Part shown: positions 1-64,000 of the stretch, in pieces | Layout: every line of letters begins with the position of its first letter | Position numbering within the stretch: the stretch's first letter is position 1 | Origin: Nanoarchaeota archaeon SCGC AAA011-G17 | Lineage (GTDB): Archaea; Nanobdellota; Nanobdellia; SCGC-AAA011-G17 | NCBI GenBank assembly: GCA_000402515.1 | Contig: AQRL01000038.1 | Coordinates: forward strand, 37,344 to 101,343 | Reading direction: 5' to 3' | DNA: 64,000 nucleotides | Notes under the pieces: model-generated | What the model saw: the letters and a program-made list of their open reading frames with translations, nothing else | Told to the model about the DNA's origin: nothing | Database searches by the model: none | Position numbers and translations under genes: made by a program

Positions 1-1248
1 AAGGTTCAGTGTTATGATAAGGTTGGGAGGGTAAATATTTCTGAGGAGAGGCAGGTTAAGGTAACTTGTACTGAGGATTGGACTTGTGGTTCTTATGGAG
101 ATTTTGGTTCTTGTAGCAGTGGAACAAAAACAAGAACGAGAAGCTGTACAGATAAAAATAATTGTGGAAGAGTAAGTGTTAGTGATACTGATAGTGATAG
201 TTGTAGTACAACCAGTACTAGTTCCAGTTCAAGTGGTGGTTCAAGTTCATCAAGCAGTGTTGAGGATATTGGCTCTTCTGTGACTTTCAGCGGAGATGCT
301 GGGGATGAAAAGAAATACAGCTTTAGTGATGATATTGGGTTGACTGGAATGGAGATTACACTAAGGACAGCTGTGGCTGGAGGTACTATTGATGTTGAAA
401 AGATTTCAAAACCAAGTGATGTCAGTGCCCCTAATGGAATTGTTTATACCTATGTAAAAATAGATAAGGTTGATATAACTGATGATAATATTGATGAGGT
501 TCTTTTAAAATTCAGAATAGGAAAACCCTGGCTGAATGAGCATATTGGGGATGTTGTACTTAAGAGATATAATGATGGATGGAAGGATTTGCCAACATTG
601 AAGGCAAGTGATGATGATAATTATGCTTATTATGAGGCAATAAGCCCTGGATTTTCTGTATTTGCAATTGCAATCAGCGGAGAGGTATCTGTTAAAGATT
701 TAGAAAACAAAACAAGCGGGAATAAAACATTAAACGAGAGTAAAAGCGGATTAATTACAGGATTTTTTGGAAAGGATTTGCCTAGTGCACTAACTGGCTG
801 GATTAAGGATGTAAATAAATATGTCTGGATAGCTGGAATGCCTTTTGTTGTATTACTTATTATTGGGATTGTTTACAGGGAGAGAATATTCAGCAAAGCA
901 AGCAAAGAAGAAAGAGAGTTTGATAAGCACTTAAGAGAGAGAGCAAAATTAAAGGAGAGAGAGGAAAGAGACAGGGAAAAAAGACTTAAGGTTGAGCAGG
1001 AGATTAGAGAGGAAAAAGAGAGAATGGAGAAAAAAGATTTGGATGGTGCTATGAATAGGGCATTTAAAGACAAAAGAGGTATTTTTAGCAAAATAAAGGG
1101 GAAAGAAATTAAAGAAGAAGTGCCAAAAGCAGATAAAGTAGAAATTGTACATGAAGAGAAAAAGGGAATGTTTGGATTCTTTAAGGGATATAAAGAAAGA
1201 AGAGAAGAGAAAGAGAGAAGATTTGAATTTAAGGATATAAAGAAGTAA
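1..1248 (+). CDS. Surface protein, 5'-truncated at the window edge, with a PGF-pre-PGF-like motif, C-terminal TM helix and K/E/R-rich tail
   Basis: Frame 1 stays open from nt 1 up to the listed GTG at 280. The translation contains 'AISPGFSVFAIAISGE' (a PGF-pre-PGF-like motif). Upstream are Cys-Trp modules ('CTEDWTCGSYGDFGSC'). A hydrophobic helix 'IAGMPFVVLLIIGIVY' is followed by a highly charged KE-rich tail. Confidence 0.5.
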   Translation, partial: KVQCYDKVGRVNISEERQVKVTCTEDWTCGSYGDFGSCSSGTKTRTRSCTDKNNCGRVSVSDTDSDSCSTTSTSSSSSGGSSSSSSVEDIGSSVTFSGDAGDEKKYSFSDDIGLTGMEITLRTAVAGGTIDVEKISKPSDVSAPNGIVYTYVKIDKVDITDDNIDEVLLKFRIGKPWLNEHIGDVVLKRYNDGWKDLPTLKASDDDNYAYYEAISPGFSVFAIAISGEVSVKDLENKTSGNKTLNESKSGLITGFFGKDLPSALTGWIKDVNKYVWIAGMPFVVLLIIGIVYRERIFSKASKEEREFDKHLRERAKLKEREERDREKRLKVEQEIREEKERMEKKDLDGAMNRAFKDKRGIFSKIKGKEIKEEVPKADKVEIVHEEKKGMFGFFKGYKERREEKERRFEFKDIKK

Positions 1249-1285
1249 ATAAATATTTATATACTAGTTGATTTTAGTTAATAAA

Positions 1286-1705
1286 ATGGATGAATACACC
1301 CGTGATAATTTTTTGCATGACCTTCTCAATGATATGCATGACCTTTTAGGTGAACCAGAACAAAGACCATTTAGCGGACCAAGAAGGATTTATGGTGCTG
1401 AATATGAATTTTATGGTGATGTGGAATATCCCACTCTCAAAAGATTAGAAGGAAAGGTTCTTAATAGTGAGGTTCAGGAGATGCTAAAATTGAAGAATGG
1501 CAAGATTGAGGAATGTAAACAGAGAGGACACCATGATGTTGAGTTTGTTTATTCTTGTTCAATAGGAGATAAGGATTATATTACTGGGTTATGTAGCTCT
1601 TGTAATGTTATTGTAGCAAAAGAAAAGACAGAACCTATTCGTAAAAAAATTGCAGAATATTTCAAGACACAGAAAAGAATTAGGCATATGCCTTGCACTA
1701 TTTAA
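1286..1705 (+). CDS. Hypothetical protein with CxxC pair
   Basis: ORF only; the start is probably the internal ATG (MDEYTRD). It contains 'CSSC'. Confidence 0.3.
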   Translation: MDEYTRDNFLHDLLNDMHDLLGEPEQRPFSGPRRIYGAEYEFYGDVEYPTLKRLEGKVLNSEVQEMLKLKNGKIEECKQRGHHDVEFVYSCSIGDKDYITGLCSSCNVIVAKEKTEPIRKKIAEYFKTQKRIRHMPCTI

Positions 1706-1786
1706 AAAGTAAAACGCAACATTTATAAATACTTAATCTATATTTTTATTTTGTGAGAGAGAAAAAATCTGTTAAAATCTTTTTTA

Positions 1787-2152
1787 TTGAAAAAAAAGGA
1801 CTTTTTTCTCAGTTTGATGAAGATATTGCCTAGTTTAAGGGAAAAGAAAAGGTATTTGGTATTTGAAGTACTGAGTGAGGATAAGGTTAAAGACTTTAGA
1901 ATCATAAGAAGCGAAATACTAAATAATGTACATAGCTTTTTAGGGCAAGTAGATGCTGGAAAGGCAGGGGCAATGTTTTTGAAGGATTTATGGTTTAAGG
2001 ACAAACAAAAGGGAATATTAAGCATAAATAATAAATATGTGGATAAGGTTAAGATGTCTTTAATGCTAATAAAAAAATTAGAAGGAAAAGATGTTATTTT
2101 GAACAATATTGGATGCAGCGGAATACTAAATAAAGCTAAAAAATATATCTAA
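1787..2152 (+). CDS. rnp2: RNase P protein component Pop5 (Rpp14 family)
   Basis: Translation 'LREKKRYLVFEV' matches the Pop5 N-terminal signature. Length is ~120 aa. It sits first in the conserved Pop5-PsmA-exosome superoperon. Confidence 0.7.
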   Translation: MKKKDFFLSLMKILPSLREKKRYLVFEVLSEDKVKDFRIIRSEILNNVHSFLGQVDAGKAGAMFLKDLWFKDKQKGILSINNKYVDKVKMSLMLIKKLEGKDVILNNIGCSGILNKAKKYI

Positions 2153-2170
2153 AAAGGAGGATCATAAAAA

Positions 2171-2890
2171 ATGGAACAAACAATGTCACATCAGATGATG
2201 GGGTATGACAGGACTAGCACAATGTTCAGTCCTGATGGAAGATTATTACAGGTAGAGTATGCTAAAAAAACAGTAAGACAGGGAAGCACAGCAATAGGGA
2301 TAGTATGCAAAGACGGTGTATTATTAGTTACAGACAGAAGAGTAGCTGACAAATTAATTGTAGCAGAATCTGTTGAGAAATTATTTAAGGTAGATGATCA
2401 TATCGGCGCTGCTGTTTCTGGATTTATTAGTGATGGCAGAGTGCTAATTGAAAGAGCAAGAGTAAAGGCACAGCAATACAGAGTTACTTATGACGAGCCT
2501 ATAGATGTTCAGGAATTAGTCAAGGAAATTTCTGATGTCAAGCAGGCCTTCAGCCAGTATGGCGGTGCAAGACCTTTTGGTGTTTCAATATTATTTGCAG
2601 GAATTGATGAGAGCGGAATCAAGTTATTTGCTACAGAGCCAAGCGGGATTTTTTTCCAGTACAGAGCAACTGCCATTGGTGAAGGGGAAGTGGAGATTAC
2701 TGCTTTCTTGAATGAGGAATACAAGGATGGAATGAGTTTGGATGACGGATTGAAATTGGCTATTAAGGCTTTCAAAAAGATTCTTGGAAAAGATTTTGAT
2801 ATAAACAGGATGACTGGCGGGTATATTGATAATAATGAGAAAAAATTCACCAAATATGACATAAACCAAATCAGAAAAATAGCAAAGTAA
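2171..2890 (+). CDS. psmA: Proteasome alpha subunit
   Basis: 'GYDRTSTMFSPDGRLLQVEYAKK' is the classic alpha-subunit N-terminus. A strong SD (aaaggagga) precedes the ATG. Confidence 0.9.
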   Translation: MEQTMSHQMMGYDRTSTMFSPDGRLLQVEYAKKTVRQGSTAIGIVCKDGVLLVTDRRVADKLIVAESVEKLFKVDDHIGAAVSGFISDGRVLIERARVKAQQYRVTYDEPIDVQELVKEISDVKQAFSQYGGARPFGVSILFAGIDESGIKLFATEPSGIFFQYRATAIGEGEVEITAFLNEEYKDGMSLDDGLKLAIKAFKKILGKDFDINRMTGGYIDNNEKKFTKYDINQIRKIAK

Positions 2891-2891
2891 A

Positions 2892-3578
2892 ATGGATTTT
2901 AATAAAGCAGTTGTTGCAAAACTGAAGAAGGATGGAGAAAATTTTGAGATCTTAGTAAATTGCGACAAGGCAATTGATTTCAAGAAAGGAAAAGGAACTA
3001 TTCAGGATGCTGTTGTTGCCGAATATATCTACAAGGACAGCAAGAAGGGAGATAAGGCTTCTGAGCACGAAATAGAGAAATATTTTGAAACAACTGACTT
3101 TTATGAGGTTGCTGAAATAATTCTTAAACATGGAGAGATCCAATTAACTGCAGAATACAGGGGCAAGCTTAGAGAAGAAAAGAGGAAAAAGATTCTTGAA
3201 TTAATACATAGAAATGCTATTGATTCTCAGACAGGCTTTCCACATCCGGTAATTAGAATAGAAAAGGCTATGGAAGAGGCTAAAGTAAAGATTGATGAAT
3301 TCAAAAATGCCGAGGAGCAGATTGAGGATATTTTAGAAAAAATAAAAGAGATTATTCCAATCAAATTTGCAGTAAAAGAATTTTGGGTCAGAATACCTGC
3401 ACAGTTTGGGGGACAGGCTTATGCCATTTTCAAGAAATTCGGAAAGATTTTGAAAGAGGATTGGGGTGATGGCTTGGCTATCACTATTGAAATTCCCGGT
3501 GGAATGACAGAGGAATTTTTCAGCAAACTAAACAGCTTAACTCATGGTGATGTAGAAAGCAAGGAGATCAAGAAATGA
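2892..3578 (+). CDS. sdo1: Ribosome maturation protein SBDS/Sdo1
   Basis: 'VVAKLKKDGENFEILVNCDKAIDF' matches the SBDS N-terminal domain. The canonical position after psmA supports the call. Confidence 0.8.
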   Translation: MDFNKAVVAKLKKDGENFEILVNCDKAIDFKKGKGTIQDAVVAEYIYKDSKKGDKASEHEIEKYFETTDFYEVAEIILKHGEIQLTAEYRGKLREEKRKKILELIHRNAIDSQTGFPHPVIRIEKAMEEAKVKIDEFKNAEEQIEDILEKIKEIIPIKFAVKEFWVRIPAQFGGQAYAIFKKFGKILKEDWGDGLAITIEIPGGMTEEFFSKLNSLTHGDVESKEIKK

Positions 3579-4096
3579 ATGGAATATTTGTAAGACCAGA
3601 AACATTAGAAGAGGCATTAATGAATGAGGGATTATATTCAGGGATATTACAAGGGCTGGTTGATTCCTTTAGCGAGGATAGGAATCAGTTTGTTTTTGAT
3701 GAAATAATGGAATCTAACAAATCTGAAGAGGAAAAACTAAATATATTATCAAAAAAAGAATTTATTTTTAAAAAAGATTATAGTTTATTAAAAAGAAGAA
3801 TTAGTTATGAAGAGACAATACCTAGAAAGATATTGGTTAGTTATCCAAAGAGGTTTCTTGATAAACACTTTGGTCCAATAATTGATAAACACTTTGGTCC
3901 ACTAACATTACAGCAAGCAGTATATGCCTTTTGTAATGATAGGAATGTTTTAAGAGAATATGAAAGAGAGAAGGTAGTTGGTTCTTATTGTACTGAACAT
4001 GAGCTTTTGGAATTAGTAAAAAATAAAATGAATCCGTATGAGTATTTACTTGTTTTAAAGAATATAGGGAGGAAAAATGGGAAAAATATTAATTGA
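3575..4096 (+). CDS. Hypothetical protein embedded between SBDS and Rrp4 (overlaps both neighbours)
   Basis: It overlaps sdo1 by 4 nt and rrp4 by 20 nt. I recognise no family. It contains the internal tandem repeat DKHFGPII/DKHFGPLT. Confidence 0.4.
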   Translation: MNGIFVRPETLEEALMNEGLYSGILQGLVDSFSEDRNQFVFDEIMESNKSEEEKLNILSKKEFIFKKDYSLLKRRISYEETIPRKILVSYPKRFLDKHFGPIIDKHFGPLTLQQAVYAFCNDRNVLREYEREKVVGSYCTEHELLELVKNKMNPYEYLLVLKNIGRKNGKNIN

Positions 4097-4793
4097 GGAT
4101 AAAAGTATTGCAGTTCCTGGTGAAATATTAGCAGAGGGAATGGATTTTCTGCCTGCTGGCGGGGTATTCAGAGAGAATGACAAGATTATAGCTTCACAGA
4201 TTGGAATTGTTAATATTGATAATAGATTAGTTAAATTAATACCTTTGAACGGGCGTTACAGCCCTAAGAAGAGTGATATGGTTATTGGGGATGTTGTTAA
4301 TATAACTTTCAGCGGCTGGGTTATTGATATAGGATGCACAAATTTTGCAGTATTGCCAATAAGAGATGCAACCAGTGATTTTATTGATAAGGGTGAGGAT
4401 CTTAGCAGATATTATGGATTTAAGGACATTGTAGTTGCCAAGATATCCAATGTAAGCAAAACAAATCTTATTGACCTGACAATGAAGGGCCCCGGGCTTA
4501 TGAAAATTAAGGGGGGAATGCTGATTGATGTTACTCCTTCAAGAGTTCCAAGAATAATTGGAAAACAGGGAAGCATGATTTCTCTGCTGAAAGAGAGAAC
4601 AGGGTGCAAAATAATTGTCGGCCAAAATGGCAAGGTTTGGATCAAGGGAGAAAATTTTGAGAGTGAAAAGAAGGCAATTGATGCTATCAGGATGATTAAT
4701 AATCTGGCGCATACTACCGGACTTACTGATAAAATTTCTGAATTTTTGGGAGGAAGTGAAAATGTACAAAAGAAAGAGCAGGAAACTGGATGA
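4077..4793 (+). CDS. rrp4: Exosome complex RNA-binding protein Rrp4 (S1+KH)
   Basis: S1-like region plus KH motif 'IIGKQGSMISLLKERTGCKIIVGQNG'. The operon context supports the call. Confidence 0.85.
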   Translation: MGKILIEDKSIAVPGEILAEGMDFLPAGGVFRENDKIIASQIGIVNIDNRLVKLIPLNGRYSPKKSDMVIGDVVNITFSGWVIDIGCTNFAVLPIRDATSDFIDKGEDLSRYYGFKDIVVAKISNVSKTNLIDLTMKGPGLMKIKGGMLIDVTPSRVPRIIGKQGSMISLLKERTGCKIIVGQNGKVWIKGENFESEKKAIDAIRMINNLAHTTGLTDKISEFLGGSENVQKKEQETG

Positions 4794-5463
4794 GCCAAGG
4801 GAGATGGAGGCTAAGGTCGGAATTATAAAGAGAGCTGACGGCAGTGCGATGTTTAAGATAGGAAACACAATTGCTATGGCTGCTGTTTACGGCCCCAGGA
4901 ATTTATATCCTAAATTTATGCAAAATCCTGAAAAGGGAATTTTACGAGTTAATTATAATATGTTTTCTTTTTCAGTCAGCGAAAGGATAAGACCCGGACC
5001 AAGCAGAAGAAGCAAAGAAATCAGTTTAGTCAGCGAGAATGCTTTATTGTCCTGCCTGAACTTAGAGGAATTTCCGAATTCAGTTATAGATGTTTATATT
5101 GAAATCTTGCAGGCTGATGCCGGCACGAGATGTGCGGGTATTTGTGCTGCTTCAATGGCTCTTGCTGATGCAGGCATACCAATGAGAGATTTGGTCAGCG
5201 CTATCAGTGTCGGCAAAGTTGGGGATGCTATTGTTGTTGACCTGGATAAAGAGGAAGAGGATTATGAAGGAGGCAGTACGGACATGCCTATTGCAATGAT
5301 GCCAAGAAATGGAAAAATATCTCTGCTACAAATGGATGGAAACATGAGCAAGGAAGATATAAAGAAGGCTTTGGAGCTTGGAAGAAATACCTGTAATAAA
5401 ATTTATGAGCTGCAGAAAAGAACCTTGAAAGAGAAGTATATGGTGGAAGTTGAAAATGAATAA
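4756..5463 (+). CDS. rrp41: Exosome complex exonuclease Rrp41 (RNase PH-like)
   Basis: RNase PH domain: 'RADGSAMFKIGNTIAMAAVYGPR' and 'DAGTRCAGICAASMALADAGIPMRD'. The true start may lie downstream of 4756. Confidence 0.85.
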   Translation: MKMYKRKSRKLDEPREMEAKVGIIKRADGSAMFKIGNTIAMAAVYGPRNLYPKFMQNPEKGILRVNYNMFSFSVSERIRPGPSRRSKEISLVSENALLSCLNLEEFPNSVIDVYIEILQADAGTRCAGICAASMALADAGIPMRDLVSAISVGKVGDAIVVDLDKEEEDYEGGSTDMPIAMMPRNGKISLLQMDGNMSKEDIKKALELGRNTCNKIYELQKRTLKEKYMVEVENE

Positions 5464-6223
5464 TGTCAGCAAAGAGTATCTTCTTAGCCTATTACAGAGC
5501 GGAAGGAGATTAGATGGAAGAAAATTAAATGAATACAGAGATATTAAAATTGAATTAAATGTCAGCAAGAATGCAGAGGGCAGTGCAAGGGTTAAGTTGG
5601 GGAATAGTGAGGTTATAGTTGGTGTTAAGCTAGAGGTTGGAACACCTTTTCCTGATATGCCTGATGAGGGGAGCATTATTGTTACTGCTGAATTATTGCC
5701 TTTCTCAAATCCTGAGTTTGAATCAGGACCACCAAATTCACAGAGTATTGAATTGGCAAGGGTTGTTGACAGGGGAATCAGGGAGAGCAAGGCGCTTGAT
5801 TTCAAAAAATTGTGCATTGTAGAGGGAGAGAAGGTCTGGCTTGTACTAATTGATATTTATACTATTAATGATGAAGGGAATTTACAGGATGCTGCTGCTC
5901 TTGCTGCAATGGCTGCTTTAATGCATGCAAAGATTCCAAAGTATGATGGAAACAAGGTTGATTATCATGAGCATAGTGGAAATCTTCCATTAACAAGAAA
6001 ACCTCTTGAGTGCACTGTAATGAAGATAGGAGAGCATTTTATAGTTGATCCTGTTAAGGAAGAGGAGGCTTTTGTTGATGCCAGATTAACTGTTGCGGTA
6101 ATAGAGGACGGGAATGTCTGTGCAATGCAGAAGGGCGGAGAGAAAGCCTTAAGTATTGAAGATGCAGAAAAAATGATTGAAATTGCTATTGAAAAGACAA
6201 ACGAGATGAGGAAGAAACTATGA
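5450..6223 (+). CDS. rrp42: Exosome complex component Rrp42 (inactive RNase PH-like)
   Basis: 'LDGRKLNEYRDIKIELNVSKNAEGSARVKLGNSEVIVGVK' has the RNase PH fold. It directly follows rrp41. Confidence 0.85.
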   Translation: MKMNNVSKEYLLSLLQSGRRLDGRKLNEYRDIKIELNVSKNAEGSARVKLGNSEVIVGVKLEVGTPFPDMPDEGSIIVTAELLPFSNPEFESGPPNSQSIELARVVDRGIRESKALDFKKLCIVEGEKVWLVLIDIYTINDEGNLQDAAALAAMAALMHAKIPKYDGNKVDYHEHSGNLPLTRKPLECTVMKIGEHFIVDPVKEEEAFVDARLTVAVIEDGNVCAMQKGGEKALSIEDAEKMIEIAIEKTNEMRKKL

Positions 6224-6465
6224 GCTTTGGAACAGATAAATATGAAAGATATGAAGATTGTTCTAGACGTTGTGGTATACCTTTTCCGGAAAGTAGACAA
6301 ACACAACTTAGGAATATACCTATAGGTGAGTCATTTGTAAAGGATGGTAAGTTATACTACAACAATGGAGATGGTACAGCTGAACCAGCAATAGGTCCTA
6401 GAGTTAATTGTGGTGATGATACTTCAGAAAATTTTTCATTAGACACAATAGTAAAAAGAAGGTGA
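6220..6465 (+). CDS. Hypothetical small protein, translationally coupled to rrp42
   Basis: 4-nt overlap with rrp42. No zinc-ribbon typical of L37ae, which normally occupies this slot. Confidence 0.35.
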   Translation: MSFGTDKYERYEDCSRRCGIPFPESRQTQLRNIPIGESFVKDGKLYYNNGDGTAEPAIGPRVNCGDDTSENFSLDTIVKRR

Positions 6466-6477
6466 GCGGGGGAGAAA

Positions 6478-6699
6478 ATGAATGAAACTATTGAAAAGTG
6501 TTTAGAAGATGCTCAAACAGACAGAAAAATGGCAGAAAAAGAGTTTAGGGATACGTCTGATGGTAATTATAAAGGGGATATAGGTACTGAATTAAAAATG
6601 CATAATGCCTTAAATGGTATTTATTATATGTTGGGTGCTTTATACCATCAGCAAGAAGCAATTATTGCTCAAAATGAGGAAAGAAGTGGAAAAAAATGA
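6478..6699 (+). CDS. Hypothetical small protein, translationally coupled to rpoK
   Basis: RBS gggggag upstream. The stop overlaps the rpoK start. Confidence 0.35.
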
Positions 6700-6908
6700 A
6701 TTATACAAAATATGAAAAGGCAAGGATAATCGGGGCAAGGGCTTTGCAGATTTCAATGGGCGCTCCTTTGTTACTGAAATTAAAGAAAGAAGACTTTGAA
6801 AAAATAAATTACAGGCCTGTAGAGATTGCAAAGATGGAGTTTGAAAAGGGGATAATTCCAATTACGGTAAGGAGACCTATGCCTAACAAAGTAGCTGGAA
6901 AAGAATAA
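6696..6908 (+). CDS. rpoK: DNA-directed RNA polymerase subunit K (Rpb6 homolog)
   Basis: '[23 protein letters not shown]' is the RpoK/Rpb6 signature. Confidence 0.8.
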
Positions 6909-6944
6909 TAAAATTTATAAGGCTGACTTCTTTTTCTTTTAGTT

Positions 6945-8129
6945 ATGAAGATTAAAGGCATTAAAGCGCGAAAGATATTAAATTCTAAGGGTGAATTAAC
7001 TATTGAGATAGAGGTTGACGGCTTTAGGGCTTCTATCGGCAATGGAACAAGTGTCGGAAAATTTGAGGTTGTTGCACTGCCTCCTGATTTAGATAAACTA
7101 GTTGAATTGGTTAATCACAAATTGAACAAAGAGCTTGGAGGCTTGTCTATTAATTCTTTTGATGACCTTGATAAGATTGAAAGGGCAATAAAGACAATAG
7201 ACGCAAGCAGTAATTTCAAGGAAATAGGGGGAAATATTCTTGTTAATTTAGAGCTTGCTTTGCTAAAGGCTGCGAGTGAGAATAATGTGTGGAAGTTTTT
7301 AGATCCTAAGGTTAAAAAGATGCCAATACCAATTGGGAATATTGTTGGAGGGGGAAAGCATTCTGGAGCAAACTGCCCGGATATCCAGGAATTTTTAATT
7401 ATACCAAAAACTAAGGATATTTTTGAGGCGGTATTTGTAAATGCCAAATTTCATGAATTAATAAAAGATGATATAATCAAGAGAGACAAGAATTTTAATT
7501 TTGGCAGGAATATTGAGGGTGCATGGTGCCCTAACCTGAATAATTATGAAGTGCTTGACATGCTGAACAAATTCAGAGAGAGAATTGAAAAGGAGTTCAA
7601 GGTTAAAGTAAGTCTTGGAATTGATTTAGCTGCCTCTGGATTATGGAACGGGAGGAAGTACCAGTACAGGAATTATTCAAGGTTCAGGCAGAAGAGAGTT
7701 TTATCCAGAGAAGACCAGATTGGTTTTGTTAAGAAGTTAATAGCTAATTATGATTTGAAATATGTTGAAGACCCATTACAAGAGGAGGATATTGAAGGGT
7801 TTAAGGAATTAAAAGGAGATTGTATGATTGTTGGTGATGATTTGATTGCTACAAACTTAGACAGAATAAGACTGGCGCAAGAGGCTATCAATGGGGTAAT
7901 TATAAAACCAAACCAAATTGGAAGCCTTTTGAAAGCAAAGGCGGTAGTTGACTTTGCTAAGAGCAAGAAAATGAAAATAATTGTAAGCCATAGAAGCGGC
8001 GAGACAGAGGATAATGTTCTTGCTCATTTAGCTGTCGGCTGGGAGGCTGATTATATCAAGACAGGGATTGTTGGGGGAGAGAGGACAAGCAAGCTGAATG
8101 AGTTGTTGAGGATTAGCGAGAACTTGTAG
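6945..8129 (+). CDS. eno: Enolase (divergent)
   Basis: Exact enolase motifs 'IIKPNQIGSL' and 'SHRSGETED'. The canonical rpoK-eno-S2 neighbourhood supports the call. Confidence 0.85.
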   Translation: MKIKGIKARKILNSKGELTIEIEVDGFRASIGNGTSVGKFEVVALPPDLDKLVELVNHKLNKELGGLSINSFDDLDKIERAIKTIDASSNFKEIGGNILVNLELALLKAASENNVWKFLDPKVKKMPIPIGNIVGGGKHSGANCPDIQEFLIIPKTKDIFEAVFVNAKFHELIKDDIIKRDKNFNFGRNIEGAWCPNLNNYEVLDMLNKFRERIEKEFKVKVSLGIDLAASGLWNGRKYQYRNYSRFRQKRVLSREDQIGFVKKLIANYDLKYVEDPLQEEDIEGFKELKGDCMIVGDDLIATNLDRIRLAQEAINGVIIKPNQIGSLLKAKAVVDFAKSKKMKIIVSHRSGETEDNVLAHLAVGWEADYIKTGIVGGERTSKLNELLRISENL

Positions 8130-8183
8130 AAAAGTATATAAATAAATAATCTATATTAAATAATATATAAAGGAGGTGTTTGA

Positions 8184-8849
8184 ATGAATTTTATTGATAC
8201 TGGGAGTGCAATTCTTAATCCGTTTCAAAGCATCTGGATTAGTTTTGTGGGGATATTACCCTCATTAATTGCTGCCCTGCTTTTGATTATACTTGGTTAT
8301 TTATTGGGGACTGTTTTGGGGCATATTCTAAAATTAGCATTAGAGAAGATTGGCGTTGAGAAGAAATTACAGAAAATAGAGCTGACAAGAAATATCGGCA
8401 AGATGCATTTCTCTGCAATATGCGGTGAATTATTGAAATGGTATGTATTAATTATATTTTTGCAGGCAGGCGTTGATTTATTAAATCTTGGAACTTTATC
8501 TGATGTCCTGACAACCTTTGTCAACTGGATGCCACAGCTTATTGTTGGTGTAATCGTAATATTATTCGGAATGCTAATTGCACATTATGTTGAATTGAAA
8601 ATCAGAGAGAACAGCGATGTTAAGGGAGTAAGACTAAGTGCAGTTGCCCTGAAATGGGTAATTGTATTTGCGGTTATATTGACTGCATTAAAACAAATCG
8701 GTCTTGATATCAGCTTGTTTGAGAATGCGTTCTATCTAGTCTTTGGTGCAATAGCAATAGGTCTTGCTCTGGCTCTTGGAATAGGATTGGGATTAGGAAT
8801 GAGAAAGGGTGGAGAGAAATTTATAGACAAGATAATGAATAACTTTTAA
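8184..8849 (+). CDS. Multi-pass membrane protein (unknown function)
   Basis: Several hydrophobic helices. SD aaaggagg upstream. The stop lies inside the 35-bp direct repeat. Confidence 0.5.
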   Translation: MNFIDTGSAILNPFQSIWISFVGILPSLIAALLLIILGYLLGTVLGHILKLALEKIGVEKKLQKIELTRNIGKMHFSAICGELLKWYVLIIFLQAGVDLLNLGTLSDVLTTFVNWMPQLIVGVIVILFGMLIAHYVELKIRENSDVKGVRLSAVALKWVIVFAVILTALKQIGLDISLFENAFYLVFGAIAIGLALALGIGLGLGMRKGGEKFIDKIMNNF

Positions 8850-8871
8850 TTCTTTTTTTTCTTTTATTTTT
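8837..8871. repeat. 35-bp perfect direct repeat, copy A (copy B at 10199..10233); spans the stops of the converging genes and a T-tract
   Basis: gaataacttttaattcttttttttcttttattttt is identical at both sites. Confidence 0.8.
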
Positions 8872-9619
8872 TTGATATTTTCCATAAAGTATAAAAGTAT
8901 TGTTTGAATCCTTCTGCAAGTGTTTTGCTTCTAATAAAAATTGTGATTTCTTTTTCTTCTTTTTTTAGAATTGGGATGATTGTGATGTCTTTGTAAATAT
9001 TTATAGGAATTGCGCTTGTTTGATCTAAGAATCTTTCTTCGTTATATTTGTTTATTTTTTGGTGGTGCTCTTTTACACCCCTTAAGTTTTTTGTAAAAAT
9101 AACCTTTGTTCTTATCTTTGCGTTTATTCTTTTTTTATGGAAGTTTAGGAAAAAATTTAATTGCTGTTTATTTAGCGTATCGTCAACACCAAATACAAGA
9201 AATTCTTCTTCTTGATTGAATTCATTTTCTACTATCTGGAAGGCATTTTTTAAACCCCGAAATCCTTCAAAGATTTCTGTTCTTTGTTTTTGTATATTTG
9301 AAGATTGAATATTCATGAGAGTTGGTAATAATTCTGAAATTTCTTTTTCCTGTTCTTTTATTTTTTCTTGTTTTTTATGGAGTAAATCCAATAAAAAATT
9401 TGGCGGAGAAGCATTGTAATGTCTAACTTTATTTTTAAAAGAGATTGAAACTAATCCTTTTTGAACTAGTTTATCAAGAATGTCATATATTTTTGATTTT
9501 GTCACCCCGGATTCCTTAACTATACCCCCTATAGATGATTGCCCTATTTTTAATAAAGCAAGATATGCTTTTACTTCTCCATTTGTTAAACCTATTTCAT
9601 ATAGAATCTCTTTGTTCAT
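8864..9619 (-). CDS. TrmB-family transcriptional regulator (paralog 1 of 3)
   Basis: N-terminal wHTH 'YEIGLTNGEVKAYLALLKIGQSSIGGIVKESGVTKSKIYDILDKLVQKGLV' is TrmB-like. It has a C-terminal sensor-like domain. Paralogs at 15977 and 19211 share the 'LWKISKK' C-terminus. Confidence 0.7.
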   Translation of the reverse strand: MNKEILYEIGLTNGEVKAYLALLKIGQSSIGGIVKESGVTKSKIYDILDKLVQKGLVSISFKNKVRHYNASPPNFLLDLLHKKQEKIKEQEKEISELLPTLMNIQSSNIQKQRTEIFEGFRGLKNAFQIVENEFNQEEEFLVFGVDDTLNKQQLNFFLNFHKKRINAKIRTKVIFTKNLRGVKEHHQKINKYNEERFLDQTSAIPINIYKDITIIPILKKEEKEITIFIRSKTLAEGFKQYFYTLWKISKK

Positions 9620-9739
9620 ATTATTTCAAGAGTATCATTACTTATAAATCTTATTATAGTATCCCCCTTAGGGGAAGGATATATTTATAAACGTATAATT
9701 TTATGATACTACTATATAATAAGTAATGGATGTAATAAA

Positions 9740-10204
9740 GTGAAAATAATAAAGAATATAGCAAAGGGAGTATTAATGGGTAGTTTAGGTGCAATTATCT
9801 TTGGGTATTTATCATATATGCCACCTAATTCAAGCAAACAGTTAGAACAACAAAGGATAGAAAAAATTAAATCTGTAATAGAACCATATCATGGAAAAAT
9901 GCTTGAAGTAACAGTTACCGGACTTGATTTTGGTCGTGGTCGTTATGGTGGTCATGGTCTAGGGATTAGATTCTATGATGTTGATGGTGATGGTAAAACC
10001 GTAGAACAGTATGTTAGATCTATTGAAACAAATACTCTACCCCCTTACTGTTATAGGTATGTTGAAACAGATTTAATAAGACAAGGTCAAAAACCAGAGT
10101 TTAACCCACAAAATATTAATAATGTAAGAAGAGAGATGACAAAAACAGAAGCAGCAATTTTGGATAAAGAGTATCAAGGTCTTTTAGGCAAGTTTAAAGA
10201 ATAA
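9740..10204 (+). CDS. Hypothetical protein with N-terminal TM anchor
   Basis: ORF with a hydrophobic N-terminus. The stop lies inside repeat copy B. Confidence 0.4.
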   Translation: MKIIKNIAKGVLMGSLGAIIFGYLSYMPPNSSKQLEQQRIEKIKSVIEPYHGKMLEVTVTGLDFGRGRYGGHGLGIRFYDVDGDGKTVEQYVRSIETNTLPPYCYRYVETDLIRQGQKPEFNPQNINNVRREMTKTEAAILDKEYQGLLGKFKE

Positions 10205-10233
10205 CTTTTAATTCTTTTTTTTCTTTTATTTTT
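10199..10233. repeat. 35-bp direct repeat, copy B
   Basis: Identical to 8837..8871. Confidence 0.8.
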
Positions 10234-10276
10234 ATCGAGAGTAAGCTTTATAAATGGAGTTTTTCTGATTCTTATC

Positions 10277-10873
10277 ATGGCTACAGAAAATCAAGAAACA
10301 TTATTAGTTCCCTTGGATAATTACCTAAAGGCAGGGTTACATATTGGGACAAAGTTCAGGACCAAATATATGGCTCCTTTTATTTACAAGGTTAGGAATG
10401 ACGGTTTAAGCGTATTAAATGTACAAGAGGTAGATAACAGGATTAATATTGCTTCTAAGTTTTTAAGCCAGTATGCTCCTGAGGACATTTTAGTTGTCTG
10501 CAGGAGAGAGAATGGGTGGCAGGCTGTAAGGCTTTTTTCCAAGGCTACAGGGGTTAGGGTTTTTGCTGGGAGATATACACCAGGGGCACTGACTAATGCA
10601 AACCTGAAGGAATTTTTTGAGATTAAATTATTGATAGTAACTGATCCATGGCCTGACAAGAATATTGTTGATGATGCCTTAACATTGGGAATTCCGGTAA
10701 TTGCCCTATGCGACACAAACAATACAAGCAACGGCATTGACTTTGTTGTTCCATGCAATAACAAGGGAAAGAAGAGCCTGGGATTGATATTCTGGATATT
10801 TGCTAATGAGTATTTGAAGAACAGAAAACTAGGAATATTAAAGGCAACTATAGAAGATTTCTGCGCTGATTAA
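10277..10873 (+). CDS. rps2: 30S ribosomal protein S2 (uS2)
   Basis: 'LLVPLDNYLKAGLHIGTKFRTKYMAPFIYKVRNDGLSVLNV' and a C-terminal 'VIALCDTNN' region are typical of archaeal S2. The position after eno supports the call. Confidence 0.85.
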   Translation: MATENQETLLVPLDNYLKAGLHIGTKFRTKYMAPFIYKVRNDGLSVLNVQEVDNRINIASKFLSQYAPEDILVVCRRENGWQAVRLFSKATGVRVFAGRYTPGALTNANLKEFFEIKLLIVTDPWPDKNIVDDALTLGIPVIALCDTNNTSNGIDFVVPCNNKGKKSLGLIFWIFANEYLKNRKLGILKATIEDFCAD

Positions 10874-11558
10874 GATTTTTCAACTTTCCAAAATTATAAA
10901 TTTTGTCCTCTATTACATAGACTTCAAAATTAGAGATATTTTTTAAGAAAGGGGATAATAATCTTTGGCTTGCTATATCTGTCCCTTCTGTTAGTTGATT
11001 AAATGATGGCATTACGATTATATTCTTATTTTTCCATTTTCCTTTCAGGAAGCACTTGTATTTCTCTTTTCTTATCTTATCTGATATTGTTATTGCCGGA
11101 TGCTCATGTCCAATAATTATTGTTTTTGTTTTTATTTCTTTTAGCTTGTCTCCGTGAAGGATTGTTATTCCTTTTGTTTTGTAAGATTCAAGAATCTGGA
11201 CATTTCTTTTATTAGCAATCGGCCCTATTATTTTATCATGATTACCTCTGATTAGTATTACTGGTGCATAATTTAAACATAAATCAAGAATCTTTAAGGT
11301 GTTTCTCCATTCCTGCTCTGAGATAATCCCGAATTCGTGCTTTAAATCTCCGTTGATTATTATTCTTTTTATTTCTAACTTATCTAAAATATTTTTTAGT
11401 CTTTTTTCAATCTCTTTAAACTGAAATCTTGGAATCAGAATTCCCTGCTTGTTCATTGCTTCTTCCTGCCCGATATGCAGGTCTGCTATAATTAGTATTT
11501 TTTCTTTTTTCAAGTACAAAGCCAAATCTACAATTTCTATATTTTTTAGGATTTCCAT
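10848..11558 (-). CDS. Calcineurin-like metallophosphoesterase (Mre11/SbcD-type motifs); Lhr-associated MPE-like
   Basis: Motifs D-x-H 'IADLHIG', GD 'INGDL', 'GNHD', and GH-x-H 'IGHEH'. It lies immediately downstream of the Lhr helicase on the same strand, as in Lhr-MPE operons. Confidence 0.7.
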   Translation of the reverse strand: MEILKNIEIVDLALYLKKEKILIIADLHIGQEEAMNKQGILIPRFQFKEIEKRLKNILDKLEIKRIIINGDLKHEFGIISEQEWRNTLKILDLCLNYAPVILIRGNHDKIIGPIANKRNVQILESYKTKGITILHGDKLKEIKTKTIIIGHEHPAITISDKIRKEKYKCFLKGKWKNKNIIVMPSFNQLTEGTDIASQRLLSPFLKNISNFEVYVIEDKIYNFGKLKNLNQRRNLL

Positions 11559-11559
11559 T

Positions 11560-14500
11560 TTAGATTATATGCTCTTTTCCTATCTTTGCCATAACTAAGT
11601 TATGCATCCTTTGTATGAATTCCTGTTTGTCTTCTATTTTATAGATATCTGTATGCGCCTGTATTATTAAGTTGAATGCAAATGGAGAGGGTATTGTTGT
11701 ATTTATTTCTTTTATTTTTATTTTTTCATCTTCAATCTGTTTCAGAACTAATTCTGCATTATTAATGTCCATCAGGTCTTCAAAAACCTCCCTCTTTGTT
11801 TCTTTTATTAGTGAGAAATTTGGAGAGATTCTTTTTAATGCGTTCATCAAAATCATTGAAGAGACCTGCTGCCTTCCAACTCTTTTTTTATAACCCTTAT
11901 ACTCCCTTAAAATCATTAAAGAGCGAGTTGCTACATGCCTAAACCTTCTTGAAAGAACCTGTGTTTTATCTATTGCCAGTTCCATTATTTTCTGCAGTTC
12001 AGATGATTTTATTTTTGAAAGGGCCTGTGTTGCCTGAATATTTGTTTCAGAAGAAAGATAAAAACCATTGTCGTTTATTCCTATTTCAACGTCTTTGTGC
12101 TGAAACCTTGAGATTGCATAGGCTAATGCCCTTGATAATACATCATTTACCCTCCTTCCGTATAATGAATGGAAGATTACGTATTTTTTTTTGTCTCCTG
12201 CATAGCAGTATTCAATCACGATTTTTTTATCATTTGGAATCTCTTTTTTATAGAGGAACTGCTCCCTAAAATATTCATAAATTGCATTTGCTGCATTTTC
12301 ATCTATGTAGAGATAATCGAGAATGAACTTAATAATCTCCTCTTTATTTCTTTTTGCCAGCATTTTTTCTTCAACTAACCTCCTGAATTTTCCTATTTCT
12401 AATGCCAAATCAAAGGATAAAGGAAGCATTTCTGAGAACCAGGAGGGGATTGTTGGAAGTTTGCTGACTGTTGCCTGGACTTGGGCGGTCATTCCACGAC
12501 TGAATAGGAAAATGTATCTATTTCCTCCCAATATGAAAACATCTCCTCTTTTTAGCTTCTCAAGAAATAATTCATCTATATGGCCTACAGTCTGCTCTCC
12601 TATTTTTACTGAGATAAAGGATTCATCTGGAATTGTTCCTATATTGGTCATGTAAATCATTCTTGCTAGTTTTCCCTTTTTTCCAATCATGCCTGTTTCT
12701 TTGTCATACCAGATTTTTGCATAGATATGGCGGTCTTCTAGGCTTGAATATTCCCCTGATAGATATTCTATTATTTCCCTGAAGTCTGTCATTGACAAAT
12801 CTTTATATGGGTAAGCCTGCCTTACTAGATTGTATAACTCTTTATAGCTAATCTGATTTGAGATTGCTATTCCGTAGATCTGCTGGGCAAGAACATCGAG
12901 GCAGTTTTTTGGAATGTGAATCTTGTCTATTTTTTTTTCTATTGCTGATTTTAAAAGTACAGAGCACTCTACTAAATCATCCCTGTCTAATACTATAATC
13001 CTTCCTTTTGATGTTTCATGCAGCTTGTGCCCTGACCTGCCAATTCTCTGAATCGCTCGAGCTATACTTTTAGGACTTCCCAATAGAATTACTAAATCAA
13101 TATAACCAATATCCAAACCTAACTCTAATGATGTACTACAAACAACTACCTTTAATTTTCCTTCCCTTAGTTTTTGCTCTATGTTAAAGCGGTGCTCTTT
13201 TGACAGAGAGCCGTGATGGGCTCCAATATTTTCTGTATAATTCTGGGGGAATTTATCTTTAAGATGATAGACTACTCTTTCTGTTGCTGAACGTGTGTTT
13301 GTGAATATCAGGGTTGTTTTATGTTGCTGTATCAAGGAATCAATTAAGTTATACATCTCGGTATGGAGCTTTTCTGGTTCAATATTAATTATGTCGGGCA
13401 CTGGAGAAAGAACTTTTAGATCCATTTTTTTGATAAACTGAGAATCAACTATTTTACATGGTCGTGTTTTTCCATTTTCCAGTCCTACTAAGAATTGCGC
13501 TATTTCTTCTAATGGCGAAATTGTAGCTGAAAGGCCTATTCTTGTTAGTGGTTCTTTTGTTAGGGCTTGTAATCTTTCTAGAGATAGTGATAAATGAGTG
13601 CCTCGTTTCGAATCTGCTAAGGCATGAATCTCGTCTATTACCAGATATCTTGTACTTTTTAGATGTTCTATGAATTTTGTTGAGGTCAAAACAATTGCCA
13701 ATGATTCCGGAGTACAAAGAAGAATATGGGGAGCTTTGTTGGACATCTTTTGCTTTTCAGATGCTGTTGTATCTCCTGTTCTTACTGCTATTCTTATCCC
13801 AAATTTCTTTTCTGCTAATTTTTCTATTTCTTCCAGTGGTGTTTTTAGATTAACTTCTATATCCCTTGTTAATGCCTTAAGCGGAGAAACGTAAACAGCG
13901 TATGTTTTGTCTTCCAACATATTATTTTCTGAGAGATTTATTAATTCATTTAGGATTGAGAGAAATGCTGTTAAGGTATTATGCAGGTATATTCCCCCAT
14001 ACCCTCCAACGAAATTATGTATATCTGGAACTGTTAAATCAATAACTTTTCCATTATATTCAAACTCCTTAATTTCTTTTACTTTAAGCCAACAAATATT
14101 TTTATTTAACAACTCGTCAATTTCTTTAAATAAACCATTTAAATTTTTATTATTAAACTTTATAATTTTGTTTTTTAAATTTGTTAAAGCAATTTCAGTT
14201 ATATAACCTGTTCTTCTTACTACTTCATAAATAGTTCCAAATTCTTTATTAAATTCTATATCATTTTTACATAGTTTTGACAAGTTTCTAATCTTTTTGT
14301 AATCAAATTTATGTTTTAAAACACATTCTCCGTTAGATTTTTTTAGTATTTGTTTTTCTAATAAAAAATGGTTTGGATGATCTATATCTACTTCTTCTAA
14401 GAATAATTTAATATTTTTTATTTTTCTAATAATCAAGGAATAATATTCTCTTCTAGTTTTATTTATTGTATTTGAAGCATACCTTATTGGCTTGTTTATG

Positions 14501-15858
14501 GAGGAAAATATACCCAATGATAATAGTAAATAATTGATAATTTCAATCTTATTTTTATTAGATTGATGTAAGATAATCTCTCCACCTTCTTTTGAAATTG
14601 TAGATTCCAAAGAAAAAAATACATTTAGAAAATTAGTTTTTATATCTTTCTTTGCATCAAGAAGCCAGTTTGGTAAAGAAACATATCTTCCTCTTCCGAT
14701 TTTTATTTCTAATAAATCTCTTAAAAAATAACAAAATAATGTAAAATCTACAGAATAATCTTTTTCATTTTTTTGTTTGAACTTCACATCAAATAGTTTT
14801 TTGCTATTCTTAAAAAATTCTTTTAACAAATATTTTCTATTCTTTTGTGAAACAGCTAAGTGAGTTCCCCTTTCATAATCCCCAATAAACCCCTCTGCAA
14901 GAACAAATGATAACCACCTTGCTAACTTTATATCTACTTTTTTAGGATATCTAAAAGAGAAAGTATTATTCCCCTTGTTTTTAACAATTATCCTGTTTTT
15001 TTCAAATTTAACTTTTTTACATTCTTTTTTAAATAAATTAAATAATAATTCTTTTTTATAATTTGTTTGCTTGTTGAATAAATTATATACCTGGCTTATT
15101 GATAATCCTATTTTATTCCCTAAGTCAGCAAAGGATGTTTTTTGTAAGGTCTTAATTTCATACAGTTCTTTGATAGTTAAATTATTAAAATTGTTAAAAT
15201 TATTTGTTTTCTTTTTTAATCTTAAATAATCTTCATAAATAATGGATATTCCAGCTTTATCTTTTAAATTTTGTATTGCTAGCTTGTAATCCAGAAAAAT
15301 CTCTCTCTCAGGCAATTTAATTGTTTTTGGTACAGCTATTTTATCTTCTTTTTTGATATCTTTTGCAGGAACCCATCCTTTTCCTTCAACGAGTAATGGA
15401 TGATCTTTGCTGAGTTTTATTTCCCGACCATATTCTGTCCTTATTTTCAATAATGTATCTTTGGTGTCTTCAAAATAAACTAATGCCTTTGTCTTTTTAA
15501 TTTGATTTTCGTCCAATGAAAAACTTTTTAGAGATGATAGACTGTATAACTCTCCTGTTTTATCAATATTTGTTATTTTTTTACCTTTCTTTTTTGCTAT
15601 TTCCATTAATTCTTCTGCCTTTAGCAATTTTGTACGACCATCTAACTCTAATAAAATATTTGTATCTGGAGTTATGCATTTTGTTGCTCCTGTTGGTGCT
15701 GATATTAGAATGTTATTTTCATTATGAATTTCCATTACGCCATATAGCTGTGGGAGTGAAAACTCCTTAAACTTTGTAAAGAACCACTGCTTTACTATTG
15801 GGTTTAGGATTTTCTCTATCTGCTCTTTTGTGTGAGGTTTTTCCAAATAGGTTATCAT
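11560..15858 (-). CDS. lhr: Lhr-type ATP-dependent helicase (DEAH/DExH box) interrupted by an in-frame intein
   Basis: The extein reads 'SAPTGATK|TLTAFLSIL', 'YVSPLKALTRD', 'RTGDT', 'LLCTPESL', 'LVIDEIHAL'. These are Lhr-core motifs. The extein is ~865 aa. Confidence 0.8.
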   Translation of the reverse strand: MITYLEKPHTKEQIEKILNPIVKQWFFTKFKEFSLPQLYGVMEIHNENNILISAPTGATKCITPDTNILLELDGRTKLLKAEELMEIAKKKGKKITNIDKTGELYSLSSLKSFSLDENQIKKTKALVYFEDTKDTLLKIRTEYGREIKLSKDHPLLVEGKGWVPAKDIKKEDKIAVPKTIKLPEREIFLDYKLAIQNLKDKAGISIIYEDYLRLKKKTNNFNNFNNLTIKELYEIKTLQKTSFADLGNKIGLSISQVYNLFNKQTNYKKELLFNLFKKECKKVKFEKNRIIVKNKGNNTFSFRYPKKVDIKLARWLSFVLAEGFIGDYERGTHLAVSQKNRKYLLKEFFKNSKKLFDVKFKQKNEKDYSVDFTLFCYFLRDLLEIKIGRGRYVSLPNWLLDAKKDIKTNFLNVFFSLESTISKEGGEIILHQSNKNKIEIINYLLLSLGIFSSINKPIRYASNTINKTRREYYSLIIRKIKNIKLFLEEVDIDHPNHFLLEKQILKKSNGECVLKHKFDYKKIRNLSKLCKNDIEFNKEFGTIYEVVRRTGYITEIALTNLKNKIIKFNNKNLNGLFKEIDELLNKNICWLKVKEIKEFEYNGKVIDLTVPDIHNFVGGYGGIYLHNTLTAFLSILNELINLSENNMLEDKTYAVYVSPLKALTRDIEVNLKTPLEEIEKLAEKKFGIRIAVRTGDTTASEKQKMSNKAPHILLCTPESLAIVLTSTKFIEHLKSTRYLVIDEIHALADSKRGTHLSLSLERLQALTKEPLTRIGLSATISPLEEIAQFLVGLENGKTRPCKIVDSQFIKKMDLKVLSPVPDIINIEPEKLHTEMYNLIDSLIQQHKTTLIFTNTRSATERVVYHLKDKFPQNYTENIGAHHGSLSKEHRFNIEQKLREGKLKVVVCSTSLELGLDIGYIDLVILLGSPKSIARAIQRIGRSGHKLHETSKGRIIVLDRDDLVECSVLLKSAIEKKIDKIHIPKNCLDVLAQQIYGIAISNQISYKELYNLVRQAYPYKDLSMTDFREIIEYLSGEYSSLEDRHIYAKIWYDKETGMIGKKGKLARMIYMTNIGTIPDESFISVKIGEQTVGHIDELFLEKLKRGDVFILGGNRYIFLFSRGMTAQVQATVSKLPTIPSWFSEMLPLSFDLALEIGKFRRLVEEKMLAKRNKEEIIKFILDYLYIDENAANAIYEYFREQFLYKKEIPNDKKIVIEYCYAGDKKKYVIFHSLYGRRVNDVLSRALAYAISRFQHKDVEIGINDNGFYLSSETNIQATQALSKIKSSELQKIMELAIDKTQVLSRRFRHVATRSLMILREYKGYKKRVGRQQVSSMILMNALKRISPNFSLIKETKREVFEDLMDINNAELVLKQIEDEKIKIKEINTTIPSPFAFNLIIQAHTDIYKIEDKQEFIQRMHNLVMAKIGKEHII
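13978..15678 (-). mobile_element. Intein (567 aa) with LAGLIDADG homing-endonuclease domain, inserted between Lys and Thr of the Lhr Walker-A motif
   Basis: It starts with Cys ('CITPDTNILLELDG') and ends 'VGGYGGIYLHN', followed by Thr+1. DOD motifs are 'WLSFVLAEGFIGD' and 'FLNVFFSLEST'. Confidence 0.8.
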
Positions 15859-15976
15859 TATAAAATATTAATAAATTAGATTTATAAAGGCTACGAGGGC
15901 ATGTCAAGTGTGTCAAGTGAATGGAAGATATATATTGTAGTATATACTTTAATGTCTAAAATTTCTTTTAAAAAGC

Positions 15977-16720
15977 TTACTTTTTAGATATTTTCCATAA
16001 CAATTCAAAATGCTTTCTTTGAGTTTCTGCTATTTCTCTGCTTTTTATTAAAATCCCAAAAGGTTGTGAGCCCCACATTATAATTGATACTTTTTCCCCA
16101 TAAATGTTTGTTGAGGAATTAGAAGTAAATTCTTTTGATAGTATCCTTGCTTCTGTATGTTTTAGTTTATTCAGCTCTTTAACTCTTTGTCTTAAATCTT
16201 CAGATAATAAAATTTTATAGTATATTTTCTTTTTTTCTCTTATCTTATGAAATTTTGGAAGATTAAATTGTAGATGATATTGGAATGCTTCTGCTTCTAT
16301 TTCTGATGCCCCTATTGTAAGAATCTCATCTTTTTGATTTAACATATCATCTAATAATGATTTTATCCCCCTATTCCCCTTAAAAATAGTTGCTTCCTGC
16401 TCTTCTTTCTGTCTTTTTTCTTTTAATTCTGGGAGTATTTTCTTAAATTCCTCTTCCTGCTGCTTTATTTTTTCTTTTTCTTGACTAAAATAATCTAAAA
16501 ATTGCTCTGGATTAGAAGCCTTGAAATATTTCCTATTTGCCTGTATTACATATGAAGCCAGACCCTTTTCTATTAACTTATTTAAAGCATCATAGACTAT
16601 TTGCCTGTGCAATCTCGTTTTTTCTATAACTGCTTTTGCTGATGTTAGCCCTATTTCCAGCAATGCAAGATAAACATCAGACTCATTCTTTGTTAATCCC
16701 AACTTCTCTAGTTCTTTCAT
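15977..16720 (-). CDS. TrmB-family transcriptional regulator (paralog 2 of 3)
   Basis: 'LGLTKNESDVYLALLEIGLTSAKAVIEKTRLHRQIVYDALNKLIEKGL' is a TrmB HTH. The C-terminus 'LLWKISKK' is shared with the other paralogs. Confidence 0.7.
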   Translation of the reverse strand: MKELEKLGLTKNESDVYLALLEIGLTSAKAVIEKTRLHRQIVYDALNKLIEKGLASYVIQANRKYFKASNPEQFLDYFSQEKEKIKQQEEEFKKILPELKEKRQKEEQEATIFKGNRGIKSLLDDMLNQKDEILTIGASEIEAEAFQYHLQFNLPKFHKIREKKKIYYKILLSEDLRQRVKELNKLKHTEARILSKEFTSNSSTNIYGEKVSIIMWGSQPFGILIKSREIAETQRKHFELLWKISKK

Positions 16721-16833
16721 AAATTTTGATTGATTTTTTGTTATATAAATCTTACTATTATCGTCATTTATTTGATGACAATATTTTAAATATACTATTT
16801 GTAAAAACTAGCTAGTAATGAATAAGGAAAAAA

Positions 16834-17355
16834 ATGATAGGGAAAGATGGAAGAGATTATACCTCCACGGATGCTAAAAATGCTGAATCTAGAGGAGATT
16901 ATGAAAAAGCATTTGAGATATATAAACTTGGGTGGGATAATCATGGATTAGAGCTAGCTATAAGAATAAATGATTCTAATAGGTTTAAGGAGTTTTATGA
17001 TGAAGGATTGACAATAATGATGCTTGAGAGTGAATATTTAAGGGCTCTTGAAATTGCTAAGAATAATGGAGATACAAAAAGATTAAAAGAAATTTATAAT
17101 GCAGGGTTAAATCATTTTAGTAATATAAGTTATTTTAATGAAGCAATAAAATTAGTTGAATTTATGGGTGATGACCCTAAAAGAGAGACTCTTTATCAAA
17201 AAGCAGAAGATGAAGCAAATCTGAGATTGAGTTCTTACGAGAAACAATTAAAAAAAATGTTAATGAAAGTAGGAGTATGGACTAAAATAAGAGATGCTTG
17301 TAGAGAAAGAAGTAATGTTCTCGATGATTTACTTAAAATTGAGAATAAAATATAA
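16834..17355 (+). CDS. Hypothetical protein
   Basis: ORF only, helical-repeat-like. Confidence 0.35.
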   Translation: MIGKDGRDYTSTDAKNAESRGDYEKAFEIYKLGWDNHGLELAIRINDSNRFKEFYDEGLTIMMLESEYLRALEIAKNNGDTKRLKEIYNAGLNHFSNISYFNEAIKLVEFMGDDPKRETLYQKAEDEANLRLSSYEKQLKKMLMKVGVWTKIRDACRERSNVLDDLLKIENKI

Positions 17356-17356
17356 A

Positions 17357-17716
17357 ATGGCATTTAAGAGATATGAACTAAAACTTGAAAATCGTATGGA
17401 TGAAGTATCCTGTTTATCAGACGAGAAGAAATTATTTGATAAGCAAATTAGAGATAGTTATTCTAATTGTCAGGTAAAACTTTATCCTTCTACTTATGAT
17501 ATAAATGGAAATACAATAATTATGAGGGGGGAAGAAATAAGTGATGGATATGGATATATAGATGGTCGGCTTAGATTAACAGCATTGATTATTGGAAAAT
17601 CCAAAGAAATTCTTAATGTTAAATCACGCTTGGAAAAAAAGACTTCATTTAAACTTAAAGAGTTAGAATACGATCATCGAATGAATAATCCAGAAGCTAC
17701 GATAAAACCACTATAA
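17357..17716 (+). CDS. Hypothetical protein
   Basis: ORF only. The ATG at 17357 immediately follows the upstream stop; the listed 17294 start would overlap. Confidence 0.35.
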   Translation: MAFKRYELKLENRMDEVSCLSDEKKLFDKQIRDSYSNCQVKLYPSTYDINGNTIIMRGEEISDGYGYIDGRLRLTALIIGKSKEILNVKSRLEKKTSFKLKELEYDHRMNNPEATIKPL

Positions 17717-17831
17717 CACAATCAACAAAATAAGATTAATAGAGAAAAGTAAGTTATCATTTTCTTATACAAAATAGGAAGTTATTTAAGGCTGATTAGC
17801 ATAATTATTAAAAAATAAATGGGGTGATAAA

Positions 17832-18095
17832 ATGGTTGGTTATGGTGGATCTTTGTTACCATATTTCGGTCTGAGCTTTCTTATTTTTTTAGCAGTTGCC
17901 ATGATATGGGAATTAATCTGGAAGGGCATTGCTCTCTGGAAGGCAGCGAGGAATAAAGATAATATATGGTTTATATTCCTTTTGGTATTAAATACATTAG
18001 GGATATTGCCGATAATATACATTGCTTTCTTTTCCAAGAAAAAGCCAGCAGTTGCTAAAACAGCTCCTGTTAAAAAGGCTAAGAGGAGAAGATAG
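17832..18095 (+). CDS. Small two-TM membrane protein with basic C-terminal tail
   Basis: Two hydrophobic segments, then 'KKKPAVAKTAPVKKAKRRR'. Confidence 0.4.
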   Translation: MVGYGGSLLPYFGLSFLIFLAVAMIWELIWKGIALWKAARNKDNIWFIFLLVLNTLGILPIIYIAFFSKKKPAVAKTAPVKKAKRRR

Positions 18096-18103
18096 TTTTC
18101 TTT

Positions 18104-18505
18104 TTATTTATATTTTTTAAAGAGAGTTACCAAAGAATGACCATTATATATTTTTCTTAATTTTAGTTCTGGAAAAAATTTCATTGCATCTTCATCTGCT
18201 TTTTGAGCTGATTTATATGCCCAGTGTTTTTTATTATTACATTCTTTTTTCCAGCTGCATTCTTTACATACTGAATCTATTCCTTGGACTAATCTAACCT
18301 CTAGATTAAGGTTTTCATGAAGTTTTTTGATAGTATCTCTCCAATGAAGGATTAGCTTGTCAGAATGAAAATCCTCCTTTTGCTGTCTAAATCTTTTTAT
18401 ATATTCTTCATCAGACAGATAGTAGAATTCTGGCTGTTTTTCATGCAGATAGAACCCATAAATATGGTGGGGTCTAAGTTCCAAATCAATTTTTTCTTTT
18501 TTCAT
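18104..18505 (-). CDS. Hypothetical protein with Cys cluster (CKEC...C)
   Basis: ORF only. 'RPHHIYG' and 'CKECSWKKEC' are present. Confidence 0.35.
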   Translation of the reverse strand: MKKEKIDLELRPHHIYGFYLHEKQPEFYYLSDEEYIKRFRQQKEDFHSDKLILHWRDTIKKLHENLNLEVRLVQGIDSVCKECSWKKECNNKKHWAYKSAQKADEDAMKFFPELKLRKIYNGHSLVTLFKKYK

Positions 18506-18557
18506 ATTTTTTATTTATAAAGTAAAATATATAAAGATATATGAAAGAGGTAAGTAA

Positions 18558-19214
18558 ATGTTAATCTGCGGTATTGATGAAGCTGCGAGAGGGCCTATCG
18601 TCGGTTCACTATTCATAGCAGGAGTTGTATTTGAAGAGGGAGATGTAGCTAGTCTGCAGACTGATGGTGTTAAGGATTCTAAATTACTTACACATAAGAA
18701 GAGAGAGCATCTATGCGGGATAATAAAGAAAAAGGCTGTTAGATGGAAGATAATACAAATAAAGCCTGCTGAGATTGACGAGGCTGTTGATGGAAATAAT
18801 GCTCTTAATTTAAATTGGCTAGAGGCTAACAAGACTGCTGAACTGATTAATAGTTTGAAACCTGATATGGCTATTGTTGATTGCCCGAGCCCTAATATTG
18901 AGAAGTATACTGCTTATTTAAGAAAATTATTGGATAATAAAGATGTTAAATTAGTAATTGAGCACAAGGCTGATGTTAAATATTTTCCTTGTTCTGCTGC
19001 TTCTATTATTGCTAAATGTGCAAGAGAGGATGAAGTGAAGGAGATTGAGAAAAAAATTGGGGAGAGCATTGGAACTGGATATATGAGCAATCCTATTTGT
19101 GTTGAATTTCTTAAGAATAATTGGGAGAGGCATTCTGGCTTATTCAGGCACAGCTGGCAGCCATTTAAAGACCATAAAGCCGGGAAAAAACAGAAGAGTT
19201 TGGGTGAATTTTAG
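18558..19214 (+). CDS. rnhB: Ribonuclease HII
   Basis: 'ICGIDEAARGPIVGSLFIAG' is the RNase HII active-site signature. Confidence 0.85.
   Translation: MLICGIDEAARGPIVGSLFIAGVVFEEGDVASLQTDGVKDSKLLTHKKREHLCGIIKKKAVRWKIIQIKPAEIDEAVDGNNALNLNWLEANKTAELINSLKPDMAIVDCPSPNIEKYTAYLRKLLDNKDVKLVIEHKADVKYFPCSAASIIAKCAREDEVKEIEKKIGESIGTGYMSNPICVEFLKNNWERHSGLFRHSWQPFKDHKAGKKQKSLGEF
19184..19214. repeat. 31-bp direct repeat, copy A (3' end of rnhB; copy B at 21464..21494)
   Basis: gaaaaaacagaagagtttgggtgaRttttag with one synonymous mismatch. Both copies encode ...KQKSLGEF*. Confidence 0.8.
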
Positions 19215-19963
19215 GGCTTTGCTATCTTCCATAGAAAATTGAAATACTGCTTAAAACTTTCTGCAATTTTTTCATTCTTGATCATAAAGACAAAGGGTTT
19301 TTCTTCCCATAAAAATATATAAACATAGTCTTGAAAGATATCAATGGCTCCTGGGCTAATGTATCCCTTAGGCATATATCTTACTTCACTATATTTTTCT
19401 TTTTCTCTATCTTTCCCTAATGTTTCTTTTATAGAGTTGTCTAAGATTATTTTTAATCTTTGTCTTTTCTGAGCACTTTTTAGATTCATATTTTTAAGAA
19501 AGAGCTGTAAGGATTTAGTTTCATACTGCTGTTCGGAAAACCCCAAGATGTGAATTGTTTCTTTATTAGGGCAATCATCTATTATTTTTTTGAATGCGGT
19601 CTTAAATCCTTCAAATCCTTCAAAAACGGCGGTGTTGGTTTTAAATTCTTTTTGGGTCTTTATTTTTTTTAATTCTGGTACTATTTCTTCAATTTGTTTT
19701 CTTCTTTCTTCTTCTTTTTCAAGAAACTTTTCTGGAGGAGAGGCATCGAAATATTTTCCATCTTTTTGGATAACATAAGTTACCAGCCCCTTAGAAATCA
19801 AGGAATTTAGAGATTCATAAACTCTAGAATTTGAGATTCCTGTCTCTTTTATTATTAATCCGGTAGTAATATTTGGGTTTTTCAGCAGGAATAAGTAAAT
19901 CGTTGCTTCATTCTTTGATAATCCTAATCTGATGAGTTTTTCTTTCATAATTTTGTTAACCAA
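19211..19963 (-). CDS. TrmB-family transcriptional regulator (paralog 3 of 3)
   Basis: 'LGLSKNEATIYLFLLKNPNITTGLIIKETGISNSRVYESLNSLISKGLV' is a TrmB HTH. Confidence 0.7.
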   Translation of the reverse strand: MVNKIMKEKLIRLGLSKNEATIYLFLLKNPNITTGLIIKETGISNSRVYESLNSLISKGLVTYVIQKDGKYFDASPPEKFLEKEEERRKQIEEIVPELKKIKTQKEFKTNTAVFEGFEGFKTAFKKIIDDCPNKETIHILGFSEQQYETKSLQLFLKNMNLKSAQKRQRLKIILDNSIKETLGKDREKEKYSEVRYMPKGYISPGAIDIFQDYVYIFLWEEKPFVFMIKNEKIAESFKQYFNFLWKIAKP

Positions 19964-20034
19964 TATAACTATTTAAATGTTTCTCCTTAACGGGAGAAAT
20001 AATTATTATATCTCTATTTTTATGTAGTCACTTT

Positions 20035-20733
20035 ATGATAAATACAAAACCTCAACTTTCACAAGACTTTGTGAAAATGATTAAGGGAAAGGCCAATGAA
20101 GGAACGTATAGAGTAAATGTAGATGGGATACTAATAGATGTTTTTCCTTATATATTCCCCCCAGAGTCTCCTTTCTCTGAAAGCACTCACACAGTTTATG
20201 ACCATTTTGGACGATTAAATGGAAATAGGGTTTTAGATATTGGAACGGGCACAGGAATACAAGCGATTCAAGCAACCTTAGCGGGTGCTGATGAAGTTGA
20301 TGCTGTAGATATTTATGATAAGGCAGTAGAATGTGCAGATCATAATATAAATTTGAATAGATTAGAAGGTAAAATAAACGTTTGGAAAAGTGATTTATTT
20401 AACAATGTTCCAAAGAAAGAGTATGATTTAATTATAGCTAATTTACCTATTGTTGAGGCTAAGGAAACAGATATTAGATTACATTCTTTATTTGACCCAA
20501 ACTTTGCTTATCATGAAAGATTATTTCAAGATTCTCCAGCATATCTTTCAAATTCAGGAAGAATAACTCTTTGTCATGCTAATCTCCAAAATCAAGGGTT
20601 TGAAAAATTAGAAAAAATAGCCGAAAGATATGGATTTATTCCAAATATTAAAAAATCAGTTAATTCTTTAGGTTATGAATGGAGAAATTATGATTTTATA
20701 AGCACTAAATATACTGGAGATAAAAAACAATGA
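20035..20733 (+). CDS. Class I SAM-dependent methyltransferase
   Basis: Motif I 'VLDIGTGTGIQAI', acidic 'DAVDI', motif IV-like 'IIANLP'. Confidence 0.6.
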   Translation: MINTKPQLSQDFVKMIKGKANEGTYRVNVDGILIDVFPYIFPPESPFSESTHTVYDHFGRLNGNRVLDIGTGTGIQAIQATLAGADEVDAVDIYDKAVECADHNINLNRLEGKINVWKSDLFNNVPKKEYDLIIANLPIVEAKETDIRLHSLFDPNFAYHERLFQDSPAYLSNSGRITLCHANLQNQGFEKLEKIAERYGFIPNIKKSVNSLGYEWRNYDFISTKYTGDKKQ

Positions 20734-21434
20734 ATCCTTTATTGCTAATCTTATGGATTGGAATTATTACGGCATTCTCACTTTTTGGGTCATGGTATGC
20801 TAGGAAATATAATAAACCTGACGCCCTTATTGGGTTATATGTTGCTTTTGTTTTAATAAGTAATATTATCGCTTATAAGATTGTAACTTTTGATTTTGGA
20901 TTTATCACATTTTATGCAACTTCTGCAACTTTAGTTTTTTCAGTTACTTTTCTTTTAACAGATATTGTAAATGAGAAATTTGGAAGAAAAGAAACCCATA
21001 AAATGATTTTTATAGCATTTATAACCCAATTAGCTGTTGCGCTCTTTATTCTGTTGTCTATCTATTTAAAACCCGCACCTTTTTTTACTGACCAAGAAAT
21101 TTTTGCTAAAATATTGGGATTTGCCCCAAGAATTATGATTGCATCATGGATTGCATTTTTAATAAGTGAAAATGTGGATGCTTATATTTTTGCTTGGTTT
21201 AAAAATCTCACAAAAGGAAAACACTTATGGACAAGAAATATTTTTAGTTCTATACCATCAATGGCTTTAGATACCTTAATATTTGTAACAATTGCCTTTT
21301 ATGGTGTGCAGCCCCTTTCACCCCTAATTACTGGGGTTCTTGTAATAAAATGGCTTGTGGGAATTGTTGATATCCCCTTTATGTATTTAAATAGATGGAT
21401 AATAAATTTGAAAATAAAACAAATTCTAGAATAG
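20730..21434 (+). CDS. VUT/YhhQ-family membrane protein (queuosine-precursor transporter-like)
   Basis: ~230 aa with 6 TM helices. 'FLLTDIVNEKFG' resembles the YhhQ 'ATDLTVRIFG' core. It is translationally coupled to the MTase. Confidence 0.5.
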   Translation: MNPLLLILWIGIITAFSLFGSWYARKYNKPDALIGLYVAFVLISNIIAYKIVTFDFGFITFYATSATLVFSVTFLLTDIVNEKFGRKETHKMIFIAFITQLAVALFILLSIYLKPAPFFTDQEIFAKILGFAPRIMIASWIAFLISENVDAYIFAWFKNLTKGKHLWTRNIFSSIPSMALDTLIFVTIAFYGVQPLSPLITGVLVIKWLVGIVDIPFMYLNRWIINLKIKQILE

Positions 21435-21463
21435 AAACTTTAAGGGAGCAGTATTCTCTTTTA

Positions 21464-21494
21464 GAAAAAACAGAAGAGTTTGGGTGAGTTTTAG
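21464..21494. repeat. 31-bp direct repeat, copy B (relic duplicate of the rnhB 3' end)
   Basis: Matches 19184..19214. Confidence 0.8.
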
Positions 21495-21507
21495 AAAGAT
21501 TAGTAAA

Positions 21508-21870
21508 TTACTTAATGTTTCTCTGTCTTTCTTCTAACAATAATTTGTCTGCTTTATCAAAATCTGATTTATTAGTTAGAGAATCGGATGTCCTTGTGAG
21601 AATCTTTTCTAATTTAAATATATCTCTTACCACTAATTTATCTACTCTTATCCTATCAATTGTGTTATTTCCATCAAAATTCTGATATCTGGAAACTTTT
21701 CTTCCATTTCTAGTTAATATTTCTTCGGAACCATCTTTTAGTTGAGTGTATTCAATTTTATTTCCAATACGAAAGTACCCTGTGGCTCTTGAGTTTGAAG
21801 TGAAGTTTGGATTATCAATTTTGTAATTATTAAGACTTCTCACACCAAATGTTAAAGCAGAAATCGTCAA
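21508..21870 (-). CDS. Hypothetical membrane-anchored protein (TTG start; the frame is open further upstream through a hydrophobic helix)
   Basis: ORF. The frame upstream reads '...YYQYVGLWVTGIALTISALTFGV'. Confidence 0.35.
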   Translation of the reverse strand: MTISALTFGVRSLNNYKIDNPNFTSNSRATGYFRIGNKIEYTQLKDGSEEILTRNGRKVSRYQNFDGNNTIDRIRVDKLVVRDIFKLEKILTRTSDSLTNKSDFDKADKLLLEERQRNIK

Positions 21871-22056
21871 TGCTATACCTGTAACCCAAAGTCCAACATA
21901 TTGATAATATTTTATACTACTTATTAGTGATTAAACTATATATAAAGGTTTCTTTTTTACACTAATTAAAATTTATACCATAAATCTATTATTTGATTTG
22001 CGTTTATCAAGCGATTTTTTAGAAATGTTTAAATATCTCTGTTTACCAATTTTGGA

Positions 22057-25000
22057 GTGATGGCAGTAATAGAAAAGATTAAGATGCAGGGATTTAAGTC
22101 CTTTGCCAAGTCTACTGAAGTTCCTTTAGGCAAGGATTTTAGTGTTATACTAGGCCCTAATGGCTCTGGTAAATGCCTAATTGGCAGTTCTTTAGTACAG
22201 TTAAATGATGGCTCCTTGGTTGAAATAGGTAAAATAGTTGAGGATAAATTGAAGACCAACTCTATTAAAAAAATAGATGATGGCTTTATAGCTGAAGGGG
22301 ATGATACTAAGATTATTTCTTTAAATTTAAATAACCTGAAAAATGAGGCTAAAGAGATTAAGGCTTATGTTAAAAGGGAATCTCCTGAATATTTATTAAG
22401 AATTAAGACAAGAAGCGGCAGGGAAATTACCAGTACAGAATATCATCCTTTATTTGTTTTTGAGGAGAATAGGATTAGGGCTGTTAAAGCTGACGAACTA
22501 AAAATAGGGGTTAAAATAGCTGTTCCGAGGCAGATTAGTATTGGAAAAAATAATTATTTTTATGAGTTAATTGATTTAATTGACAAAGGTGATAGAATTT
22601 ATGTTTCTTATAATGAAGAGTTTATTTGTATTTTAAATAAGTTAAAAAAATCTACATGGAAAGACTTGGCTAATGAGATAGGAATTCCTTTGAATGCTAT
22701 TAAGGGACTATTAGATAAACAGGCTATTAATTTTGCTTATTTAATTAAACTACTTAAACACTCTAAATTAAGTAATCAGGAAATAATAAAACTCATTCCT
22801 TATGTTAAATCAAAAGGCATTGAAAGAAAATATAAAGTTCCATGGTGTAATTCCAGAGAATTTTCAAGATTTTTTGGATATTTAATTGCTGAAGGAAGGT
22901 TACCAGAATCAAGTAATCAAATATGGTTTACAAATGGGGATGAGGAGATTGTTAGTGATTATGCTAATCTAGTCGCTCATTTGTTTGAAGTTAAGCCAAG
23001 CATTAATGAATATAAAGAGGGATGCTGGGATGTTTTGTTTTATTCTGTTCCAATAAGACAGATTTTAGATAAATTTGGCATGCATGTTGGTGGAAAAACC
23101 GAAAATAAAGAACTAACTAATTTATTTTTAAAAAACAGTTCTGATATAGAATTGGGAGAATTTTTATCCGGACTTTATTCCGGGGATGGCTATGTGGGAA
23201 AAAGCAGCATTGATATAATAACCAAGAGCAGAAAGTTGGGTTTTAATATTGAGAATATTTTGGTAAGATTGGGCATATTATTTAGCTCAAGATATAAAAT
23301 TAAAATTGCTACCAACAGTGGTTTTAGCGGGATTTATAGAGAAATTTCAGTATATGGCGTTGAGAATTTCTTAAAGTTTAAAAAATATGTCAATATAGTC
23401 CATAATTCAAAGAGAGAAAGGCTTGATAATCTTTTGGGCGTTAAGTCAAATCCAAATTTAGATGTTATAGATGTTAATAATTTAATAAGGAAGGTTGTTA
23501 AAGAGTTTAATATAAAAATAAAATCAAATAAGAAAGAATTTCCAAGATTAGGTGCCTATTGTTATAAACAATGTTTACCGAGCAGGAGCGGTATAAACTA
23601 TTTGATTGATAATTTGTTTTCTAACTCTAATGAACATGAGAATTTATTACTGTTAAAACAAATAGCTAACTCTGATATTTATTGGGATGAAATTATTGAG
23701 ATTGAAAAGATAAAAAGCAATGAGAAATGGGTTTATGACCTATGTATTGAAGATAATCATAATTTTATTGCGAATAATATATTTGTACATAACAGCAACA
23801 TTACAGATGCAATATGTTTTGTTCTCGGAAGATTGAGCGCCAAAAGCCTTAGAGCAGACAAGAGCGCTAATTTAATCTATAATGGGGGGAAAAAGGGGGA
23901 GCCTGCAAAAGAGGCAGAGGTAAGCATTTTGTTTGATAATTCTAATAAGTTATTTCCATTAAATGTCAGCAAGATAAAGATTACAAGAAGCGTCAGAGAA
24001 AACGGGCAGAGCAAGTACAAAATAAATGATGAAATCAGGACAAGGCAGCAGGTCATAGATTTATTGGCTGCTGGAAAGATAAATCCAGATGGGTATAATA
24101 TTGTTCTGCAGGGAGATATTACACATGTTACTGAGATGCCTACAGAGGAGAGGAGAAAGGTTATTGAGGATATTTCCGGCATTGGTGTTTATGAGGAAAA
24201 AAAAGAAAAGGCAATTAATGAATTAACAAAGGTTGATGTGAAATTAAATGAGGCAAGCATTGTTCTGAAGGAGAGAGAAACCTATCTTAGTGAGCTAAAA
24301 AAAGACAGGGATCATGCTGCTAAATACAAGGATCTTGAAGGCAATATCAAGAGGAATAAGGCTACCTTTTTGCATGTTCAGATTAATGACAAACAAAAGA
24401 AGAGGGAAGAGTTTGAAGGCAAGATTAATAAAAATCAGGAAGAGGCTGATAAGATAAGAAAGACGGTTGATGAATTGAGAGAGGAAATTAACAAAAATAA
24501 GGAAGAGATTAGTTCTATCAGCAAGGAAATAGAGGAGAAGGGAGAGAAAGAGCAGGTTAATCTTCACAGAGAGATTGAAACTGTTAAAGAGCAGAAGGCC
24601 AGAGACCAGGCAAGAATGGAGGGTTTGGGCAATGAGCTTAACAGGATTAATGAGAGAAAGAAACAATTAGAGATTGATTTAAGAGAAATAACTGAAAAGA
24701 TAAAACAACTGGAAAATGAGAGAAATAATTTAACAAAAAGAAGAAAGATTATTGTTGAAAAAGAGAGCATCATTGAAAAGAAATTAGGAGGAAAAAGAGG
24801 AGATAACAAGGAAGAGAGGGATTTAGACGAGATTGAAAAAAAGCTGGATGAAAAACAATTTATCCTGGATGAATTAAATAACAAGAAAACAATTTTGTTA
24901 AGGGATAAAGACAGATTAGACACACAGATAAATTCTCTGAATAAATTAAGCGGCGGAGATGAATTAAAAAAATTAAAAGAGTTTAAAGAGAAATTTAAAG

Positions 25001-27072
25001 AGGTTTCCAGTAATCTTAATAGTTCTTTAAAAGATAATGATAATATTGTTTCACAGCTTTCCAAGGCAAGAAGCAAATTAAGAGAGATAAGCGAGGAGCA
25101 GGCCAGATTAAGCATAAGAGAGGTTAGTTTCAAAGAAGGGGCTTATGGCGACCTTGCTTTAAACAAGATAAAAGAGCTTAGAATGAATGGGGTGTATGGG
25201 ACAATAGCTGAGCTTGGTGAGGTTGACAAGAAGTTTTCTATGGCTTTGGAGGTTGCTGCCGGCTCCAGAATAAAAAGTATTGTTGTTGAGGATGATTCTA
25301 TTGCTGCCAAGTGCATCAAATATTTAAAAGACAATAAACTAGGTGTTGTTACTTTCCTGCCTTTGAACAAAATAAAGGCTCCTGAAGCAATTGATAAAAA
25401 AGTGGGTTATGGCATTGCCCTGAATCTAATAAAATTTGACAACAAATTCAGCAGGGCATTTGGCTATGTTTTTGGAAATACAATTGTTGTTGAGAATATA
25501 AACCAGGCAAGAAATATCGGCATTGGAAAGGACAGGATGGTTACTTTAGATGGGGATTTAGTTGAGGGCTCTGGAGCAATGATTGGTGGTTTCAGAAGGC
25601 AAAAAACAGGATTTAAACAGATGGATTTTACAAAGAACCTTGAAGAGCTTAATAATGAGATTGGAAGATTAAGAGAGATTGTAGATAGTTTAGAGAAGAA
25701 AAAATTAGAGAATGAGGATAATGTTTATCTGTTAAGAAACGATAAGTCTGAATTAGAGGGAGAGATTATAAAACTGGAGAAGAGCTTTGGCGGGGAAGAA
25801 GAGAAAAATGAAAGAGAATCAGCTGTTAAAAATCTAAATAGTGTTGAAAGGGAATTAAATAATGCTGAAGCAAATTACAATAAATTGCTTAAGGATGTTG
25901 AAGAATTAAAAAATAAAAAAAGCTCTTTGAGAGAGAGTGTAAGCAAGATAAGAGGAAACAAAGAAACTGATAAAATAGATTCTGAGTTCAGGCAGATTAG
26001 AGAAGAAAGAATTGTTTTGGAGAATGAATTAAAAAATATTGAGATACAGATAAGAGACGGATTAATTCCAGAAAGAGAAAATATAATCAGGATTATTAAA
26101 GAGCATGAAAAAGAGATTTTAGAATTCCAGAAAGAGAGCGAGGATATCAGTGATAGACTTCTTAAAAATCTTAATCTTTTAAAAGATAAGGAGAGGAATG
26201 AAAAGGAATTTTATTCTAATTTCAAAAATTTATTTAACAAGAGAAACAAATTAAGCGATGAAATACAAAAGAGGGAATTAAAGAGTGTAAGTGAGTATAG
26301 CAGAGTTAGGGCAATTGAGGACAGAACTAACAGCCTGAATATTGATAGGGCAAAGGTATGTGCTGAATTAGAAGGTCTTAATGCTGAATATGAGCAGTTT
26401 AAGGAAATTCAATTAAGAAAAGGAATTGAAATGGATAAATTAAAAGAGGAAATCAGAGATTTTGAAAAGATGATGAATAATCTTGGGAATGTTAATCTAA
26501 GAGCCTTGGAGATTTATGATGAGATTGAAAAGGAGTATAATTCTTTACAGGACAAGGCTGCTACACTAAAATTAGAGAAAGAGGATGTACTAAAGATGAT
26601 TAGTGAGATAGAAAGCAAGAAAGGAGATATGTTTATGAAGAGCTATTCTGAGATAAGCAGGAATTTTGAGAGAATCTTTTCCGAATTGACTGACAAGGGA
26701 ACTGCACATCTTATTTTGGATGATAAGGACAATCCATTTAACGGCGGATTGAAGATTATGGTAAGGATTGCTAAAGGGAAATATCTGGATATCAAGAGCT
26801 TATCCGGGGGAGAAAAGACTCTGACTGCCTTGGCTTTCATATTTGCTATACAGGAATATGACCCTGGGCATTTCTATGTCTTTGATGAGGTTGATGCGGC
26901 TCTGGACAAGACTAATTCCTCTAAATTAGCTAAATTGTTAAGAAAGTACAGCGATAAGGCGCAGTATATTGTTATAAGCCATAATGACAATTTGATTTCT
27001 GAGGCTAATCAGCTATACGGCGTTAGTATGACTGAGAATGGAATGAGCAAGGTTATCAGCTTAAAGGTTTAA
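22057..27072 (+). CDS. smc: Chromosome segregation protein SMC interrupted by an in-frame intein
   Basis: The extein reads 'FKSFAKSTEVPLGKDFSVILGPNGSGK|SNITDAICFVLG' (SMC N-terminal Walker A). It has long coiled coils. C-terminal 'LSGGEKTLTALAFIFAIQ' (signature motif) and 'FYVFDEVDAALD' (Walker B) are present. Confidence 0.85.
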   Translation: MMAVIEKIKMQGFKSFAKSTEVPLGKDFSVILGPNGSGKCLIGSSLVQLNDGSLVEIGKIVEDKLKTNSIKKIDDGFIAEGDDTKIISLNLNNLKNEAKEIKAYVKRESPEYLLRIKTRSGREITSTEYHPLFVFEENRIRAVKADELKIGVKIAVPRQISIGKNNYFYELIDLIDKGDRIYVSYNEEFICILNKLKKSTWKDLANEIGIPLNAIKGLLDKQAINFAYLIKLLKHSKLSNQEIIKLIPYVKSKGIERKYKVPWCNSREFSRFFGYLIAEGRLPESSNQIWFTNGDEEIVSDYANLVAHLFEVKPSINEYKEGCWDVLFYSVPIRQILDKFGMHVGGKTENKELTNLFLKNSSDIELGEFLSGLYSGDGYVGKSSIDIITKSRKLGFNIENILVRLGILFSSRYKIKIATNSGFSGIYREISVYGVENFLKFKKYVNIVHNSKRERLDNLLGVKSNPNLDVIDVNNLIRKVVKEFNIKIKSNKKEFPRLGAYCYKQCLPSRSGINYLIDNLFSNSNEHENLLLLKQIANSDIYWDEIIEIEKIKSNEKWVYDLCIEDNHNFIANNIFVHNSNITDAICFVLGRLSAKSLRADKSANLIYNGGKKGEPAKEAEVSILFDNSNKLFPLNVSKIKITRSVRENGQSKYKINDEIRTRQQVIDLLAAGKINPDGYNIVLQGDITHVTEMPTEERRKVIEDISGIGVYEEKKEKAINELTKVDVKLNEASIVLKERETYLSELKKDRDHAAKYKDLEGNIKRNKATFLHVQINDKQKKREEFEGKINKNQEEADKIRKTVDELREEINKNKEEISSISKEIEEKGEKEQVNLHREIETVKEQKARDQARMEGLGNELNRINERKKQLEIDLREITEKIKQLENERNNLTKRRKIIVEKESIIEKKLGGKRGDNKEERDLDEIEKKLDEKQFILDELNNKKTILLRDKDRLDTQINSLNKLSGGDELKKLKEFKEKFKEVSSNLNSSLKDNDNIVSQLSKARSKLREISEEQARLSIREVSFKEGAYGDLALNKIKELRMNGVYGTIAELGEVDKKFSMALEVAAGSRIKSIVVEDDSIAAKCIKYLKDNKLGVVTFLPLNKIKAPEAIDKKVGYGIALNLIKFDNKFSRAFGYVFGNTIVVENINQARNIGIGKDRMVTLDGDLVEGSGAMIGGFRRQKTGFKQMDFTKNLEELNNEIGRLREIVDSLEKKKLENEDNVYLLRNDKSELEGEIIKLEKSFGGEEEKNERESAVKNLNSVERELNNAEANYNKLLKDVEELKNKKSSLRESVSKIRGNKETDKIDSEFRQIREERIVLENELKNIEIQIRDGLIPERENIIRIIKEHEKEILEFQKESEDISDRLLKNLNLLKDKERNEKEFYSNFKNLFNKRNKLSDEIQKRELKSVSEYSRVRAIEDRTNSLNIDRAKVCAELEGLNAEYEQFKEIQLRKGIEMDKLKEEIRDFEKMMNNLGNVNLRALEIYDEIEKEYNSLQDKAATLKLEKEDVLKMISEIESKKGDMFMKSYSEISRNFERIFSELTDKGTAHLILDDKDNPFNGGLKIMVRIAKGKYLDIKSLSGGEKTLTALAFIFAIQEYDPGHFYVFDEVDAALDKTNSSKLAKLLRKYSDKAQYIVISHNDNLISEANQLYGVSMTENGMSKVISLKV
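22174..23793 (+). mobile_element. Intein (540 aa) with LAGLIDADG homing-endonuclease domain, inserted between Lys and Ser of the SMC Walker-A motif
   Basis: It starts 'CLIGSSLVQLNDG' and ends 'NFIANNIFVHN', followed by Ser+1. DOD motifs are 'FFGYLIAEGRL' and 'FLSGLYSGDGYV'. Confidence 0.85.
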
Positions 27073-28083
27073 TCTTTTTTCTGCTGTATTTAGTATCATA
27101 TGGAGCATTTCTGGATAAGAGTATTTTGCGAATGAAGCAGCTCTTGCAAGATGCCCGTCCCAGCACCATCCAGGATTTGGGTTTATTTCAAGAAGTTTTG
27201 GAATTCCCTTTGAATTTAAACGCCAGTCAAATCTTGCATAGTCTCTGCATTCAAGAGCTTCAAATAAAGTTAAAGAGCCATTAACAATTTTTTTTCTTGT
27301 CTTATAATGAAGGTTTGCTAAAACAGGACGAATGCTATAATATGGTGAGCTCTCATCCCATTTTGCCTCTCTTCCGCAAATATGTGGTGAATCTTTCGGC
27401 AAACCAGAGTAATCTTCTTTTATTAGTGGAAGAAGTTCAAATAAACCTGGATTTCCAATAATACCCAAGGTTATATCATCACCCTGCAAAAATTCTTCAA
27501 TCAGGATTGGATCTTCAGAAACCCGGCAAAGCTCTGAAACTGCCTGCTCGAGCTCTGATAAATTATTAGCAACGCTTTTTTGATTTATATTAAGGCTTCC
27601 ATCACCATAATTTGTTTTGACAATGACTGGGTAATTTTCAATAGATAGTTTTTCAAGATCTTTTCTTTTATTTATCATTACTCCTTCTGGAATCTGGATC
27701 TTACGTTCTTTTGCTATATTTTTTACAAGAGATTTATCATAACAGTTAACCATACACATTTTTCCGGCGCCAGTATAGTGAATACTAAAAAAATCTAACA
27801 TCACTGGGATACGATCTTCTTGTTTGGGGTCGTTCATATAACCCTCATCGCATAAATTAAATGCAAGGTATATTTCTTTTCTTTGAAAGAACAAAGAATA
27901 GAATAAGTTTTCATGATCGTCAAAATAATCAAATTGATAGCCTTCTAGTGTAGCAAGGGCCTCTTTAAGTCTTTCAACAGTCTCTTTGTCATCTTGATCA
28001 AATTTATTTCCCGGCTTGATTGGGTCAGGCTTGGTAGGATCACCTAAGATAACTGCTATTCTTTTTAGGTTTATGTCTGTCAT
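27061..28083 (-). CDS. ATP-grasp family protein (D-Ala-D-Ala ligase-like)
   Basis: 'IAVILGD', 'YPVIVKTNYGDGS' and 'LLEINPNPGW' resemble the Ddl/ATP-grasp core. It is convergent with smc and overlaps it by 12 nt. Confidence 0.5.
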   Translation of the reverse strand: MTDINLKRIAVILGDPTKPDPIKPGNKFDQDDKETVERLKEALATLEGYQFDYFDDHENLFYSLFFQRKEIYLAFNLCDEGYMNDPKQEDRIPVMLDFFSIHYTGAGKMCMVNCYDKSLVKNIAKERKIQIPEGVMINKRKDLEKLSIENYPVIVKTNYGDGSLNINQKSVANNLSELEQAVSELCRVSEDPILIEEFLQGDDITLGIIGNPGLFELLPLIKEDYSGLPKDSPHICGREAKWDESSPYYSIRPVLANLHYKTRKKIVNGSLTLFEALECRDYARFDWRLNSKGIPKLLEINPNPGWCWDGHLARAASFAKYSYPEMLHMILNTAEKRLNL

Positions 28084-28156
28084 TTTTTAGTTAGCTGTTA
28101 AAAAGGAAACTTTTGTTTTTATAATGTTCTCTCTAAGATGTTATAAAAAGAAAAAA

Positions 28157-28924
28157 TTATTGAAGATATATTTCTACTTCATTCCCAGTTAGCATTTCTA
28201 CAATCCCATCTAGATTTCTTGGGTCTACTTCTTTAACAAGATCTGTTCTACCAGGATACACATATTTTGCATCTGCTCCTGCTCCGTATAAAACATCTCC
28301 TTCTTTTATATCAGTTATGGATTTTAATAAAGGGTAACCAGTTATTCCAGCAATTTCTCCTAAATCGAAACCAGAAACTTCTGTTGCAATCCAATAACGT
28401 AATGCAAAATTATCCTGCCATGTTGCAGGTCTAGCATCTCCATACCAATAGGTGGGGAAATTACCAGAACCAATAGGAAATTGTATATCACTTGTCCAAT
28501 ATTGACCTACCCCCAGTTCTGCCCATTTATTATAGTTTCTTTGCAATAATGAATCTCTTCTTTCGATTAAATTAGCATCAACAGTTACTGGTGTTTTTAA
28601 GATAAAATCTACCCCTATCCTATAAACAATATCATTGTATTCAAAAATTCCCTTATAAATATCAAAAGCACCTATCTTTACTGAATCTATTTTTGATGGG
28701 AGGGTTGTATCTGAACCATAAGGTGGAAATGGATATATACCTATTTTTTTAAGAGTTGTTGAATCTAGGGTAAGTATTATTGGGTCATTAGGAATGTTAT
28801 TGGTTGGCAGTTGATTTTCTGTAGAAGGAAGGTTGTTAGGTCCTGTAATACTTAATAAATTGTTTCTATCTTCAGAGCAAGCTAAGGCACTAATAAATGC
28901 TAGTGGAATAATTAATCTTTTCAT
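28157..28924 (-). CDS. Secreted/lipoprotein-like protein (signal peptide with 'LAC' lipobox-like site)
   Basis: N-terminus 'MKRLIIPLAFISALACSED'. No recognisable domain. Confidence 0.4.
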   Translation of the reverse strand: MKRLIIPLAFISALACSEDRNNLLSITGPNNLPSTENQLPTNNIPNDPIILTLDSTTLKKIGIYPFPPYGSDTTLPSKIDSVKIGAFDIYKGIFEYNDIVYRIGVDFILKTPVTVDANLIERRDSLLQRNYNKWAELGVGQYWTSDIQFPIGSGNFPTYWYGDARPATWQDNFALRYWIATEVSGFDLGEIAGITGYPLLKSITDIKEGDVLYGAGADAKYVYPGRTDLVKEVDPRNLDGIVEMLTGNEVEIYLQ

Positions 28925-28936
28925 CTTATTTCTTCC

Positions 28937-29278
28937 TTATCCTTCTCTTTTATCCTTGTAGCTTTTTATTCTATCTTTATATATTATGTATTGATGTATA
29001 AAATCTCTATATAATGGTCTAATAATACTGGATAACATTAATAATGTACTAAAATCAAATTCTGTTTTATTAAAATATTCTGTTGTATTTATTCCTAAGT
29101 AAGAATGTATTGGTCTATCCATCCATGGGTTTGCATCTATTGCACCTGTAAATCCTATCAAACCAATAAGTAATTCAGAACCGGAAACTATTAATTCTAC
29201 ACCATCTCTACCAATTTTTTTGTTCATTATTGTTTTTAATTTATTTTTAATGTTCATTTTTAATATGGTTCCCCCCAA
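28937..29278 (-). CDS. Hypothetical protein
   Basis: ORF in the operon context of the surface cluster. Confidence 0.3.
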   Translation of the reverse strand: MGGTILKMNIKNKLKTIMNKKIGRDGVELIVSGSELLIGLIGFTGAIDANPWMDRPIHSYLGINTTEYFNKTEFDFSTLLMLSSIIRPLYRDFIHQYIIYKDRIKSYKDKREG

Positions 29279-29327
29279 GGTTTATAAGTTTTTTTAAAAA
29301 AAATAAAAAAAAGAAAAAGGGTTTTTC

Positions 29328-30587
29328 TTAGTAATAAGTCTGTCCTGCAGATGGCTCTTCTATTGATTCCTCGCCTTCATCTTCTTTTAACTTTTTGAAA
29401 GCAATGATTAATCCTAGAACAACCAAGATTATTGCTAATACTGCAAATCCTATCTGCAATACACTCTTCAAGCTGCCCATACTGGAAGCCTGAGCTTGAA
29501 CATCTGCTTCTAGATTCAACTCTTTAACAGTCTTGCCGTTTGATTTTATCTTAACAGTGAATGCGTGTTTTCCTGCCTCTGCGTTTGCATTAGCAGTTAA
29601 TTTAACATACATTTCACCTGTCTCGTCAGGCATAATTGTTACAATTGCTGGATCTACTCTTGCAGCTGCGAAAGCACCTACACCGGTTACTTCTGCTGAA
29701 TAAACTGCTTTTTCAGCTTCAAAGTTAGCAAACATCAACTTGTATACAACTTCACTTCCTGGAGCTACTGCTTTAGATGCTGCATCTACACTTATCATTG
29801 AATTTGATAATTCTGCGGATACAATACCTTTTACGTGAAGTGTCTTTGTTTCTTTCAGTGTTGAATGACCGTTGTTATAGGTAACTTCAACTTCAGCCTT
29901 GTAATCTCCTGTCTTGGCATCAGCAGGTATTCTTGCGAATAACTCTACCTGAGCTGAGGATTCATCATCGTTATTAGTATCTTCTGCATTTTGAGTTATT
30001 AACTCAGCTAAATAATCGGATGTTGAAACTCCAAGGTCTGGAATTGTCAAGCTTACTTTGATGTCTTCTTCTTTCTTGTAACCTATGTTCTCAAGCCTTA
30101 CTGAAACAAATAAAGCTGAATCAGCATCTATTGAGCTTGAAGGCCTGAAGATTACGTCTTGGATTGACAATGAATGCCTTGATTCTTTGACTCTTACATC
30201 AAAGTCTTTTTCTTCAGAATCTGTTTTGTCTGATACCTTAACAGTTAGTGTGTAGGTTTCAGAAGCGTCTAAGTCTGATGGAATGTCTAAGGTAAGTGTT
30301 TTCTTGTATGTAACACCTGATTCAACTTCAAATACATCTGATACATCTGAAATTGAGCCGTATTCATAACCATCTATCTCTGCTCTTACTTTAACGTTGT
30401 CTTTGTTTCCAGTAGCTTTAATCCATACTTCTACTGGTAATTGTTCCCCTCTTACAACATCCACTACACTTCCTGTAGCTGAGACGTCGTCTATTTTTAC
30501 ATCTGCTATTCCATAATTACTAGAACTAGCTGATACTGTTGTTAGCACCAGTAATAGTGCAAATAACATTGCTAATATTTTCTTCAT
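29328..30587 (-). CDS. Surface protein: signal peptide, beta-rich repeat domains, C-terminal TM anchor with acidic tail
   Basis: 'MKKILAMLFALLLVLTTVSASS' signal peptide. C-terminal 'IGFAVLAIILVVLGLIIAFKKLKEDEGEE'. Confidence 0.5.
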   Translation of the reverse strand: MKKILAMLFALLLVLTTVSASSSNYGIADVKIDDVSATGSVVDVVRGEQLPVEVWIKATGNKDNVKVRAEIDGYEYGSISDVSDVFEVESGVTYKKTLTLDIPSDLDASETYTLTVKVSDKTDSEEKDFDVRVKESRHSLSIQDVIFRPSSSIDADSALFVSVRLENIGYKKEEDIKVSLTIPDLGVSTSDYLAELITQNAEDTNNDDESSAQVELFARIPADAKTGDYKAEVEVTYNNGHSTLKETKTLHVKGIVSAELSNSMISVDAASKAVAPGSEVVYKLMFANFEAEKAVYSAEVTGVGAFAAARVDPAIVTIMPDETGEMYVKLTANANAEAGKHAFTVKIKSNGKTVKELNLEADVQAQASSMGSLKSVLQIGFAVLAIILVVLGLIIAFKKLKEDEGEESIEEPSAGQTYY

Positions 30588-30646
30588 TTTTTTAACCCCC
30601 CATCAAAGTGGTATTATTATGTTGTTATTTTGTAGTTAATACTCAT

Positions 30647-33073
30647 TTATAAACCTTTCTGTTGGTTCTTTAGGTCAATAAAAAAGTATTTTGTCTCGGT
30701 ATCCTTGTTATTACTTACAGTTACAGCAATTACTTCCTGTTTCCTATCTGTATTCACTGGCAGTTTAAACATGAAGGTCTGTGTCTTTACTTCTTTTGGA
30801 TTTAGGTCAAAGCTTGATGAATATTGTATCTGGTTAAGCTCTGGCAGGGATATTGTTACTCTAACATCCTTTTCCTTTAATCCTGCAAAATTTGCTGCAA
30901 ATACTGTTACTGGGAAATACTCTCCAGGAACTACATTTTTCATGCTGTTAACTATTACTCTTTCGATTCCAATATCATGCTTTGTAGCTCTTAGTGACTT
31001 TGCTTCTTCTGTTACTGTAATCACTGCTGTTTTTTTAGATTCTAAAACACCATCTGTAACTTTGAAAATTAGATTATAGTTACCTAGTGAGCCTGGCACC
31101 CAGGTGAATAACTGATTGTTAAATGCTGCTCCCTCTGGCTTGTTTTCTGCACTGAAGGTTAGTTCATTACTGCCATCATACTGTGCTGAAATTGTGAACT
31201 CTACTTTCTGCCCTAATTTTATTTCCTGTGATGGAATATCATTCAGGCTTAAGTGGAATTCTACTGGCTCTGTGTATTTTGGAAGAACCTTGATTAGTAT
31301 TTCCTGCGTTGCTTCTGCCATGCCATCAGATGCTATTATTATTGAGATGTATTCTCCTGCATCCCCTACTCTTGTCTGCCATTCACCATTCTGGTTTAAT
31401 GGAGAGGTGTAGGAATAGGTTAATTTGTCAAAGTCCAAATCTGTAAATGAATTTCTTGGAACTATCTTTACCAAGTCTCCCTCTGTTACTATAATCGGAC
31501 CTATTGGATTAACTATATGCGGCAATCTGTTAACATCCTTTACTGAGATTATTACTTCCTGCTGGGCATTCAAACTTCCTGCAGATGCCTTGAATGTTAG
31601 TTTAAACTCACATTTTCCGTCATTTCTGCACTGCTTCCCATTTGTGAAATAGTTTGTTATGAATATCTTTATTGTGTCAATAAATGTCCTTTCATGGCTT
31701 ACTGTGTTGTAATCAGGAGTCCAAGCGAATTTATAGCCCAGTAATGGGGCTGGATAATTTAGTACTCCTGGGCCATAGACTGGCTCAAAGGCTGCTCCAC
31801 TTGGCAGGTTTTCTGCAGAATAGTCTATCTTTTGATTTCCATTATAATAAGATGGAGTTACAAAGAAGGTTAATTCTGAGCCTTCATTTACACCCTGATT
31901 AGGTATGAATTTCAAGTCTAGTACTTGTTCTGTTGGAGTTGTTTTTTCGTGAACGGTTAATGGAATTGTCAATACTTGTGATGGATAGTTGCTTATTCCA
32001 TTACATTTTGGATCCTCTGGCATTCCTTCTACTCTTATTGTGTAATCCCCTGCTTTATTTGGTGTCCATGTAAATGAAAACTCTTTTGTATTCTTTAGAT
32101 AGTAATAGGTGTAAGTATAAGCTACTTTCCCGCTTGAATCTTTTACTGTTAGCTTAACTTTATCTTTTACAGGCTCTGTATTCTGGTAGTTATCAATGTA
32201 ATAGGATGATTTATCCCCTGTGATTGTTATTAATTCTCCTACTTCTGCATCAATTGGATTTGATGTTCCTGGTCTATTTAGAATGGTGTAGCAGGCATTT
32301 TGCGGAACATTTTCATGAACCTTGAATTCTGCACTAGCTGTATTTGTTTTTGAAGATGAGCATTTTGAATCAACTACATCTGTTGTTATAAACGCTACAT
32401 AATCATCCTCTAGTGTTGGTGTCCATGTAAATTCAACTGATTGTGAAGAATCCATGAAGATATTTAGTGTCTTTGATTCTTTATATTCATAAGTTGAAAT
32501 ATTGAGATTAGATTTCTTGTAAATCCATAGTGTTACTTTTGTTTCAGCTGAATAGAAATCCCTGTACTCTGCTGGTATGAAAGCAGGTGTATTGCTATTT
32601 GAATGTAATGCTGAATAGGTATCTGCATCTAGTGAAGCTGGAACTTTGATTATTAATGGGATGTTCGGTCTTACATCATTTAGAACTTCAATATGGTCAA
32701 TAGGTGCTGAGCACTGGGCTTTCTTCTCTAGAGTAACTAGTTCAGTTGATTCACCATTTCCATAAACACTCTTGAATGCTTCTTTTCCAAGATATCCCTG
32801 CTTAAAGGCATAAACAGCATATCCGTATTGTGTTGGCAGATTTGTTGGGTACCATACTTTTATATCATAATTTGGATCATTGGCATTTGTATTCCCATTT
32901 GCATGAGGCGTTACAGAACTACAAGATGCATCATTACAAGTATAGGCTAGAAAATTAACATTGTCTAATTTATTCCCATCTTTATTCTGAAATTCATAAG
33001 TCATAATTACCTGAGCACTAGCTAGACTTATTAAAAATACAAATAAGATAGGGATTAAAAGTAATTTTTTCAT
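30647..33073 (-). CDS. Large secreted adhesin-like protein (808 aa) with multiple Ig/cadherin-like repeat modules
   Basis: Signal peptide 'MKKLLLIPILFVFLISLASAQ'. Repeated '...FTWTP...' beta-sandwich-like modules. No TM. Confidence 0.5.
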   Translation of the reverse strand: MKKLLLIPILFVFLISLASAQVIMTYEFQNKDGNKLDNVNFLAYTCNDASCSSVTPHANGNTNANDPNYDIKVWYPTNLPTQYGYAVYAFKQGYLGKEAFKSVYGNGESTELVTLEKKAQCSAPIDHIEVLNDVRPNIPLIIKVPASLDADTYSALHSNSNTPAFIPAEYRDFYSAETKVTLWIYKKSNLNISTYEYKESKTLNIFMDSSQSVEFTWTPTLEDDYVAFITTDVVDSKCSSSKTNTASAEFKVHENVPQNACYTILNRPGTSNPIDAEVGELITITGDKSSYYIDNYQNTEPVKDKVKLTVKDSSGKVAYTYTYYYLKNTKEFSFTWTPNKAGDYTIRVEGMPEDPKCNGISNYPSQVLTIPLTVHEKTTPTEQVLDLKFIPNQGVNEGSELTFFVTPSYYNGNQKIDYSAENLPSGAAFEPVYGPGVLNYPAPLLGYKFAWTPDYNTVSHERTFIDTIKIFITNYFTNGKQCRNDGKCEFKLTFKASAGSLNAQQEVIISVKDVNRLPHIVNPIGPIIVTEGDLVKIVPRNSFTDLDFDKLTYSYTSPLNQNGEWQTRVGDAGEYISIIIASDGMAEATQEILIKVLPKYTEPVEFHLSLNDIPSQEIKLGQKVEFTISAQYDGSNELTFSAENKPEGAAFNNQLFTWVPGSLGNYNLIFKVTDGVLESKKTAVITVTEEAKSLRATKHDIGIERVIVNSMKNVVPGEYFPVTVFAANFAGLKEKDVRVTISLPELNQIQYSSSFDLNPKEVKTQTFMFKLPVNTDRKQEVIAVTVSNNKDTETKYFFIDLKNQQKGL

Positions 33074-33082
33074 TTGAACCCC

Positions 33083-33883
33083 CTAATAAGTGTTATTGCT
33101 CCAGTCGCCTGTGTTGTATACCTTTTCCTTTCCGCCCTTTCTTTTAGTAATCAAATATGTTGCTGTTCCTACTGCTGCAGTTGCTGGTACAGTGAACTTC
33201 CAATTTTTGTACCATGATGTCTTTAATGCCTGAGCAACTGCTGCTTGAGTAATGTCTGTTACTCTGTCTATATAATTATTGAAATTATTCTGTGCTGAAA
33301 GTATCAAGTCATATGAATCTTTAGGCAGTGATTCTTTCAATCTGTTAAGGTCTGCAGTTGGAAGAGCATATTTTGGCTGTAATAGATTTGAAATTTCTTC
33401 AGATGTTAGTTTTCCATCTTTTACCATTCCATTATATGATTTTACAGCATCTTCTATACTTTTTCTTATTCTATATACTTCAAAGTTTATTAACTTCTTT
33501 TCTTCAGCATTTAATGAATCAAATTCTATTGTATATGCTACTGCCCTGTCAATAACATCTAATACATCTAATGAATCTTCAACAGTCATATCAAATGCAT
33601 TTGAATTTACAGAAATCCCATCTGGATATTTTTTGTTTAATGCTTTAATCTGCTTTGCTGTCAAACCCCTTACTGTTGTTTGTCTTATTGGTGCAGCATC
33701 ATATAATGAATCTGTTCCTGTGTATTTAACTGGCAATAGTGGAACTGAGGTTGTATCTTCTGCTACCTGTTCTTGAACTGATAAAGAAGTTGTTGGAACC
33801 TCTCTTAATTCCTGTGCTTTTGCTGTGCTGAATAATAAACCTCCAGCAAGCAATCCTGTTGCTAAAATATGATTTGTTTTCAT
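33083..33883 (-). CDS. Secreted protein with C-terminal TM anchor
   Basis: Signal peptide 'MKTNHILATGLLAGGLLFSTAKAQE'. C-terminal hydrophobic helix plus 'KRKGGKEK'. Confidence 0.4.
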   Translation of the reverse strand: MKTNHILATGLLAGGLLFSTAKAQELREVPTTSLSVQEQVAEDTTSVPLLPVKYTGTDSLYDAAPIRQTTVRGLTAKQIKALNKKYPDGISVNSNAFDMTVEDSLDVLDVIDRAVAYTIEFDSLNAEEKKLINFEVYRIRKSIEDAVKSYNGMVKDGKLTSEEISNLLQPKYALPTADLNRLKESLPKDSYDLILSAQNNFNNYIDRVTDITQAAVAQALKTSWYKNWKFTVPATAAVGTATYLITKRKGGKEKVYNTGDWSNNTY

Positions 33884-33898
33884 TTTAATCCTCCATGA

Positions 33899-34948
33899 TT
33901 ATTTTTTTTGATAACTTTGCATTTTTCTCCAACCACTTGGAATATTTATTTTTCCAATTTTCTGCTTTATTTCTTCTTTGCTTGGTCCTGTGTATGTAAC
34001 ATTCTGTCTTGCTAATTCATCAAGCCCAATTACTTTACCATTTTGTGATTTTACACCATATAATATTCCATCTTTTGCATTTACTTTGTATAATGTTCTT
34101 ACGTCTTCTCCTAAAATGTCTCCTCTATATGTATCATATTTTCCATTAAAGAATTCATCTATTGAACTTTTTGGTACATAACTACTATCTCCAAGTGCTT
34201 TTATTCTTAGGTAGTCACTAATGTTCTTTGTAGGACCTGTTGCATAATTCACAAATTCTTTGTTATCTAATGATGGTTTCCATGGTAATTGTTTTGCACT
34301 GAAACTTCTTTGTCCATCGATTATATAGTCTATTAATACGTTAAATCCTGGATAATTTAGTTCATGATTTGCTTTTATAGTTAGTATTGTTTCTCTTTCT
34401 GTTATTTGTGCTTCTCTTGTTGTTTTTTGTGCATGAGCAATAGCTGCATTTTTTTCCTTTGTAGCTTTTTCAGCTTCTTTGACTTTTTCTTCTTTTTCTT
34501 TAACTGCAACGTTCTTTCCCATTTCTGCAATATTCTTTGCTTCTCTTGCTTTCTTAGCCAAATCAAAAGTTATTTGGGCTGATTGTGAAGCATATTGCGC
34601 TGATTTAAGGCTTGATTGTGCTATGTCTTCTTGATTTTTTGTAGACTTCCAAGAATATGCTGTGTAGATTGGAATCCCAATTAATGCTGAGAATAATGCA
34701 CCCCTTAGTATTTGTGTTCCATAATTAACAATCTTTCCTCTTATTGTATGGTCTGTTTCTGTAACATGTACTTCTCCATTGTCTTTTTGTTCTGTTGGAT
34801 TATCACTTCTTTCCAAACCAAATTTAAGTACTTCTTTTGCTGGTATTTGTCCATTTCCTACTCTCTTTTGAAAACCTTTTTTTGGATCTTTGAAATCCAT
34901 TCCTCTTTCACTTTGGTTTCCTTCTGATTCTGATTTTTCATTTGCCAT
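33899..34948 (-). CDS. Single-pass membrane protein with cytoplasmic N-terminus and extracellular coiled-coil/globular domain
   Basis: TM 'LRGALFSALIGIPIYTAY'. K/E/A-rich coiled-coil region. 2-nt gap to the upstream ATPase gene. Confidence 0.4.
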   Translation of the reverse strand: MANEKSESEGNQSERGMDFKDPKKGFQKRVGNGQIPAKEVLKFGLERSDNPTEQKDNGEVHVTETDHTIRGKIVNYGTQILRGALFSALIGIPIYTAYSWKSTKNQEDIAQSSLKSAQYASQSAQITFDLAKKAREAKNIAEMGKNVAVKEKEEKVKEAEKATKEKNAAIAHAQKTTREAQITERETILTIKANHELNYPGFNVLIDYIIDGQRSFSAKQLPWKPSLDNKEFVNYATGPTKNISDYLRIKALGDSSYVPKSSIDEFFNGKYDTYRGDILGEDVRTLYKVNAKDGILYGVKSQNGKVIGLDELARQNVTYTGPSKEEIKQKIGKINIPSGWRKMQSYQKK

Positions 34949-34949
34949 T

Positions 34950-35939
34950 TTATTTACTCTCCCTTTCTTGCTTTTGATAGTTTATAGCATGTGATATGAT
35001 ATCTGCAACAAGATTTTGTGTTGTTGATTTAAACTGCCTTATCCCATCTTCATTTAGAGACATTATGTTTCCAGGACCTGTTGCTTTTTCTATTTCTGGT
35101 CTTTCTTGAATGAAATAAACATATTCCCCAAAGAAATTTTCTTCTGGTAAGAGTGGTTTTAGTCTTTCAAACTCTCTTTTTGCTTTATCTATTTTTAGTT
35201 CATCAAGCGGTCTTGCTAGAATTCTTTTCAGTGTGCTGCTTTCTTCTTCTATTCTATTTATTATTAGTAATTTCTGTTTTTTTGTTTCTTCATAGTAATC
35301 TCTTTCCTTTGTTAGTTCTATTATTTCTTTCACTATTTTTGGGATAGTGCTCATTGATGCATCCCCTCTTTGACTTACTATTACCCTGTTATCTGTTTCT
35401 ATTAATGGCTCTAAACCCATTTGTTTGGAGGCATAGTTCGGAAAGTCATAAATAACCACCCCATAACTGCTATTCTTTAAACCTTCTATAATTTTCATTT
35501 GTGCATTTAATGTTTTTTTATCGTTATCAATGGTTATCCCATTTATCCAATCATCATTTCTTATTAAAAAATAAGATAAGTTAGGACAGCTAATACTTTG
35601 AGAATATAATGATGGGTCGATACCTTTTTTTGTGACAAAGGACCTGATTCTATTTTTTTCTTTTATATCCTGGAAAACTATTGAAACAAGATTTGGATTA
35701 TTGATCCAATTAAATTCTACTGCTGCTGTTTTTAATCCTGATTTTGCAGATAAGTAGGCAAGCCATGCTGCTAGTGTTGTTTTTCCTACCCCCCCTTTTG
35801 CAGATGAAATACCCACTTGAATTGGTCTGTATAATCCTTGTTCTTTATACCAAATAGTTCCATCAGTGTTTGGATCAGAATTTCTTTGCTGTGATAACAT
35901 ATGTTGTAATACTTTTGTTCTTACATTATAGTCTGGCAT
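34950..35939 (-). CDS. ParA/MinD-family P-loop ATPase (deviant Walker A)
   Basis: 'GISSAKGGVGKTTLAAWLAYLSAKSG' is a deviant Walker A of the SIMIBI ParA/MinD class, with a ~45-aa N-terminal extension. Confidence 0.65.
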   Translation of the reverse strand: MPDYNVRTKVLQHMLSQQRNSDPNTDGTIWYKEQGLYRPIQVGISSAKGGVGKTTLAAWLAYLSAKSGLKTAAVEFNWINNPNLVSIVFQDIKEKNRIRSFVTKKGIDPSLYSQSISCPNLSYFLIRNDDWINGITIDNDKKTLNAQMKIIEGLKNSSYGVVIYDFPNYASKQMGLEPLIETDNRVIVSQRGDASMSTIPKIVKEIIELTKERDYYEETKKQKLLIINRIEEESSTLKRILARPLDELKIDKAKREFERLKPLLPEENFFGEYVYFIQERPEIEKATGPGNIMSLNEDGIRQFKSTTQNLVADIISHAINYQKQERESK

Positions 35940-36014
35940 ATCATAACCCCCAACACTATTTTTAAAATGTTATCATTATATAAAGGTTTCGGTAAAGTTA
36001 CTATTTTATAATGA

Positions 36015-36668
36015 TTAACGTATTGGTCTCATGCTTCTCCAATTTTTCTTTTTTGGAGCTGACAGCTTAAATTCTGTAGAATCTTTTTTTGTTTCAGTTG
36101 ATATAGAATCTTTTTCGGCATAGGATAAATCTGAGCTAAATATTAAAATCTGGGGATACCAGACATAAGCATCTTTGCCATTAAAACTTTTATCTGTCGG
36201 CACTTTTTCTTTTGTAAAATAGGCTATTGCTGTTTTTTCTTTTAGTAGTGAACGAAGCGTTGAAAATTCTGCTGGCTCTAACATGTTATCACTGAAACAG
36301 ATATCAAAGCAATCAAGTAATACAGGATCAGTAGTAATAATGTTTTTCAGAGTATCTTCCAATGCCCTTCTTTTTTCATTTAAGGTATCCTCTCCAAAGA
36401 GATTATTTAAGATTGGAGTTAATACTTCTCCCTTTATTCTCTTTTTAACTGATTCTATGCATACTTCTGAACTGTCTGAATAGTCATTCAATGGAAGGAT
36501 TAGATATTGTGCTTTGTATATTTTTCCTATCCTGTCTGTTTTGTAAGGATATGAGATAGTATCATTAGATGCTGGATCCGGCCTTAACCCATAATTTCTT
36601 GAGTCTGCATTTAATCTTGTTAGTAAAAATGGGATGGATGCAATCGTCAATAAATTTCTTAGTTTCAT
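36015..36668 (-). CDS. Secreted hypothetical protein
   Basis: Signal peptide 'MKLRNLLTIASIPFLLTRLNA'. Confidence 0.4.
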   Translation of the reverse strand: MKLRNLLTIASIPFLLTRLNADSRNYGLRPDPASNDTISYPYKTDRIGKIYKAQYLILPLNDYSDSSEVCIESVKKRIKGEVLTPILNNLFGEDTLNEKRRALEDTLKNIITTDPVLLDCFDICFSDNMLEPAEFSTLRSLLKEKTAIAYFTKEKVPTDKSFNGKDAYVWYPQILIFSSDLSYAEKDSISTETKKDSTEFKLSAPKKKNWRSMRPIR

Positions 36669-36715
36669 AATAATTTTTACTTTAAAGTAGTTATATAAAT
36701 CTTTTGATAGAAATT

Positions 36716-36828
36716 TGGGAACGTGGGGATTTGAACCCCAATCAACTGGTGTCTTCTAAATCACAGCCGAAGCTCATCACTCCAAACACTGGAGCCAGTT
36801 ACACTAAACCAGGTTGTGCTACGCTCCC
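36716..36828 (-). tRNA. tRNA-Trp (anticodon CCA) containing a 38-nt intron at the canonical 37/38 position
   Basis: Reverse complement folds as a cloverleaf. Acceptor GGGAGCG/CGTTCCC. D-arm GCAC..GTGT with GG in the loop. Anticodon stem ACTGG/CCAGT. Loop CUCCAG|A. T-arm TGGGG-TTCAAAT-CCCCA. Discriminator A73. No encoded CCA. Confidence 0.7.
36751..36788 (-). other. tRNA intron (bulge-helix-bulge type)
   Basis: The intron TGTTTGGAGTGATGAGCTTCGGCTGTGATTTAGAAGAC pairs TGGAG with the anticodon-loop CUCCA. It contains a box-C-like GTGATGA. Confidence 0.6.
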
Positions 36829-36864
36829 TATAATTAAAAATTGAAGATTTTGAGTATTTAAATA

Positions 36865-37386
36865 TTACTTGTATATTATATATAGGTAGAGCTCTTCAAA
36901 AAAGAACTTTTGTTTTTCCAATTCTTTGAATTTCAGATTATTTTTTTTAATTAAAGAATTTATTTTCTTCTTATTTGTTAGTGAGGAGAAGATTAAGAGG
37001 ATTTTTCCATTCTTGTTCAGATGAGAATTAACTTGATTAAGGAATCTTTCAATTAGCTCATATCCTTTTTTTCCTCCATCCAGTGCCTTGTCTTTTACTA
37101 ATTGATCATTTGGAAGATAGGGGGGATTAAAGATAATTAAATCAAACTTTCCTTTTACATTTGAAAATAGATCTGATAGCTTGAATTTTATATTTTTTCT
37201 TTTAATATTTTTTTTACAATAATCAATTGCTTCTTTATCAATATCAACAGCAAGAACTTTTTTGCAGTAGTTTGATGCTTCGAGTGCAAGAATTCCTGTA
37301 CCTGTTCCTATTTCCAAGCATGAATCTGATGGATAGTTTTTGATATGTTTTTCAATAAGATAAGAATCTTCTTCCGGCTCGTACAT
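36865..37386 (-). CDS. HemK/Mtq2-family protein (release factor glutamine) methyltransferase
   Basis: 'CLEIGTGTGILALE' (motif I), 'LAVDID', and 'NPPY' in 'IIFNPPYLP'. ~170 aa, as in archaeal Mtq2. Confidence 0.7.
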   Translation of the reverse strand: MYEPEEDSYLIEKHIKNYPSDSCLEIGTGTGILALEASNYCKKVLAVDIDKEAIDYCKKNIKRKNIKFKLSDLFSNVKGKFDLIIFNPPYLPNDQLVKDKALDGGKKGYELIERFLNQVNSHLNKNGKILLIFSSLTNKKKINSLIKKNNLKFKELEKQKFFFEELYLYIIYK

Positions 37387-37452
37387 GAAAAAATAGAAAT
37401 CTTTTTATATTATTAAGTTATCTAAATTTTACAAATTTATGGGGGTGCATAA

Positions 37453-37932
37453 ATGAAAAAAGGATTAGTTCTAGGATTAATTGCAGTGATGCTGTTAGCA
37501 ACAGTGAGTGTAGTATTTGCAGCTGGTGGTTTTGATAAATTTGGGTATAACTATCAGGCAAGAGTTTTTGTAGGGGCTGCTGATGGTGTAGATAGAGTAC
37601 TCGATGGAAAAGTTTGGGGGGACTCAACATATGCCAAAGACCATTTAGTTATGAAATGGAGCAAGGGATGGGATGATGCAAGATTCCATGGAGCAGCTTG
37701 GACACCAGAGGCATGGGAAGACAATGAATGGAATGGAGCAGTTCCTGGTGGTTCAGGAGAGGTCTGGCATTATAAAATAATATGGGTTGGACCACAATTA
37801 GAAAATAGTCCCTACTGGAGAGAAGGCGGATACCCTGTCTGGGGTCAGTTTGAGGTAATTATGGACCAAGGAACTTCGCAGGGAGAACATTTATGGTTTA
37901 CTCATGCAATTCCAACAGGATACGGCAAATAA
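37453..37932 (+). CDS. Secreted Trp-rich hypothetical protein
   Basis: Signal peptide 'MKKGLVLGLIAVMLLATVSVVFAAGG'. Confidence 0.4.
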   Translation: MKKGLVLGLIAVMLLATVSVVFAAGGFDKFGYNYQARVFVGAADGVDRVLDGKVWGDSTYAKDHLVMKWSKGWDDARFHGAAWTPEAWEDNEWNGAVPGGSGEVWHYKIIWVGPQLENSPYWREGGYPVWGQFEVIMDQGTSQGEHLWFTHAIPTGYGK

Positions 37933-37954
37933 ACTTTTTTTTATTTTTTCTTTT

Positions 37955-38647
37955 TTAGAATCCTTCTGCTTTTTCTGCCTGCTCTATCTCTTCCTGGGAT
38001 ATTGCACAGCCATTAAGCTTCAAGCCCCATAGAATCCCATCCACAAGCTCATGCTTAAGATTATAATTTGTCAAATGGTCTTTCTGCACCAGATTTTTTA
38101 ATATTCCAAGAGAGTAAGCCACTAAACCAAGTTCAGATGAGCGAATTATATTAACGTTTATCTCTTTTTTCAGCTCTTTTAAATTTTCTTGGTTGATTGT
38201 TATTTTTGTGTGCAGTTTTCTTTCAAAAAGGTTTTTCAGCTCATTTGGATTTTCTATTATCATTCTTATTGTTCTCTCATCAACTACATAGGTTGCTTTC
38301 AATAGATTTGCTAATGCCAGTGATTCCACTTCTGCCGGGTCTACTAACTTAATAAAATGGTTTTCTGCTTTGAAGAGATTGTTAATGAGATTTAATAAAT
38401 TCTGTGTCTGCTTTTCCAACTGCTGGCCATAAATCTCTAAGGTGTTATCCAGAATTAATTGGTGGATTTGGAGTGCTTCTAATTTGAATTTCTTTGACTG
38501 TATTGGCTTGTCTATTATTTCTTTTTTTACTTCATTTGTTATAAAGAACTGCCCATTGAATCTGTGCTTTAGCTCTGGGAGCAAGTAGAGCAGATTATTT
38601 AGAGATAAACTGATTATTGTTGAGCTATCAAATACCATGGATTTCAT
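37955..38647 (-). CDS. Hypothetical protein
   Basis: ORF only. Confidence 0.35.
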   Translation of the reverse strand: MKSMVFDSSTIISLSLNNLLYLLPELKHRFNGQFFITNEVKKEIIDKPIQSKKFKLEALQIHQLILDNTLEIYGQQLEKQTQNLLNLINNLFKAENHFIKLVDPAEVESLALANLLKATYVVDERTIRMIIENPNELKNLFERKLHTKITINQENLKELKKEINVNIIRSSELGLVAYSLGILKNLVQKDHLTNYNLKHELVDGILWGLKLNGCAISQEEIEQAEKAEGF

Positions 38648-38681
38648 AAAATTGATAATACAATTTAGTATATATTAATTT

Positions 38682-39242
38682 CTATTCAAATAAAGATTTA
38701 GCGAATTCAATTCTCTTTTTTATGTCTTTTGTAATCCCCTTTTCCGATATTCCTGTCTGCCCTGTGTATTTCTGCAATTCCCATGGAGAAACTTTTAATG
38801 TAGATGCTGCCTGGCCAAGAGAAATTCCATGCTCTGTAATTCTTGAGGCCTTTGCTATTTTTGATTCTTCAAATACTTCCTTTAATGCATCCTGTATTTT
38901 TGGGTCCAGAAGATTAATTGATTTTTGAATTTTGGTCAAAGAATTTGTGTACTGGTCAACTTCATCGTTTTCTAAATATGATTTTGCCATACTAAGGTCT
39001 TCCAATATAGTTGAGTAGAATTTATCCCAGCCTTTTTTTTCAAAATAATCTGTTCTTCCTAATATCTTGAATAATGAGTAAGTCATTACTGCTATATCTC
39101 TTGACAGATTGTCCTGAAAGATTGTCAGAGAGTGGATTGTCTGATTGCTCAATTCTTTTATCTGAACCAGATCTTTTTTTTTTACTGCCTCTACCAACTG
39201 AGAGATAATATCCAATAGATGATCCTTGAAACCTGACTGCAT
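38682..39242 (-). CDS. Hypothetical protein
   Basis: ORF only. Confidence 0.35.
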   Translation of the reverse strand: MQSGFKDHLLDIISQLVEAVKKKDLVQIKELSNQTIHSLTIFQDNLSRDIAVMTYSLFKILGRTDYFEKKGWDKFYSTILEDLSMAKSYLENDEVDQYTNSLTKIQKSINLLDPKIQDALKEVFEESKIAKASRITEHGISLGQAASTLKVSPWELQKYTGQTGISEKGITKDIKKRIEFAKSLFE

Positions 39243-39338
39243 AATATTAATTTATTCTTTCAATATAAATAGTTTGTTCTAATTAGTTTCAATTTTAAAG
39301 TAGTAACAAATAGAAAGGTTTATAAAATATCTCTTACT

Positions 39339-40142
39339 ATGAAAATTATGGCTATACAAATTCCAGTTGGAAGAGAAGTATTAAATGAAGAAGAAGTTTA
39401 TGTGCGCAGAGGCAGTGGAAAATATTATGCTTATCCCAAGAAGATAGAATCCTTTACAACTAATGCTATTATTTCTCCTGAAGATTGTGCTTTGGTGCAG
39501 GAAGGAAATCAAGCAAGGTATGCTATATCTATGAAGCAAATGTATGGTGGCTCTAATTTCATTTCTGTGAGTGTAGAAGGCTTGAATAATGGATTGTTTA
39601 TCCCAACGCTAGCTATTTTTATGCCTCATTATATAAATGTTAATGAAGCCAGTCAGGGAAAGAATGTTTTGTATGACGCTAATGGAGAGGTGATAGAGAA
39701 AGAAAGATTACATGAATATGCAGCTAAATTAAATCGTGGTTGCTGGGTTTGGATAAATGCCATGTTTCCAAAAGAAAAGACTAAAGATACTGGATTTAAA
39801 GGATTAGACTTAGCTATTATTAATGGATTTGAAGAAGAGCAGCCGATATTTAAAAGAGAGCCATTAGAAAGATGCTTGGAAGATGACAGCTGGGCAGATT
39901 TGGAATCATTAAACAGACAAGGGTTTCCAACAGAAAAAGCAAAAATAGGAAAATATGAGCCAGGCAAAACAATTTATTTTTTGGCACCTTTTTTAAGAGA
40001 AGATGATCCTGAAGTTGGATTTGTCGCGTGGTTCTTCGCCAATTCCGGCAGGGCGGTCCTCAATTGCTTCTGGAATCCTCAGTACTCGTATGCCGGCCTC
40101 GGGGTATTTTTGTGTGCCGAAGGCACCGCGCAAAAAAGTTAA
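39339..40142 (+). CDS. Hypothetical protein; the last ~45 codons lie in an anomalously GC-rich segment
   Basis: ORF. The local GC spike at 39990..40140 is visible by eye. Confidence 0.35.
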   Translation: MKIMAIQIPVGREVLNEEEVYVRRGSGKYYAYPKKIESFTTNAIISPEDCALVQEGNQARYAISMKQMYGGSNFISVSVEGLNNGLFIPTLAIFMPHYINVNEASQGKNVLYDANGEVIEKERLHEYAAKLNRGCWVWINAMFPKEKTKDTGFKGLDLAIINGFEEEQPIFKREPLERCLEDDSWADLESLNRQGFPTEKAKIGKYEPGKTIYFLAPFLREDDPEVGFVAWFFANSGRAVLNCFWNPQYSYAGLGVFLCAEGTAQKS

Positions 40143-40197
40143 TACCTCATGCTGAGAGTTATGTACAGATCAAAAATCAAAAAATAAATATTTTACT

Positions 40198-40923
40198 ATG
40201 AGAAGAAGACTTTTTTGTATTGGATTTGGTGCATTTGCTTATTCCTTGTTAAATGCAGAAGATAGGAAATTTTCTGATCTAAATGACAGTGAGAAAAAGG
40301 ATGTTTTATTTGATATTGTCAAGGAGATGGATGGAAAATATACATTTCCTGTTCCTATGGCTTCTGGTTTAGAAAAGAAACAGGCATTATCTGTGAATAA
40401 ATCTTTGTTTGAATTTGGTGCGGGAAGACCGTATGGCCAAAAACATAAGGGCATTGATGTATATGGCTTTGGCAAAGATGTTGTTTATTTTGCTGATGGT
40501 AAAATTGAGGAAGCAGGAAGGAACATCAACAGCTTTGACCATGGAAATATTGTTGTTGTGAATCATGGAGATATTAATGGATATAATTTATGGAGCTATT
40601 ATCTACATATTGGCGGGATTAATGGAATTAGGGAGGGAGATAGTGTAAAAATTGGAGATGCTTTTGCCAAGATTGATTGTACTGGGATAAGCCCTGATAG
40701 TAGAAGATTGTATAACCCAGGCTCTAAAGATTGCAAGAGAGTAGCACATTTACACTTCCAGATAAGAATAGGGGACATGCATGTCAATCCGAATTATTTT
40801 TTTCCAGAATATTCAGAAAACTCTTTACCAAACTTAAAGAGATGGAGATTGGCTATAAAGGCTAGCTCTTTAGAGGATAATATTGCTGGATTCAAAGGCA
40901 AACAGAGTCGCGGCTCTTTCTGA
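40198..40923 (+). CDS. Secreted M23-family (LytM-like) metallopeptidase
   Basis: Signal peptide, 'KHKGIDVYG' (HxxxD) and 'AHLHFQI' (HxH) zinc motifs. Confidence 0.65.
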   Translation: MRRRLFCIGFGAFAYSLLNAEDRKFSDLNDSEKKDVLFDIVKEMDGKYTFPVPMASGLEKKQALSVNKSLFEFGAGRPYGQKHKGIDVYGFGKDVVYFADGKIEEAGRNINSFDHGNIVVVNHGDINGYNLWSYYLHIGGINGIREGDSVKIGDAFAKIDCTGISPDSRRLYNPGSKDCKRVAHLHFQIRIGDMHVNPNYFFPEYSENSLPNLKRWRLAIKASSLEDNIAGFKGKQSRGSF

Positions 40924-40959
40924 GGTTATATTTATAAACCTTTTTTAATTTAAGTATTT

Positions 40960-42810
40960 ATGAACAAGAAGGATATTTTATTTCCCTATGATGAATTGAG
41001 GAAGGGGCAGGAGGATTTTATTGTTGATGTAAATAATTCTATTTTATTCGGTGGAAAATTAATTGGAAGTGTTCCTACTGGTGTTGGAAAGACTGTTTCT
41101 GTTTTAAGCCCTCTGGTTTCATTTGTTCTTGACAGGAATTACTGCGGTTTTTTTCTTACTCCAAAACATACACAGCATAAACTTGCTATTAATACTTTAA
41201 GACTGATAAAAGAGAGATATAAAATTAAATTTAATGCTGTTGATTTTATCGGCAAGAGGTTCATGTGCGGGCAGGAGGGGGTGGCTGTTCTGAGCAATGG
41301 TGAGTTTCATGAATACTGCAGGGATATTAGAGAGAAGGGAACATGCGACTTTTATAACAACTGTACAAACAAGAAGAGCAGTGCTAAAAAAGAATTATTA
41401 ATAGAGAGATTAAAGGAATTGGGTCCTTTGCATGTTGAGGATGTGTGCAAGCTTTGCATTGATGAAGGATTCTGCCCGTTTGAGATAAGCTGTATGATTG
41501 CCAAAGAGTCCAAAGTTATTATCGGGGATTATTACCATATTTTAAGCACTGGAGTAAGGGATGCTTTGTTTCTTAAGATTAATAAAAGTCTTGATAAGAG
41601 TATTTTGATATTTGATGAGGGGCATAATCTGATCAGCAGAGTAAGGGATTTAATGACTGTCAATCTAAGCAGTTTTATCCTGGACAATGCAATCAAAGAG
41701 GCTAATAATTTTCATTATGATGAGTATGCTGATATTTTAAATGAATTAAAAAACAAATTAGAGAATCTGAATAAAGATAAATTAAGTGTTGAGATTAATG
41801 AGGGTTTGGTCAAGAAACAGGATTTTATTTTTAATGAGCAGTATATCCAGGACTTTTCTATAATAGCTGATGAGGTCAGGGAAGTAAAGAAGAGGAGCTT
41901 TATCGGACTAGTTGGAGGTTTTTTAGAGGCATGGCTCGGGGGTGAAACAGGCTATGCAAGAATATTACAGCGTGGATTTTTAAAATCAGGAAAAGTAAAT
42001 ATCAGCCTGAGCTATAGATGTTTAGACCCTTCTTTAATTACAAAGAAGATAATTGACGAGGCCTATTCTGTAATTGTGATGAGCGGAACTTTACTGCCAT
42101 TAGAGATGTACAGGGATTTATTAGGATTTTCAGATGTTAAGATGAAGGAATATGATAATCCGTTTCCTGTTGAGAATAAATTAAGTTTAATAGTCCCTAA
42201 TATCAGCACTAAATTTACAAAGAGGAATGAGGAGATGTACAAGAGGATTGCAAATGAGGTTTCAGAGATAGTAAATAATGTTCCAGGCAATGTTGCTGTT
42301 TTTTTCCCAAGCTATAATATTCTGAAAGATGTTGACAGGTTTACTGTTATTAAAAAAACAGGATTTTATGAAAGGCAGGGGTTGACCAAAGAGGAGAGGG
42401 ATGAGGTAATTGAGAAATTCAAGAGCCATAAAGATCATGGGGGAGTATTATTTGGGGTTTCTGGCGGAAGCTTTTCAGAGGGGATTGATTTAATCGGGGA
42501 TTATCTGAAGGGAGTAGTTGTTGTTGGACTGCCGTTATCAAGACCTGATGTTGAGACAAAAGAATTGATAAAATATTATGATGATAAATTTTCTAAGGGA
42601 TGGGATTATGGATATATATTACCGGGAATGACGAAGGCAATACAGGCTTCTGGAAGATGCATTAGGTCAGAGACTGACAAGGGAGTAATTATTTTCCTAG
42701 ATGAGAGGTATACCTGGGATATGTATCACAGATGCTTTCCAAAAGACTGGGATATTAAAATAAGTAAGCTACCTGTTGAGAGAATAAATAGATTTTTTAC
42801 TTCAAAGTAG
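40960..42810 (+). CDS. xpd: XPD/Rad3-family 5'-3' DNA helicase with 4Fe-4S domain
   Basis: Walker A 'SVPTGVGKT'. Four Cys in 'FMCGQ...EYCRDIREKGTCDFYNNC'. DEAH box 'IFDEGHNL'. ~616 aa. Confidence 0.8.
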   Translation: MNKKDILFPYDELRKGQEDFIVDVNNSILFGGKLIGSVPTGVGKTVSVLSPLVSFVLDRNYCGFFLTPKHTQHKLAINTLRLIKERYKIKFNAVDFIGKRFMCGQEGVAVLSNGEFHEYCRDIREKGTCDFYNNCTNKKSSAKKELLIERLKELGPLHVEDVCKLCIDEGFCPFEISCMIAKESKVIIGDYYHILSTGVRDALFLKINKSLDKSILIFDEGHNLISRVRDLMTVNLSSFILDNAIKEANNFHYDEYADILNELKNKLENLNKDKLSVEINEGLVKKQDFIFNEQYIQDFSIIADEVREVKKRSFIGLVGGFLEAWLGGETGYARILQRGFLKSGKVNISLSYRCLDPSLITKKIIDEAYSVIVMSGTLLPLEMYRDLLGFSDVKMKEYDNPFPVENKLSLIVPNISTKFTKRNEEMYKRIANEVSEIVNNVPGNVAVFFPSYNILKDVDRFTVIKKTGFYERQGLTKEERDEVIEKFKSHKDHGGVLFGVSGGSFSEGIDLIGDYLKGVVVVGLPLSRPDVETKELIKYYDDKFSKGWDYGYILPGMTKAIQASGRCIRSETDKGVIIFLDERYTWDMYHRCFPKDWDIKISKLPVERINRFFTSK

Positions 42811-42860
42811 TTATAAACAGAAAAGTTTTTAAATATAGATTTTTGTTATGATATCAAAAA

Positions 42861-44123
42861 ATGGCAAAATCAAAATCTTCACAAATATCTATCTCTGCTA
42901 GAGAAGCACGAAAAGCATCTCAGAATTTTAGTAGAATTCATGGAGAAACACCAATTGTTCCTTTAGAAGAAATAGAGAGAGATGGAGTTAAATTGAACAT
43001 CTATGGTAAATTGGAAAATGTTCAATCTGTTTTTACTTTCAAAGCAAGAGGTGCCGAACATTTTGTTTATCTTCTTATGGATCAATATCATAATAAAAGG
43101 GGTATGTTTAGGAATGTTGAGAAAAAACCTGAATTGGTAACTGCTTCTGCTGGAAATCATGCACAGGGACTTGCATTAGCAGCAAATAGATATGGTTTGT
43201 ATGCAGTTATTTTTGTTCCTGAAGAAACTCCTGAAGTAAAATTAAATAGAGTCAAGGAGTTGGGTGGAAATATAGAAGTTCAAGGTATAATTTTTGATGA
43301 AAGTTTGGAAGCTGCTTTACAATATAGCAAGGGAAAACAAAATAGGATATTTGTTCCTCCTTTTGAGAGTCCTCATATTATGGCTGGTCAAGGTGGAGTT
43401 GCTGTGGAAATTTTTTCAAGAACTTGTCCTTATCATTCTGAGTATTGGAGATTAAATGGTATGAAGTGGAATGCTCCGGATGTTATTATTGCTGGATTGG
43501 GGGGAGGAGGACTTGTTAGCGGAATGGGGGCTGTGGTTGAAGAGTTCAATGAAATAACTGGTAATAAAACTAAAGTTATTGGTGTACAATCAGAAGCTGC
43601 GGATTCTATGTATAGATCTGTAAAGGAAGGTAAGTGTCTTCCGAGTACCAACATGAATGCAAAAACTTGTGCAGATGGAATTAATGTAAAACAAGCATCA
43701 CAAAGGATGATTAATACTGTAAGAAAATATGTGCATCAAGTAGTTAGAGTACCAGAGGAGAGTATTATTGAAAGTATTGTGCATATAGCAGAACATCCAG
43801 AACTTATTGATAAAAGATGGCATACTAATGAATGGTATGACCTTATGATTCCATTTAGAATATTACCTGGAGGGACACATCATGTTCATGAATATAGAAG
43901 AATGAATAGAGTAGAGGGAGCTGCGGCTGCTCCATTTGCAGCTGTTTTTTATGGAGATTTAGATGGAGAACTTGACTGGAGAAAAATAGCTGATGGTAAA
44001 AAAGAACTTGATGTCTATTGTGTCTTTACTGGCGGGAACATACCTAATGATAAATGGGTATCTTTAATAAATAAATATGGGAATGTATTTGTAGATGGAA
44101 CAACTATGAGGAAAAGAAAATGA
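42861..44123 (+). CDS. PLP-dependent threonine/serine dehydratase (threonine ammonia-lyase family)
   Basis: PLP-lysine motif 'FTFKARGA', 'SAGNHAQGLALAA', Gly-rich 'GLGGGGLVSG'. Confidence 0.7.
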   Translation: MAKSKSSQISISAREARKASQNFSRIHGETPIVPLEEIERDGVKLNIYGKLENVQSVFTFKARGAEHFVYLLMDQYHNKRGMFRNVEKKPELVTASAGNHAQGLALAANRYGLYAVIFVPEETPEVKLNRVKELGGNIEVQGIIFDESLEAALQYSKGKQNRIFVPPFESPHIMAGQGGVAVEIFSRTCPYHSEYWRLNGMKWNAPDVIIAGLGGGGLVSGMGAVVEEFNEITGNKTKVIGVQSEAADSMYRSVKEGKCLPSTNMNAKTCADGINVKQASQRMINTVRKYVHQVVRVPEESIIESIVHIAEHPELIDKRWHTNEWYDLMIPFRILPGGTHHVHEYRRMNRVEGAAAAPFAAVFYGDLDGELDWRKIADGKKELDVYCVFTGGNIPNDKWVSLINKYGNVFVDGTTMRKRK

Positions 44124-44668
44124 ACTTGTTAGAAAGAGCATGCCTGAAAATTAAACATAAAACTATTAAATGTTTAATTGGATATATATCATTAAATAAA
44201 TCTAGATACCTCAATAATAATATTGCTGATATTTCTGATGGCTACAGTTTGGTTCTGGAATTTGGATTTGGTCGTAGACTGTATGGGTATATATACAGGG
44301 ATGCAGTGAATTCTTTGGTTCTTTATAACGGAAGCCCAAAAGAGGATGCTGTTCTTGGATTTGATGCTGTTGGTAATTCTTTGAGTGTGGTTCAATTACA
44401 AGCAAGAAAGGGGATTGGTAAAGAAAATTTGCCGTATAAATGGGAAAAAATTTTATTGGAAGCAGGAATTGATTATGCTAGGGAAACTGGGTTTAAACAA
44501 ATACATGTTCAGAGAGCAAAGAATAATAAGTGGTTCTGCAAGCATGAATCTAACTCTAATGAATCTGAAAGGAACAAAAGATTAGAGATAAGATATGATG
44601 TAACTGCAAAAAGGAGAGGATTTAGTTTAGATGAAAAGTTAGATGCTTGGGTTTTGAATTTAAAATAA
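44120..44668 (+). CDS. Hypothetical protein, possibly GNAT-fold acetyltransferase
   Basis: Motif-A-like 'QARKGIGKE'. Overlaps the dehydratase by 4 nt. Confidence 0.3.
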   Translation: MNLLERACLKIKHKTIKCLIGYISLNKSRYLNNNIADISDGYSLVLEFGFGRRLYGYIYRDAVNSLVLYNGSPKEDAVLGFDAVGNSLSVVQLQARKGIGKENLPYKWEKILLEAGIDYARETGFKQIHVQRAKNNKWFCKHESNSNESERNKRLEIRYDVTAKRRGFSLDEKLDAWVLNLK

Positions 44669-44748
44669 CAAAAGAGATAGTTATAAATTTTTTTGGAAAA
44701 TCTTTATAGTACAATAATATTTATAAGTTTTATTGATATGTTATTGTT

Positions 44749-45819
44749 ATGCAAACTTCCCGCTTTATGCAACCTGGTAAAGAAGGAGTGGTTATAGCTA
44801 CCCATAATATGTATCAGGATTTTGGTAGATTATTCTTATGGTACTATGACAGACCCAGGAAATTTTATAAGGGAAATCCAGTGCATAAGCTAGTTTATCA
44901 CGATGGAAAACTTCTTGGTATGCAATTTTATAATAACCATGGTGGTTACACTAAATATGGTTTAAAGGATATTCTTGAGAACAGAGTTGTTTTTGAATCT
45001 TGTTTTAAGCATTTATATTCTGATGGAGAGAATTTATACGGTGCAAGAGAATCTGAAAAGATGATTGATGTTCATGAAGATAGTTCTTTTTATGGATATA
45101 ACCCTATAGAGATAGGGAAAATTTTTGATAATGAATTTGAAACTGATATTGTAAGACATATGTTTGTTAAATCTATTGCTAGTGAAAGTGAGAATGTATT
45201 TTTATCTGAAAGAAAATTTCCCATAGTTAGATTATCTACAGATCTTGGAGCAAGATGTGTAAGAATTTCTAAGGGGAATGAGGAAACTCTTTTGGATCTT
45301 GGAAATATCCCCCCTCCTTATTGTCTTCTTCCTACTAAAGGGGGTTTGCTTGCGGGTGTTGAGTTTGGGATATGGAATGTTACTGAAAAAAAATCTGTGA
45401 AACACTTTTCTGAGTCCCATAGATATTTTAGGGATTTGAGAGAATTAGATGGCTATAAATTAGACGGAGGAGATGTTGAATTAATAAATGATGCTCGAGA
45501 CTTTTTGAAGGAAAATGGCCTCCCATTAAACAAAGAGAGAAGCCAAAGAATCGATGACTGCTTAGTTGGAATATTAAGATATGAATTTGATGTTAGACAT
45601 ATGGTTGAATTTCAGGGTAAATTAGTTTTTTCTACCTTTCATAATTTGTATATCTCTGGAACAGAAAATCCTGTTTGGAGGTTTAGAGATTATATTGTTG
45701 GATTAGTCAGAGTGGATGATGAAGATTTGTTAAGAAAACTTAAAGGAGAAACAAATGTTAGAGGAGCTAAAAATGCCGAAGTTGTTAGCCTTCTTACAAG
45801 TATTAAATTAGCAGCATGA
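44749..45819 (+). CDS. Hypothetical protein
   Basis: ORF only. Confidence 0.35.
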   Translation: MQTSRFMQPGKEGVVIATHNMYQDFGRLFLWYYDRPRKFYKGNPVHKLVYHDGKLLGMQFYNNHGGYTKYGLKDILENRVVFESCFKHLYSDGENLYGARESEKMIDVHEDSSFYGYNPIEIGKIFDNEFETDIVRHMFVKSIASESENVFLSERKFPIVRLSTDLGARCVRISKGNEETLLDLGNIPPPYCLLPTKGGLLAGVEFGIWNVTEKKSVKHFSESHRYFRDLRELDGYKLDGGDVELINDARDFLKENGLPLNKERSQRIDDCLVGILRYEFDVRHMVEFQGKLVFSTFHNLYISGTENPVWRFRDYIVGLVRVDDEDLLRKLKGETNVRGAKNAEVVSLLTSIKLAA

Positions 45820-45900
45820 TTTGAAAATATTTATAATTCCCCTTTGGAATATAATTCAGACAATCTAAATGCTTAAGAATATTATTTTTTTTTAATAATT

Positions 45901-46653
45901 ATGAAAACTGCTTTATTATTAGCTGCTTTGACTGCTTTTAATTTGAATGCAGAAGAAACTGCTCCACTTAGTATTGCCACAAACGGAGTACATCCTTTAG
46001 AGCAGAAAATTTTAGAAAGCTCTACTAATCCTCATGGTTTTTTATTTGATGTATACTATGATAATCTTTTTTTAGATCATTCAGGATGGCTTTTGTTTAC
46101 TACCTTTAATAAAGCAGATAGCTCAAGAGTATCAATGGAATTTTCTCTGTCTTGTCCTGGTATTTTGGGATATTTTTTTGATAATATTAATAGGAATTAC
46201 AGAAGCGTAACCACAAGCGAGGATAGCTTATTCTGTGCAACAGAGAACAGCTATAATATTGGTGGAGAGAATATTATCAGTTTTTTTGAAAACCTAAGAG
46301 TATCATTGGCTGAAAAGCCATTGCAGAGCTATGATGGAGCACTGCCAGTAATTCACTACAATGTTCTGAAAGAGGTTAATAAGAAGAAATACCATTATGA
46401 ATTAAAGAGAATAGATTTGGGGTATGAATTTAAAAAAGTTGAGAAGATTTATGACAGTGATTATCTACTTGTTTCTATTCTTCCCATGAATTCTGACCAT
46501 TTCAAATCACTCTCTTTTTTTATTTCTCAGGACGTGATTATTCCGTGGATGTATGCTGATGCTGTTTTTAAATTAAGATTAGTTAACAGGGATTTTAAAG
46601 AGAAAGTATCTAAAAAAGATGAATTCTATAAATTCTTTAAGAGATTTAAGTGA
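45901..46653 (+). CDS. Secreted hypothetical protein
   Basis: Signal peptide 'MKTALLLAALTAFNLNA'. Confidence 0.35.
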   Translation: MKTALLLAALTAFNLNAEETAPLSIATNGVHPLEQKILESSTNPHGFLFDVYYDNLFLDHSGWLLFTTFNKADSSRVSMEFSLSCPGILGYFFDNINRNYRSVTTSEDSLFCATENSYNIGGENIISFFENLRVSLAEKPLQSYDGALPVIHYNVLKEVNKKKYHYELKRIDLGYEFKKVEKIYDSDYLLVSILPMNSDHFKSLSFFISQDVIIPWMYADAVFKLRLVNRDFKEKVSKKDEFYKFFKRFK

Positions 46654-46696
46654 TTATTACATAAGACAAATGCTTAAATATCTATCTTAAGATTTT

Positions 46697-47047
46697 ATGA
46701 TGATGGATAAAAATGATTATTTAACATTTGTTTGTTACCCTTCTGAATTTCTTTTAGATATCCCAAGACCAAAAGAGGCTGATAGATTGTTGCGTGGGAT
46801 TATCATAGGCCAAAGACCATTTGTAGTTATTTTTGATTACGATGGAACTGGAAAATTTAAATATAGAAGAGCCAAGACATATTTTGAATCCAAAGAAGCT
46901 TTAGAAAATATAACTGACCTAAAACTAAGAAGGAGATACGGATTTAGGATAGAGGTTAAAGAAGGGATAGTTTATCTAAATGGAGAAGAAATGAGAGTAT
47001 TTGTTGATAAGCATAGATTAGAAAGGATTGTTGAAGAAAAGTCTTAA
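46697..47047 (+). CDS. Hypothetical protein
   Basis: ORF only. Confidence 0.3.
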   Translation: MMMDKNDYLTFVCYPSEFLLDIPRPKEADRLLRGIIIGQRPFVVIFDYDGTGKFKYRRAKTYFESKEALENITDLKLRRRYGFRIEVKEGIVYLNGEEMRVFVDKHRLERIVEEKS

Positions 47048-47066
47048 ATAGTATTTTTTTATTTTT

Positions 47067-47627
47067 ATGAAAAAAGATATTAAAAAACTGGAAGAGGTAT
47101 TAATACAGGTTGGATTGAGAATTGCTAAAAGAGGAGAGGGGGCTTTATTTGTTGTTGGTGATGCAGCATACAAACCCCTTGTTGATCAGTCTGTTCCTCC
47201 TTTTATGGTTGTAGATAATCCCAAATTGCTTGAGTCCTTAGCATTGATGGATGGTGCGGTTGTTATCGACCAAAAAGGGATGCTTGAAGCTTATGGAGCA
47301 ATGATTGAATCTACTAAAACTTTCAAGAATTTCGGCACAAGGCATAGTGCTGGGATGAGTGTTTCTGAGAAAAAAGGCAATCTTGTAGTTGTTGTTTCTG
47401 AAGAAGACAGGAAAATAAGAATATTAAAAGAGGGAAAGATGATTATGCAGATTGATGCTCTGCAAAAAAATGTTGAGGGTTCTGTTGATGAGGCTGTAAA
47501 TATACTTGAGTCTGTTGGTGCTGGATTATTAGTTCCCGCACTTGGTGTAACACTATTACCCGGAATTGTAATATTCGGCTCTGCCTATTATCTTACAAAA
47601 TTATTACATAAAAAGTTTAAAGAATAG
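47067..47627 (+). CDS. Diadenylate cyclase (DAC/DisA_N domain; c-di-AMP synthase) with C-terminal TM helix
   Basis: 'GALFVVGD', 'DGAVVID', 'GTRHSAGMSVSEKKGNLVVVVSEEDRKIRILKEG' match the DAC motifs (DGA, RHR, VSEE). C-terminal 'LLVPALGVTLLPGIVIFGSAYYL'. Confidence 0.7.
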   Translation: MKKDIKKLEEVLIQVGLRIAKRGEGALFVVGDAAYKPLVDQSVPPFMVVDNPKLLESLALMDGAVVIDQKGMLEAYGAMIESTKTFKNFGTRHSAGMSVSEKKGNLVVVVSEEDRKIRILKEGKMIMQIDALQKNVEGSVDEAVNILESVGAGLLVPALGVTLLPGIVIFGSAYYLTKLLHKKFKE

Positions 47628-47639
47628 GTTTGTATAAAT

Positions 47640-47873
47640 TTATTTTTCTTTTATAATCTGTTCCATGGCTTTTTCTATTTTTGCACTCATATTATATCCT
47701 TTTTCCCTGCAGAATTTCTTAAATTTTGAGGCTATTGATTTGTCTATTGTGAAATTCAGCTTTGTTTTTGTTCTTATTTTTTTTGTTTTTTCGAATTCCA
47801 TTAGATTATTAAACAGCTCAGGGTTATTTTTTACTGTTCTCTTTGCTATTTTCAGCAGTTTATTTGATGGCAT
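47640..47873 (-). CDS. Small ribbon-helix-helix (CopG-like) protein, putative antitoxin/regulator
   Basis: 'KLNFTIDKSIASKFKKFCREKGYNMSAKIEKAMEQII' is an RHH pattern. Confidence 0.4.
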   Translation of the reverse strand: MPSNKLLKIAKRTVKNNPELFNNLMEFEKTKKIRTKTKLNFTIDKSIASKFKKFCREKGYNMSAKIEKAMEQIIKEK

Positions 47874-47909
47874 CTTTTTAGGTATGTATTTATACGTATA
47901 AATGTGTAT

Positions 47910-48185
47910 CTATTTTTTATAAACGCATTTTCCCAAGAAGGAATAGTTAACTGCTTCTTCTATAGCTATCGGCCAGCTCATAATGCTGAAGCTTTCTCTT
48001 GTTTTTCTGAAAAGCCTTAATTCCAAATCAGCTAGCTCTTCCTCAAATTCAATATTAAATTTATAATTCGGTGAAATAAAATAATAGGTTAGATAGTTTT
48101 TTTCTTCTGGATTATGGCCCTTGTAAACTGCACTAATTATTGGATATTTATCAGCAAACTTAATTAGTTCCTTTAGAATATTCAC
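47910..48185 (-). CDS. Hypothetical protein, translationally coupled to the upstream AAA ATPase
   Basis: 4-nt overlap with 48182..48994. Confidence 0.3.
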   Translation of the reverse strand: MNILKELIKFADKYPIISAVYKGHNPEEKNYLTYYFISPNYKFNIEFEEELADLELRLFRKTRESFSIMSWPIAIEEAVNYSFLGKCVYKK

Positions 48186-48994
48186 AATCTTGACCTGTTT
48201 ATTGTTCTTTTTTTAAGCGGAAATCTTGATGGAGAAATTGGAAGTTTTGGGGCTTCTAACCCCAGTTTTCTTACATCCTCGATTTTTATTTCTTTTTCAT
48301 GCTTCTCTGCTGCTTCTTTGCATAATCTGTCCAGGTTCTGAAGCATTCTTCTTGGGTTGTAATCAGACAAAATAAATACTTTTTTTACTAATTCATCTGA
48401 GATTAATTCTAATTCCCCCACCCTGTTTCTTACCAAGTCAACTGCCTCTTCTTCTGACAATTCCTTTACCTTGAATAGATTAGTTCCTATCCTTTCTTTG
48501 ATAGACTGATGGAGATTAACTTCTCTATAGTTTGTTGCTGTAAAGACAACTGATTTGATATTGCCCTGGTCAAAGAAATATTTTATTCTTTCTGTGTTTA
48601 CCGGTGTTAAATCCTGGACCTCATCAAGGAGAACAATCATGTCCTTTGGCATCATTCCGAATAATCTTCCCCAGAAGCCGTATCTTCCACGTAATAATTC
48701 CTCTATGTTTAAGTCCTGGTCTATCCTGTTGCAGGAAAAGAAGATTACCCTCTTCTGGCCCCTGTATTTAGTTATTAAGTGATGCAGAACAGAGGTTTTT
48801 CCTGTTCCTAATGGGCCTTCTATGAAATTCATTGTTCCTGCTGGAAGCTGGTAAAACAATGATTCTAATAATTTATCCTGGCCAAAGATCTTATTATCAA
48901 ACTGGCCCGGCTTTATGCTGAAGGGACTATTAAAAAAACCGTATTTTCTAAACCATAAATCCTCTTCGTGAGCTTCTTCATCAGTATCTTTCAT
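48182..48994 (-). CDS. AAA+ ATPase (archaeal ATPase/ORC-like P-loop NTPase)
   Basis: Walker A 'GPLGTGKTS', Walker B 'VLLDEVQD'. N-terminal 'KYGFFNSPF' is typical of the Arch_ATPase family. Confidence 0.55.
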   Translation of the reverse strand: MKDTDEEAHEEDLWFRKYGFFNSPFSIKPGQFDNKIFGQDKLLESLFYQLPAGTMNFIEGPLGTGKTSVLHHLITKYRGQKRVIFFSCNRIDQDLNIEELLRGRYGFWGRLFGMMPKDMIVLLDEVQDLTPVNTERIKYFFDQGNIKSVVFTATNYREVNLHQSIKERIGTNLFKVKELSEEEAVDLVRNRVGELELISDELVKKVFILSDYNPRRMLQNLDRLCKEAAEKHEKEIKIEDVRKLGLEAPKLPISPSRFPLKKRTINRSRL

Positions 48995-49009
48995 ATTTCT
49001 AATCCTCCT

Positions 49010-49462
49010 TTATAATGTTGCTTTTATTTCCCTGGCTTTCTGCCTGAATTTTTCTGCTTTTTTATGCGTTTTTTCTGCAAGGGCAGGGAATCCATCCTGG
49101 TGATATTCTTCTGCTGTTTTATGCATTTCTTCTGCCTTTTTGTAGTATTTTTCTATGTCTTTTTCAGAGTCTTTTTCCAATAATAAGTAAATGAAGTAGA
49201 TTACTAAAATGAATACAACTAAACCAATTATGTATTTTATCGGGTTCTGGATGATATTATCTTTTATTTTCTGGAAAGATGTCCTTGCTGCGTCTGTTAT
49301 TCCCGGGATTGTCTGTGCGGTTATATTGGTGTTGTTTTCTATTGAATTAACTGTCTGATTTGTTGTGTTTCCTATTAGATTAACTGTCTGATTAGTTATG
49401 TTTTCTGCATAGACCAATGGGATAAGAAAGATAAGTAATGTTAATAATAGTATTTTTTTCAA
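49010..49462 (-). CDS. Membrane protein with N-glycosylation sequon repeats (NQT/NTT/NIT) and charged C-terminal tail
   Basis: Signal/TM. 'NITNQTVNLIGNTTNQTVNSIENNTNIT'. Confidence 0.35.
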   Translation of the reverse strand: MKKILLLTLLIFLIPLVYAENITNQTVNLIGNTTNQTVNSIENNTNITAQTIPGITDAARTSFQKIKDNIIQNPIKYIIGLVVFILVIYFIYLLLEKDSEKDIEKYYKKAEEMHKTAEEYHQDGFPALAEKTHKKAEKFRQKAREIKATL

Positions 49463-49544
49463 GTTTATTCCTCCTTTTTGTTTTAATAAAAGGCTCTTAT
49501 TGTGTATTTAAATATTATTGTAGTAGAGTAATAAAATAGAAGTG

Positions 49545-49961
49545 TTATGTATGAGTAGTACTTACTTTTATTTTTGAGATAAATTCCCTTACATCCTTTT
49601 CTAATTCTTCTGTTATTGATTCAAAGACTATGGTATCATTAATTTCTCCATACTGGTGGGCAAGAATATTCCTCATCCCCTTTGCTTCTCTTAATTTTTG
49701 GCATAGTGCTTCATGAATTATTTTGTGGTCAAATAGTATTCTAAAAGCGTCAATATCATCTTCTGGGATCTCGAATTTTTTTTGTTTTATAACCATAAAG
49801 GCTAGATCTGTTATTCCTTCAATTATTTTTTCAGTGTACCTTTCGCATGCAGCTTTTAATATCTTATTTGATTTATATTCTTCAATGGTGTTAGGTATGA
49901 TTTCTTCTAGGTCTGTCAATAAACCTTCAATTTCATTTATTTTATCCTTTAATCTGCTCAA
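49545..49961 (-). CDS. HEPN-domain toxin (HepT/DUF86)
   Basis: Rx4-6H motif 'MRNILAHQYGEI'. Downstream of, and overlapping by 4 nt with, the MNT gene. Confidence 0.65.
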   Translation of the reverse strand: MSRLKDKINEIEGLLTDLEEIIPNTIEEYKSNKILKAACERYTEKIIEGITDLAFMVIKQKKFEIPEDDIDAFRILFDHKIIHEALCQKLREAKGMRNILAHQYGEINDTIVFESITEELEKDVREFISKIKVSTTHT

Positions 49962-50548
49962 GCAGCTTCACCCATTATCTTTTTCATTCTTATAAAATAA
50001 TCATTATCCTTTAAATATTTTATACTGAATGATAGGTTATCAAAACTTCCTTTTTTATATAGTATCTTGTGGTTTCTTGCTATTTCCCTTTTTATTTTCT
50101 GAGGCAGAATGTTAAATACCTGTATATCTACATTTTTAGGCAGCTCTCCTGATATTCTTATTCTAAATCTTGTTGCTTCTTCTACAGAAATATCCCTGAA
50201 TATAACACAGATGTCAATATCTGATCTTTTTGTAACTATACCCTTAACATGAGAGCCAAATAACAGTATTGCTTTAATTTCCTCTTTTAATTTATCCTTA
50301 AGCATTAATTCAACAGCCTTTTTGATTAATTTTTCAATTCCTGCTCTTTTTTTTAAATTAAATTCTTCTTTGAATGCTGAAATTTCAGAAATGAATTCCA
50401 GTTTTTTTCTTATATCTCTTGAGAGCCTGTTTTTTTCTGATTGAGTCAAGCTGATTCCGAGTAATTGTTTTTCTATTATTTTTAGCTCTCTCTCTCCAAA
50501 TATTTTTCTTGCTTTTTCATTATTCCTTAGAAAGTTTAGTAATGACAT
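49958..50548 (-). CDS. Minimal nucleotidyltransferase (MntA-like antitoxin)
   Basis: 'LLFGSHVKGIVTKRSDIDICVIF' is the NTase GS...DxD motif. Confidence 0.7.
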   Translation of the reverse strand: MSLLNFLRNNEKARKIFGERELKIIEKQLLGISLTQSEKNRLSRDIRKKLEFISEISAFKEEFNLKKRAGIEKLIKKAVELMLKDKLKEEIKAILLFGSHVKGIVTKRSDIDICVIFRDISVEEATRFRIRISGELPKNVDIQVFNILPQKIKREIARNHKILYKKGSFDNLSFSIKYLKDNDYFIRMKKIMGEAA

Positions 50549-50652
50549 CTTAAAATAACCTAAATTATGGTTATATTTAAACTTTTCTATTAATAATAAT
50601 TAGCTTTTGTCTGATTACCTTTACGAAATATTTATCTAAACTTGGGTGGTTG

Positions 50653-51312
50653 TTACCCGATTTTGTGCTTCTTCTCACAGTCATTAAGATACTTATTTCT
50701 CATCTTGTTGATTTCACGCATGATAGGCATTTCAAGACCCCTTTCTTCCAGTAAATCAAGCCTTTCTCCTATCCAGGTTATCCATACATCTTGTTTGCTC
50801 TCTTTAATCTGGTTTTTTAGTTCTTGAAGGATTGTTTTCCATTTTACTCCTATAGATACAAGGCTTTCACAGTCTTCTAAGTCGCCAGCTCTTTCAGTTA
50901 TTGTCTTGAATAAAAAAACATCTTCATTTGAACAGAGAAATAATGTTATATGCCTGAGATTAATCATTTTTCTTGCTCTTTGCATCATATCTTCTGATAA
51001 TGAAAATTTTCCGCAGACCTCCCTTTCAAAAAGGTCAATTCTATGGTCTCCTTTTTGGAATATTTGATTAAGGTTCATGTGCCTGTATTCTCTTCCGGGA
51101 ATTTTTAGTGAGAAGCCAAGTTGTTCCAATGCTCTCTGAAGCTCGATGAATTCTTTTTTTGTCGCCACAACAATATCAATGTCTTTAGTTGCCGCTTTAA
51201 TCCCCTGTTCAAGAAGCACTGTTCCCCCTATTGTATAGATATTAACTTTTTTGTACATGACCTTATCTATCTCTTTAAATAGCTCTTCAATCTGTTTAAA
51301 TTTTGATATCAT
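50653..51312 (-). CDS. Nucleotidyltransferase-fold protein (AbiEii-like)
   Basis: 'IYTIGGTVLLEQGIKAATKDIDIVV' resembles the AbiEii GGTAL...DxD motif. Confidence 0.45.
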   Translation of the reverse strand: MISKFKQIEELFKEIDKVMYKKVNIYTIGGTVLLEQGIKAATKDIDIVVATKKEFIELQRALEQLGFSLKIPGREYRHMNLNQIFQKGDHRIDLFEREVCGKFSLSEDMMQRARKMINLRHITLFLCSNEDVFLFKTITERAGDLEDCESLVSIGVKWKTILQELKNQIKESKQDVWITWIGERLDLLEERGLEMPIMREINKMRNKYLNDCEKKHKIG

Positions 51313-52187
51313 CTTATCTTTATCTTATATACAGCTGCCCTATCTTTTATCTCCTGATAGGTTGGATACCCCTTTATTGTTTTACCATCAAAAACAGCAT
51401 CTAAATTTGTGAGTATCTGATGCTTTATCTTAAATTCATTCCTGAATTTTGCATAGAACAGGGATATAAATATCAAATTTTTTATGCCCATATCTTTTTC
51501 TACGATATAAAGCGAGTGCTTTAATATGTCTTTCTTTGTAAGCTTCTTTTTTGGAAGATAATAATAATTAGTTATAGTGAGGATTTCTATTTTATAATCC
51601 TTATATGCTGAGAAAGCTGTTTTTGTAGCATCAAGCTCCTCTTTGTTTGAAAAAATAATCTCATCATTCTTTTTATAGTAAATTATTGAGCTTGCAGGAA
51701 TCCTTTCATCTATTTTAGCTTCATATTTTTTTAGCTCTTCCAAGAATTCCTTTAGTGAAGACCAGAGCTTATCATTTATCTCAAATGTCGACATATTTTT
51801 TCTTATTAAACTTCTTTTCTTTGCCTGCTCAAGCTTCTTGTATATTACTGTTTTTTTAAAACCTGTCTCATTCATTATATTTTTAATTGTTACTGGCTTT
51901 AGCATTGCTGTAAATATTGCTATTCCTGAATTAGAAAGCACAGGAGCCAGATTTGGCGTTTTTGCCAGCATTTGAAGGAGAAGAGAGATACAGGTTGTTT
52001 TTTTGGATTCATTGCCTCTTTCAATAATTTCTTTGTCTTGAAGCCTTTTAGTTGTAACATATATCTGCTTATCACTTTTTTTTAGGGCTTTCGCTAGTGA
52101 TTTTATGGATTTATTGCCATTTGCTATCTGTTCAAGCACCAATATTTCTGTTTTTGATAATTGCATAATTCCGTTAAAACGTAACAA
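51309..52187 (-). CDS. wHTH-containing protein (AbiEi-like antitoxin/regulator candidate)
   Basis: N-terminal 'LSKTEILVLEQIANGNKSIKSLAKALKKSDKQIYVTTKRL'. 4-nt overlap with the downstream NTase gene. Confidence 0.4.
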   Translation of the reverse strand: MLRFNGIMQLSKTEILVLEQIANGNKSIKSLAKALKKSDKQIYVTTKRLQDKEIIERGNESKKTTCISLLLQMLAKTPNLAPVLSNSGIAIFTAMLKPVTIKNIMNETGFKKTVIYKKLEQAKKRSLIRKNMSTFEINDKLWSSLKEFLEELKKYEAKIDERIPASSIIYYKKNDEIIFSNKEELDATKTAFSAYKDYKIEILTITNYYYLPKKKLTKKDILKHSLYIVEKDMGIKNLIFISLFYAKFRNEFKIKHQILTNLDAVFDGKTIKGYPTYQEIKDRAAVYKIKIR

Positions 52188-52409
52188 CTATATAAATCTT
52201 TCTAATTTTAGCGGAATAAATAAAAAAGAAATTATTTGTATCTGATAGTTGGCAGTTTGATAGATGAACTTACCCTCTAAAATCAAATTTTTTAAATAAA
52301 GGGTAAAGGGGAATTTATTCAAAACAAGCGTTTTTATCCCCCAGAATTGTTTGGTGCTTCATATCCCAAAATACATAATTTATATAAAGAAAAGTTAGAA
52401 TAAGATATT

Positions 52410-53024
52410 ATGGAATTAATTAAAACAATAAAAACAATCTCAAATATAATTTATATCTATAAAATAGATAATGATTTATTAGCCTTTAAACCCAGCAAAA
52501 ATATAGAAAAAGAGATATTAGCAAACAAACTGGCCAAATTGTTTAATATAGATACACTAGACATAAGGCCTGCTGAGATAAATAATAAGGAAGGAATTTT
52601 AATGCCTTACCTGAAAGACAGCAGCCTATTGATGCTTTACAAAAGGGAGCTGGATAAAAAACAAATAAGGCAGTTAAAAAGAATAATCCTATTTGATATA
52701 TGGATAGGGAACAAAGACAGGCATACAGCAAATATTTTTGTTAATCATAACTTAACTATATTTGACCATGAGAAGATATTCCAAGGCGGAAATGCAAGAA
52801 ATTTCATTAAGCTGGATATAGGAAGAAAGTTAGATAAAGATTATGTCAGCATAATTGAAAATCTGCTGGACAAGGATTTAACAGCAATGCAGGCCTTAAA
52901 AAGACTTAACTTTGGAAAAGAAGATTTTGTAAATATAAATGATGAGGATATTAAGAATATAACACAAGATGAAGAAATAAGTAATTTTTTAATTTCAAGA
53001 AAAAACTTTGATATTAGGTTCTAA
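52410..53024 (+). CDS. HipA C-terminal-like kinase-fold protein (short)
   Basis: 'ILFDIWIGNKDRHTANIFV' and 'IFDHE' resemble the HipA catalytic and DFG-like motifs. Confidence 0.4.
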   Translation: MELIKTIKTISNIIYIYKIDNDLLAFKPSKNIEKEILANKLAKLFNIDTLDIRPAEINNKEGILMPYLKDSSLLMLYKRELDKKQIRQLKRIILFDIWIGNKDRHTANIFVNHNLTIFDHEKIFQGGNARNFIKLDIGRKLDKDYVSIIENLLDKDLTAMQALKRLNFGKEDFVNINDEDIKNITQDEEISNFLISRKNFDIRF

Positions 53025-53495
53025 ATCTTTAAAAACAGCCATCAAAGCATCATCCTCTCTGCCATCCCCGATAAACCAAGATTTTATTTTAATAATTTTT
53101 TCCTGCTCTAAAAAAGATTCTGGAATATCATCGATTGCAGTAATATTATTTATATCTACATTTAAATCATCTGCTATTTTTTTAAGAGACTTTTTTCCGT
53201 TCTGCAGGTCCTCTTTCCCATATATCTTGATGAAATTGTCTAAAATATTCAATGCTTTTAATTTCCTGATAGTTATTTCTTTACTTACTACAGAAAAAGC
53301 AATCAATTTAAAGTGTTTTTTTGCCTCTCTAATGAATTCACCCACTCCAGGCCTTGGGCTAAGATAGTATTTATCAAATATTAATTTTCCTGCGTAATCC
53401 TTATAATTTTTTTTGAATTTCTCCAGAAAGAATAGCGGTTCTATATTCAGCAGGGTTTCATCAACATCCAGGACAAGAAACTTTTCTGAACTCAT
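52995..53495 (-). CDS. HAD-superfamily hydrolase (NIF/FCP1-like small phosphatase?)
   Basis: Motif I 'LVLDVDETLL'. Confidence 0.5.
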   Translation of the reverse strand: MSSEKFLVLDVDETLLNIEPLFFLEKFKKNYKDYAGKLIFDKYYLSPRPGVGEFIREAKKHFKLIAFSVVSKEITIRKLKALNILDNFIKIYGKEDLQNGKKSLKKIADDLNVDINNITAIDDIPESFLEQEKIIKIKSWFIGDGREDDALMAVFKDLEPNIKVFS

Positions 53496-53543
53496 AGATT
53501 TAAATATAGATTAATATGTTTATATAGTTAACTATAAAATAAG

Positions 53544-54893
53544 TTATTCGTATCTTGCAGATGGTTGATATTTTTTACCCTTGCCTTTTCCGAATGGGTT
53601 CTTTATAGAAACTCTTGTTAAAATTAAGATTACTAAAACTACTGATACTATGACTATTAATACTGTACTGTTATTCTTTGCTGCCCCTATAACTGCACCT
53701 GTAATTCCTGCTAATCCTCCTGTTGTTGGTGTTACTGTTTCAGTTGGTGCTACTTCTGTTGGTGTTACTGGTGTTTCTTCAGTAGTTGTTTCTGCTGGTG
53801 TTACTCCAACTCGTGTTCCACCTGCACCACCTGCATTTGTTGTTGTACTTGATGATGGTGTTGAAGTTGTTGTTGTACTTGTATCTGCTAATAATGTGAA
53901 TTTTGTAAAGTGGGACACCTTGAACTCTATTTTGTTATTTGCAGGATCTCTTACTATCTCTGTTATTCCTGCATTTGTCCAATCATTAGATGCTACATCA
54001 AAGAAGTATGGGCTTATTTTGCTTTCATCTGTAATTCCTGCTAAAGCAAGTTCTTCATCAGTATAAGTAATGGTTAATGTTACTGGCTCATTAAATACAT
54101 TTGTTGTTCCGCCATCTATCTGGAATTCAAATATTTTTGATAATACCTTTAATGTAACTGTTGTTGGGGCTGCTACAGCATTCTTTGCTATTTGCTGTAC
54201 TTTAATCCCGGTTGCTCCTGCTGGTAGTGCATTTGCTGGGATTTTAATTTCTGAACTACCTAAATTAATAGTATTTTCTACTCTCTTGTCTGTAACTGTG
54301 ACTGGTGTTTCTGGGGCGGTTACTTCAAAATTTGAAGGGCCTCTGAAATTAGCTTGGTTATCATCTGTTCCGCCATAAACTCTTGCTTCTACTTCTACAC
54401 TTTGATCAACAAATGTTCCTGGAAGCTTTGACTGGTCAATTATTAGTGTGTAGGTGATAAAGCCTGAGCCTTGATTTGGTATTGCTCCATAGCCATAACC
54501 ATATCCAAAGTTCTGATATCCATACCCATTTCCATAGCCGTAGCCATAACCATAATCCTGTTTATAATTCAAATTACTAACATCTGTTTGTACTGATGTT
54601 ATAAAGTCACAATCTGACTTATCATCTTGTATTCTACATGTAAGTTTATTATCCCCATCATTGAAGATTAAATCTGTGTATTGTATTGGAAGGAATTCTC
54701 CATCATTTATTGTTACACTAATAGTAAATGTGTATTTTGTTGGATTTCCATTCCCATCCTTAGAAAAAACATTAATATCTGGTGTTGTCAGAGAAACGTC
54801 AATTGCTCGTGCTGGACCTGAGAAAATAAGTAAGGAAATAACTGCAATTGTCAAGAAAATACTGATTATATTCTTTTTTGCATTAGTGTTCAT
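53544..54893 (-). CDS. Surface protein: signal peptide, YG-repeat domain, Thr/Pro-rich stalk, C-terminal TM anchor
   Basis: 'YGYGYGYGNGYGYQNFGYGYGYG'. 'STTTTSTPSSSTTTN...TPTEVAPTETVTPTTGG'. C-terminal TM plus 'KGKGKK'. The N-terminal domain is paralogous to 55710..58787. Confidence 0.5.
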   Translation of the reverse strand: MNTNAKKNIISIFLTIAVISLLIFSGPARAIDVSLTTPDINVFSKDGNGNPTKYTFTISVTINDGEFLPIQYTDLIFNDGDNKLTCRIQDDKSDCDFITSVQTDVSNLNYKQDYGYGYGYGNGYGYQNFGYGYGYGAIPNQGSGFITYTLIIDQSKLPGTFVDQSVEVEARVYGGTDDNQANFRGPSNFEVTAPETPVTVTDKRVENTINLGSSEIKIPANALPAGATGIKVQQIAKNAVAAPTTVTLKVLSKIFEFQIDGGTTNVFNEPVTLTITYTDEELALAGITDESKISPYFFDVASNDWTNAGITEIVRDPANNKIEFKVSHFTKFTLLADTSTTTTSTPSSSTTTNAGGAGGTRVGVTPAETTTEETPVTPTEVAPTETVTPTTGGLAGITGAVIGAAKNNSTVLIVIVSVVLVILILTRVSIKNPFGKGKGKKYQPSARYE

Positions 54894-54974
54894 CAGAATC
54901 TTTTTAGAAACTCAAACTTTATAAATATTCCTACTAATCTTTAGATAGTTAAAAATATATATTTGAGTATATAA

Positions 54975-55295
54975 TCAAGCAGGAATTGAAATTTTTTCCT
55001 TTAAGAGTTTTTCTGCTTCTATATTAACAACAGACCAATAATAATCTATAAACTTCTCTACCAAGGGATTATCCCTGTTTAACTTATACATCTTAGCTTT
55101 CCCAACATCCCTTGTATGTATAACTATCTCTCTTTTAATCAATTCTTTCCAGATTTCCTTTAGAGCAGTATAACTTACTTTTGAATATCCTGCAATGTCT
55201 TTCATTGAATAGTCAAATTCAGAATGAACTATCAAAAAATTCCAAATCCTATTTTTTACATTATTCCCTTCAATTTTTAAAAATGCAGATACCAT
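54975..55295 (-). CDS. Small winged-helix DNA-binding protein
   Basis: ~106 aa. 'MKDIAGYSKVSYTALKEIWKELIKREIV' has a wHTH-like layout. Confidence 0.35.
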   Translation of the reverse strand: MVSAFLKIEGNNVKNRIWNFLIVHSEFDYSMKDIAGYSKVSYTALKEIWKELIKREIVIHTRDVGKAKMYKLNRDNPLVEKFIDYYWSVVNIEAEKLLKEKISIPA

Positions 55296-55398
55296 ACATT
55301 ATTCAGTAATTTAGTTATTTATAAATGTTTCTTTTTTGACTCTTAAGGGCCATAAAAATGGCTAAATATTTATATTGTTAAAATTATTTGATCATTAT

Positions 55399-55708
55399 AT
55401 GAAGATAAAGAAGAGCGAATATATTATAATAAGCAGAACCTTAATAAGAAAATTATATGATGAAACCTGTTTTGGCAAGGGTTCCTTATATGCTGAAAAT
55501 CTAAGGGGGGGGCATTCCAAATAACTATATTGATAAGATGGAAATTGTTCTTGATGCTTTAGTTAAACAGAATATCTGTGGAAGAAAAAAGAAAGAACAT
55601 GGCTGGAAATATTTTTTAAATATAAAAAGAATGGATAAAATAAAAGAGATAATAAAAGAAAAAGGGGATAACTCGATAATTCCTATTTTGTTAATTTTAG
55701 AGATTTAG
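55399..55708 (+). pseudogene. ~104-aa ORF split by a +1 frameshift in a G8 homopolymer (55505..55512)
   Basis: Frame 1 ends 'LRGGHSK*'. Removing one G fuses it to the downstream frame 'IPNNYIDKMEIVLDALVKQNICGRKKKEHGWKYF...ILEI*'. Confidence 0.35.
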
Positions 55709-55709
55709 A

Positions 55710-58700
55710 TTATACACATTCCTCTGTGCTGAGATAATTAAGGAGCTTTATCATGTCGTGTATATCTGTTTTACCGTCCTGATTTACATCTGCCTTATTA
55801 TCCTCTGTGTTTAGTATCTTTAGTATTTCAAGCAAATCATAGACATCTACCTTATCATCCTTTGTTATATCTGCATACTGCTTACAGCTTGGGTTAATAA
55901 TCAAAACTGTCTTTGCTGCTGCTGCTGTTAGTGTGGCTTTTGATACCTCCAAGGTTATTCTCTGCTGCCCTGTTGTTGTGTAAAAGTGTGTTGTTGCTGG
56001 TGTATCAAGATAAGGTGTATCAAATGCGCCATCATTATTGAAGTCCCATCTGTATCTTAGTTTCTCATCACATCTCTTTGTATCAAGTAATTTTGTCAGC
56101 TTGTAAATGTCTATAGCATCAATCTTTCCGTCAGCATTTAAATCTCCCTTCTTAACAGGGGATTGTTTCGTCAAGGATAGTAATTCGATAAGGTCAAAAA
56201 TATTTATTTTATTATTTGAATCCAGATCAGCGTTCTTACACTCTGGGTCGTAACTTGAATCTGCATTTAATGTGAAATTTAATCCTATTCCTCCCTTATC
56301 CGGGGTTGATGTGAAGCTTGCTAGTATTGAGGAGAAGGAAACATCGAATCCTTCATCTATCTGTCCATCACAATCATTGTCTTTTCTATCAAAGATTTCT
56401 GTTGCTCCTGGATATGATTCTTTATTAAGATCATCACAGTCATTTGTCTTTCTTGCTGTGTAATAGCCTTCTGATTTTTCTAATTCCTTGAATCTGGAGG
56501 TTCCGTAGCCATCCTTATCAAAGTCGTAATAGAACTTGAATAATTCTACTGGCTTTACCTCTGTTTTCTTTCCCATTGTGAACAGGGATAAGTGATTAGT
56601 AATTGCCCATACATAATTCTCCTCTGTGTTTACACCTGAGTTTGGCTCCTGGACCCAGTCTTTCAGATCTTCATTATAGTAATACATACGTAATTCTGAT
56701 TCTGGAGTAGTTCCAAGATCTTCTGGATCTCTGTAATGCATCTTTAATAATGCCTGCTTGATGTCATTCTCTATCTGTGCTTCTGGTTCTATAACCATGA
56801 ATTTTTGATTTGTTAATCCGGGTAGTGTAAAGCTCTGCTCTGCTGGCATTTCATCGTATACCTTTACAGTAATGCTTCCTGATTGTTGCTCATTTGTTGA
56901 TATGCTTAATTCAAATCCTGTTTCATCTTCATTTGTTTCTATCTTTGATAGTGTTTGTTCAGCTTGTTGCAGTGTTTCTACGATTGTTGTTATTAATGGG
57001 ACTAGAACATCCTGCTTTGTTTCCATCTTTGGTGGCTCTGAGCCTATGCATGTTCCCCAAACACCTGTTGACTGACATGTCTTTGTTCCTCCGACTCCGC
57101 AGATATTTGTTGCTGCCGGCTTACAATCTTGCAATGAACCGGATTCTGAATTATCTGTTAGACTTGAGCAGTCAAGGTCGTTAAGATCTGAAAATCCGTC
57201 ATTATCATTATCTAGATTATCATTACACTGGTTTGGTGTTTCTGGGATTGGGATGATACAATTATTTCCTGATTTTACATAGCCAACGTCACAGGTGTAT
57301 TCACACTTTTGAGAAGAGCATGAAGATACTAAATTTCTTGATGCATCTGCTGTTAAACCCTTATTATCGTCTGTGCATAATCCAGAATTTGCTGGGATTA
57401 ATCCTGTACATAGTGGAGGAAGTTGTAAGGTACAACTATTTCCTGATTTTGTATAGCCAGAAGGACATATATATTCACACTTATTAGCATCAGTACAACT
57501 GTTTGCCAGACTTCTTGTTGTGTCTACTAGTAAATTCTTATTATCATCTGCACATAACTGGGCATTAGATATAGTTGCTCCTGTACATGAGAAGGTTGGT
57601 GGGATAACTGCACACTCATTTCCTGATTTTGTAAATCCTGATGAACAAGTATATTCACATTTTACAGTTGTACATGAGGATGTTAAACTTCTTGTTGTGT
57701 TTGCTGTTAATCCAGTATCATCATCTGCACATAACTGGGCATTAGATATAGTTGCTCCTGTACATGAGAAGGTTGGTGGGATAACTGCACAGACATTATT
57801 TTCATCAATCAAGTTATTACAATTATTATCTATTCCATCACATATTTCTGTTGATGGTGTGCATGTTGGCTGACAGATGTTTCCTTCATCTACATTTCCA
57901 TCACAATCATTATCTATATCATCACATTTTTCAATTCCAGGCTCTATCTCAGACTGAGTAAGCGACCATGAGCCTGAAACACAGGTGTTTATTTCTTTTC
58001 TGCATGCCCCTTCATCTGTTCCTGTTTCTGCTGTTAAATCCTCATCTATTATATTATTACAATTATCATCCTTGTTATTACAGACTTCTGCTGCTGATGG
58101 TTTTTCTCCTATACAGGCAGACCATTTTCCAGCTGTACAGGTTTGAGTTCCAAATTTACACTCTCCTGTATTTGAAGAACCACATGGCTTTGTATCCCCA
58201 CTCTGGCATTCACCAACTGTAAATGTGCTTGAATCTTTTGCATATTCAAAGGAGTTTATTTCCCCGACTGAATTTACCTTTAGCGTTGCCTTGAAATTTC
58301 CAGCTGTCAGTGATTCTGAAGAAACATCCCATGTAATTGTGTATGATAAAATACCTGTGAAGCCAAATCCGGTTCCTCCGTAGCCATAGCCATAGCCGAA
58401 TAGAGTTCCCTGGTAATTATTATTTGCACCATAGCCATAACCATATAATTGTTCACTTGTTCCATAATCCCCTGAATTTGTTCTGGTTATTGTCAGGTAA
58501 TCACAGCCTGAAACCTTTGTGCCATCTGGGTAAAAAACACATTCTTTTAAAAATGGAAGAGAATTATCATAAATCTGCAACTTTAAGGTCTGAATAGGAA
58601 TTCTTTCATTAGCTGGAATATCTATCCCTACATTGAAATTAATTGTTTCTGTTTTCAGATAACTTGCTTTGTTTGTTGTTATGCTCAAGTCTACTGCATT

Positions 58701-58787
58701 TGCAATTCCGGTGAAAAGCAGGATAATTATTATAGAAACAGTAAGAATACTACTAACTAAAGTTTTTCCCCTCTTGTTCAATTTCAT
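55710..58787 (-). CDS. Giant surface protein (1025 aa): signal peptide, YG-repeat domain, Cys-rich EGF-like modules, two C-terminal dockerin-like modules
   Basis: 'YGYGYGANNNYQGTLFGYGYGYGG'. Repeated 'CAVIPPTFSCTGATISNAQLCADD' modules. Ca-binding-like 'DLDSNNKINIFDL', 'DLNADGKIDAIDI', 'DITKDDKVDVYDL', 'DVNQDGKTDIHDM'. Confidence 0.6.
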   Translation of the reverse strand: MKLNKRGKTLVSSILTVSIIIILLFTGIANAVDLSITTNKASYLKTETINFNVGIDIPANERIPIQTLKLQIYDNSLPFLKECVFYPDGTKVSGCDYLTITRTNSGDYGTSEQLYGYGYGANNNYQGTLFGYGYGYGGTGFGFTGILSYTITWDVSSESLTAGNFKATLKVNSVGEINSFEYAKDSSTFTVGECQSGDTKPCGSSNTGECKFGTQTCTAGKWSACIGEKPSAAEVCNNKDDNCNNIIDEDLTAETGTDEGACRKEINTCVSGSWSLTQSEIEPGIEKCDDIDNDCDGNVDEGNICQPTCTPSTEICDGIDNNCNNLIDENNVCAVIPPTFSCTGATISNAQLCADDDTGLTANTTRSLTSSCTTVKCEYTCSSGFTKSGNECAVIPPTFSCTGATISNAQLCADDNKNLLVDTTRSLANSCTDANKCEYICPSGYTKSGNSCTLQLPPLCTGLIPANSGLCTDDNKGLTADASRNLVSSCSSQKCEYTCDVGYVKSGNNCIIPIPETPNQCNDNLDNDNDGFSDLNDLDCSSLTDNSESGSLQDCKPAATNICGVGGTKTCQSTGVWGTCIGSEPPKMETKQDVLVPLITTIVETLQQAEQTLSKIETNEDETGFELSISTNEQQSGSITVKVYDEMPAEQSFTLPGLTNQKFMVIEPEAQIENDIKQALLKMHYRDPEDLGTTPESELRMYYYNEDLKDWVQEPNSGVNTEENYVWAITNHLSLFTMGKKTEVKPVELFKFYYDFDKDGYGTSRFKELEKSEGYYTARKTNDCDDLNKESYPGATEIFDRKDNDCDGQIDEGFDVSFSSILASFTSTPDKGGIGLNFTLNADSSYDPECKNADLDSNNKINIFDLIELLSLTKQSPVKKGDLNADGKIDAIDIYKLTKLLDTKRCDEKLRYRWDFNNDGAFDTPYLDTPATTHFYTTTGQQRITLEVSKATLTAAAAKTVLIINPSCKQYADITKDDKVDVYDLLEILKILNTEDNKADVNQDGKTDIHDMIKLLNYLSTEECV
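57543..57614. repeat. 72-bp perfect direct repeat inside the giant surface-protein gene (second copy at 57720..57791, period 177 bp)
   Basis: Identical DNA at both sites. It corresponds to the duplicated Cys-rich module. Confidence 0.8.
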
Positions 58788-58877
58788 TACAGCTAAAAAG
58801 AAAGAAGAGATTATATATAAAGTTAATGGGAATAGAGTATATATTTAGGAATAGCTCTTAATCTTGTTTTTTCTTTT

Positions 58878-59420
58878 TTACGCATTTATACCCACTTCAA
58901 ACGGCTCTATATTTTCTTTTATATAGAATCCCTTAATAATGTTTGGGATTAATTTTGGATCCAACTCTTTTTTGATTTTTTTCGGGTCTTCATAACTTAA
59001 AACCTGTATTTCTCTATTTAGTTTTGTTTCGAATTCTGCTTCGTAAAATTCTTTGTCATCCCCGTATATAAAAATATCTATATCACTTGATTTGCTCCAA
59101 TCCCCTCTTGAAAAACTTCCGAATAAAATAGCTGTTTTTATCTTTTTAATATTACTGAGATGCTCAAATAAACCACTTTTTTCCAGAATTGAAAGCCCAT
59201 AGAGCCTTTTTTCATTTCTGAATTTTGGCAAATCCCTATTAGCTGTGTAATAAGGCATCCTGCCTCTTTTTTTATTTTTTTTAATGAAATCTTCCTTTAG
59301 CAATTCTTTTAAGAAATGATTAGTTCGTTCTCTACTAATTCCTGCTTCCTTTACAATCTCTTCAAAATGCCATCTTTTTAATGATTCATTGAAGAATAAT
59401 ACTTTGATTTTTTCTTTCAT
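58878..59420 (-). CDS. Nucleotidyltransferase with N-terminal HTH
   Basis: 'AILFGSFSRGDWSKSSDIDIFIY' is an NTase motif. N-terminal 'WHFEEIVKEAGISRERTNHFLKELLKEDFI' is HTH-like. Confidence 0.55.
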   Translation of the reverse strand: MKEKIKVLFFNESLKRWHFEEIVKEAGISRERTNHFLKELLKEDFIKKNKKRGRMPYYTANRDLPKFRNEKRLYGLSILEKSGLFEHLSNIKKIKTAILFGSFSRGDWSKSSDIDIFIYGDDKEFYEAEFETKLNREIQVLSYEDPKKIKKELDPKLIPNIIKGFYIKENIEPFEVGINA

Positions 59421-59548
59421 ATTTAGTATGAAAAATCATACTATTTATAAGTGTTTTGGTATGGAAATTATACTGATTCTAAAATCTATGAAAAGCTAAA
59501 GAGTAAAGAGAGGAAAGATTTATTAATCGACAAAGAGATATATAAAAT

Positions 59549-59737
59549 ATGGAAGATAAGAAAGCCAAATTTATGAGAATTTTTGCCAATATCCCCGATA
59601 AGGTTAGAAATGAGGATATAATCGCTGTTATTGATAATAAGCCATATACGTGGAATGCTGCGATGATTGAGATTAAAAATAATTCTGAACTTGGCAAGAA
59701 AATTATAAAAAAATTAGGAGAAATGGAAATAATATGA
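59549..59737 (+). CDS. Hypothetical small protein (first of a 3-gene coupled operon)
   Basis: 4-nt overlap with the next ORF. Confidence 0.35.
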   Translation: MEDKKAKFMRIFANIPDKVRNEDIIAVIDNKPYTWNAAMIEIKNNSELGKKIIKKLGEMEII

Positions 59738-59970
59738 TAAAGGGGAAAATCAATAAGGAAGTCAAGGAGCTTGTTTTGTGGCGTTTAGAAACAAGCGTAC
59801 CAGAGCATTTTAAATTATCTGTAGGGGGGAAGGGATCTTTTAACAAAGAAGAGCTGAAAAAGGCTGTTGAAGAAGAGACTGATGTTGGAATAGCCTTTAT
59901 AGATATGCAGCTTAATTTTATTAAAGCACTAACCAGCGGCAAGTTTTATAAGATTCCAATATCAGAATGA
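59734..59970 (+). CDS. Hypothetical small protein (second of the operon)
   Basis: 4-nt overlaps on both sides. Confidence 0.35.
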   Translation: MIKGKINKEVKELVLWRLETSVPEHFKLSVGGKGSFNKEELKKAVEEETDVGIAFIDMQLNFIKALTSGKFYKIPISE

Positions 59971-60629
59971 GAAAAGCAATTTTGGTAACAAGACCCAGAT
60001 ATGATGATGCAACAGAATATCTTTTTTGTTATGCTAAAAAAGCAATAGACTTTGCAAAAGAAAAAAATATTGAAGTTCTTGATTTAATAAGGTCACGCTT
60101 AACCCAGAAAAATTTTTCAGATTTAATTTCCAAGAAAGACCCTCTTTTAGTTTTCTTTAATGCACATGGAGATGAAAACACAATATATGGAGATAAGATT
60201 AAGGGTGAAGAAGAGGCATTAATCAAGGAGGATAAAAATCATAATCTTCTAAATAAAAGAATTGTTTATGCCCGTGCCTGTTTGTCTTCAGCTTCTTTGG
60301 GGCAAAAGGCATGTAAGGACGGCTGTTTTATTGGTTATAGAATGCCCTTTAGTTTTTGGGTTGATAATAGGTGGTCTGCCAAGCCATTGAATGATAACAC
60401 AGCAAAATTATTCCTTGAGCCTTCAAATCTAATTATCATTTCTTTATTGAAGGGAAATAGCGCCAAGGAGGCACATGAGAAATCATTGAAAATGGCAAGC
60501 AGGAACATCTTGGAATTATTGAAAAATAAAGACGAGCCAGGGGCAATGGCATCTATTATGCTGTTATGGAACAATATGCAGTATCAAGAAATTCTTGGAA
60601 ATGAAGATATGGCTTTTGATGTTCTATAG
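59967..60629 (+). CDS. Hypothetical protein with a caspase/CHAT-like His...Cys arrangement
   Basis: 'FFNAHGDENTIYG' (His-Gly) and 'VYARACLSSAS' (Cys) are spaced ~38 aa apart. The assignment is speculative. Confidence 0.3.
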   Translation: MRKAILVTRPRYDDATEYLFCYAKKAIDFAKEKNIEVLDLIRSRLTQKNFSDLISKKDPLLVFFNAHGDENTIYGDKIKGEEEALIKEDKNHNLLNKRIVYARACLSSASLGQKACKDGCFIGYRMPFSFWVDNRWSAKPLNDNTAKLFLEPSNLIIISLLKGNSAKEAHEKSLKMASRNILELLKNKDEPGAMASIMLLWNNMQYQEILGNEDMAFDVL

Positions 60630-60870
60630 GTTAAGCTTAAATATTTTTTTAATATGGAAATCATATGGTTTGGGGGTTTTAATGATAAATTTAGAAGATA
60701 AATGCAGCTATGGTAAATTATCCAGTATAGTACCAATCGGATCTTGGAAGAACAAAACCCTGGCCGGGTATTGTGTTTCTTGTTCCAGAGAGGTTATAAT
60801 TGATTATCATTATTTTGTAGTGTTTAACAGGGCGTATAAGATATTCGGGAGGAAGAATGGTAAATGTTGA
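60595..60870 (+). CDS. Hypothetical Cys-containing protein
   Basis: ORF; 'CVSCSRE'. Confidence 0.3.
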   Translation: MEMKIWLLMFYRLSLNIFLIWKSYGLGVLMINLEDKCSYGKLSSIVPIGSWKNKTLAGYCVSCSREVIIDYHYFVVFNRAYKIFGRKNGKC

Positions 60871-60997
60871 TATTGATTCTAAAATATACGAGAAGCTGAA
60901 GGAAAAAGTGAAAAATGATAAAGTAAAGTATCCTTCTGTGAAATTTCTTGTTCATAAACTGATAATGGAGAAGATGGATGAAACCAAAGGATTGTGA
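60857..60997 (+). CDS. Small RHH-like protein (46 aa)
   Basis: 'MVNVDIDSKIYEKLKEKVKNDKVKYPSVKFLVHKLI' is an RHH pattern. Not in the ORF track because it is under 60 aa. Confidence 0.35.
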   Translation: MVNVDIDSKIYEKLKEKVKNDKVKYPSVKFLVHKLIMEKMDETKGL

Positions 60998-61118
60998 ATA
61001 TGCAATAGCTGTAAAGTGGTCAGATGTGGTTTATAAGTGCGAGAATCTGGATAAATGCGAGTTTGAACTGAAACGTACTGAAGCTAAATACTGCATGCTG
61101 AAGGAGAAAAAGGAATGA
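60978..61118 (+). CDS. Cys-rich mini-protein, paralog 1 (46 aa)
   Basis: 'MKPKDCEYAIAVKWSDVVYKCENLDKCEFEL'. The stop overlaps the next start (ATGA). Confidence 0.4.
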   Translation: MKPKDCEYAIAVKWSDVVYKCENLDKCEFELKRTEAKYCMLKEKKE

Positions 61119-61309
61119 CATGCAAATATCTTAATGGGTTTAACTGCTCTTTGAGAAAGGACAGCTGTCTTGGCTATTACAAAACTGAAAATGGGGAAGG
61201 ATTGGATGAACTGACTATAAGGAGAATGGAGTGCTTTGACGGGAGCAGCTATCTTGATGGATTGTTATTACAAAACCAGTTACAAAGAGGATTTAGGTGG
61301 GAAGAATGA
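61115..61309 (+). CDS. Cys-rich mini-protein, paralog 2
   Basis: 'CKYLNGFNCSLRKDSC...ECFDGS'. Confidence 0.45.
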   Translation: MTCKYLNGFNCSLRKDSCLGYYKTENGEGLDELTIRRMECFDGSSYLDGLLLQNQLQRGFRWEE

Positions 61310-61316
61310 AGCTAGC
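61254..61316. repeat. 63-bp direct repeat (2 mismatches), copy 1; copy 2 at 63729..63791
   Basis: ttgatggattgttattacaaaaccagYtacaaagaggatttRggtgggaagaatgaagctagc. It encodes the '...DGLLLQNQLQRGF(R/G)WEE*' tail plus 'ATGAAGCTAGC'. Confidence 0.75.
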
Positions 61317-61328
61317 GGGGGAATTAAA

Positions 61329-61535
61329 ATGAAATGTGAATATATGAATGGATATGACTGTGTAAAGTATGGTAAAAAATGTCGGGCTCATTTCAAAACT
61401 GAGAGAGGGAATGAGGGAATAAATGATGGTGTTTTGAGAATTTTGGACTGTTATGATGGACCGGATAAAGTAGTATTTCAAGGGGCATTCAAAAGGGGTT
61501 TGGAGAGTGTTTCCAGTGCTTTATCAAAAGAATAA
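61329..61535 (+). CDS. Cys-rich mini-protein, paralog 3
   Basis: 'MKCEYMNGYDCVKYGKKCRAHFKTERGNEG...LDCYDGP'. RBS ggggga upstream. Confidence 0.45.
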   Translation: MKCEYMNGYDCVKYGKKCRAHFKTERGNEGINDGVLRILDCYDGPDKVVFQGAFKRGLESVSSALSKE

Positions 61536-61759
61536 TTGCCAAAAAAACAAGAATAATAAGGAAATAGTCAAGCTTTAAAATGGAAAAATTAAAAATAGAC
61601 AGGGCAAGAACTAATATGATGAAAACTACCAATAATTTATCAAAGGTATCTTTGAGCATGATTTTCTTAATAAAAAACAATTTATAAAATAGCTGGTTGA
61701 GAAGAATATTCTAAGTTTAGTTGTTAGTGTTAATTCTAAGTAAACAAGACAGTTAATTG

Positions 61760-61809
61760 GAAACTTTTAGGAAAAGTTTCATCAAAAAATCTTGAAAAAT
61801 AAATCAGAG
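61760..61809 (+). promoter_or_regulatory. Conserved hairpin motif, copy 1 (gaaactttt-agg-aaaagtttc + atcaaaaaatcttgaaaaataaa), ~85 bp upstream of hicA
   Basis: Perfect 9-bp inverted repeat plus a conserved tail. A second copy lies at 62656..62702. Confidence 0.45.
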
Positions 61810-61892
61810 AAACAGAATCATTTAAAATATCTTTAAATTTATTAAATAATACAAAATGCTTATAAATAAATAATTTAATAATAATATAAAAA

Positions 61893-62099
61893 ATGTCAAA
61901 ACTTCCCAAGGTCGTTAAAGGTAAAGAGATTCTCAAAGTACTTGTTAAACATGGTTATGAAATTAAAAGGCAAAAAGGAAGTCATGTTTCTCTTTCAAAT
62001 AAAGAGATTAATATTACTGTTGTTCTTCCACTAACAACCATTGGAGTCTACAGGCAAATTTCTAAAAAAACAGGGATTCCTGTTGAAGAGTTTTTATAA
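61893..62099 (+). CDS. hicA: HicA-family (YcfA-like) mRNA interferase toxin
   Basis: 'KVLVKHGYEIKRQKGSHVSLSNKEINITVVLP...IGVYRQISKKTGIP' is the HicA pattern with the conserved GSH. Confidence 0.55.
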   Translation: MSKLPKVVKGKEILKVLVKHGYEIKRQKGSHVSLSNKEINITVVLPLTTIGVYRQISKKTGIPVEEFL

Positions 62100-62384
62100 G
62101 AATATTTTTGTTAACATTGGCATTTCAAACTTTTCTTCATCAGATTCTATAAGAGAGCATCTCTCTTCCGGAAAACTTTCTAGATGAAATCTTGCTCCTT
62201 CAGTAAATTTATTAACTGCCTCATCTATTGTTTTTCCTTCTGCAAAAACATTAATATCCGGGCTAGTAGCTATAAACATAGTACTATCTTTAACTTTTCC
62301 CTTTTCTATAACAATATTTAAACCAATCTTTTCCATTTTAACACCCTTAAAAATGAATACCTGCTCCTTTTTAAAACTTTCCAA
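62094..62384 (-). CDS. hicB: HicB-like (UPF0150) antitoxin-domain protein, convergent with hicA
   Basis: 'IVIEKGKVKDSTMFIATSPDINVFAEGKTIDEAVNKFTEGARFHLE' matches the UPF0150/HicB N-domain pattern. Confidence 0.45.
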   Translation of the reverse strand: MESFKKEQVFIFKGVKMEKIGLNIVIEKGKVKDSTMFIATSPDINVFAEGKTIDEAVNKFTEGARFHLESFPEERCSLIESDEEKFEMPMLTKIFL

Positions 62385-62655
62385 AACCCCTATTAAATAT
62401 GAAGATTTGCTAGAAAAATTTAGAAGTTAATTTAAATTATAAATTTTAGTTGTTGCTTTTATGAATCTGTCTATTTCTTTTATAAATTCTGGATCTTTCT
62501 GGGCTTGTTTTATAGTTAATTCTTTCATATTTGTTTAGTTAAATTAGATTAGATATAAGCCTTTCTGTTAAAAAAATATTTCTTAAAACAGTTTTATCAG
62601 AAGAAATCTCCAAGATTAATCAGTTGTTTATCTGTAAGCAATCTCTAAGCCTTAG

Positions 62656-62702
62656 CCGAAACTTTTAAGAAAAAAGTTTCATCAAAAGACTTAAATAGAA
62701 AA
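62656..62702 (+). promoter_or_regulatory. Conserved hairpin motif, copy 2 (gaaactttt-aagaa-aaaagtttc + atcaaaagacttaaatagaaaa)
   Basis: Same 9-bp stem and similar tail as 61760..61809. It lies ~125 bp upstream of the 62827 ORF. Confidence 0.45.
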
Positions 62703-62826
62703 GGGTATTAAAAAATATATCAAAAAACGGAGGGATAGTAATGGATAATAAACAGTTTGGTCTTTCTAATTCTAAAACAAAACTCTTAAATATCTATTCC
62801 AAAACAGCAATCTTGGAGGGATTAAT

Positions 62827-63060
62827 ATGACTAGTGAAATGCTTTTATTAAATAGATTAGATGGAGATATAAACTGGTTTAAAGAACATCAAACAGAGTT
62901 AGAAGAGAAATATGATAACCAATTCATAGCTATTGAAGATGAAGAGTTAATCAGCACTGATAAAAATCTAGACATTCTTATTACTAAATTAAAAAAAATG
63001 GGCAAAGATCCAGCAGGTGTATTAATTAAATTTGTATCAACAACAATAATTATACTTTAA
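62827..63060 (+). CDS. Hypothetical small protein, coupled to the downstream aspartic protease
   Basis: The stop is 1 nt before the next start. Confidence 0.35.
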   Translation: MTSEMLLLNRLDGDINWFKEHQTELEEKYDNQFIAIEDEELISTDKNLDILITKLKKMGKDPAGVLIKFVSTTIIIL

Positions 63061-63061
63061 T

Positions 63062-63508
63062 ATGGTTAAGATCCCCTTAAAGGTCACAAAAGACCGTATT
63101 TTTTTAGCATCTGTAATCTGTGCATTGAAATATAAAATTCCATTTAGACCAATAGAGTTCTGTGTTGATACTGGGAGCCCAGAAACCTATATCAGCTATG
63201 GCATTGCAAGAATTCTTAACCTTCCATTAGGATCGCTATCTGAAAGCGAAAAGATAATCTGTATAGGCGGCATAAAATGCAAGCCCCTGGTTATGAAAAA
63301 TGTCTCTCTTTATCTTAAAGAAGAGAGTGGAAAAAGCGTTAAATTTGATATTCCTGAAATCTATGTGCTAAATCCCACAAGCAAAAAACAGGATTCCTTG
63401 AATCAGGCACAATCAATATCTTCTATTTTAGGGTTAGACTTTTTGAGAGAGAGAAAATTCAAGTTTTTTTGTGATATGGCTAATGATATATCTTATTTAG
63501 AGGATTAA
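63062..63508 (+). CDS. Retropepsin-like (clan AA) aspartic protease
   Basis: 'FCVDTGSPETYIS' has the DTG(S) catalytic motif. ~148 aa. Confidence 0.5.
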   Translation: MVKIPLKVTKDRIFLASVICALKYKIPFRPIEFCVDTGSPETYISYGIARILNLPLGSLSESEKIICIGGIKCKPLVMKNVSLYLKEESGKSVKFDIPEIYVLNPTSKKQDSLNQAQSISSILGLDFLRERKFKFFCDMANDISYLED

Positions 63509-63666
63509 ACTTAACCCAAAAAATCTTCTATATTCTGCTGTTAGGCAACTAATTTTTATGCTTCATGTGATATTTGATGGAAAATCTTCCTCCTTGGGCA
63601 ATTGTAATGATTTTTAAAAAAGATTAGTTTTAAATAGCTTTTTAATTTATTACTTATAGGTTAAAA

Positions 63667-63850
63667 TGATATCTGTTATAATTCCTGCATATAATGAAGA
63701 AGGGAATGTTGCTGTTTTATTTGAGAGAGATAGTTATTTTGATGGATTGTTATTACAAAACCAGCTACAAAGAGGATTTGGGTGGGAAGAATGAAGCTAG
63801 CTGTTGTAATTCCTGCTTATAATGAGGAAGTTAGTATTGGAAGAGTCTAA
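63667..63850 (+). pseudogene. Two remnant N-termini of a family-2 glycosyltransferase ('MISVIIPAYNEEGN...', 'MKLAVVIPAYNEEVS...') fused to a 63-bp repeat
   Basis: The GT2 N-terminal signature 'VIIPAYNEE' appears twice. Each fragment terminates after fewer than 45 codons. Confidence 0.4.
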
Positions 63851-64000
63851 ATGAGAACATTTATATCAGAGCAATTAAATAAGAATGACAATCTGTTGAG
63901 GCATAGCTTGTTTATTTTGGTTGCAGCCTTTATTGTCAATATCTTAAATTATGCTTTTCAATTATACATGGGTAGGGTTTTGGGTCCTATTGATTATGGT
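63851..64000 (+). CDS. Wzx/PST-family oligosaccharide flippase, 3'-truncated at the window edge
   Basis: 'LFILVAAFIVNILNYAFQLYMGRVLGPIDYG' matches the N-terminal region of polysaccharide-biosynthesis flippases ('R.LGP.DYG'). Confidence 0.45.
   Translation, partial: MRTFISEQLNKNDNLLRHSLFILVAAFIVNILNYAFQLYMGRVLGPIDYG

Follow-up and report, generated by a model that had tools for sequence, protein, structure and literature searches.

Orphan open reading frames at two junctions of an RNA-exosome operon in a Woesearchaeota clade

Three ORFs without family assignment, ORF173, ORF81 and ORF73, were examined in the RNA-exosome operon of a member of the Woesearchaeota, a tiny archaeon from groundwater. 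We consider it probable (about 0.7) that they are genuine, young, fast-evolving orphan genes of one narrow Woesearchaeota clade, lodged in two junction slots, slot 1 between sdo1 and rrp4 and slot 2 between rrp42 and rpoK. On the best reading they would be accessory genes, for the most part dispensable, whose expression depends on translational coupling. L37ae and RpoP, which the first-pass annotation had expected in slot 2, are absent from that slot throughout the lineage.

Operon layout and junction anatomy

Positions refer to the window, the 64-kb stretch of DNA that was analysed; all features from sdo1 to rpoK lie on the + strand, and L numbers denote the loci compared. Pfam and NCBIfam confirmed the neighbours as Rpp14, PsmA, SBDS/Sdo1, Rrp4, Rrp41, Rrp42, RpoK and enolase, with the order rpp14-psmA-sdo1-rrp4-rrp41-rrp42 intact. 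Slot 1 is anchored upstream by sdo1, encoding the SBDS ribosome assembly factor (2892..3578; TIGR00291, E=3e-67; Pfam SBDS_N, SBDS_domain_II and SBDS_C), and downstream by the exosome cap gene rrp4 (4077..4793; NF003181, E=5e-71). The exosome ring genes rrp41 (4756..5463; TIGR02065, E=2e-88) and rrp42 (5450..6223; NF003282, E=8e-95) follow, the latter being the upstream anchor of slot 2, whose downstream anchor is rpoK (RNA polymerase subunit K/Rpb6; 6696..6908; NF002208, E=7e-26). Beyond it lie eno (6945-8129), mscS (8184-8849; MS_channel_1st_1 match on the L001 orthologue) and, farther downstream, rps2 (10277-10873). The ORF listing agrees exactly with the earlier description of a 173-aa ORF (ORF173, 3575..4096) between sdo1 and rrp4 that overlaps both, and of coupled 81- and 73-aa ORFs (ORF81, 6220..6465; ORF73, 6478..6699) between rrp42 and rpoK. 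The latter two are separated by a 12-nt spacer (6466..6477) and make up a 476-bp cassette (6224..6699).

At its 5' end ORF173 shares 4 nt (ATGA) with the sdo1 stop, and at its 3' end 20 nt with the start of rrp4 (4077); the latter overlap contains the SD-like motif of rrp4, GGGAGGA. Similarly, ORF81 starts in a 4-nt overlap with the rrp42 stop and ORF73 stops in a 4-nt overlap with the rpoK start (ATGA, 6696). Each of the three ORFs is preceded by an SD-like motif, which in the ORF81-ORF73 spacer is GGGGGAG (6468-6474), with AGGAGAG at the equivalent place in L002. Two copies of an initiation motif flank the cassette: the left copy, GAGGAAGAAACTATGA (6208..6223), serves ORF81 in the window and directly serves rpoK in the cassette-free L001 and L091, and the imperfect right copy, GTGGAAAAAAATGA (6686..6699), takes over for rpoK in the presence of the cassette. 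A scan with a sigma-70-type consensus, which is bacterial and does not cover archaeal promoters, found sites no more often than expected by chance. The ORFs, having no evident promoter of their own, would be expressed by riding on the operon, probably through translational coupling with their neighbours. Because each ORF carries an SD-like motif and an overlapping start and stop (ATGA or 20 nt), translation of the essential rrp4 or rpoK would remain coupled with an occupied slot as well as with an empty one.

Coding signal, constraint and the slot 1 family

The in-frame codon-usage log-likelihood of the three ORFs is 0.31-0.45 bits per codon, compared with 0.23-0.45 in the confirmed neighbours, and the score is clearly negative in both shifted coding-strand frames. 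With substitutions placed at random up to the divergence observed, the chance of the frame staying open is p=6.5e-4 for ORF173, 0.033 for ORF81 and 0.044 for ORF73. Indels within the ORFs between relatives are in frame, and homologues stand at matching positions in independent assemblies. These data suggest that the three ORFs are more than chance open frames, and they look like genuine genes. The concern that they might be spurious, unconserved in relatives and lacking an RBS, is made less likely by the homologues in the same positions and the SD-like motifs upstream; native codon usage, those motifs and the retained frames bear out the lineage-specific part of the earlier reading, namely genuine-looking genes of one lineage embedded in the operon.

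Overall dN/dS of the ORFs is 0.55-0.62 compared with 0.04-0.14 in the flanks, at similar dS, and substitutions are evenly distributed among codon positions. Along the ORFs dN/dS is uneven, falling to 0.14 in the ORF81 core (versus 1.2 for aa 2-35) and 0.23 in ORF173 aa 61-90 with values of about 1 elsewhere, and these cores are defined by small counts (7 synonymous versus 3 non-synonymous changes in that of ORF81). Purifying selection thus appears strong locally and constraint weak overall.

ORF173 is predicted to be all-alpha-helical and consists of an N module (3575..3832, aa 1-86), a hypervariable linker (3833..3901) and a C module (3890..4096, aa 106-173). The N module, whose best-modelled helices span aa 38-76 and whose most constrained segment is aa 61-90, is found by itself in L094, L095, L098 and L099, as a gene of 92-99 aa, and the C module in L091-L093, L096 and L097, as one of 83-86 aa. 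An exact tandem duplication of 18 nt, GATAAACACTTTGGTCCA, lies in the linker (3860-3877 and 3884-3901); the L001 version is 45 nt shorter, in frame. Between the window and L091 the C module has a dN of 0.189 compared with 0.004-0.009 in the flanks, at equal dS, and the second half of the module diverges strongly even from a strain that is ~96% identical. In the recovered loci the N+C, N-only and C-only forms always lie between sdo1 and rrp4; since these loci were mostly found via ORF173 itself, its apparent presence in every clade member is subject to ascertainment bias. Searching 1.84 billion representative proteins exhaustively with profiles yielded only about 9 true relatives of ORF173. The slot 1 family is thus composed of two independent, weakly constrained helical modules occurring together or alone, and slot 1 is more persistent than slot 2.

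The N-module motif EKLnxLxxxGfIxxxeYxLLkr resembles by eye the SHOCT domain (PF09851 / PF20612), a short helical hairpin, and it lies within the best-modelled part of ORF173. A SHOCT_2 match at the motif residues of the L088 homologue stays below threshold and is not significant (E=0.12); the window ORF173 gives none in Pfam, and we take the likeness as a lead only.

Slot 2 contents and the absence of L37ae and RpoP

ORF81 has a variable N-terminal part with a short conserved motif, MSF..D..RR.G[IL]P.P, followed by a conserved beta-hairpin-like core (aa 36-63, nt 6325-6408); its AF2 model is of low confidence (pLDDT 53). It is 63% identical to its homologues in L002 and L086. ORF73, which is acidic (pI 5.1; dN/dS 0.58), is 61% identical to 65-aa homologues in the same two loci, with in-frame indels; from our own reading of the sequence, with no model behind it, we expect a helical hairpin. 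Outside the window genome, the two ORFs turned up in just one population, from Hainich groundwater.

Slot 2 differs between close strains. L001 is ~98% nucleotide-identical to the window, yet it lacks exactly the 476-bp cassette, which is also precisely absent in L091, L103 and L104. The same junctions enclose a different, unrelated cassette in L101, L102 and L105, 881 nt long with three ORFs (67+85+128 aa), next to an rpoK whose product is identical to that of the window; a 26-aa N-terminal motif is common to ORF81 and the first of these ORFs in L101 (hhalign P=2e-4). L098 and L015 carry unrelated ORFs of 62 and 61 aa. The flanking proteins are 97-100% identical in strains without the cassette or with a replacement, and one aquifer well, Hainich H51, holds three states: empty (L104), 81+65 aa (L002/L086) and 67+85+128 aa (L101/L102/L105). 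Looking for the ORFs in the same position in relatives, as had been proposed, therefore gave a divided answer, with homologues in independent assemblies but the cassette absent or swapped in close strains. Slot 2 would then be a flexible-genome islet, with strains gaining, losing or exchanging its contents. The most likely routes are homologous recombination in the conserved flanking sequence or deletion between the two copies of the initiation motif. Since its contents vary between strains, ORF81+ORF73 would be an accessory cassette that the cell can do without, not a core component of exosome or ribosome, a view drawn from metagenome contigs rather than isolates.

Profile searches of the three ORFs returned no Pfam or NCBIfam match at E<=1 and nothing significant in PHROGs, PADLOC or PDB sequences, so that no family could be assigned. 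As the first-pass annotation had noted for the small ORFs, none of the three has a C4 zinc ribbon; ORF81 and ORF73 have no conserved CxxC pairs, and the ORF81 cysteines are not kept in its homologue. Nowhere in the 64 kb of the window is there a small ORF with a zinc ribbon or a match to the L37ae or RpoP profiles. That ORF81 and ORF73 represent L37ae and RpoP in extremely diverged form, or else some other small protein of the superoperon (Pcc1, for instance), is hardly credible. Only their location and comparable size fit this idea, against which stand the missing cysteine pattern and family matches, an hhalign probability of <=1.4% against L37ae, RpoP and Pcc1 profiles (54, 28 and 43 sequences) and the empty slot in sister strains, and it is refuted as far as sequence methods reach.

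The archaeal exosome superoperon rpp14-psmA-sdo1-rrp4-rrp41-rrp42-rpl37ae-rpoP-... was reportedly described by Koonin, Wolf and Aravind in 2001. The window keeps its rpp14-to-rrp42 order unbroken, and the expectation of L37ae and RpoP after rrp42 holds for most non-Woese loci fetched, including Aenigmatarchaeota, often with Pcc1. In contrast, the Woesearchaeota/Nanoarchaeota-type block runs into rpoK-eno-(mscS)-rps2, and the window clade adds orphan ORFs at two junctions. Rrp42 is followed by rpoK in L006, L009, L010, L012, L015, L018, L022, L035, L037, L088, L090 and L098 as well as in the cassette-free close relatives L001, L091, L103 and L104, the two genes abutting or overlapping, or having no more between them than a short spacer or a single small ORF of unrelated sequence; in L013 eno takes the place of rpoK. 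L37ae or RpoP follows rrp42 in 0 of the Woesearchaeota/Nanoarchaeota-type loci reaching past rrp42. The two genes are indeed missing from slot and window, but the suggestion that an insertion displaced them fails: because rrp42 adjoins rpoK (eno once) with or without extra ORFs, the absence from the slot is, as judged from gene order, a lineage-wide operon rearrangement. The exosome block would have been joined directly to the rpoK-eno-rps2 block in this lineage, and L37ae/RpoP would therefore never have occupied this slot there.

Alternative readings and known systems

The ORFs could be lineage-specific exosome or ribosome-biogenesis partners, co-translated with Sdo1/Rrp4 (ORF173) or Rrp42/RpoK (ORF81, ORF73) because they assemble together. 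Their strict co-location and overlapping frames with exosome genes are in line with this, the persistence of that co-location also fits a real functional link, ORF173-family genes lie between sdo1 and rrp4 in all recovered loci across ~27% nucleotide divergence, and the operon of L013, from another Woesearchaeota, holds an inserted bona fide RNA-processing gene (FAU-1/RNase E-G-like). However, the cassette is missing or replaced where exosome proteins are 97-100% identical, ORF173 exists in N-only and C-only forms, non-synonymous change runs at 5-50 times the rate seen in the supposed partners, neither a fold nor a family known for RNA binding or a link to the exosome turned up (Pfam, NCBIfam, PDB sequences), and the wider Woesearchaeota lack the ORFs. 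We therefore regard partnership as unlikely overall. For ORF173 the idea is weak, and an exosome/SBDS-linked role is rather unlikely; for the cassette such a role is quite improbable and a core exosome role unlikely.

Equally doubtful as partnership is that slot 2 houses selfish or conflict cassettes (toxin-antitoxin, polymorphic toxin/immunity, defence/anti-defence) exchanged under frequency-dependent selection, with ORF81, whose N-terminal motif is conserved and whose C-terminus varies, as effector and ORF73 as neutraliser. This would explain a coupled pair of small genes, fast sequence evolution, at least three allelic states in one genus, all three from Hainich H51, the N-terminal motif shared by the first ORFs of two unrelated cassettes, and the glycine-rich membrane protein encoded by the alternative cassette. 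It agrees poorly with the lack of toxin, antitoxin or defence matches in Pfam or PADLOC and of relatives in phage/viral collections, with the chance-level promoter scan (bacterial consensus only), with a cassette never seen in another genomic context, and with dS equal to the flanks, which suggests vertical descent over recent transfer. Less probable still is non-functional filler: an insert in a tightly coupled operon has to remain open if ribosomes are to get to the ATGA restart site downstream, and selection would then see the frame and not the protein. Uniform codon-position substitution with dN/dS ~0.6 is what a nearly neutral spacer ORF would give, dN/dS reaches ~1.2 in ORF81 aa 2-35, in-frame indels and whole-module deletions are frequent, deletions run exactly from ATGA to ATGA, and the C-terminal residues that are conserved fall on the SD and start of the next gene. 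What speaks against filler is protein-level constraint in the ORF81 core and ORF173 aa 61-90, ORF173 modules recognisable at 40% identity across ~27% nucleotide divergence, fully native codon usage, and the SD-like motif in the 12-nt spacer, which points to independent initiation of ORF73. We favour young accessory genes, and our best guess is that they act as small protein-binding adaptors or strain-specific conflict/interaction factors.

Among known systems, DPANN clusters of small unannotated proteins, compared by description only, are similar in that the proteins are small, unannotated, of one lineage and set among housekeeping genes of a DPANN archaeon, and alpha-helical in the case of ORF173. 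Those clusters are common to tens of DPANN genomes, whereas the window families are confined to one genus-level clade. Type II toxin-antitoxin and polymorphic toxin-immunity cassettes likewise comprise two small coupled genes, patchy in strains, with a shared N-terminal motif and a variable remainder; ORF81/ORF73 differ from them in having no homology to known toxin, antitoxin or immunity families (Pfam, PADLOC), no evident autonomous promoter and no occurrence outside slot 2. Flexible genomic islets, strain-variable cassettes exchanged via conserved flanks, are a general concept of population genomics. Slot 2 islets differ in measuring only 0.5-0.9 kb, in having no integrase, tRNA or attachment site, and in lying inside an essential, translationally coupled operon, but they resemble them in that, at one exact site between conserved genes, co-occurring strains carry unrelated or no gene content.

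Layout and coding status of the three ORFs

The exosome operon of the window runs on the plus strand from 1787 to 8849 in the order rpp14, psmA, sdo1, ORF173, rrp4, rrp41, rrp42, ORF81, ORF73, rpoK, eno and mscS (the last named from a precomputed Pfam match on the orthologue in L001, a near-identical contig), with rps2 located further downstream. At its two ends ORF173 (3575–4096, +) runs into its neighbours, by 4 nt at the sdo1 stop and by 20 nt at the rrp4 start. ORF81 (6220–6465, +) starts on the ATGA that ends rrp42, ORF73 (6478–6699, +) ends on the ATGA that starts rpoK, and the 12-nt spacer between the two contains the SD-like sequence GGGGGAG. The first-pass annotation described these ORFs correctly. 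None of the three contains a zinc ribbon. Read-through from ORF81 into ORF73 is not conserved because in the Hainich groundwater contig L002 a second in-frame stop follows that of the ORF81 equivalent.

In-frame codon-usage scores for ORF173, ORF81 and ORF73 are 0.39, 0.45 and 0.31 bits per codon, compared with 0.23–0.45 for confirmed neighbours, and the scores are clearly negative in both shifted frames of the coding strand. Each ORF is preceded, as its neighbours are, by an SD-like motif at normal spacing. Homologues of all three were found at the same position in independent assemblies, with identities of 88, 65, 64 and 65% for ORF173 relatives, and of 63% for ORF81 and 61% for ORF73 relatives in the Hainich groundwater contigs L002 and L086.

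Indels within the ORFs are in frame across homologues, and if substitutions fell at random at the divergence seen, the frames would remain open with a probability of 6.5e-4 for ORF173, 0.033 for ORF81 and 0.044 for ORF73. Relative to L002, dN/dS is 0.55 (ORF173), 0.62 (ORF81) and 0.58 (ORF73), as against 0.04–0.14 for sdo1, rrp4, rrp41 and rrp42, while dS is similar (0.40–0.49 in the ORFs, 0.44–0.77 in the flanks). Unlike in the flanks, substitutions in the ORFs are spread evenly over codon positions. Constraint is concentrated locally: dN/dS falls to 0.14 in a core of ORF81 (aa 36–63) compared with ∼1.2 over aa 2–35, and is 0.23 over aa 61–90 of ORF173. The ORFs thus have the codon usage of native genes and a signal for initiation, and they show both conserved frames and purifying selection. 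Judged by these sequence signatures, we conclude that all three are real protein-coding genes under weak overall selection, with small constrained cores and a near-neutral remainder.

Profile searches, which the first-pass annotation had proposed, were run and matched no known family. None of the three ORFs has a Pfam or NCBIfam match at E≤1, PHROGs, PADLOC and PDB sequence profiles returned nothing significant, and family searches with their homologues were likewise negative. One homologue of ORF173 gave a sub-threshold SHOCT match (PF09851 or PF20612; E=0.12, 13 bits where the cut-off is 24) that ORF173 itself does not give. A single-sequence AF2 model of ORF81 reached a pLDDT of 53, too poor for a structure search. 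No paralogues were detected elsewhere in the window or in loci L001–L094, and we found no description of these ORFs in the literature. We rejected a viral link: tblastn against 50,697 phage records gave no match, IMG/VR gave none for ORF173 or ORF73, and the higher-GC phage contig L087 matches only around the seed heptapeptide DGKLYYN, inside a 319-aa ORF adjacent to ORFs that read in translation as portal- and terminase-like. We regard this match as chance, since it scores 32 bits with E=0.018 even in a small local database. In the ORF173 linker, RFLDKH resembles an HEPN R-x4-H motif; this was also rejected because homologues do not conserve it.

Elsewhere in the window, a 1432-aa Lhr-type large helicase (11560–15858, −; DEAD, Helicase_C, WH_Lhr, DEAD_assoc) is interrupted at ∼aa 79–627 by an intein with a LAGLIDADG homing-endonuclease domain. 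Rfam places a tRNA of 113 nt (49 bits) at 36716–36828 (−) that was missed by ARAGORN and probably contains an intron.

L37ae, RpoP and the rrp42–rpoK join

Comparison loci were anchored by an Rrp41 search of GTDB genomes, in which the closest relatives are Woesearchaeota at ≤72% identity. In most loci outside this lineage that extend past rrp42, including those of Thermoplasmatota, Thaumarchaeota, Hadarchaeota and several Aenigmatarchaeota, rrp42 is followed by two small zinc-ribbon ORFs, which were confirmed as L37ae (PF01780) and RpoP (PF03604) in L024 and L017. A local profile detected L37ae in 54 non-Woesearchaeota loci and in 0 loci of the Woesearchaeota type. Among the Woesearchaeota/Nanoarchaeota-type loci reaching past rrp42, the next conserved gene is rpoK (L006, L009, L010, L012, L015, L018, L022, L035, L037, L088, L090 and L098), the exception being L013 with eno in place of rpoK. 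In these loci rrp42 and rpoK either abut or overlap, or have between them no more than a short spacer or a single small ORF of unrelated sequence. Throughout the lineage, therefore, the rpoK-eno-rps2 block is fused to the exosome block.

On this evidence from gene order, the absence of L37ae and RpoP from the junction is older than, and independent of, the extra ORFs. The earlier suggestion that an insertion displaced the canonical genes thus does not hold, because the rrp42–rpoK join is the lineage norm with or without extra ORFs. This removes a false alarm, in that the two genes are not missing through displacement; the join is the normal Woesearchaeota arrangement, a point worth knowing in DPANN genome annotation and wherever the superoperon serves as a synteny marker. 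No L37ae- or RpoP-like ORF occurs within the 64-kb window, itself part of a 116,957-bp contig.

The first-pass annotation had also raised the possibility that ORF81 and ORF73 are themselves highly divergent forms of L37ae or RpoP. ORF81 has three cysteines and ORF73 one, and these are not conserved in homologues. Neither ORF has the L37ae signature of two CxxC pairs or a match to PF01780 in Pfam or NCBIfam searches at E≤1, and hhalign against a 54-sequence L37ae alignment gave probabilities of 1.4% (ORF81) and 0.1% (ORF73). RpoP (Rpb12, PF03604) is a zinc ribbon of ∼45 aa; here too Pfam and NCBIfam gave no match, and hhalign gave ≤0.3% against a 28-sequence RpoP alignment. With no profile similarity and no conserved cysteines, this possibility is refuted within the limits of sequence-based methods. 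The KEOPS subunit Pcc1 (PF09341) is also encoded by a small superoperon gene; none of the three ORFs matches it in Pfam (hhalign probability ≤0.6%), which does recognise it in L054, a thaumarchaeal locus (E=1.6e-11).

Three retrieved contigs are probably mis-binned: L078 and L085, from GTDB bins with the bacterial titles Anaerovoracaceae bacterium and Bacteroides salyersiae, carry a full archaeal exosome-L37ae-RpoP locus of the Methanomassiliicoccales type, and L009, titled Methanosarcinales, has the Woesearchaeota-type gene order.

Strain-level variation at the operon junctions

Contig L001 is ∼98% identical to the window over 8.8 kb, with flanking proteins 98–100% identical, and lacks exactly 476 bp at the rrp42–rpoK junction. 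With breakpoints marked by slashes, L001 reads ...GAGGAAGAAACTATGA/ATTATAC... and the window ...ACTATGA/GCTTTGG...AAAAAATGA/ATTATAC. This comparison shows that the ORF81-ORF73 cassette is bracketed by two imperfect copies of an SD-plus-ATGA initiation motif (6208–6223 and 6686–6699). The rpoK start is a stop/start overlap whether the cassette is present or absent. In the rrp4–rrp42 nucleotide tree the window is joined successively by L001 (2.0%), L091 (4.2%), L002 (10.7%) and L088 (27%), and of these five the window and L002 contain the cassette, which L001, L091 and L088 lack. One gain followed by at least two losses would be the simplest history because cassette dS equals flank dS; alternatively, the empty allele may have spread by recombination.

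An exact look-up of the RpoK protein, which is independent of the cassette, yielded more Hainich contigs. The junction is empty in L103 and L104, and L101, L102 and L105 contain a different 881-nt cassette whose ORFs encode 67, 85 and 128 aa, the second product being Cys-rich and the third glycine-rich and membrane-like. This cassette has the same left and right junctions as that of the window and no nucleotide similarity to it. ORF81 and the 67-aa ORF share only a 26-aa N-terminal motif, MSF..D..RR.G[IL]P.P (hhalign P=2e-4, probability 44%); their remainders and the downstream ORFs are unrelated. In L101 the three-ORF cassette lies between rrp42 and rpoK at 95–986, its 85-aa ORF has a CPDKGC..C..C pattern, and the rpoK product is identical to that of the window. 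Other unrelated ORFs occupy the junction in L098 (62 aa) and L015 (61 aa). Assemblies from well H51 include the empty, the 81+65-aa and the 67+85+128-aa alleles, and each allelic state is backed by at least two independent assemblies. Comparison of the junction contents therefore gives at least three allelic states in one genus, and the best-supported reading of these sequences is that the junction behaves as a miniature flexible-genome islet.

For the gene at the sdo1–rrp4 junction, a profile run exhaustively against 1.84 billion representative proteins recovered only ∼9 true relatives of ORF173; two further matches were repeat-protein artefacts. In every locus with recoverable context, sdo1 and rrp4 flank the gene, which overlaps or abuts each of them. 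ORF173 itself led to most of these loci, so constant presence is an ascertainment-biased impression, and the family is absent from the more distant Woesearchaeota loci found through Rrp41. Full-length forms, with an N module (aa 1–86 in ORF173) and a C module (aa 106–173), occur in the window, L001, L002, L088–L090 and two further relatives (P0004, P0005); in L088–L090 an extra 79-aa ORF precedes the gene. Genes of 83–86 aa comprising only the C module occur in L091–L093, L096 and L097, and genes of 92–99 aa comprising only the N module in L095, L098 and L099, where rrp4 follows directly, and in L094, where the contig ends 32 nt past the gene. The linker between modules is hypervariable, with an exact 18-nt tandem duplication in the window (3860–3877 and 3884–3901) and a version 45 nt shorter in L001. 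In the comparison with L091, which is 96% identical to the window in the flanks, dN of the C module is 0.189 compared with 0.004–0.009 in the flanks at equal dS. We do not claim an internal N/C repeat (hhalign P=0.03) or the 79-aa ORF of L088 as a third module (P=0.007), both matches being weak with probabilities <6%. In L088 psmA is split (4112–5093, 204 + 117 aa) and in the matching L089 it is intact (4374–5093, 239 aa), likely reflecting a frameshift or assembly error.

Inserts occur at other positions and in other lineages. In locus L008 small ORFs of glycine-zipper or membrane type separate sdo1 from rrp4, L088 has a 130-aa ORF between rpoK and eno, and L101 has a 522-aa coiled-coil ORF between eno and mscS (2452–4020), where the window has a short spacer only. 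In L013 (6666–8045) a 459-aa FAU-1/RNase E-G-like gene (RNase_E_G + DUF402) lies between rrp41 and rrp42 and overlaps both; this is a genuine RNA-processing gene that the exosome operon has recruited. The inserts of these several lineages indicate that junctions of this operon commonly accept lineage-specific genes.

The ORFs of L008, which belongs to another Woesearchaeota lineage, measure 60–73 aa and 48 aa (PF13488, E=1e-5) and fill a ∼0.9-kb gap (4376–5060). The interval between mscS and rps2 is another lineage-variable stretch of the fused operon: in the window it holds a TrmB-family regulator on the opposite strand (8864–9619, −) and an unannotated 154-aa ORF (9740–10204, +), and in L098 and L088 rps2 is closer behind mscS. 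Directly upstream of rpp14 (280–1705, +) are two more ORFs without Pfam match, encoding a 322-aa protein with a Lys/Glu-rich tail and a 145-aa Cys-containing protein; this stretch is only 89% identical to L001, compared with ∼98% for the operon.

Candidate functions and comparison with known systems

The best-supported reading is that the three ORFs are young, fast-evolving and apparently largely dispensable orphan genes, which may take advantage of being transcribed, and coupled in translation, with a highly expressed operon. Their location might instead reflect a specific role in exosome function or ribosome biogenesis, as the first-pass annotation proposed. For ORF81 and ORF73 such a role is opposed by strain-level dispensability, as they are absent or replaced where core proteins are 97–100% identical. 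For ORF173 it is possible but weakly supported: the family is missing in other Woesearchaeota and half-gene forms exist. Nor do the ORFs show the co-conservation across the lineage that an exosome accessory subunit, whether Csl4-like, DnaG-like or a new partner, would have. They may also be pure filler whose frames stay open for the sake of coupling alone, a reading that the constrained cores speak against.

The cassette may also have a conflict-type role, as a toxin-antitoxin pair or a polymorphic effector. Like the genes of type II toxin-antitoxin loci, ORF81 and ORF73 are two small, adjacent and apparently co-translated genes; the 12 nt that separate them hold an SD-like motif. Homology gives the role no support: no known toxin or antitoxin fold or family was matched in Pfam, NCBIfam, PADLOC or PDB-sequence searches. 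A promoter scan, limited to a sigma-70-type bacterial consensus for this archaeal host, gave no enrichment. A more elaborate proposal, which we consider a long shot, is that the rrp42–rpoK junction, and perhaps sdo1–rrp4, is a dedicated cassette-exchange hotspot in an essential operon, where strains of the genus would swap small effector/neutraliser cassettes and the conserved ∼26-aa N-terminal motif of the first gene would act as a docking element tethering variable payloads to the exosome or RNA polymerase. If true, it would be a new means by which a DPANN symbiont connects its core RNA machinery directly to regulators or conflict systems that differ from strain to strain.

Returning to the reading as young orphan genes, the strain-resolved data show that fast-turnover orphan genes can settle at the junctions of an operon that is essential and translationally coupled, apparently leaving the coupling intact. 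Such cassette polymorphism within an essential coupled operon is modestly surprising, and provides a small, tractable case for gene birth, retention and loss in streamlined symbiont genomes. Should any of the proteins prove to bind SBDS, RNA polymerase or the exosome, an uncultured phylum would have regulators of RNA metabolism specific to one of its lineages.

Among known systems, polymorphic toxin/immunity loci combine a conserved N-terminal region with a variable C-terminal domain and a variable downstream gene. The N-terminal motif common to ORF81 and the 67-aa ORF, with unrelated sequence after it, may point in this direction; no toxin domain or secretion signal was identified here. Orphan small genes in a housekeeping context have been described in DPANN (PMC6393860). 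The protein families reported here are undescribed; the phenomenon is of a known kind.

Follow-up and report, generated by a model that had tools for sequence, protein, structure and literature searches.

The locus belongs to the exosome-rpoK-eno-rps2 gene cluster of the window, by which we mean the whole 64-kb stretch of DNA analyzed here. A plus-strand gene for a 221-aa membrane protein with MscS-type TM-helix repeats (positions 8184 to 8849; PF05552, Pfam E = 3.2e-11) is followed by the gene for ribosomal protein S2 (rps2; 10277 to 10873, plus strand; PF00318), whose product is 71 to 73% identical to those of the best Woesearchaeota relatives. The rps2 promoter (10234 to 10276, plus strand) is recognizable in the sequence as gagagtaagc TTTATAAA, at 10247 to 10254 and 22 nt upstream of the start codon (ATG); the promoter has been left intact and is kept in strains with other cargo. 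The location of the PF05552 membrane gene directly upstream of rps2 is conserved in many Woesearchaeota. In the window, a TrmB-family regulator gene (8864 to 9619, minus strand) and a small-protein gene, ORF154 (9740 to 10204, plus strand), are interposed between the two, enclosed by identical direct repeats. These are the only genes between the repeat copies, as the first-pass annotation had stated, and the cassette has a G+C content of 27 to 33%, compared with 36 to 38% for the flanking core genes. That annotation had also proposed that the cassette separates enolase from S2, which proved incorrect because the membrane gene already lies between eno and rps2 in this clade. The insertion point is located between the terminator of the membrane gene and the rps2 promoter, not directly between enolase and rps2. 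Searches of the locus for tRNA genes and Rfam families returned no match.

The repeat, GAATAACTTTTAATTCTTTTTTTTCTTTTATTTTT, is present in exactly two copies in the 64-kb window, at 8837 to 8871 (copy A) and 10199 to 10233 (copy B), both read on the plus strand; the identity of the two 35-mers was thus confirmed. No further copies with up to three mismatches were found in the window, and the number of 35-mer matches expected by chance was 0 (100 shuffles). If one mismatch is allowed, the repeat extends to 39 nt (8833 to 8871 versus 10195 to 10233). An extension to 52 nt at 90% identity was rejected, as the additional similarity (ggcaag versus gacaag) represents the conserved GKF C terminus of the ORF154 family. 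Consistent with the earlier assignment of stop codons, copy A includes the 3′ end of the membrane-protein gene, namely its last 4 codons and stop (NNF-stop; TAA at 8847 to 8849), followed by oligo-T tracts, and its final 8 nt (8864 to 8871) are the stop and KK codons of the minus-strand TrmB gene, while copy B, the duplicated target segment directly upstream of the rps2 promoter, supplies the last codon and stop of ORF154 (TAA at 10202 to 10204). The membrane-protein gene is therefore the target whose 3′ end was duplicated. In a relative from Hainich groundwater (L085), the far-side copy is 51 nt long (2833 to 2883) and 100% identical to window positions 8822 to 8872; 27 of these nucleotides are coding sequence of the membrane gene. 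Both copies in the window have tracts of T8, T4, and T5 within 22 nt of the stop, and because runs of five or more T residues immediately past the stop on the sense strand mark an archaeal intrinsic terminator, both are probably terminators. Equivalent T-rich spacers are present in all relatives. The possibility that the 35-mer is a common terminator element, named at the outset as grounds for abandoning an insertion, did not materialize: a 30-mer search across 241 million metagenome records produced matches at this locus only, and the 35-mer was absent from the viral collection. The repeat is a part of the target that was duplicated, rather than a terminator element dispersed through the genome.

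An independent single-cell assembly (L083, GCA_000402735.1) shows this arrangement as well, with 99.3% identity across 4.2 kb, and so do a Logan contig (L084) and, at ~87% identity, contigs from three Hainich groundwater metagenome assemblies; the arrangement is therefore not an assembly artifact. The cassette genes have a dS of 0.24 to 0.26 between the window and the Hainich lineage, compared with 0.28 for the membrane gene; the cassette has thus diverged together with its flanks, indicating that the insertion is old rather than recent. In a further relative (L081), the 35-mer is identical even though the dS of the membrane gene reaches 0.54. Both copies have probably been kept because both would terminate transcription, although gene conversion or repeated excision and reintegration, instead of selection on terminators, could account for perfect identity across mutable T runs.

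The 251-aa regulator possesses an N-terminal winged helix (PF01978, E = 2.6e-15; 56.5 bits versus a cutoff of 25.6), with no Pfam match past residue 73 and no hit to a sugar-binding domain. Its closest solved structure is TrmBL2 (PDB 5bpd; E = 4.7e-8, residues 11 to 198), and its match to TrmB (3qph) is limited to residues 5 to 94. The predicted architecture is TrmBL2-like, namely a winged helix and a C-terminal part lacking a sugar-binding match. TrmBL2-type regulators (5bpd; PMC4158304) share these properties as well as a length of ~250 to 260 aa and a palindromic site at divergent promoters; unlike TrmBL2, to which the similarity is weak, the regulators here occur as many paralogs per genome, each with a divergent accessory gene. 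The dN/dS of the regulator relative to its Hainich ortholog is 0.07. In the divergent promoter region (9620 to 9739), a TATA box for the TrmB gene (9641 to 9648, minus strand) and one for ORF154 (9684 to 9691) enclose a G+C-rich, palindrome-like site, TATCCCCCTTAGGGGAAGGATA, at 9660 to 9681. The region is 90% conserved relative to L085, in which the site is a perfect ATCCCC-N4-GGGGAT. Because TrmB proteins bind inverted repeats of this kind at BRE/TATA elements (PMC4158304), the site is probably the TrmB operator; we infer this regulatory wiring of the cassette from its sequence features.

The 154-aa product of ORF154 is small and has a hydrophobic anchor at its N terminus, and only three homologs of it were found; an alignment with them revealed the invariant motif FYDxDGDGKTVEQYV. 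The gene evolves rapidly (dN/dS of 1.0 relative to L085), and its product had no match in Pfam or PHROG. The AlphaFold model, built from a three-sequence alignment, has a pLDDT of 39.5 and was set aside. In the public annotation, the protein is 142 aa long and starts at the ATG at 9776. Exact look-ups of the window versions of ORF154 (GTG start) and S2 returned no record; the database versions use other start codons. Neither the TrmB gene nor ORF154 had relatives in the viral collection, and PHROGs returned nothing useful.

Sites without any cargo, consisting of the membrane gene, a T-rich spacer, a TATA box, and rps2, were identified in related Woesearchaeota (L093, L007, L001, L002, L008, L019, L066, and L070; L093 is a 73% amino acid identity relative), with gaps of 49 to 134 nt. 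The segment is therefore an insertion, as first suspected. The empty sites that the first-pass annotation suggested seeking do exist, but with the membrane gene between eno and rps2 instead of eno directly preceding rps2. In other relatives, this point holds unrelated cargo. L089 has a 6.2-kb segment that encodes an IS240-like transposase and an AAA_15/21 ATPase, the latter a putative defense protein; L090 and L104 have three small ORFs; L094 and L096 have two small winged helix-turn-helix-like ORFs; and L085 has two TrmB cassettes with three ORFs. The small ORFs of the other cargos and ORF176 had no Pfam match. When the cargos are aligned, divergence sets in for all of them at the first column past the T-rich element, and an edit-distance scan found no second repeat copy at the far end of the L089, L104, or L094/L096 cargo. 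L089 and L091 differ at 0 of 666 positions of the membrane-gene coding sequence, yet they carry different cargo. Taken together, the empty sites and the unrelated cargo that lacks the repeat at the same point indicate insertion into a strain-variable hotspot, with the repeat as a target duplication. In bacterial populations, hotspots and flexible genomic islets are found between conserved core genes, and the present locus resembles them in having alternative cargos at one intergenic point between conserved genes of otherwise nearly identical strains; it differs in its DPANN host, in its location directly upstream of rps2, and in the target duplications that accompany part of the cargo. The two TrmB proteins of L085 are only 31% identical, and their partner ORFs are unrelated. 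A degenerate T-rich copy lies between the L085 cassettes; 9 of its 20 matching bases are the TrmB stop and KK codons, and we therefore regard it as weak evidence for a repeat. A literature search returned no description of the hotspot or of TrmB cassettes in DPANN archaea.

Two further TrmB cassettes in the window are associated with duplications of their own. The second cassette (19211 to 21434) comprises TrmB3 (19211 to 19963, minus strand), a methyltransferase gene (20035 to 20733, plus strand), and a Vut_1 transporter gene (20730 to 21434, plus strand). On one side, the 3′ end of the RNase HII gene (its last 10 codons and stop; 19184 to 19214, plus strand) overlaps the TrmB3 stop; on the far side, the RNase HII 3′ end is duplicated (21464 to 21494, plus strand). 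The two copies match exactly over 24 nt and with one mismatch over 31 nt. This cassette is absent after RNase HII in Hainich L104 and L105, where an unrelated ORF111 takes the place of both the cassette and ORF120, so that these contigs do not provide a clean empty site. The third cassette (15851 to 17761), with TrmB2 (15977 to 16720, minus strand), ORF173, and ORF140, is bracketed by a 9-nt duplication, GTTATCATT (15851 to 15859 and 17753 to 17761), that includes the Lhr start codon; it is absent from the single-cell assembly L083 and from Hainich L104, both of which have the 9-mer in single copy. The 9-nt and 31-nt duplications are unrelated in sequence and length to the 35-mer. These two other TrmB modules with duplications fall within 12 kb.

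Repeat copies and an integrase were sought in the 64 kb of the genome and in a 14-kb stretch of the single-cell contig. No integrase or transposase Pfam domain was detected in the 29 window ORFs, in agreement with the original observation that no integrase is present, and neither the cassette nor the alternative cargos contained an integrase or its remnant. IntI was likewise not found among the window ORFs, and no terminal inverted repeats were found at the three cassettes. Both strands of both copies of the 35-mer fold no better than shuffled sequences (z = +0.15 to +2.1). At the left junction, a microhomology, TTATTTTT, is common to the end of the terminator and to the conserved TrmB C terminus (WKISKK-stop).

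Our preferred explanation, which we hold to be somewhat more probable than not, is that the 35-mer is the scar of a sequence-independent recombination that inserted a regulatory module at a hotspot, as opposed to a site at which a dedicated recombinase attaches. A self-contained module of low G+C content, in which a TrmBL2-like regulator and a fast-evolving, membrane-anchored small protein are divergently transcribed from paired promoters around a putative palindromic operator, entered exactly between the terminator of the membrane gene and the BRE/TATA promoter that drives rps2. The insertion duplicated its target, of which 35 to 39 nt are retained in the window, compared with 51 nt in the Hainich relative. 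We infer a recombinational origin with two candidate routes. In one, a circularized fragment would enter by a single crossover (Campbell type) at a homologous stretch a few tens of bases long; in the other, microhomology would guide template switching or illegitimate joining. After insertion, copy A would terminate the membrane-protein gene, and copy B would provide ORF154 with its last codon, stop, and terminator and may keep read-through transcription out of the rps2 promoter. Campbell-type insertion-duplication and homology-facilitated illegitimate recombination are known from bacterial work. The cassette is similar to such insertions in that it is flanked by a duplicated segment presumed to be shared with the incoming DNA, would not need a dedicated recombinase, and has microhomology at one junction; it differs in that the homology amounts to only 35 to 51 nt. 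A literature search returned no paper on these processes that covers archaea, and such a process is not known from DPANN archaea. Campbell-type entry, template switching, and one-sided illegitimate recombination are indistinguishable at this locus, where neither a circular intermediate nor a donor context was seen. Some considerations count against a scar: a repeat of the target gene's 3′ end is the classic signature of integrase-mediated integration; the recurrent pairing with TrmB genes, whose stop is within the left copy in two cases, hints at a process more specific than random illegitimate insertion; and an integrase encoded elsewhere in the genome could act in trans, just as further copies of the 35-mer could lie outside the segments searched.

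Tyrosine-integrase islands, such as the archaeal elements that target tRNA genes, are bounded by att direct repeats arising from duplication of the target gene's 3′ end. The 35-mer could accordingly represent the attL and attR of such an integration, left by a decayed plasmid or virus or by a small element mobilized in trans. As in these elements, the repeat is tens of bases long (35 to 51 nt, typical of archaeal att cores), corresponds to the 3′ end of a target gene that is restored intact, and surrounds an insert that is lower in G+C and strain variable; the tandem TrmB cassettes of L085, with T-rich copies between them, would resemble tandem site-specific insertions. Unlike these elements, however, the insert measures 1.33 kb, its target is a protein gene together with a terminator, and it has neither an integrase nor relatives in viral contigs or PHROGs. 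No single att brackets every insert at this point, and the cassette has diverged along with its flanks. The first-pass annotation had favored an att-like duplication; given the unrelated cargo without a repeat, the missing hairpin, and the dissimilar 31-nt and 9-nt duplications of the other cassettes, we do not retain that reading and judge an att origin to be unlikely. The L085 array of small cassettes with copies of one element between them also recalls integron cassettes, including archaeal ones, and Nanoarchaeota have been reported to contain integrons as well as attC clusters that lack an integrase (PMC9668308). In the window, by contrast, the cassettes consist of divergent, opposed genes with their own TATA boxes rather than single promoterless, co-oriented ORFs, the repeat includes coding sequence of a neighboring core gene, and no IntI accompanies it. 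Since attC sites act as folded single strands, the apparent lack of a stem in the T-rich element already contradicts its assignment as attC, and we give an integron-like origin almost no credence.

The repeat might instead be a remnant of tandem duplication or unequal crossing-over of the membrane gene, after which the cassette would have replaced the body of the second copy. Although the membrane-gene coding sequence in the far-side copy of L085 and the tandem paralogs elsewhere in the window are compatible with this history, it would require at least two extra events, and the RNase HII and Lhr-start repeats would each need a separate duplication. No membrane-gene remnant beyond 51 nt was found, and the divergence of the two L085 cassettes shows that they are not recent tandem copies; we thus consider this origin very doubtful. 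A transposon or MITE-like element with a target site duplication would fit the 9-nt duplication of the TrmB2 cassette, a length typical of several IS families, together with its clean empty site in two strains, and an IS240-like transposase is present in the hotspot of L089. Nevertheless, duplications of 9, 31, and 35 to 51 nt are incompatible with one transposase, and the three cassettes have neither terminal inverted repeats nor a transposase in or near them, which makes transposition highly improbable. Many archaeal genes end in T-rich terminators, and short assemblies break at the repeat (L084 and L087), so the repeat could in principle reflect convergence of similar terminators or an assembly artifact without any event. 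This can be virtually dismissed, as no chance matches are expected, part of the upstream coding sequence lies within the repeat, and the structure recurs in single-cell, Logan, and three Hainich metagenome assemblies.

A more speculative alternative, which we regard as rather improbable, is that TrmB-headed modules, defined as a TrmBL2-like regulator with one to three divergently transcribed accessory genes, are integrase-less mobile cassettes of Woesearchaeota that enter at gene ends, generate duplications of 9 to 51 nt, and owe their mobility to an unrecognized activity of the host or to assistance from the TrmB-like protein itself. If so, the duplicated gene end would allow a cassette to be excised precisely and to enter again, and this would account for the different cassette content of strains whose flanking genes are identical.

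DPANN archaea have tiny genomes in which gene gain and loss are little understood, and the locus provides a concrete, datable example. A regulator and its putative target entered as one unit beside a ribosomal-protein promoter, with the scar probably reused as a terminator. Close strains differ by the presence or absence of TrmB modules, and similar scars at other regulator modules suggest a general, integrase-free mode of gene gain. If the pattern is genome-wide, sequence-independent insertion with target duplication would be a main source of regulatory novelty in these archaea, and the sites could serve as natural landing sites for genetic tools; if not, the repeat is an ordinary, well-documented type of insertion scar.

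A candidate Hainich array at a second locus was rejected, as the L091 contig starts with the 3′ end of enolase. In L091, eno and the membrane gene are separated by an additional small ORF. All TrmB paralogs here end in LWKI(S/A)K(K/P).

Upstream of rps2, in a hotspot whose content varies among strains, lies a well-documented scar of target duplication. The 35-mer GAATAACTTTTAATTCTTTTTTTTCTTTTATTTTT is present in two exact copies, at 8837-8871 (copy A) and 10199-10233 (copy B), as the first-pass annotation reported, and no further copy was detected in the 64-kb window with up to three mismatches allowed; the chance expectation from shuffled sequence is 0. With one mismatch allowed, the repeat is 39 nt long. 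A 221-aa membrane-protein gene (8184-8849; PF05552, MscS-type TM-helix repeats) ends within copy A, which includes its final four codons and stop. The opposite strand of copy A contains the 3' end (stop plus two and two-thirds codons) of a TrmB gene of 251 aa (TrmB251; 8864-9619; PF01978). Copy B holds the final codon and stop of a 154-aa ORF (ORF154; 9740-10204) without a Pfam match. Pfam also identified RpoK (6696-6908), enolase (6945-8129), and S2 (10277-10873). The repeat structure is real because it was found again in independent assemblies: the single-cell genome contig AQSE01000052.1 (L083; 99.3% identity over 4.2 kb), a Logan contig (L084), and, at ∼87% identity, Hainich groundwater contigs.

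Rrp42-RpoK-(Eno)-S2 is a common cluster among the 80 S2-centred loci compared, and the closest S2 relatives (up to 73% identity) come from Woesearchaeota/Nanoarchaeota MAGs. The enolase gene directly adjoins rps2 in some genomes (L011, L055, and L062); the clade nearest the window has the order enolase, membrane gene, S2 (L007, L019, L093, and L094). Because the membrane gene sits between eno and rps2 in this clade, the earlier claim that the cassette (TrmB251 and ORF154) separates these two genes needs correcting: insertion next to rps2 stands, and it is the membrane gene that is parted from rps2. The empty site, looked for in related genomes, was found in L093, whose membrane protein is 73% identical, and in L007, L001, L002, L008, L019, L066, and L070; there the membrane-gene stop and the rps2 ATG lie within 49 to 134 nt of each other, with a T-rich spacer and then a TTTATAAA box between them. 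Joining window positions 8850-8871 to 10234-10276 rebuilds this site, with the terminator, gagagtaagcTTTATAAAT, and ATG. The intervening segment is an insertion; its G+C content is 27 to 33%, and that of the flanking core genes is 36 to 38%.

The far copy in a Hainich relative (L085) carries membrane-gene codons, so the repeat originated by duplication of part of the target and is not borne by the cassette. Located downstream of ORF155, this L085 copy spans 51 nt (2833-2883), is 100% identical to window 8822-8872, and includes the final nine codons of the membrane-protein gene. Approximately 33 nt between the GKF C terminus of the ORF and the repeat are present in L085 and missing from the window, where ORF154 therefore reads into the repeat and ends KE-stop. 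At the left junction, the TrmB paralogs of this subfamily all end LWKI(S/A)K(K/P)-stop, which on the plus strand reads TTATTTTTTTGATATTTTCCA; since its first 8 nt equal the end of the terminator, this junction lies in microhomology. Additional copies of the 35-mer were sought more widely: L083 has the same two as the window, a 30-mer scan of a metagenome collection returned two contigs only, both of this locus, and a viral collection held none. As far as could be tested in the window, L083, and the metagenome and viral scans, the 35-mer is not a terminator common across the genome.

Between the window and L085, dS is 0.24 for TrmB251 (dN/dS, 0.07) and 0.255 for ORF154 (dN/dS, ∼1.0; 9740-10204 against L085 2347-2814), and the membrane gene of the window has a dS of 0.28 against L089 and 0.54 against L081. 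The cassette has therefore diverged in step with its flanks, and the insertion is older than the split of these lineages. The two 35-mer copies have zero substitutions between them, the sequence is identical in L081 too, and other strains vary in T-run lengths only. Neutral sequence of the same age is expected to show ∼8 or more differences; therefore, the 35-mer is constrained or homogenised. The simplest reason for constraint would be a putative oligo-T terminator function at both positions, a role proposed from established knowledge of archaeal termination.

The point between the membrane-gene terminator and the rps2 promoter is a hotspot. Its cargo consists of 6.2 kb that holds an IS240-like transposase gene, genes for an AAA_15/AAA_21 ATPase and its DUF3226-like partner, and a proteasome-like gene in L089; three small minus-strand ORFs in L090/L104; two small wHTH-like ORFs in L094/L096; TrmB246 with ORF176, then TrmB251 with ORF155, then three more ORFs in L085/L086; and housekeeping genes in L003, L005, and L006. 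All nine aligned junctions diverge from the first column after the T-rich element. The membrane-gene coding sequences of L089, L091, and L092 show 0/666 differences and their cargo differs; turnover at the hotspot is therefore fast relative to point mutation. The L089 island spans 1086-7270, in a strain whose membrane protein is 97% identical, and its ATPase and partner look like a defence pair. The enolase-membrane gene spacer is also variable in Hainich contigs, with an extra 80-aa ORF in L091 (56-335) and a 122-aa ORF in L081 (1100-1600). Identity between window 6682-19438 and L083 is mosaic (eno-S2, 99.3%; Lhr, 89%; further on, 97.5 to 98.5%), which suggests frequent homologous recombination among strains.

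TrmB251 matches the TrmBL2 structure 5bpd (E = 4.7e-8, residues 11-198), and its match to TrmB proper is confined to the winged helix. A 120-nt spacer with one TATA box per gene separates TrmB251 from ORF154; between the boxes lies TATCCCCCTTAGGGGAAGGATA, whose L085 counterpart is a perfect ATCCCC-N4-GGGGAT. Inverted repeats of this kind at BRE/TATA are bound by TrmB proteins (PMC4158304). ORF154, which has a hydrophobic N terminus and an invariant FYDxDGDGKTVEQYV motif, has three known relatives only, and its N-terminal half is almost unalignable with the L085 counterpart. The module thus resembles a regulator coupled to the one gene under its control. TrmB251 orthologs with 62 to 70% identity are found in other genomes; their contexts are unrelated, and each has a different small ORF as its divergent partner.

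The pattern recurs elsewhere: two more TrmB modules close by carry scars of this kind, which adds to the interest of the locus. A scan of the window for direct repeats (exact matches of at least 15 nt, partners within 12 kb) yielded just three non-tandem pairs with a length above 20 nt, the 35-mer among them. The second, GAAAAAACAGAAGAGTTTGGGTGA (31 nt, one mismatch; 19184-19214 and 21464-21494), comprises the final ten codons and stop of RNase HII and brackets TrmB paralog 3, a methyltransferase, and a Vut_1 transporter. Its left copy again contains the TrmB stop, and Hainich contigs lack this cassette, having RNase HII, an unrelated ORF, and then SMC. The architecture of the RNase HII pair is the same as at the 35-mer locus. 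The third TrmB module (TrmB2, ORF173, and ORF140; 15851-17761) is flanked by GTTATCATT, a 9-nt duplication (15851-15859 and 17753-17761) that includes the Lhr start codon. It is absent from L083 (10880-10910) and Hainich contig L104 (5580-5600), where the DUF5652 gene adjoins the Lhr start codon and only one GGTTATCATT is present. Since this insertion, the cassette end appears to supply the Lhr promoter. L083 has its own module between the Metallophos gene and Lhr (ORF120, isochorismatase, and TrmB236; 6205-8306), which the window and L104 lack; its TrmB236 stop overlaps the Lhr stop. The remaining long pair (61247-61316 and 63732-63801; 70 nt, 94% identity) brackets ∼2.4 kb, in which small Cys-rich ORFs and a retropepsin-like ORF accompany a HicA/HicB-like pair. 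The second copy of this repeat has N-terminal fragments of a glycosyltransferase (IIPAYNEE) on either side.

The observation of the repeat is thus confirmed and its earlier interpretation partly supported: cassette insertion and target duplication hold, and the att-like reading is not supported. In an edit-distance scan of related loci, the second repeat copy accompanied TrmB cargo only, and none was found in L089, L090, L093, or L094/L096. Other cargos enter at exactly the same position and leave no repeat behind, so the hotspot is not defined by a recombinase that acts on the 35-mer. Features of a recombinase are absent: the cassette, 29 window ORFs, and the alternative cargos gave no recombinase or transposase domain apart from the IS240-like gene of L089, in line with the reported lack of an integrase. 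Both repeat copies fold no better than shuffles on either strand, and searches for terminal inverted repeats, tRNAs, Rfam families, and viral relatives of TrmB251 or ORF154 found none. An integrase acting in trans is unlikely, and so is the more novel possibility that the TrmB modules form a mobile cassette family.

The duplications share no motif and range from 9 to 70 nt, which speaks against any one transposase or site-specific enzyme and in favour of a process independent of sequence; we infer that the insertion event was of this type. If a circularised fragment shared a few tens of bases with the chromosomal gene end, one crossover between the two would duplicate exactly this shared segment. 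The same duplication would result from template switching guided by microhomology, or from illegitimate joining on one side, with the target re-entered upstream of the exit point. Both routes would fit the present data, which do not distinguish them.

A fourth TrmB-domain protein (51309-52187; 292 aa; PF01978, E = 4e-6) is encoded within a run of genes on one strand and has no flanking repeat. The Lhr helicase (ORF 11560-15858) is 1432 aa in the window and 865 aa in L083 and L104, the extra part being 13960-15679; intein and LAGLIDADG matches occur in Lhr of the relative L094. The 1671-aa SMC ORF (22057-27072) has an apparent insertion right after the P-loop (GSGK|CLIG...VHN|S) that looks like an intein.

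Follow-up and report, generated by a model that had tools for sequence, protein, structure and literature searches.

The window, by which is meant the whole stretch of 64,000 nucleotides that was analysed, carries on its minus strand a gene for an Lhr helicase precursor, in which a 60-aa N-extein, a 567-aa intein and an 805-aa C-extein follow one another in a single frame. The positions of the helicase and intein features are as follows (a slash marks a splice junction here and below).

11560..15858, minus strand: Lhr helicase precursor, 1432 aa plus stop, one uninterrupted open reading frame
15679..15858, minus strand: N-extein, aa 1-60, ending with the first part of Walker A, placed by alignment to APTGSGK of Mycobacterium smegmatis (M. 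smegmatis) Lhr
15679-15699, minus strand: APTGATK, the end of the N-extein, which aligns to that same APTGSGK
13978..15678, minus strand: intein of 567 aa, aa 61-627, 'helicase-b' allele, delimited by HMM matches and junctions
15676..15678, minus strand: codon of Cys1, the block A nucleophile, Cys in 31/31 inteins of the allele
15391..15411, minus strand: block B, SKDHPLL (Ser90, His93), aligned with block B in the inteins Pho RadA and CDC21-1
14878..14916, minus strand: LAGLIDADG motif 1, WLSFVLAEGFIGD (Glu262), aa 255-267, aligned to PI-PkoII (VSEG) and the Pyrococcus VMA intein (IADG)
14599..14631, minus strand: LAGLIDADG motif 2, FLNVFFSLEST (Glu358), aa 350-360, aligned to PI-PkoII (IGDG) and the VMA intein (VCDG)
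14002..14046, minus strand: block F, VIDLTVPDIHNFVGG (Asp547), aligned to block F of solved inteins, Asp547 in 31/31
13978..13992, minus strand: block G, IYLHN (His566, Asn567), both residues in 31/31, TIGR01443 match at 1e-4
13975-13977, minus strand: codon of Thr+1, the same residue as the Walker A Thr, at the boundary of the insert
11560..13977, minus strand: C-extein, opening with Thr+1 and comprising the rest of RecA1, RecA2, the winged-helix domain and domain 4, placed by Pfam and by collinearity with an intein-free Lhr (P0170)

The host protein matches the Pfam families DEAD, Helicase_C, WH_Lhr (1.7e-33) and DEAD_assoc (1.6e-56), as well as NCBIfam PRK13767 (1181 bits), which bears out its earlier naming as Lhr. 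In its spliced form it matches 5v9x, the Lhr core from M. smegmatis, at 2.6e-116, and the full 'Lhr core' is present: RecA1, RecA2, winged-helix domain and domain 4 (DEAD_assoc). On sequence inspection alone, there are no cysteines in the last 100 residues; a C-terminal cysteine-rich motif is the mark of aLhr1 and is absent from aLhr2 (Hajj et al. 2021). This fits aLhr2, and the host is an archaeal Lhr helicase, probably of the aLhr2 type, in a DPANN archaeon. Removal of the insert leaves a coding sequence of 2598 nt for an Lhr of 865 aa, with the junction APTGATK-TLTAF.

The intein lies between Lys60 and the Thr of Walker A (APTGATK/C...HN/TLTAF). A first, sequence-only reading of the window had placed a 567-aa insert at 13978-15678, splitting the Lhr Walker A motif as GATK/intein/T, and both the split and the coordinates proved exact to the base; that an intein can be delimited to this precision from raw sequence alone is thereby shown feasible. 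The same reading held that excision restores the canonical Lhr P-loop. Walker A is indeed rejoined, but as G-A-T-K-T, a variant of the clade, and not as the G-S-G-K-T usual in Lhr.

Conservation of the splicing residues was counted in an alignment of 31 inteins that occupy this site. The first residue is Cys and the last four are YLHN, followed by Thr; the Cys, the final His-Asn and the Thr are as the earlier reading had them. A TLxAF motif is kept at all same-site junctions. Blocks A, B, F and G, which that reading had proposed to check, have Cys1, Ser90 with His93, Asp547, and His566-Asn567 in place. For block B it had named a TxxH motif; the motif is present and its His93 is invariant (31/31), but it reads S-K-D-H. 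Of the 31 inteins, 22 have Thr at position 90 and the other 9 have Ser, so that a hydroxyl is always there. The frameshifts or missing catalytic residues that would betray a degenerate insert were looked for across the 1432-codon reading frame, and none were found. The match to Pfam PF14890 (Intein_splicing) is at 6.7e-23, with 81.7 bits against a cut-off of 35.8, and that to the intein N-terminal model TIGR01445 is at 3.7e-16. AlphaFold gave a poor model (mean pLDDT 48.7), which adds no structural support. From this set of residues the intein is predicted to be competent in splicing.

Between the splicing blocks, both dodecapeptide motifs have been retained, as had been noticed from the sequence, with an acidic residue in each and a spacing of about 95 residues. 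In the alignment, Glu262 and Glu358 fall on the catalytic pairs of two solved inteins, Glu/Asp in PI-PkoII and Asp/Asp in VMA, and the corresponding positions are acidic in 28/31 and 26/31 same-site inteins, respectively. The second motif is spanned by a match to Pfam PF14528 (LAGLIDADG_3) at aa 347-430 (1.6e-7, 31.9 bits, cut-off 22.5). These features suggest that the endonuclease is probably active.

Taken as a whole, the insert is, with a probability of about 90%, a canonical class 1 intein that carries a two-motif LAGLIDADG homing endonuclease, sits after the Walker A Lys of an aLhr2-type Lhr and belongs to the 'helicase-b' allele. Inteins are known to favour the position just after the P-loop lysine, a hotspot for their insertion. 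By established intein chemistry, the Lhr gene would be translated into a 1432-aa precursor, which would be unfit for proper ATP binding or hydrolysis because Lys60 and the P-loop Thr are 567 residues apart. Cys1 would undergo an N-S acyl shift, the N-extein would pass to the hydroxyl of Thr+1, Asn567 would cyclise with help from His566 and so free the intein, and an O-N shift would yield APTGATK-TLTAF and an active helicase. The freed intein would then cut Lhr alleles that lack it, as a site-specific endonuclease with the P-loop-coding DNA as its target, and repair off the intein-bearing copy would spread the intein.

This intein is already known, since the helicase-b allele was catalogued in 2014. 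The sequence-only reading had suggested, with due reserve, that an Lhr intein at this site might be unreported; that suggestion did not survive, because all 567 of 567 residues are identical to those printed for SCGC AAA011-L22 under helicase-b in a supplement of that year (Soucy et al. 2014, PMC4071816), and Lhr inteins are also found elsewhere in the literature. With the exact sequence on record, the finding is correct but ordinary. According to the helicase-b entries of that paper, the allele then comprised four sequences, one from a haloarchaeon, two from Bacillus and one from a nanoarchaeon (Soucy, Fullmer, Papke, Gogarten, Front Microbiol 5:299, PMC4071816). The name and the taxonomic spread are given in those entries; nothing was found in them on the position in the P-loop, on splicing residues, on the state of the endonuclease or on an intein-free sister. 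The member from Natrinema pallidum DSM 3751 (PMC4071816) is identical to one of the same-site loci compared here (L012); it is 37-38% identical to the window intein and shares its junction.

Inteins of 387-576 aa sit at the same Lhr site in 32 species-level genomes of DPANN, Asgard and Halobacteria, and 1.84 billion metagenomic representatives include at least 17 protein clusters with the allele. The name 'helicase-b' is now tied to a defined site, the one that follows the Walker A Lys in Lhr, and its host range is far wider than the four sequences of 2014. The value as a discovery is nevertheless small, the element, the host and the class of site all being on record.

A closely related single-cell genome (contig AQSE01000052.1, assembly GCA_000402735.1) has an Lhr gene that lacks the intein. 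The flanks of this gene agree with those in the window at 97.5-99.6% DNA identity, the gene itself is also 2598 nt long, and its 865-aa product (P0170) aligns to the spliced Lhr of the window without gaps at 94% amino acid identity. Its uninterrupted junction reads APTGSTK-TLTSF, with G-S-T-K-T as Walker A. Among the 120 closest Lhr orthologs (66-94% identity), of which P0170 is the closest, 118 are intein-free as judged by length. The patchy spread of the allele over archaeal phyla, together with its presence and absence in a pair of near-identical genomes, fits homing.

The two genes are not equally similar throughout. Identity to the sister is only 80% in the N-extein and 89% in the C-extein, and divergence at four-fold sites is 41% next to the insertion site, then drops to 26% and to 11% further away. 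This peak of synonymous divergence points to the import of one allele by recombination. It is tempting to speculate that the window and its sister have caught the gain or loss of an intein segregating in one DPANN population, and that the decay of divergence over about 2 kb marks a co-conversion tract, the trace of a recent homing event that was driven by the endonuclease and had a divergent donor. This reading is tentative, and the odds are against it. The Lhr gene lies within a segment of about 6 kb that has indel differences from the sister on both sides, so ordinary recombination could account for the polymorphism without endonuclease-driven homing. The extein flanks of the window are no closer than those of the sister to the exteins of another intein-bearing allele, and thus they do not single out a donor. 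If the co-conversion reading were true, it would be direct evidence of intein homing, and hence of DNA exchange from cell to cell, in host-dependent ultra-small archaea. The intein-plus/intein-minus contrast between two near-identical single-cell genomes is a modest addition to the known facts, and the pair offers natural material for tests of homing and co-conversion in DPANN.

Alternatively, the intein splices but its endonuclease is dead, which would make it a resident passenger, late in the homing cycle, that is inherited vertically or moved only by general recombination. In favour of this are a segment polymorphic along with its neighbouring indels, which fits ordinary recombination, and an empty site in the sister that differs from the window at 13 of the 54 nucleotides around the junction. 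Such decay does happen in the helicase-b family, as three members of the allele (L029-L031) have lost both LAGLIDADG acidic residues and shrunk to 387-486 aa. The window intein, however, keeps its full length of 567 aa. Its two acidic residues and the Gly that follows motif 1 are intact and align to the catalytic residues of PI-PkoII and VMA, and it belongs to a family whose 190-aa endonuclease core is 40-63% identical across phyla. A dead endonuclease is therefore rather unlikely, though a serious alternative to the active one.

Two further explanations concern the intein as a whole. P-loop inteins have been argued to serve as conditional switches (PMC4760082), and the same has been suggested for aLhr2 (PMC8301817). 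By analogy with the P-loop inteins of RadA and DnaB, the intein might be kept as a stress-responsive switch that holds Lhr, a DNA-repair helicase, off until splicing is triggered, and a position in the P-loop does guarantee an inactive precursor. This is improbable. The intein is dispensable for Lhr function in the lineage, given that it is missing from the closest relative and, as judged by length, from 118 of the 120 nearest orthologs; no sensor is indicated in the sequence, and the sporadic distribution is the outcome expected of a selfish element. The insert could also be a degenerate element that does not splice, or a chimera of the assembly, with Lhr a pseudogene, as the window apparently comes from a single-cell amplified genome, a type of data prone to chimeras, and the GC content of the insert is 10 points below that of the exteins (24.5% vs 34.6%). 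Yet a low intein GC is a property of the family and no sign of chimerism, being found in 23 of 30 hosts whatever the GC of the host. The frame is open across all 1432 codons, where 567 stop-free codons would arise by chance with a probability of about 2e-27 at the insert's own base composition, every catalytic residue is present, and the identical architecture occurs at the identical codon in 30 other genomes and many metagenomes. Degeneracy or chimerism is thus hardly credible, and effectively refuted already. The preferred reading remains that of a splicing intein with a homing endonuclease.

Other Lhr inteins have been described in aLhr2 of Pyrococcus horikoshii and Methanocaldococcus sp. 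FS406-22, in the LHR of Thermococcus kodakarensis (TK0764, 525 aa), and in RecA1 of Natrialba magadii (PMC8301817, PMC11409957). The host is again an archaeal Lhr, of the aLhr2 type to which that of the window probably belongs, and the endonuclease is, as in the window, of the LAGLIDADG kind. Ten of the 11 reported Lhr inteins are in RecA2 (PMC8301817), whereas the window intein is in the P-loop of RecA1. The Natrialba magadii intein splits RecA1, like that of the window, and the P-loop allele is present in the related Natrialba chahannaoensis (L026). Among the relatives retrieved, two such sites outside the P-loop are seen, in motif V (P0006, P0010) and in motif VI (P0005, P0171).

The nearest sequence relatives are the P-loop inteins of other ATPases. 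The inteins of RadA (Pho RadA), MCM/CDC21 site a, RFC site a, DnaB site b, V-ATPase A, aIF2 and VirB11/KlbA (Novikova et al. 2016, PMC4760082) occupy the same spot, directly after the Lys and before a Thr or Ser that serves as +1 nucleophile. Among the 149 best representatives, the N-terminal junction reads GK/C or GK/S in 103 of the 119 located, and the C-terminal one reads HN/S, HN/T or HN/C in 120 of 122. These inteins are nevertheless only about 22-33% identical to the Lhr intein; their hosts differ, and each host site has its own intein lineage.

The window intein has homology to the solved inteins Pho CDC21-1, Pho RadA, PI-PkoII and Pyrococcus VMA. Profile matches to PI-PkoII (PDB 2cw7, E 3.9e-27) and the Pyrococcus V-ATPase intein (PDB 7qss, 1e-25) share with it a Hint domain split around a two-motif LAGLIDADG core. 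It differs from both in having two stretches with no solved match: about 110 residues (approximately aa 130-240) that separate the N-terminal Hint half from the endonuclease core, and about 85 residues ahead of the C-terminal Hint half.

Finally, the window has a second intein, in SMC, with which the sequence-only reading had proposed a comparison.

22174-23793, same window: SMC intein of 540 aa, GPNGSGK/C...FVHN/SN

The two are alike in domain order, kind of site and LAGLIDADG core. The SMC intein is 26% identical to the Lhr intein and 33-42% identical to SMC inteins elsewhere. Because it is nearer to the latter, the two represent separate allele lineages, and SMC did not recently acquire its intein as a copy of the one in Lhr.

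The sequence-only reading placed a 567-residue insert, beginning with Cys and ending with His-Asn ahead of a Thr, in the Walker A motif of an Lhr helicase gene. The ORF listing and a check of the junctions agree with this exactly:

11560-15858, minus strand: Lhr precursor ORF, 1432 aa, uninterrupted
13978-15678, minus strand: Lhr intein, 567 aa (precursor residues 61-627), Cys at the start, His-Asn at the end, then Thr

As had been claimed, there is no frameshift; given the base frequencies of the insert (A 45%, T 31%), the chance of 567 stop-free codons is approximately 2e-27. The host is a complete helicase, with the Pfam domains DEAD, Helicase_C, WH_Lhr and DEAD_assoc and a PRK13767 match of 1181 bits (NCBIfam), and the full length of the spliced product is matched by the M. 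smegmatis Lhr core structure 5v9x (2.6e-116). The identification of the insert as a LAGLIDADG intein is also borne out, by Pfam matches to Intein_splicing (6.7e-23) and LAGLIDADG_3 (1.6e-7) and by the N-terminal (3.7e-16) and C-terminal (1e-4) intein models of NCBIfam.

Removal of the insert joins APTGATK to TLTAF, which corresponds to APTGSGK-TLAAF in 5v9x, i.e., motif I (Walker A) of the RecA1 domain. The proposal that the canonical Lhr P-loop is reconstituted thus stands as regards the rejoining at Walker A, but the restored G-A-T-K-T departs from the usual G-S-G-K-T in a way specific to the clade. In this clade, a Thr replaces the second Gly of the GxGKT found in nearly all Lhr proteins; the Walker A motif (15679-15699 and 13975-13977 in the window) reads G-S-T-K-T in the intein-free Lhr of the sister genome (single-cell assembly GCA_000402735.1) and G-G-T-K-T in P0005, a related archaeal Lhr. 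The Thr variant is independent of the intein. The DNA across the insertion point (slash) is as follows:

Window Lhr, intein-less allele: ...ATATCAGCACCAACAGGAGCAACAAAA/ACCTTAACAGCATTTCTCTCA...
Sister Lhr, natural empty site: ...ATCTCAGCTCCCACGGGCTCAACTAAG/ACACTTACAAGTTTCTTATCA...

Matches to solved structures, from sequence and profile searches, divide the intein into the following parts (intein numbering, Cys1 to Asn567):

approximately 1-125: N-terminal Hint half
approximately 242-424: LAGLIDADG core
255-267: dodecapeptide motif 1, acidic residue Glu262
350-360: dodecapeptide motif 2, acidic residue Glu358
approximately 517-567: C-terminal Hint half

The N-terminal Hint half is best matched by the Pho CDC21-1, Pho RadA and PI-PkoII inteins. 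Both dodecapeptide motifs are retained, as the sequence-only reading had it, and Glu262 and Glu358 align with the LAGLIDADG acidic residues of PI-PkoII and the Pyrococcus V-ATPase intein. The same searches returned no match among solved structures for residues of approximately 130-240 and 440-525. A helix-turn-helix suspected by eye at residues 165-215 has no Pfam or NCBIfam support at E <= 0.1, and an AlphaFold2 model from a six-row alignment (mean pLDDT 48.7) is too poor for structural use.

Residue conservation was scored on an alignment of 31 inteins occupying the same Lhr codon. Five residues never vary: Cys1, the block B His93, the block F Asp547 and the closing pair His566-Asn567. The window has all five; its block B reads SKDH, with Ser at position 90 as in nine of the 31 (Thr in the other 22). 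An acidic residue occurs at the Glu262 position in 28/31 and at the Glu358 position in 26/31. The inteins lacking these acidic residues are also shortened (387-486 aa), and this combination of loss and shrinkage is the decay expected late in the homing cycle. As judged from sequence, the frame is open, no splicing residue is missing, both endonuclease motifs are intact and excision restores the host gene exactly. By established intein chemistry, the 1432-aa precursor would be ATPase-dead until an N-S acyl shift at Cys1, transfer of the N-extein to Thr+1, cyclisation of Asn567 and an O-N shift yield the active helicase. The free intein would then be expected to cleave alleles that lack it, in the DNA encoding the P-loop, and repair would copy it in.

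Relatives of this intein are numerous. In 1.84 billion representative proteins, exhaustive searching with HMMER retrieved 681 matches, 141 of them with E <= 1e-10. When only the intein served as query, a word-indexed search found four homologs, a low yield that is probably due to the intein's Lys/Asn-rich composition. Among the best 149 of the 681 matches, at least 17 are Lhr proteins that an intein interrupts at this junction (PTGxxK/C...HN/TLxAF), including proteins labelled by NCBI as Woesearchaeota, Odinarchaeota and Baldrarchaeota. Nearly all the remaining relatives in these best 149 occupy the corresponding position in P-loop ATPases of other kinds, namely aIF2-like GTPases, HerA-like ATPases, MCM, RFC, SMC, RadA, V-ATPase, VirB11 and CDC48. 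Across the same 149, the N-junction is GK/C or GK/S in 103 of the 119 located, and the C-junction is HN/S, HN/T or HN/C in 120 of the 122 located.

With each prokaryotic species represented by a single genome, a scan that used six intein rows with 14-aa extein flanks as the query found the Lhr P-loop allele in 32 genomes. Its hosts include DPANN archaea (Woese-, Nano-, Nanohalo- and Undinarchaeota, and one Candidatus ainarchaeum MAG), Asgard lineages, and the cultured Halobacteria Natrinema, Halopiger, Halovenus, Haloglomus, Salinibaculum and Natrialba. At loci L014, L001 and L008, the allele lies in genome bins named 'Candidatus Bipolaricaulota bacterium' (63-68% GC) and 'uncultured Methanosarcinales archaeon' (28-41% GC). 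For an Lhr gene such names seem improbable; mis-binning may be the cause, or the gene may truly have been transferred. Related archaeal Lhr proteins (P0005, P0006, P0010, P0171) have two further intein sites, in motif V (VV/C...KN/[CS]STSLELG) and motif VI (LQR/C...HN/CGR[AS]GH); some Lhr genes combine the P-loop intein with one of these RecA2 inteins, giving precursors of 1880-2100 aa.

The window contains a second P-loop intein, in its SMC gene, and several other large genes:

22057-27072, plus strand: SMC gene
22174-23793, plus strand: SMC intein, LAGLIDADG, 540 aa, directly after the Walker A Lys (GPNGSGK/C...FVHN/SNITD)
40960-42810, plus strand: XPD/Rad3-type helicase (DEAD_2, HBB, Helicase_C_2), without intein
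55710-58787 and 30647-33073, both minus strand: two large probable surface proteins (PKD, He_PIG, dockerin, MopE-type metal-binding repeats)

The comparison of the two inteins suggested by the sequence-only reading has a clear outcome. They share domain order but are only 26% identical, whereas identity between the SMC intein and those in the SMC proteins of other organisms is 33-42%. Related inteins occupy the same site in many SMC proteins of the representative library (e.g., P0053, P0061, P0087 and P0115); a limited literature search found no name for this allele. Recent intragenomic copying between the two P-loop sites was rejected, given the 26% identity and the fact that each intein is nearer to same-host inteins elsewhere. 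The two are independent site-specific lineages. Both are poorer in GC than their exteins (Lhr, 24.5% vs 34.6%; SMC, 28.8% vs 34.8%). For the Lhr intein, low GC was rejected as a sign of recent foreign arrival, since the GC of this allele is below that of its exteins in 23 of 30 hosts, whatever the host GC.

Among the best 120 matches to the spliced Lhr extein (66-94% identity), 118 are of intein-free length; in P0171, another of the 120, motif VI is interrupted by a different intein. The closest is the sister protein P0170 (865 aa, 94% identical; contig AQSE01000052.1). The DNA flanking Lhr on both sides is 97.5-99.6% identical between the two genomes, yet extein identity is only 80% for the N-extein and 89% for the C-extein. 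Divergence at four-fold degenerate sites of the spliced gene is highest at the insertion site: 41% over the first 1200 nt, then 26% over 900 nt, and 11% over the final 500 nt. Therefore, one of the two alleles was imported through recombination involving a more remote lineage. The pattern fits homing with co-conversion without proving it, because the gene is bracketed by indels and no donor was identified. The indels are:

15860-17746: window-specific 1.9 kb, upstream of Lhr
15977-16720, minus strand: TrmB-family regulator within this stretch
8599-10700 of the sister locus (L033): sister-specific 2.1 kb, downstream of Lhr, with TrmB, isochorismatase and a 120-aa ORF

Two more ORFs in the window-specific stretch, 173 and 140 aa long, have no family assignment. 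With regard to the donor, the window's extein flanks are no nearer than those of the sister to the exteins of the intein-bearing alleles P0001 (66.9% vs 66.9%) and P0004 (65.2% vs 65.2%), and thus no donor lineage emerges.

The suggestion that this Lhr allele might be unreported does not survive comparison with the literature. In Soucy et al. 2014 (PMC4071816), a new allele is named 'helicase-b', with one haloarchaeon, two Bacillus strains and 'Nanoarchaeota archaeon SCGC AAA011-L22' (WP_018204386.1) as hosts. The window intein is identical to the AAA011-L22 intein in the supplementary alignment of that paper at 567/567 positions, and the Natrinema pallidum sequence of the supplement is our locus L012. 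The intein is thus already known: it is of a well-understood type, its sequence is published, and its host gene and site class are documented. An exact look-up of the 1432-aa precursor gave no record; it is the 567/567 identity that points to the AAA011-L22 single-cell genome as the source of the window. Eleven aLhr2 inteins were described by Hajj et al. 2021 (PMC8301817), ten in RecA2 and one in RecA1 (Natrialba magadii), and T. kodakarensis TK0764 is also recorded with an Lhr intein (PMC11409957). The P-loop as an intein hotspot is a main theme of Novikova et al. 2016 (PMC4760082). Against this background, what is new is slight and confined to two near-identical DPANN genomes, one with and one without the intein, with a divergence gradient centred on the site.
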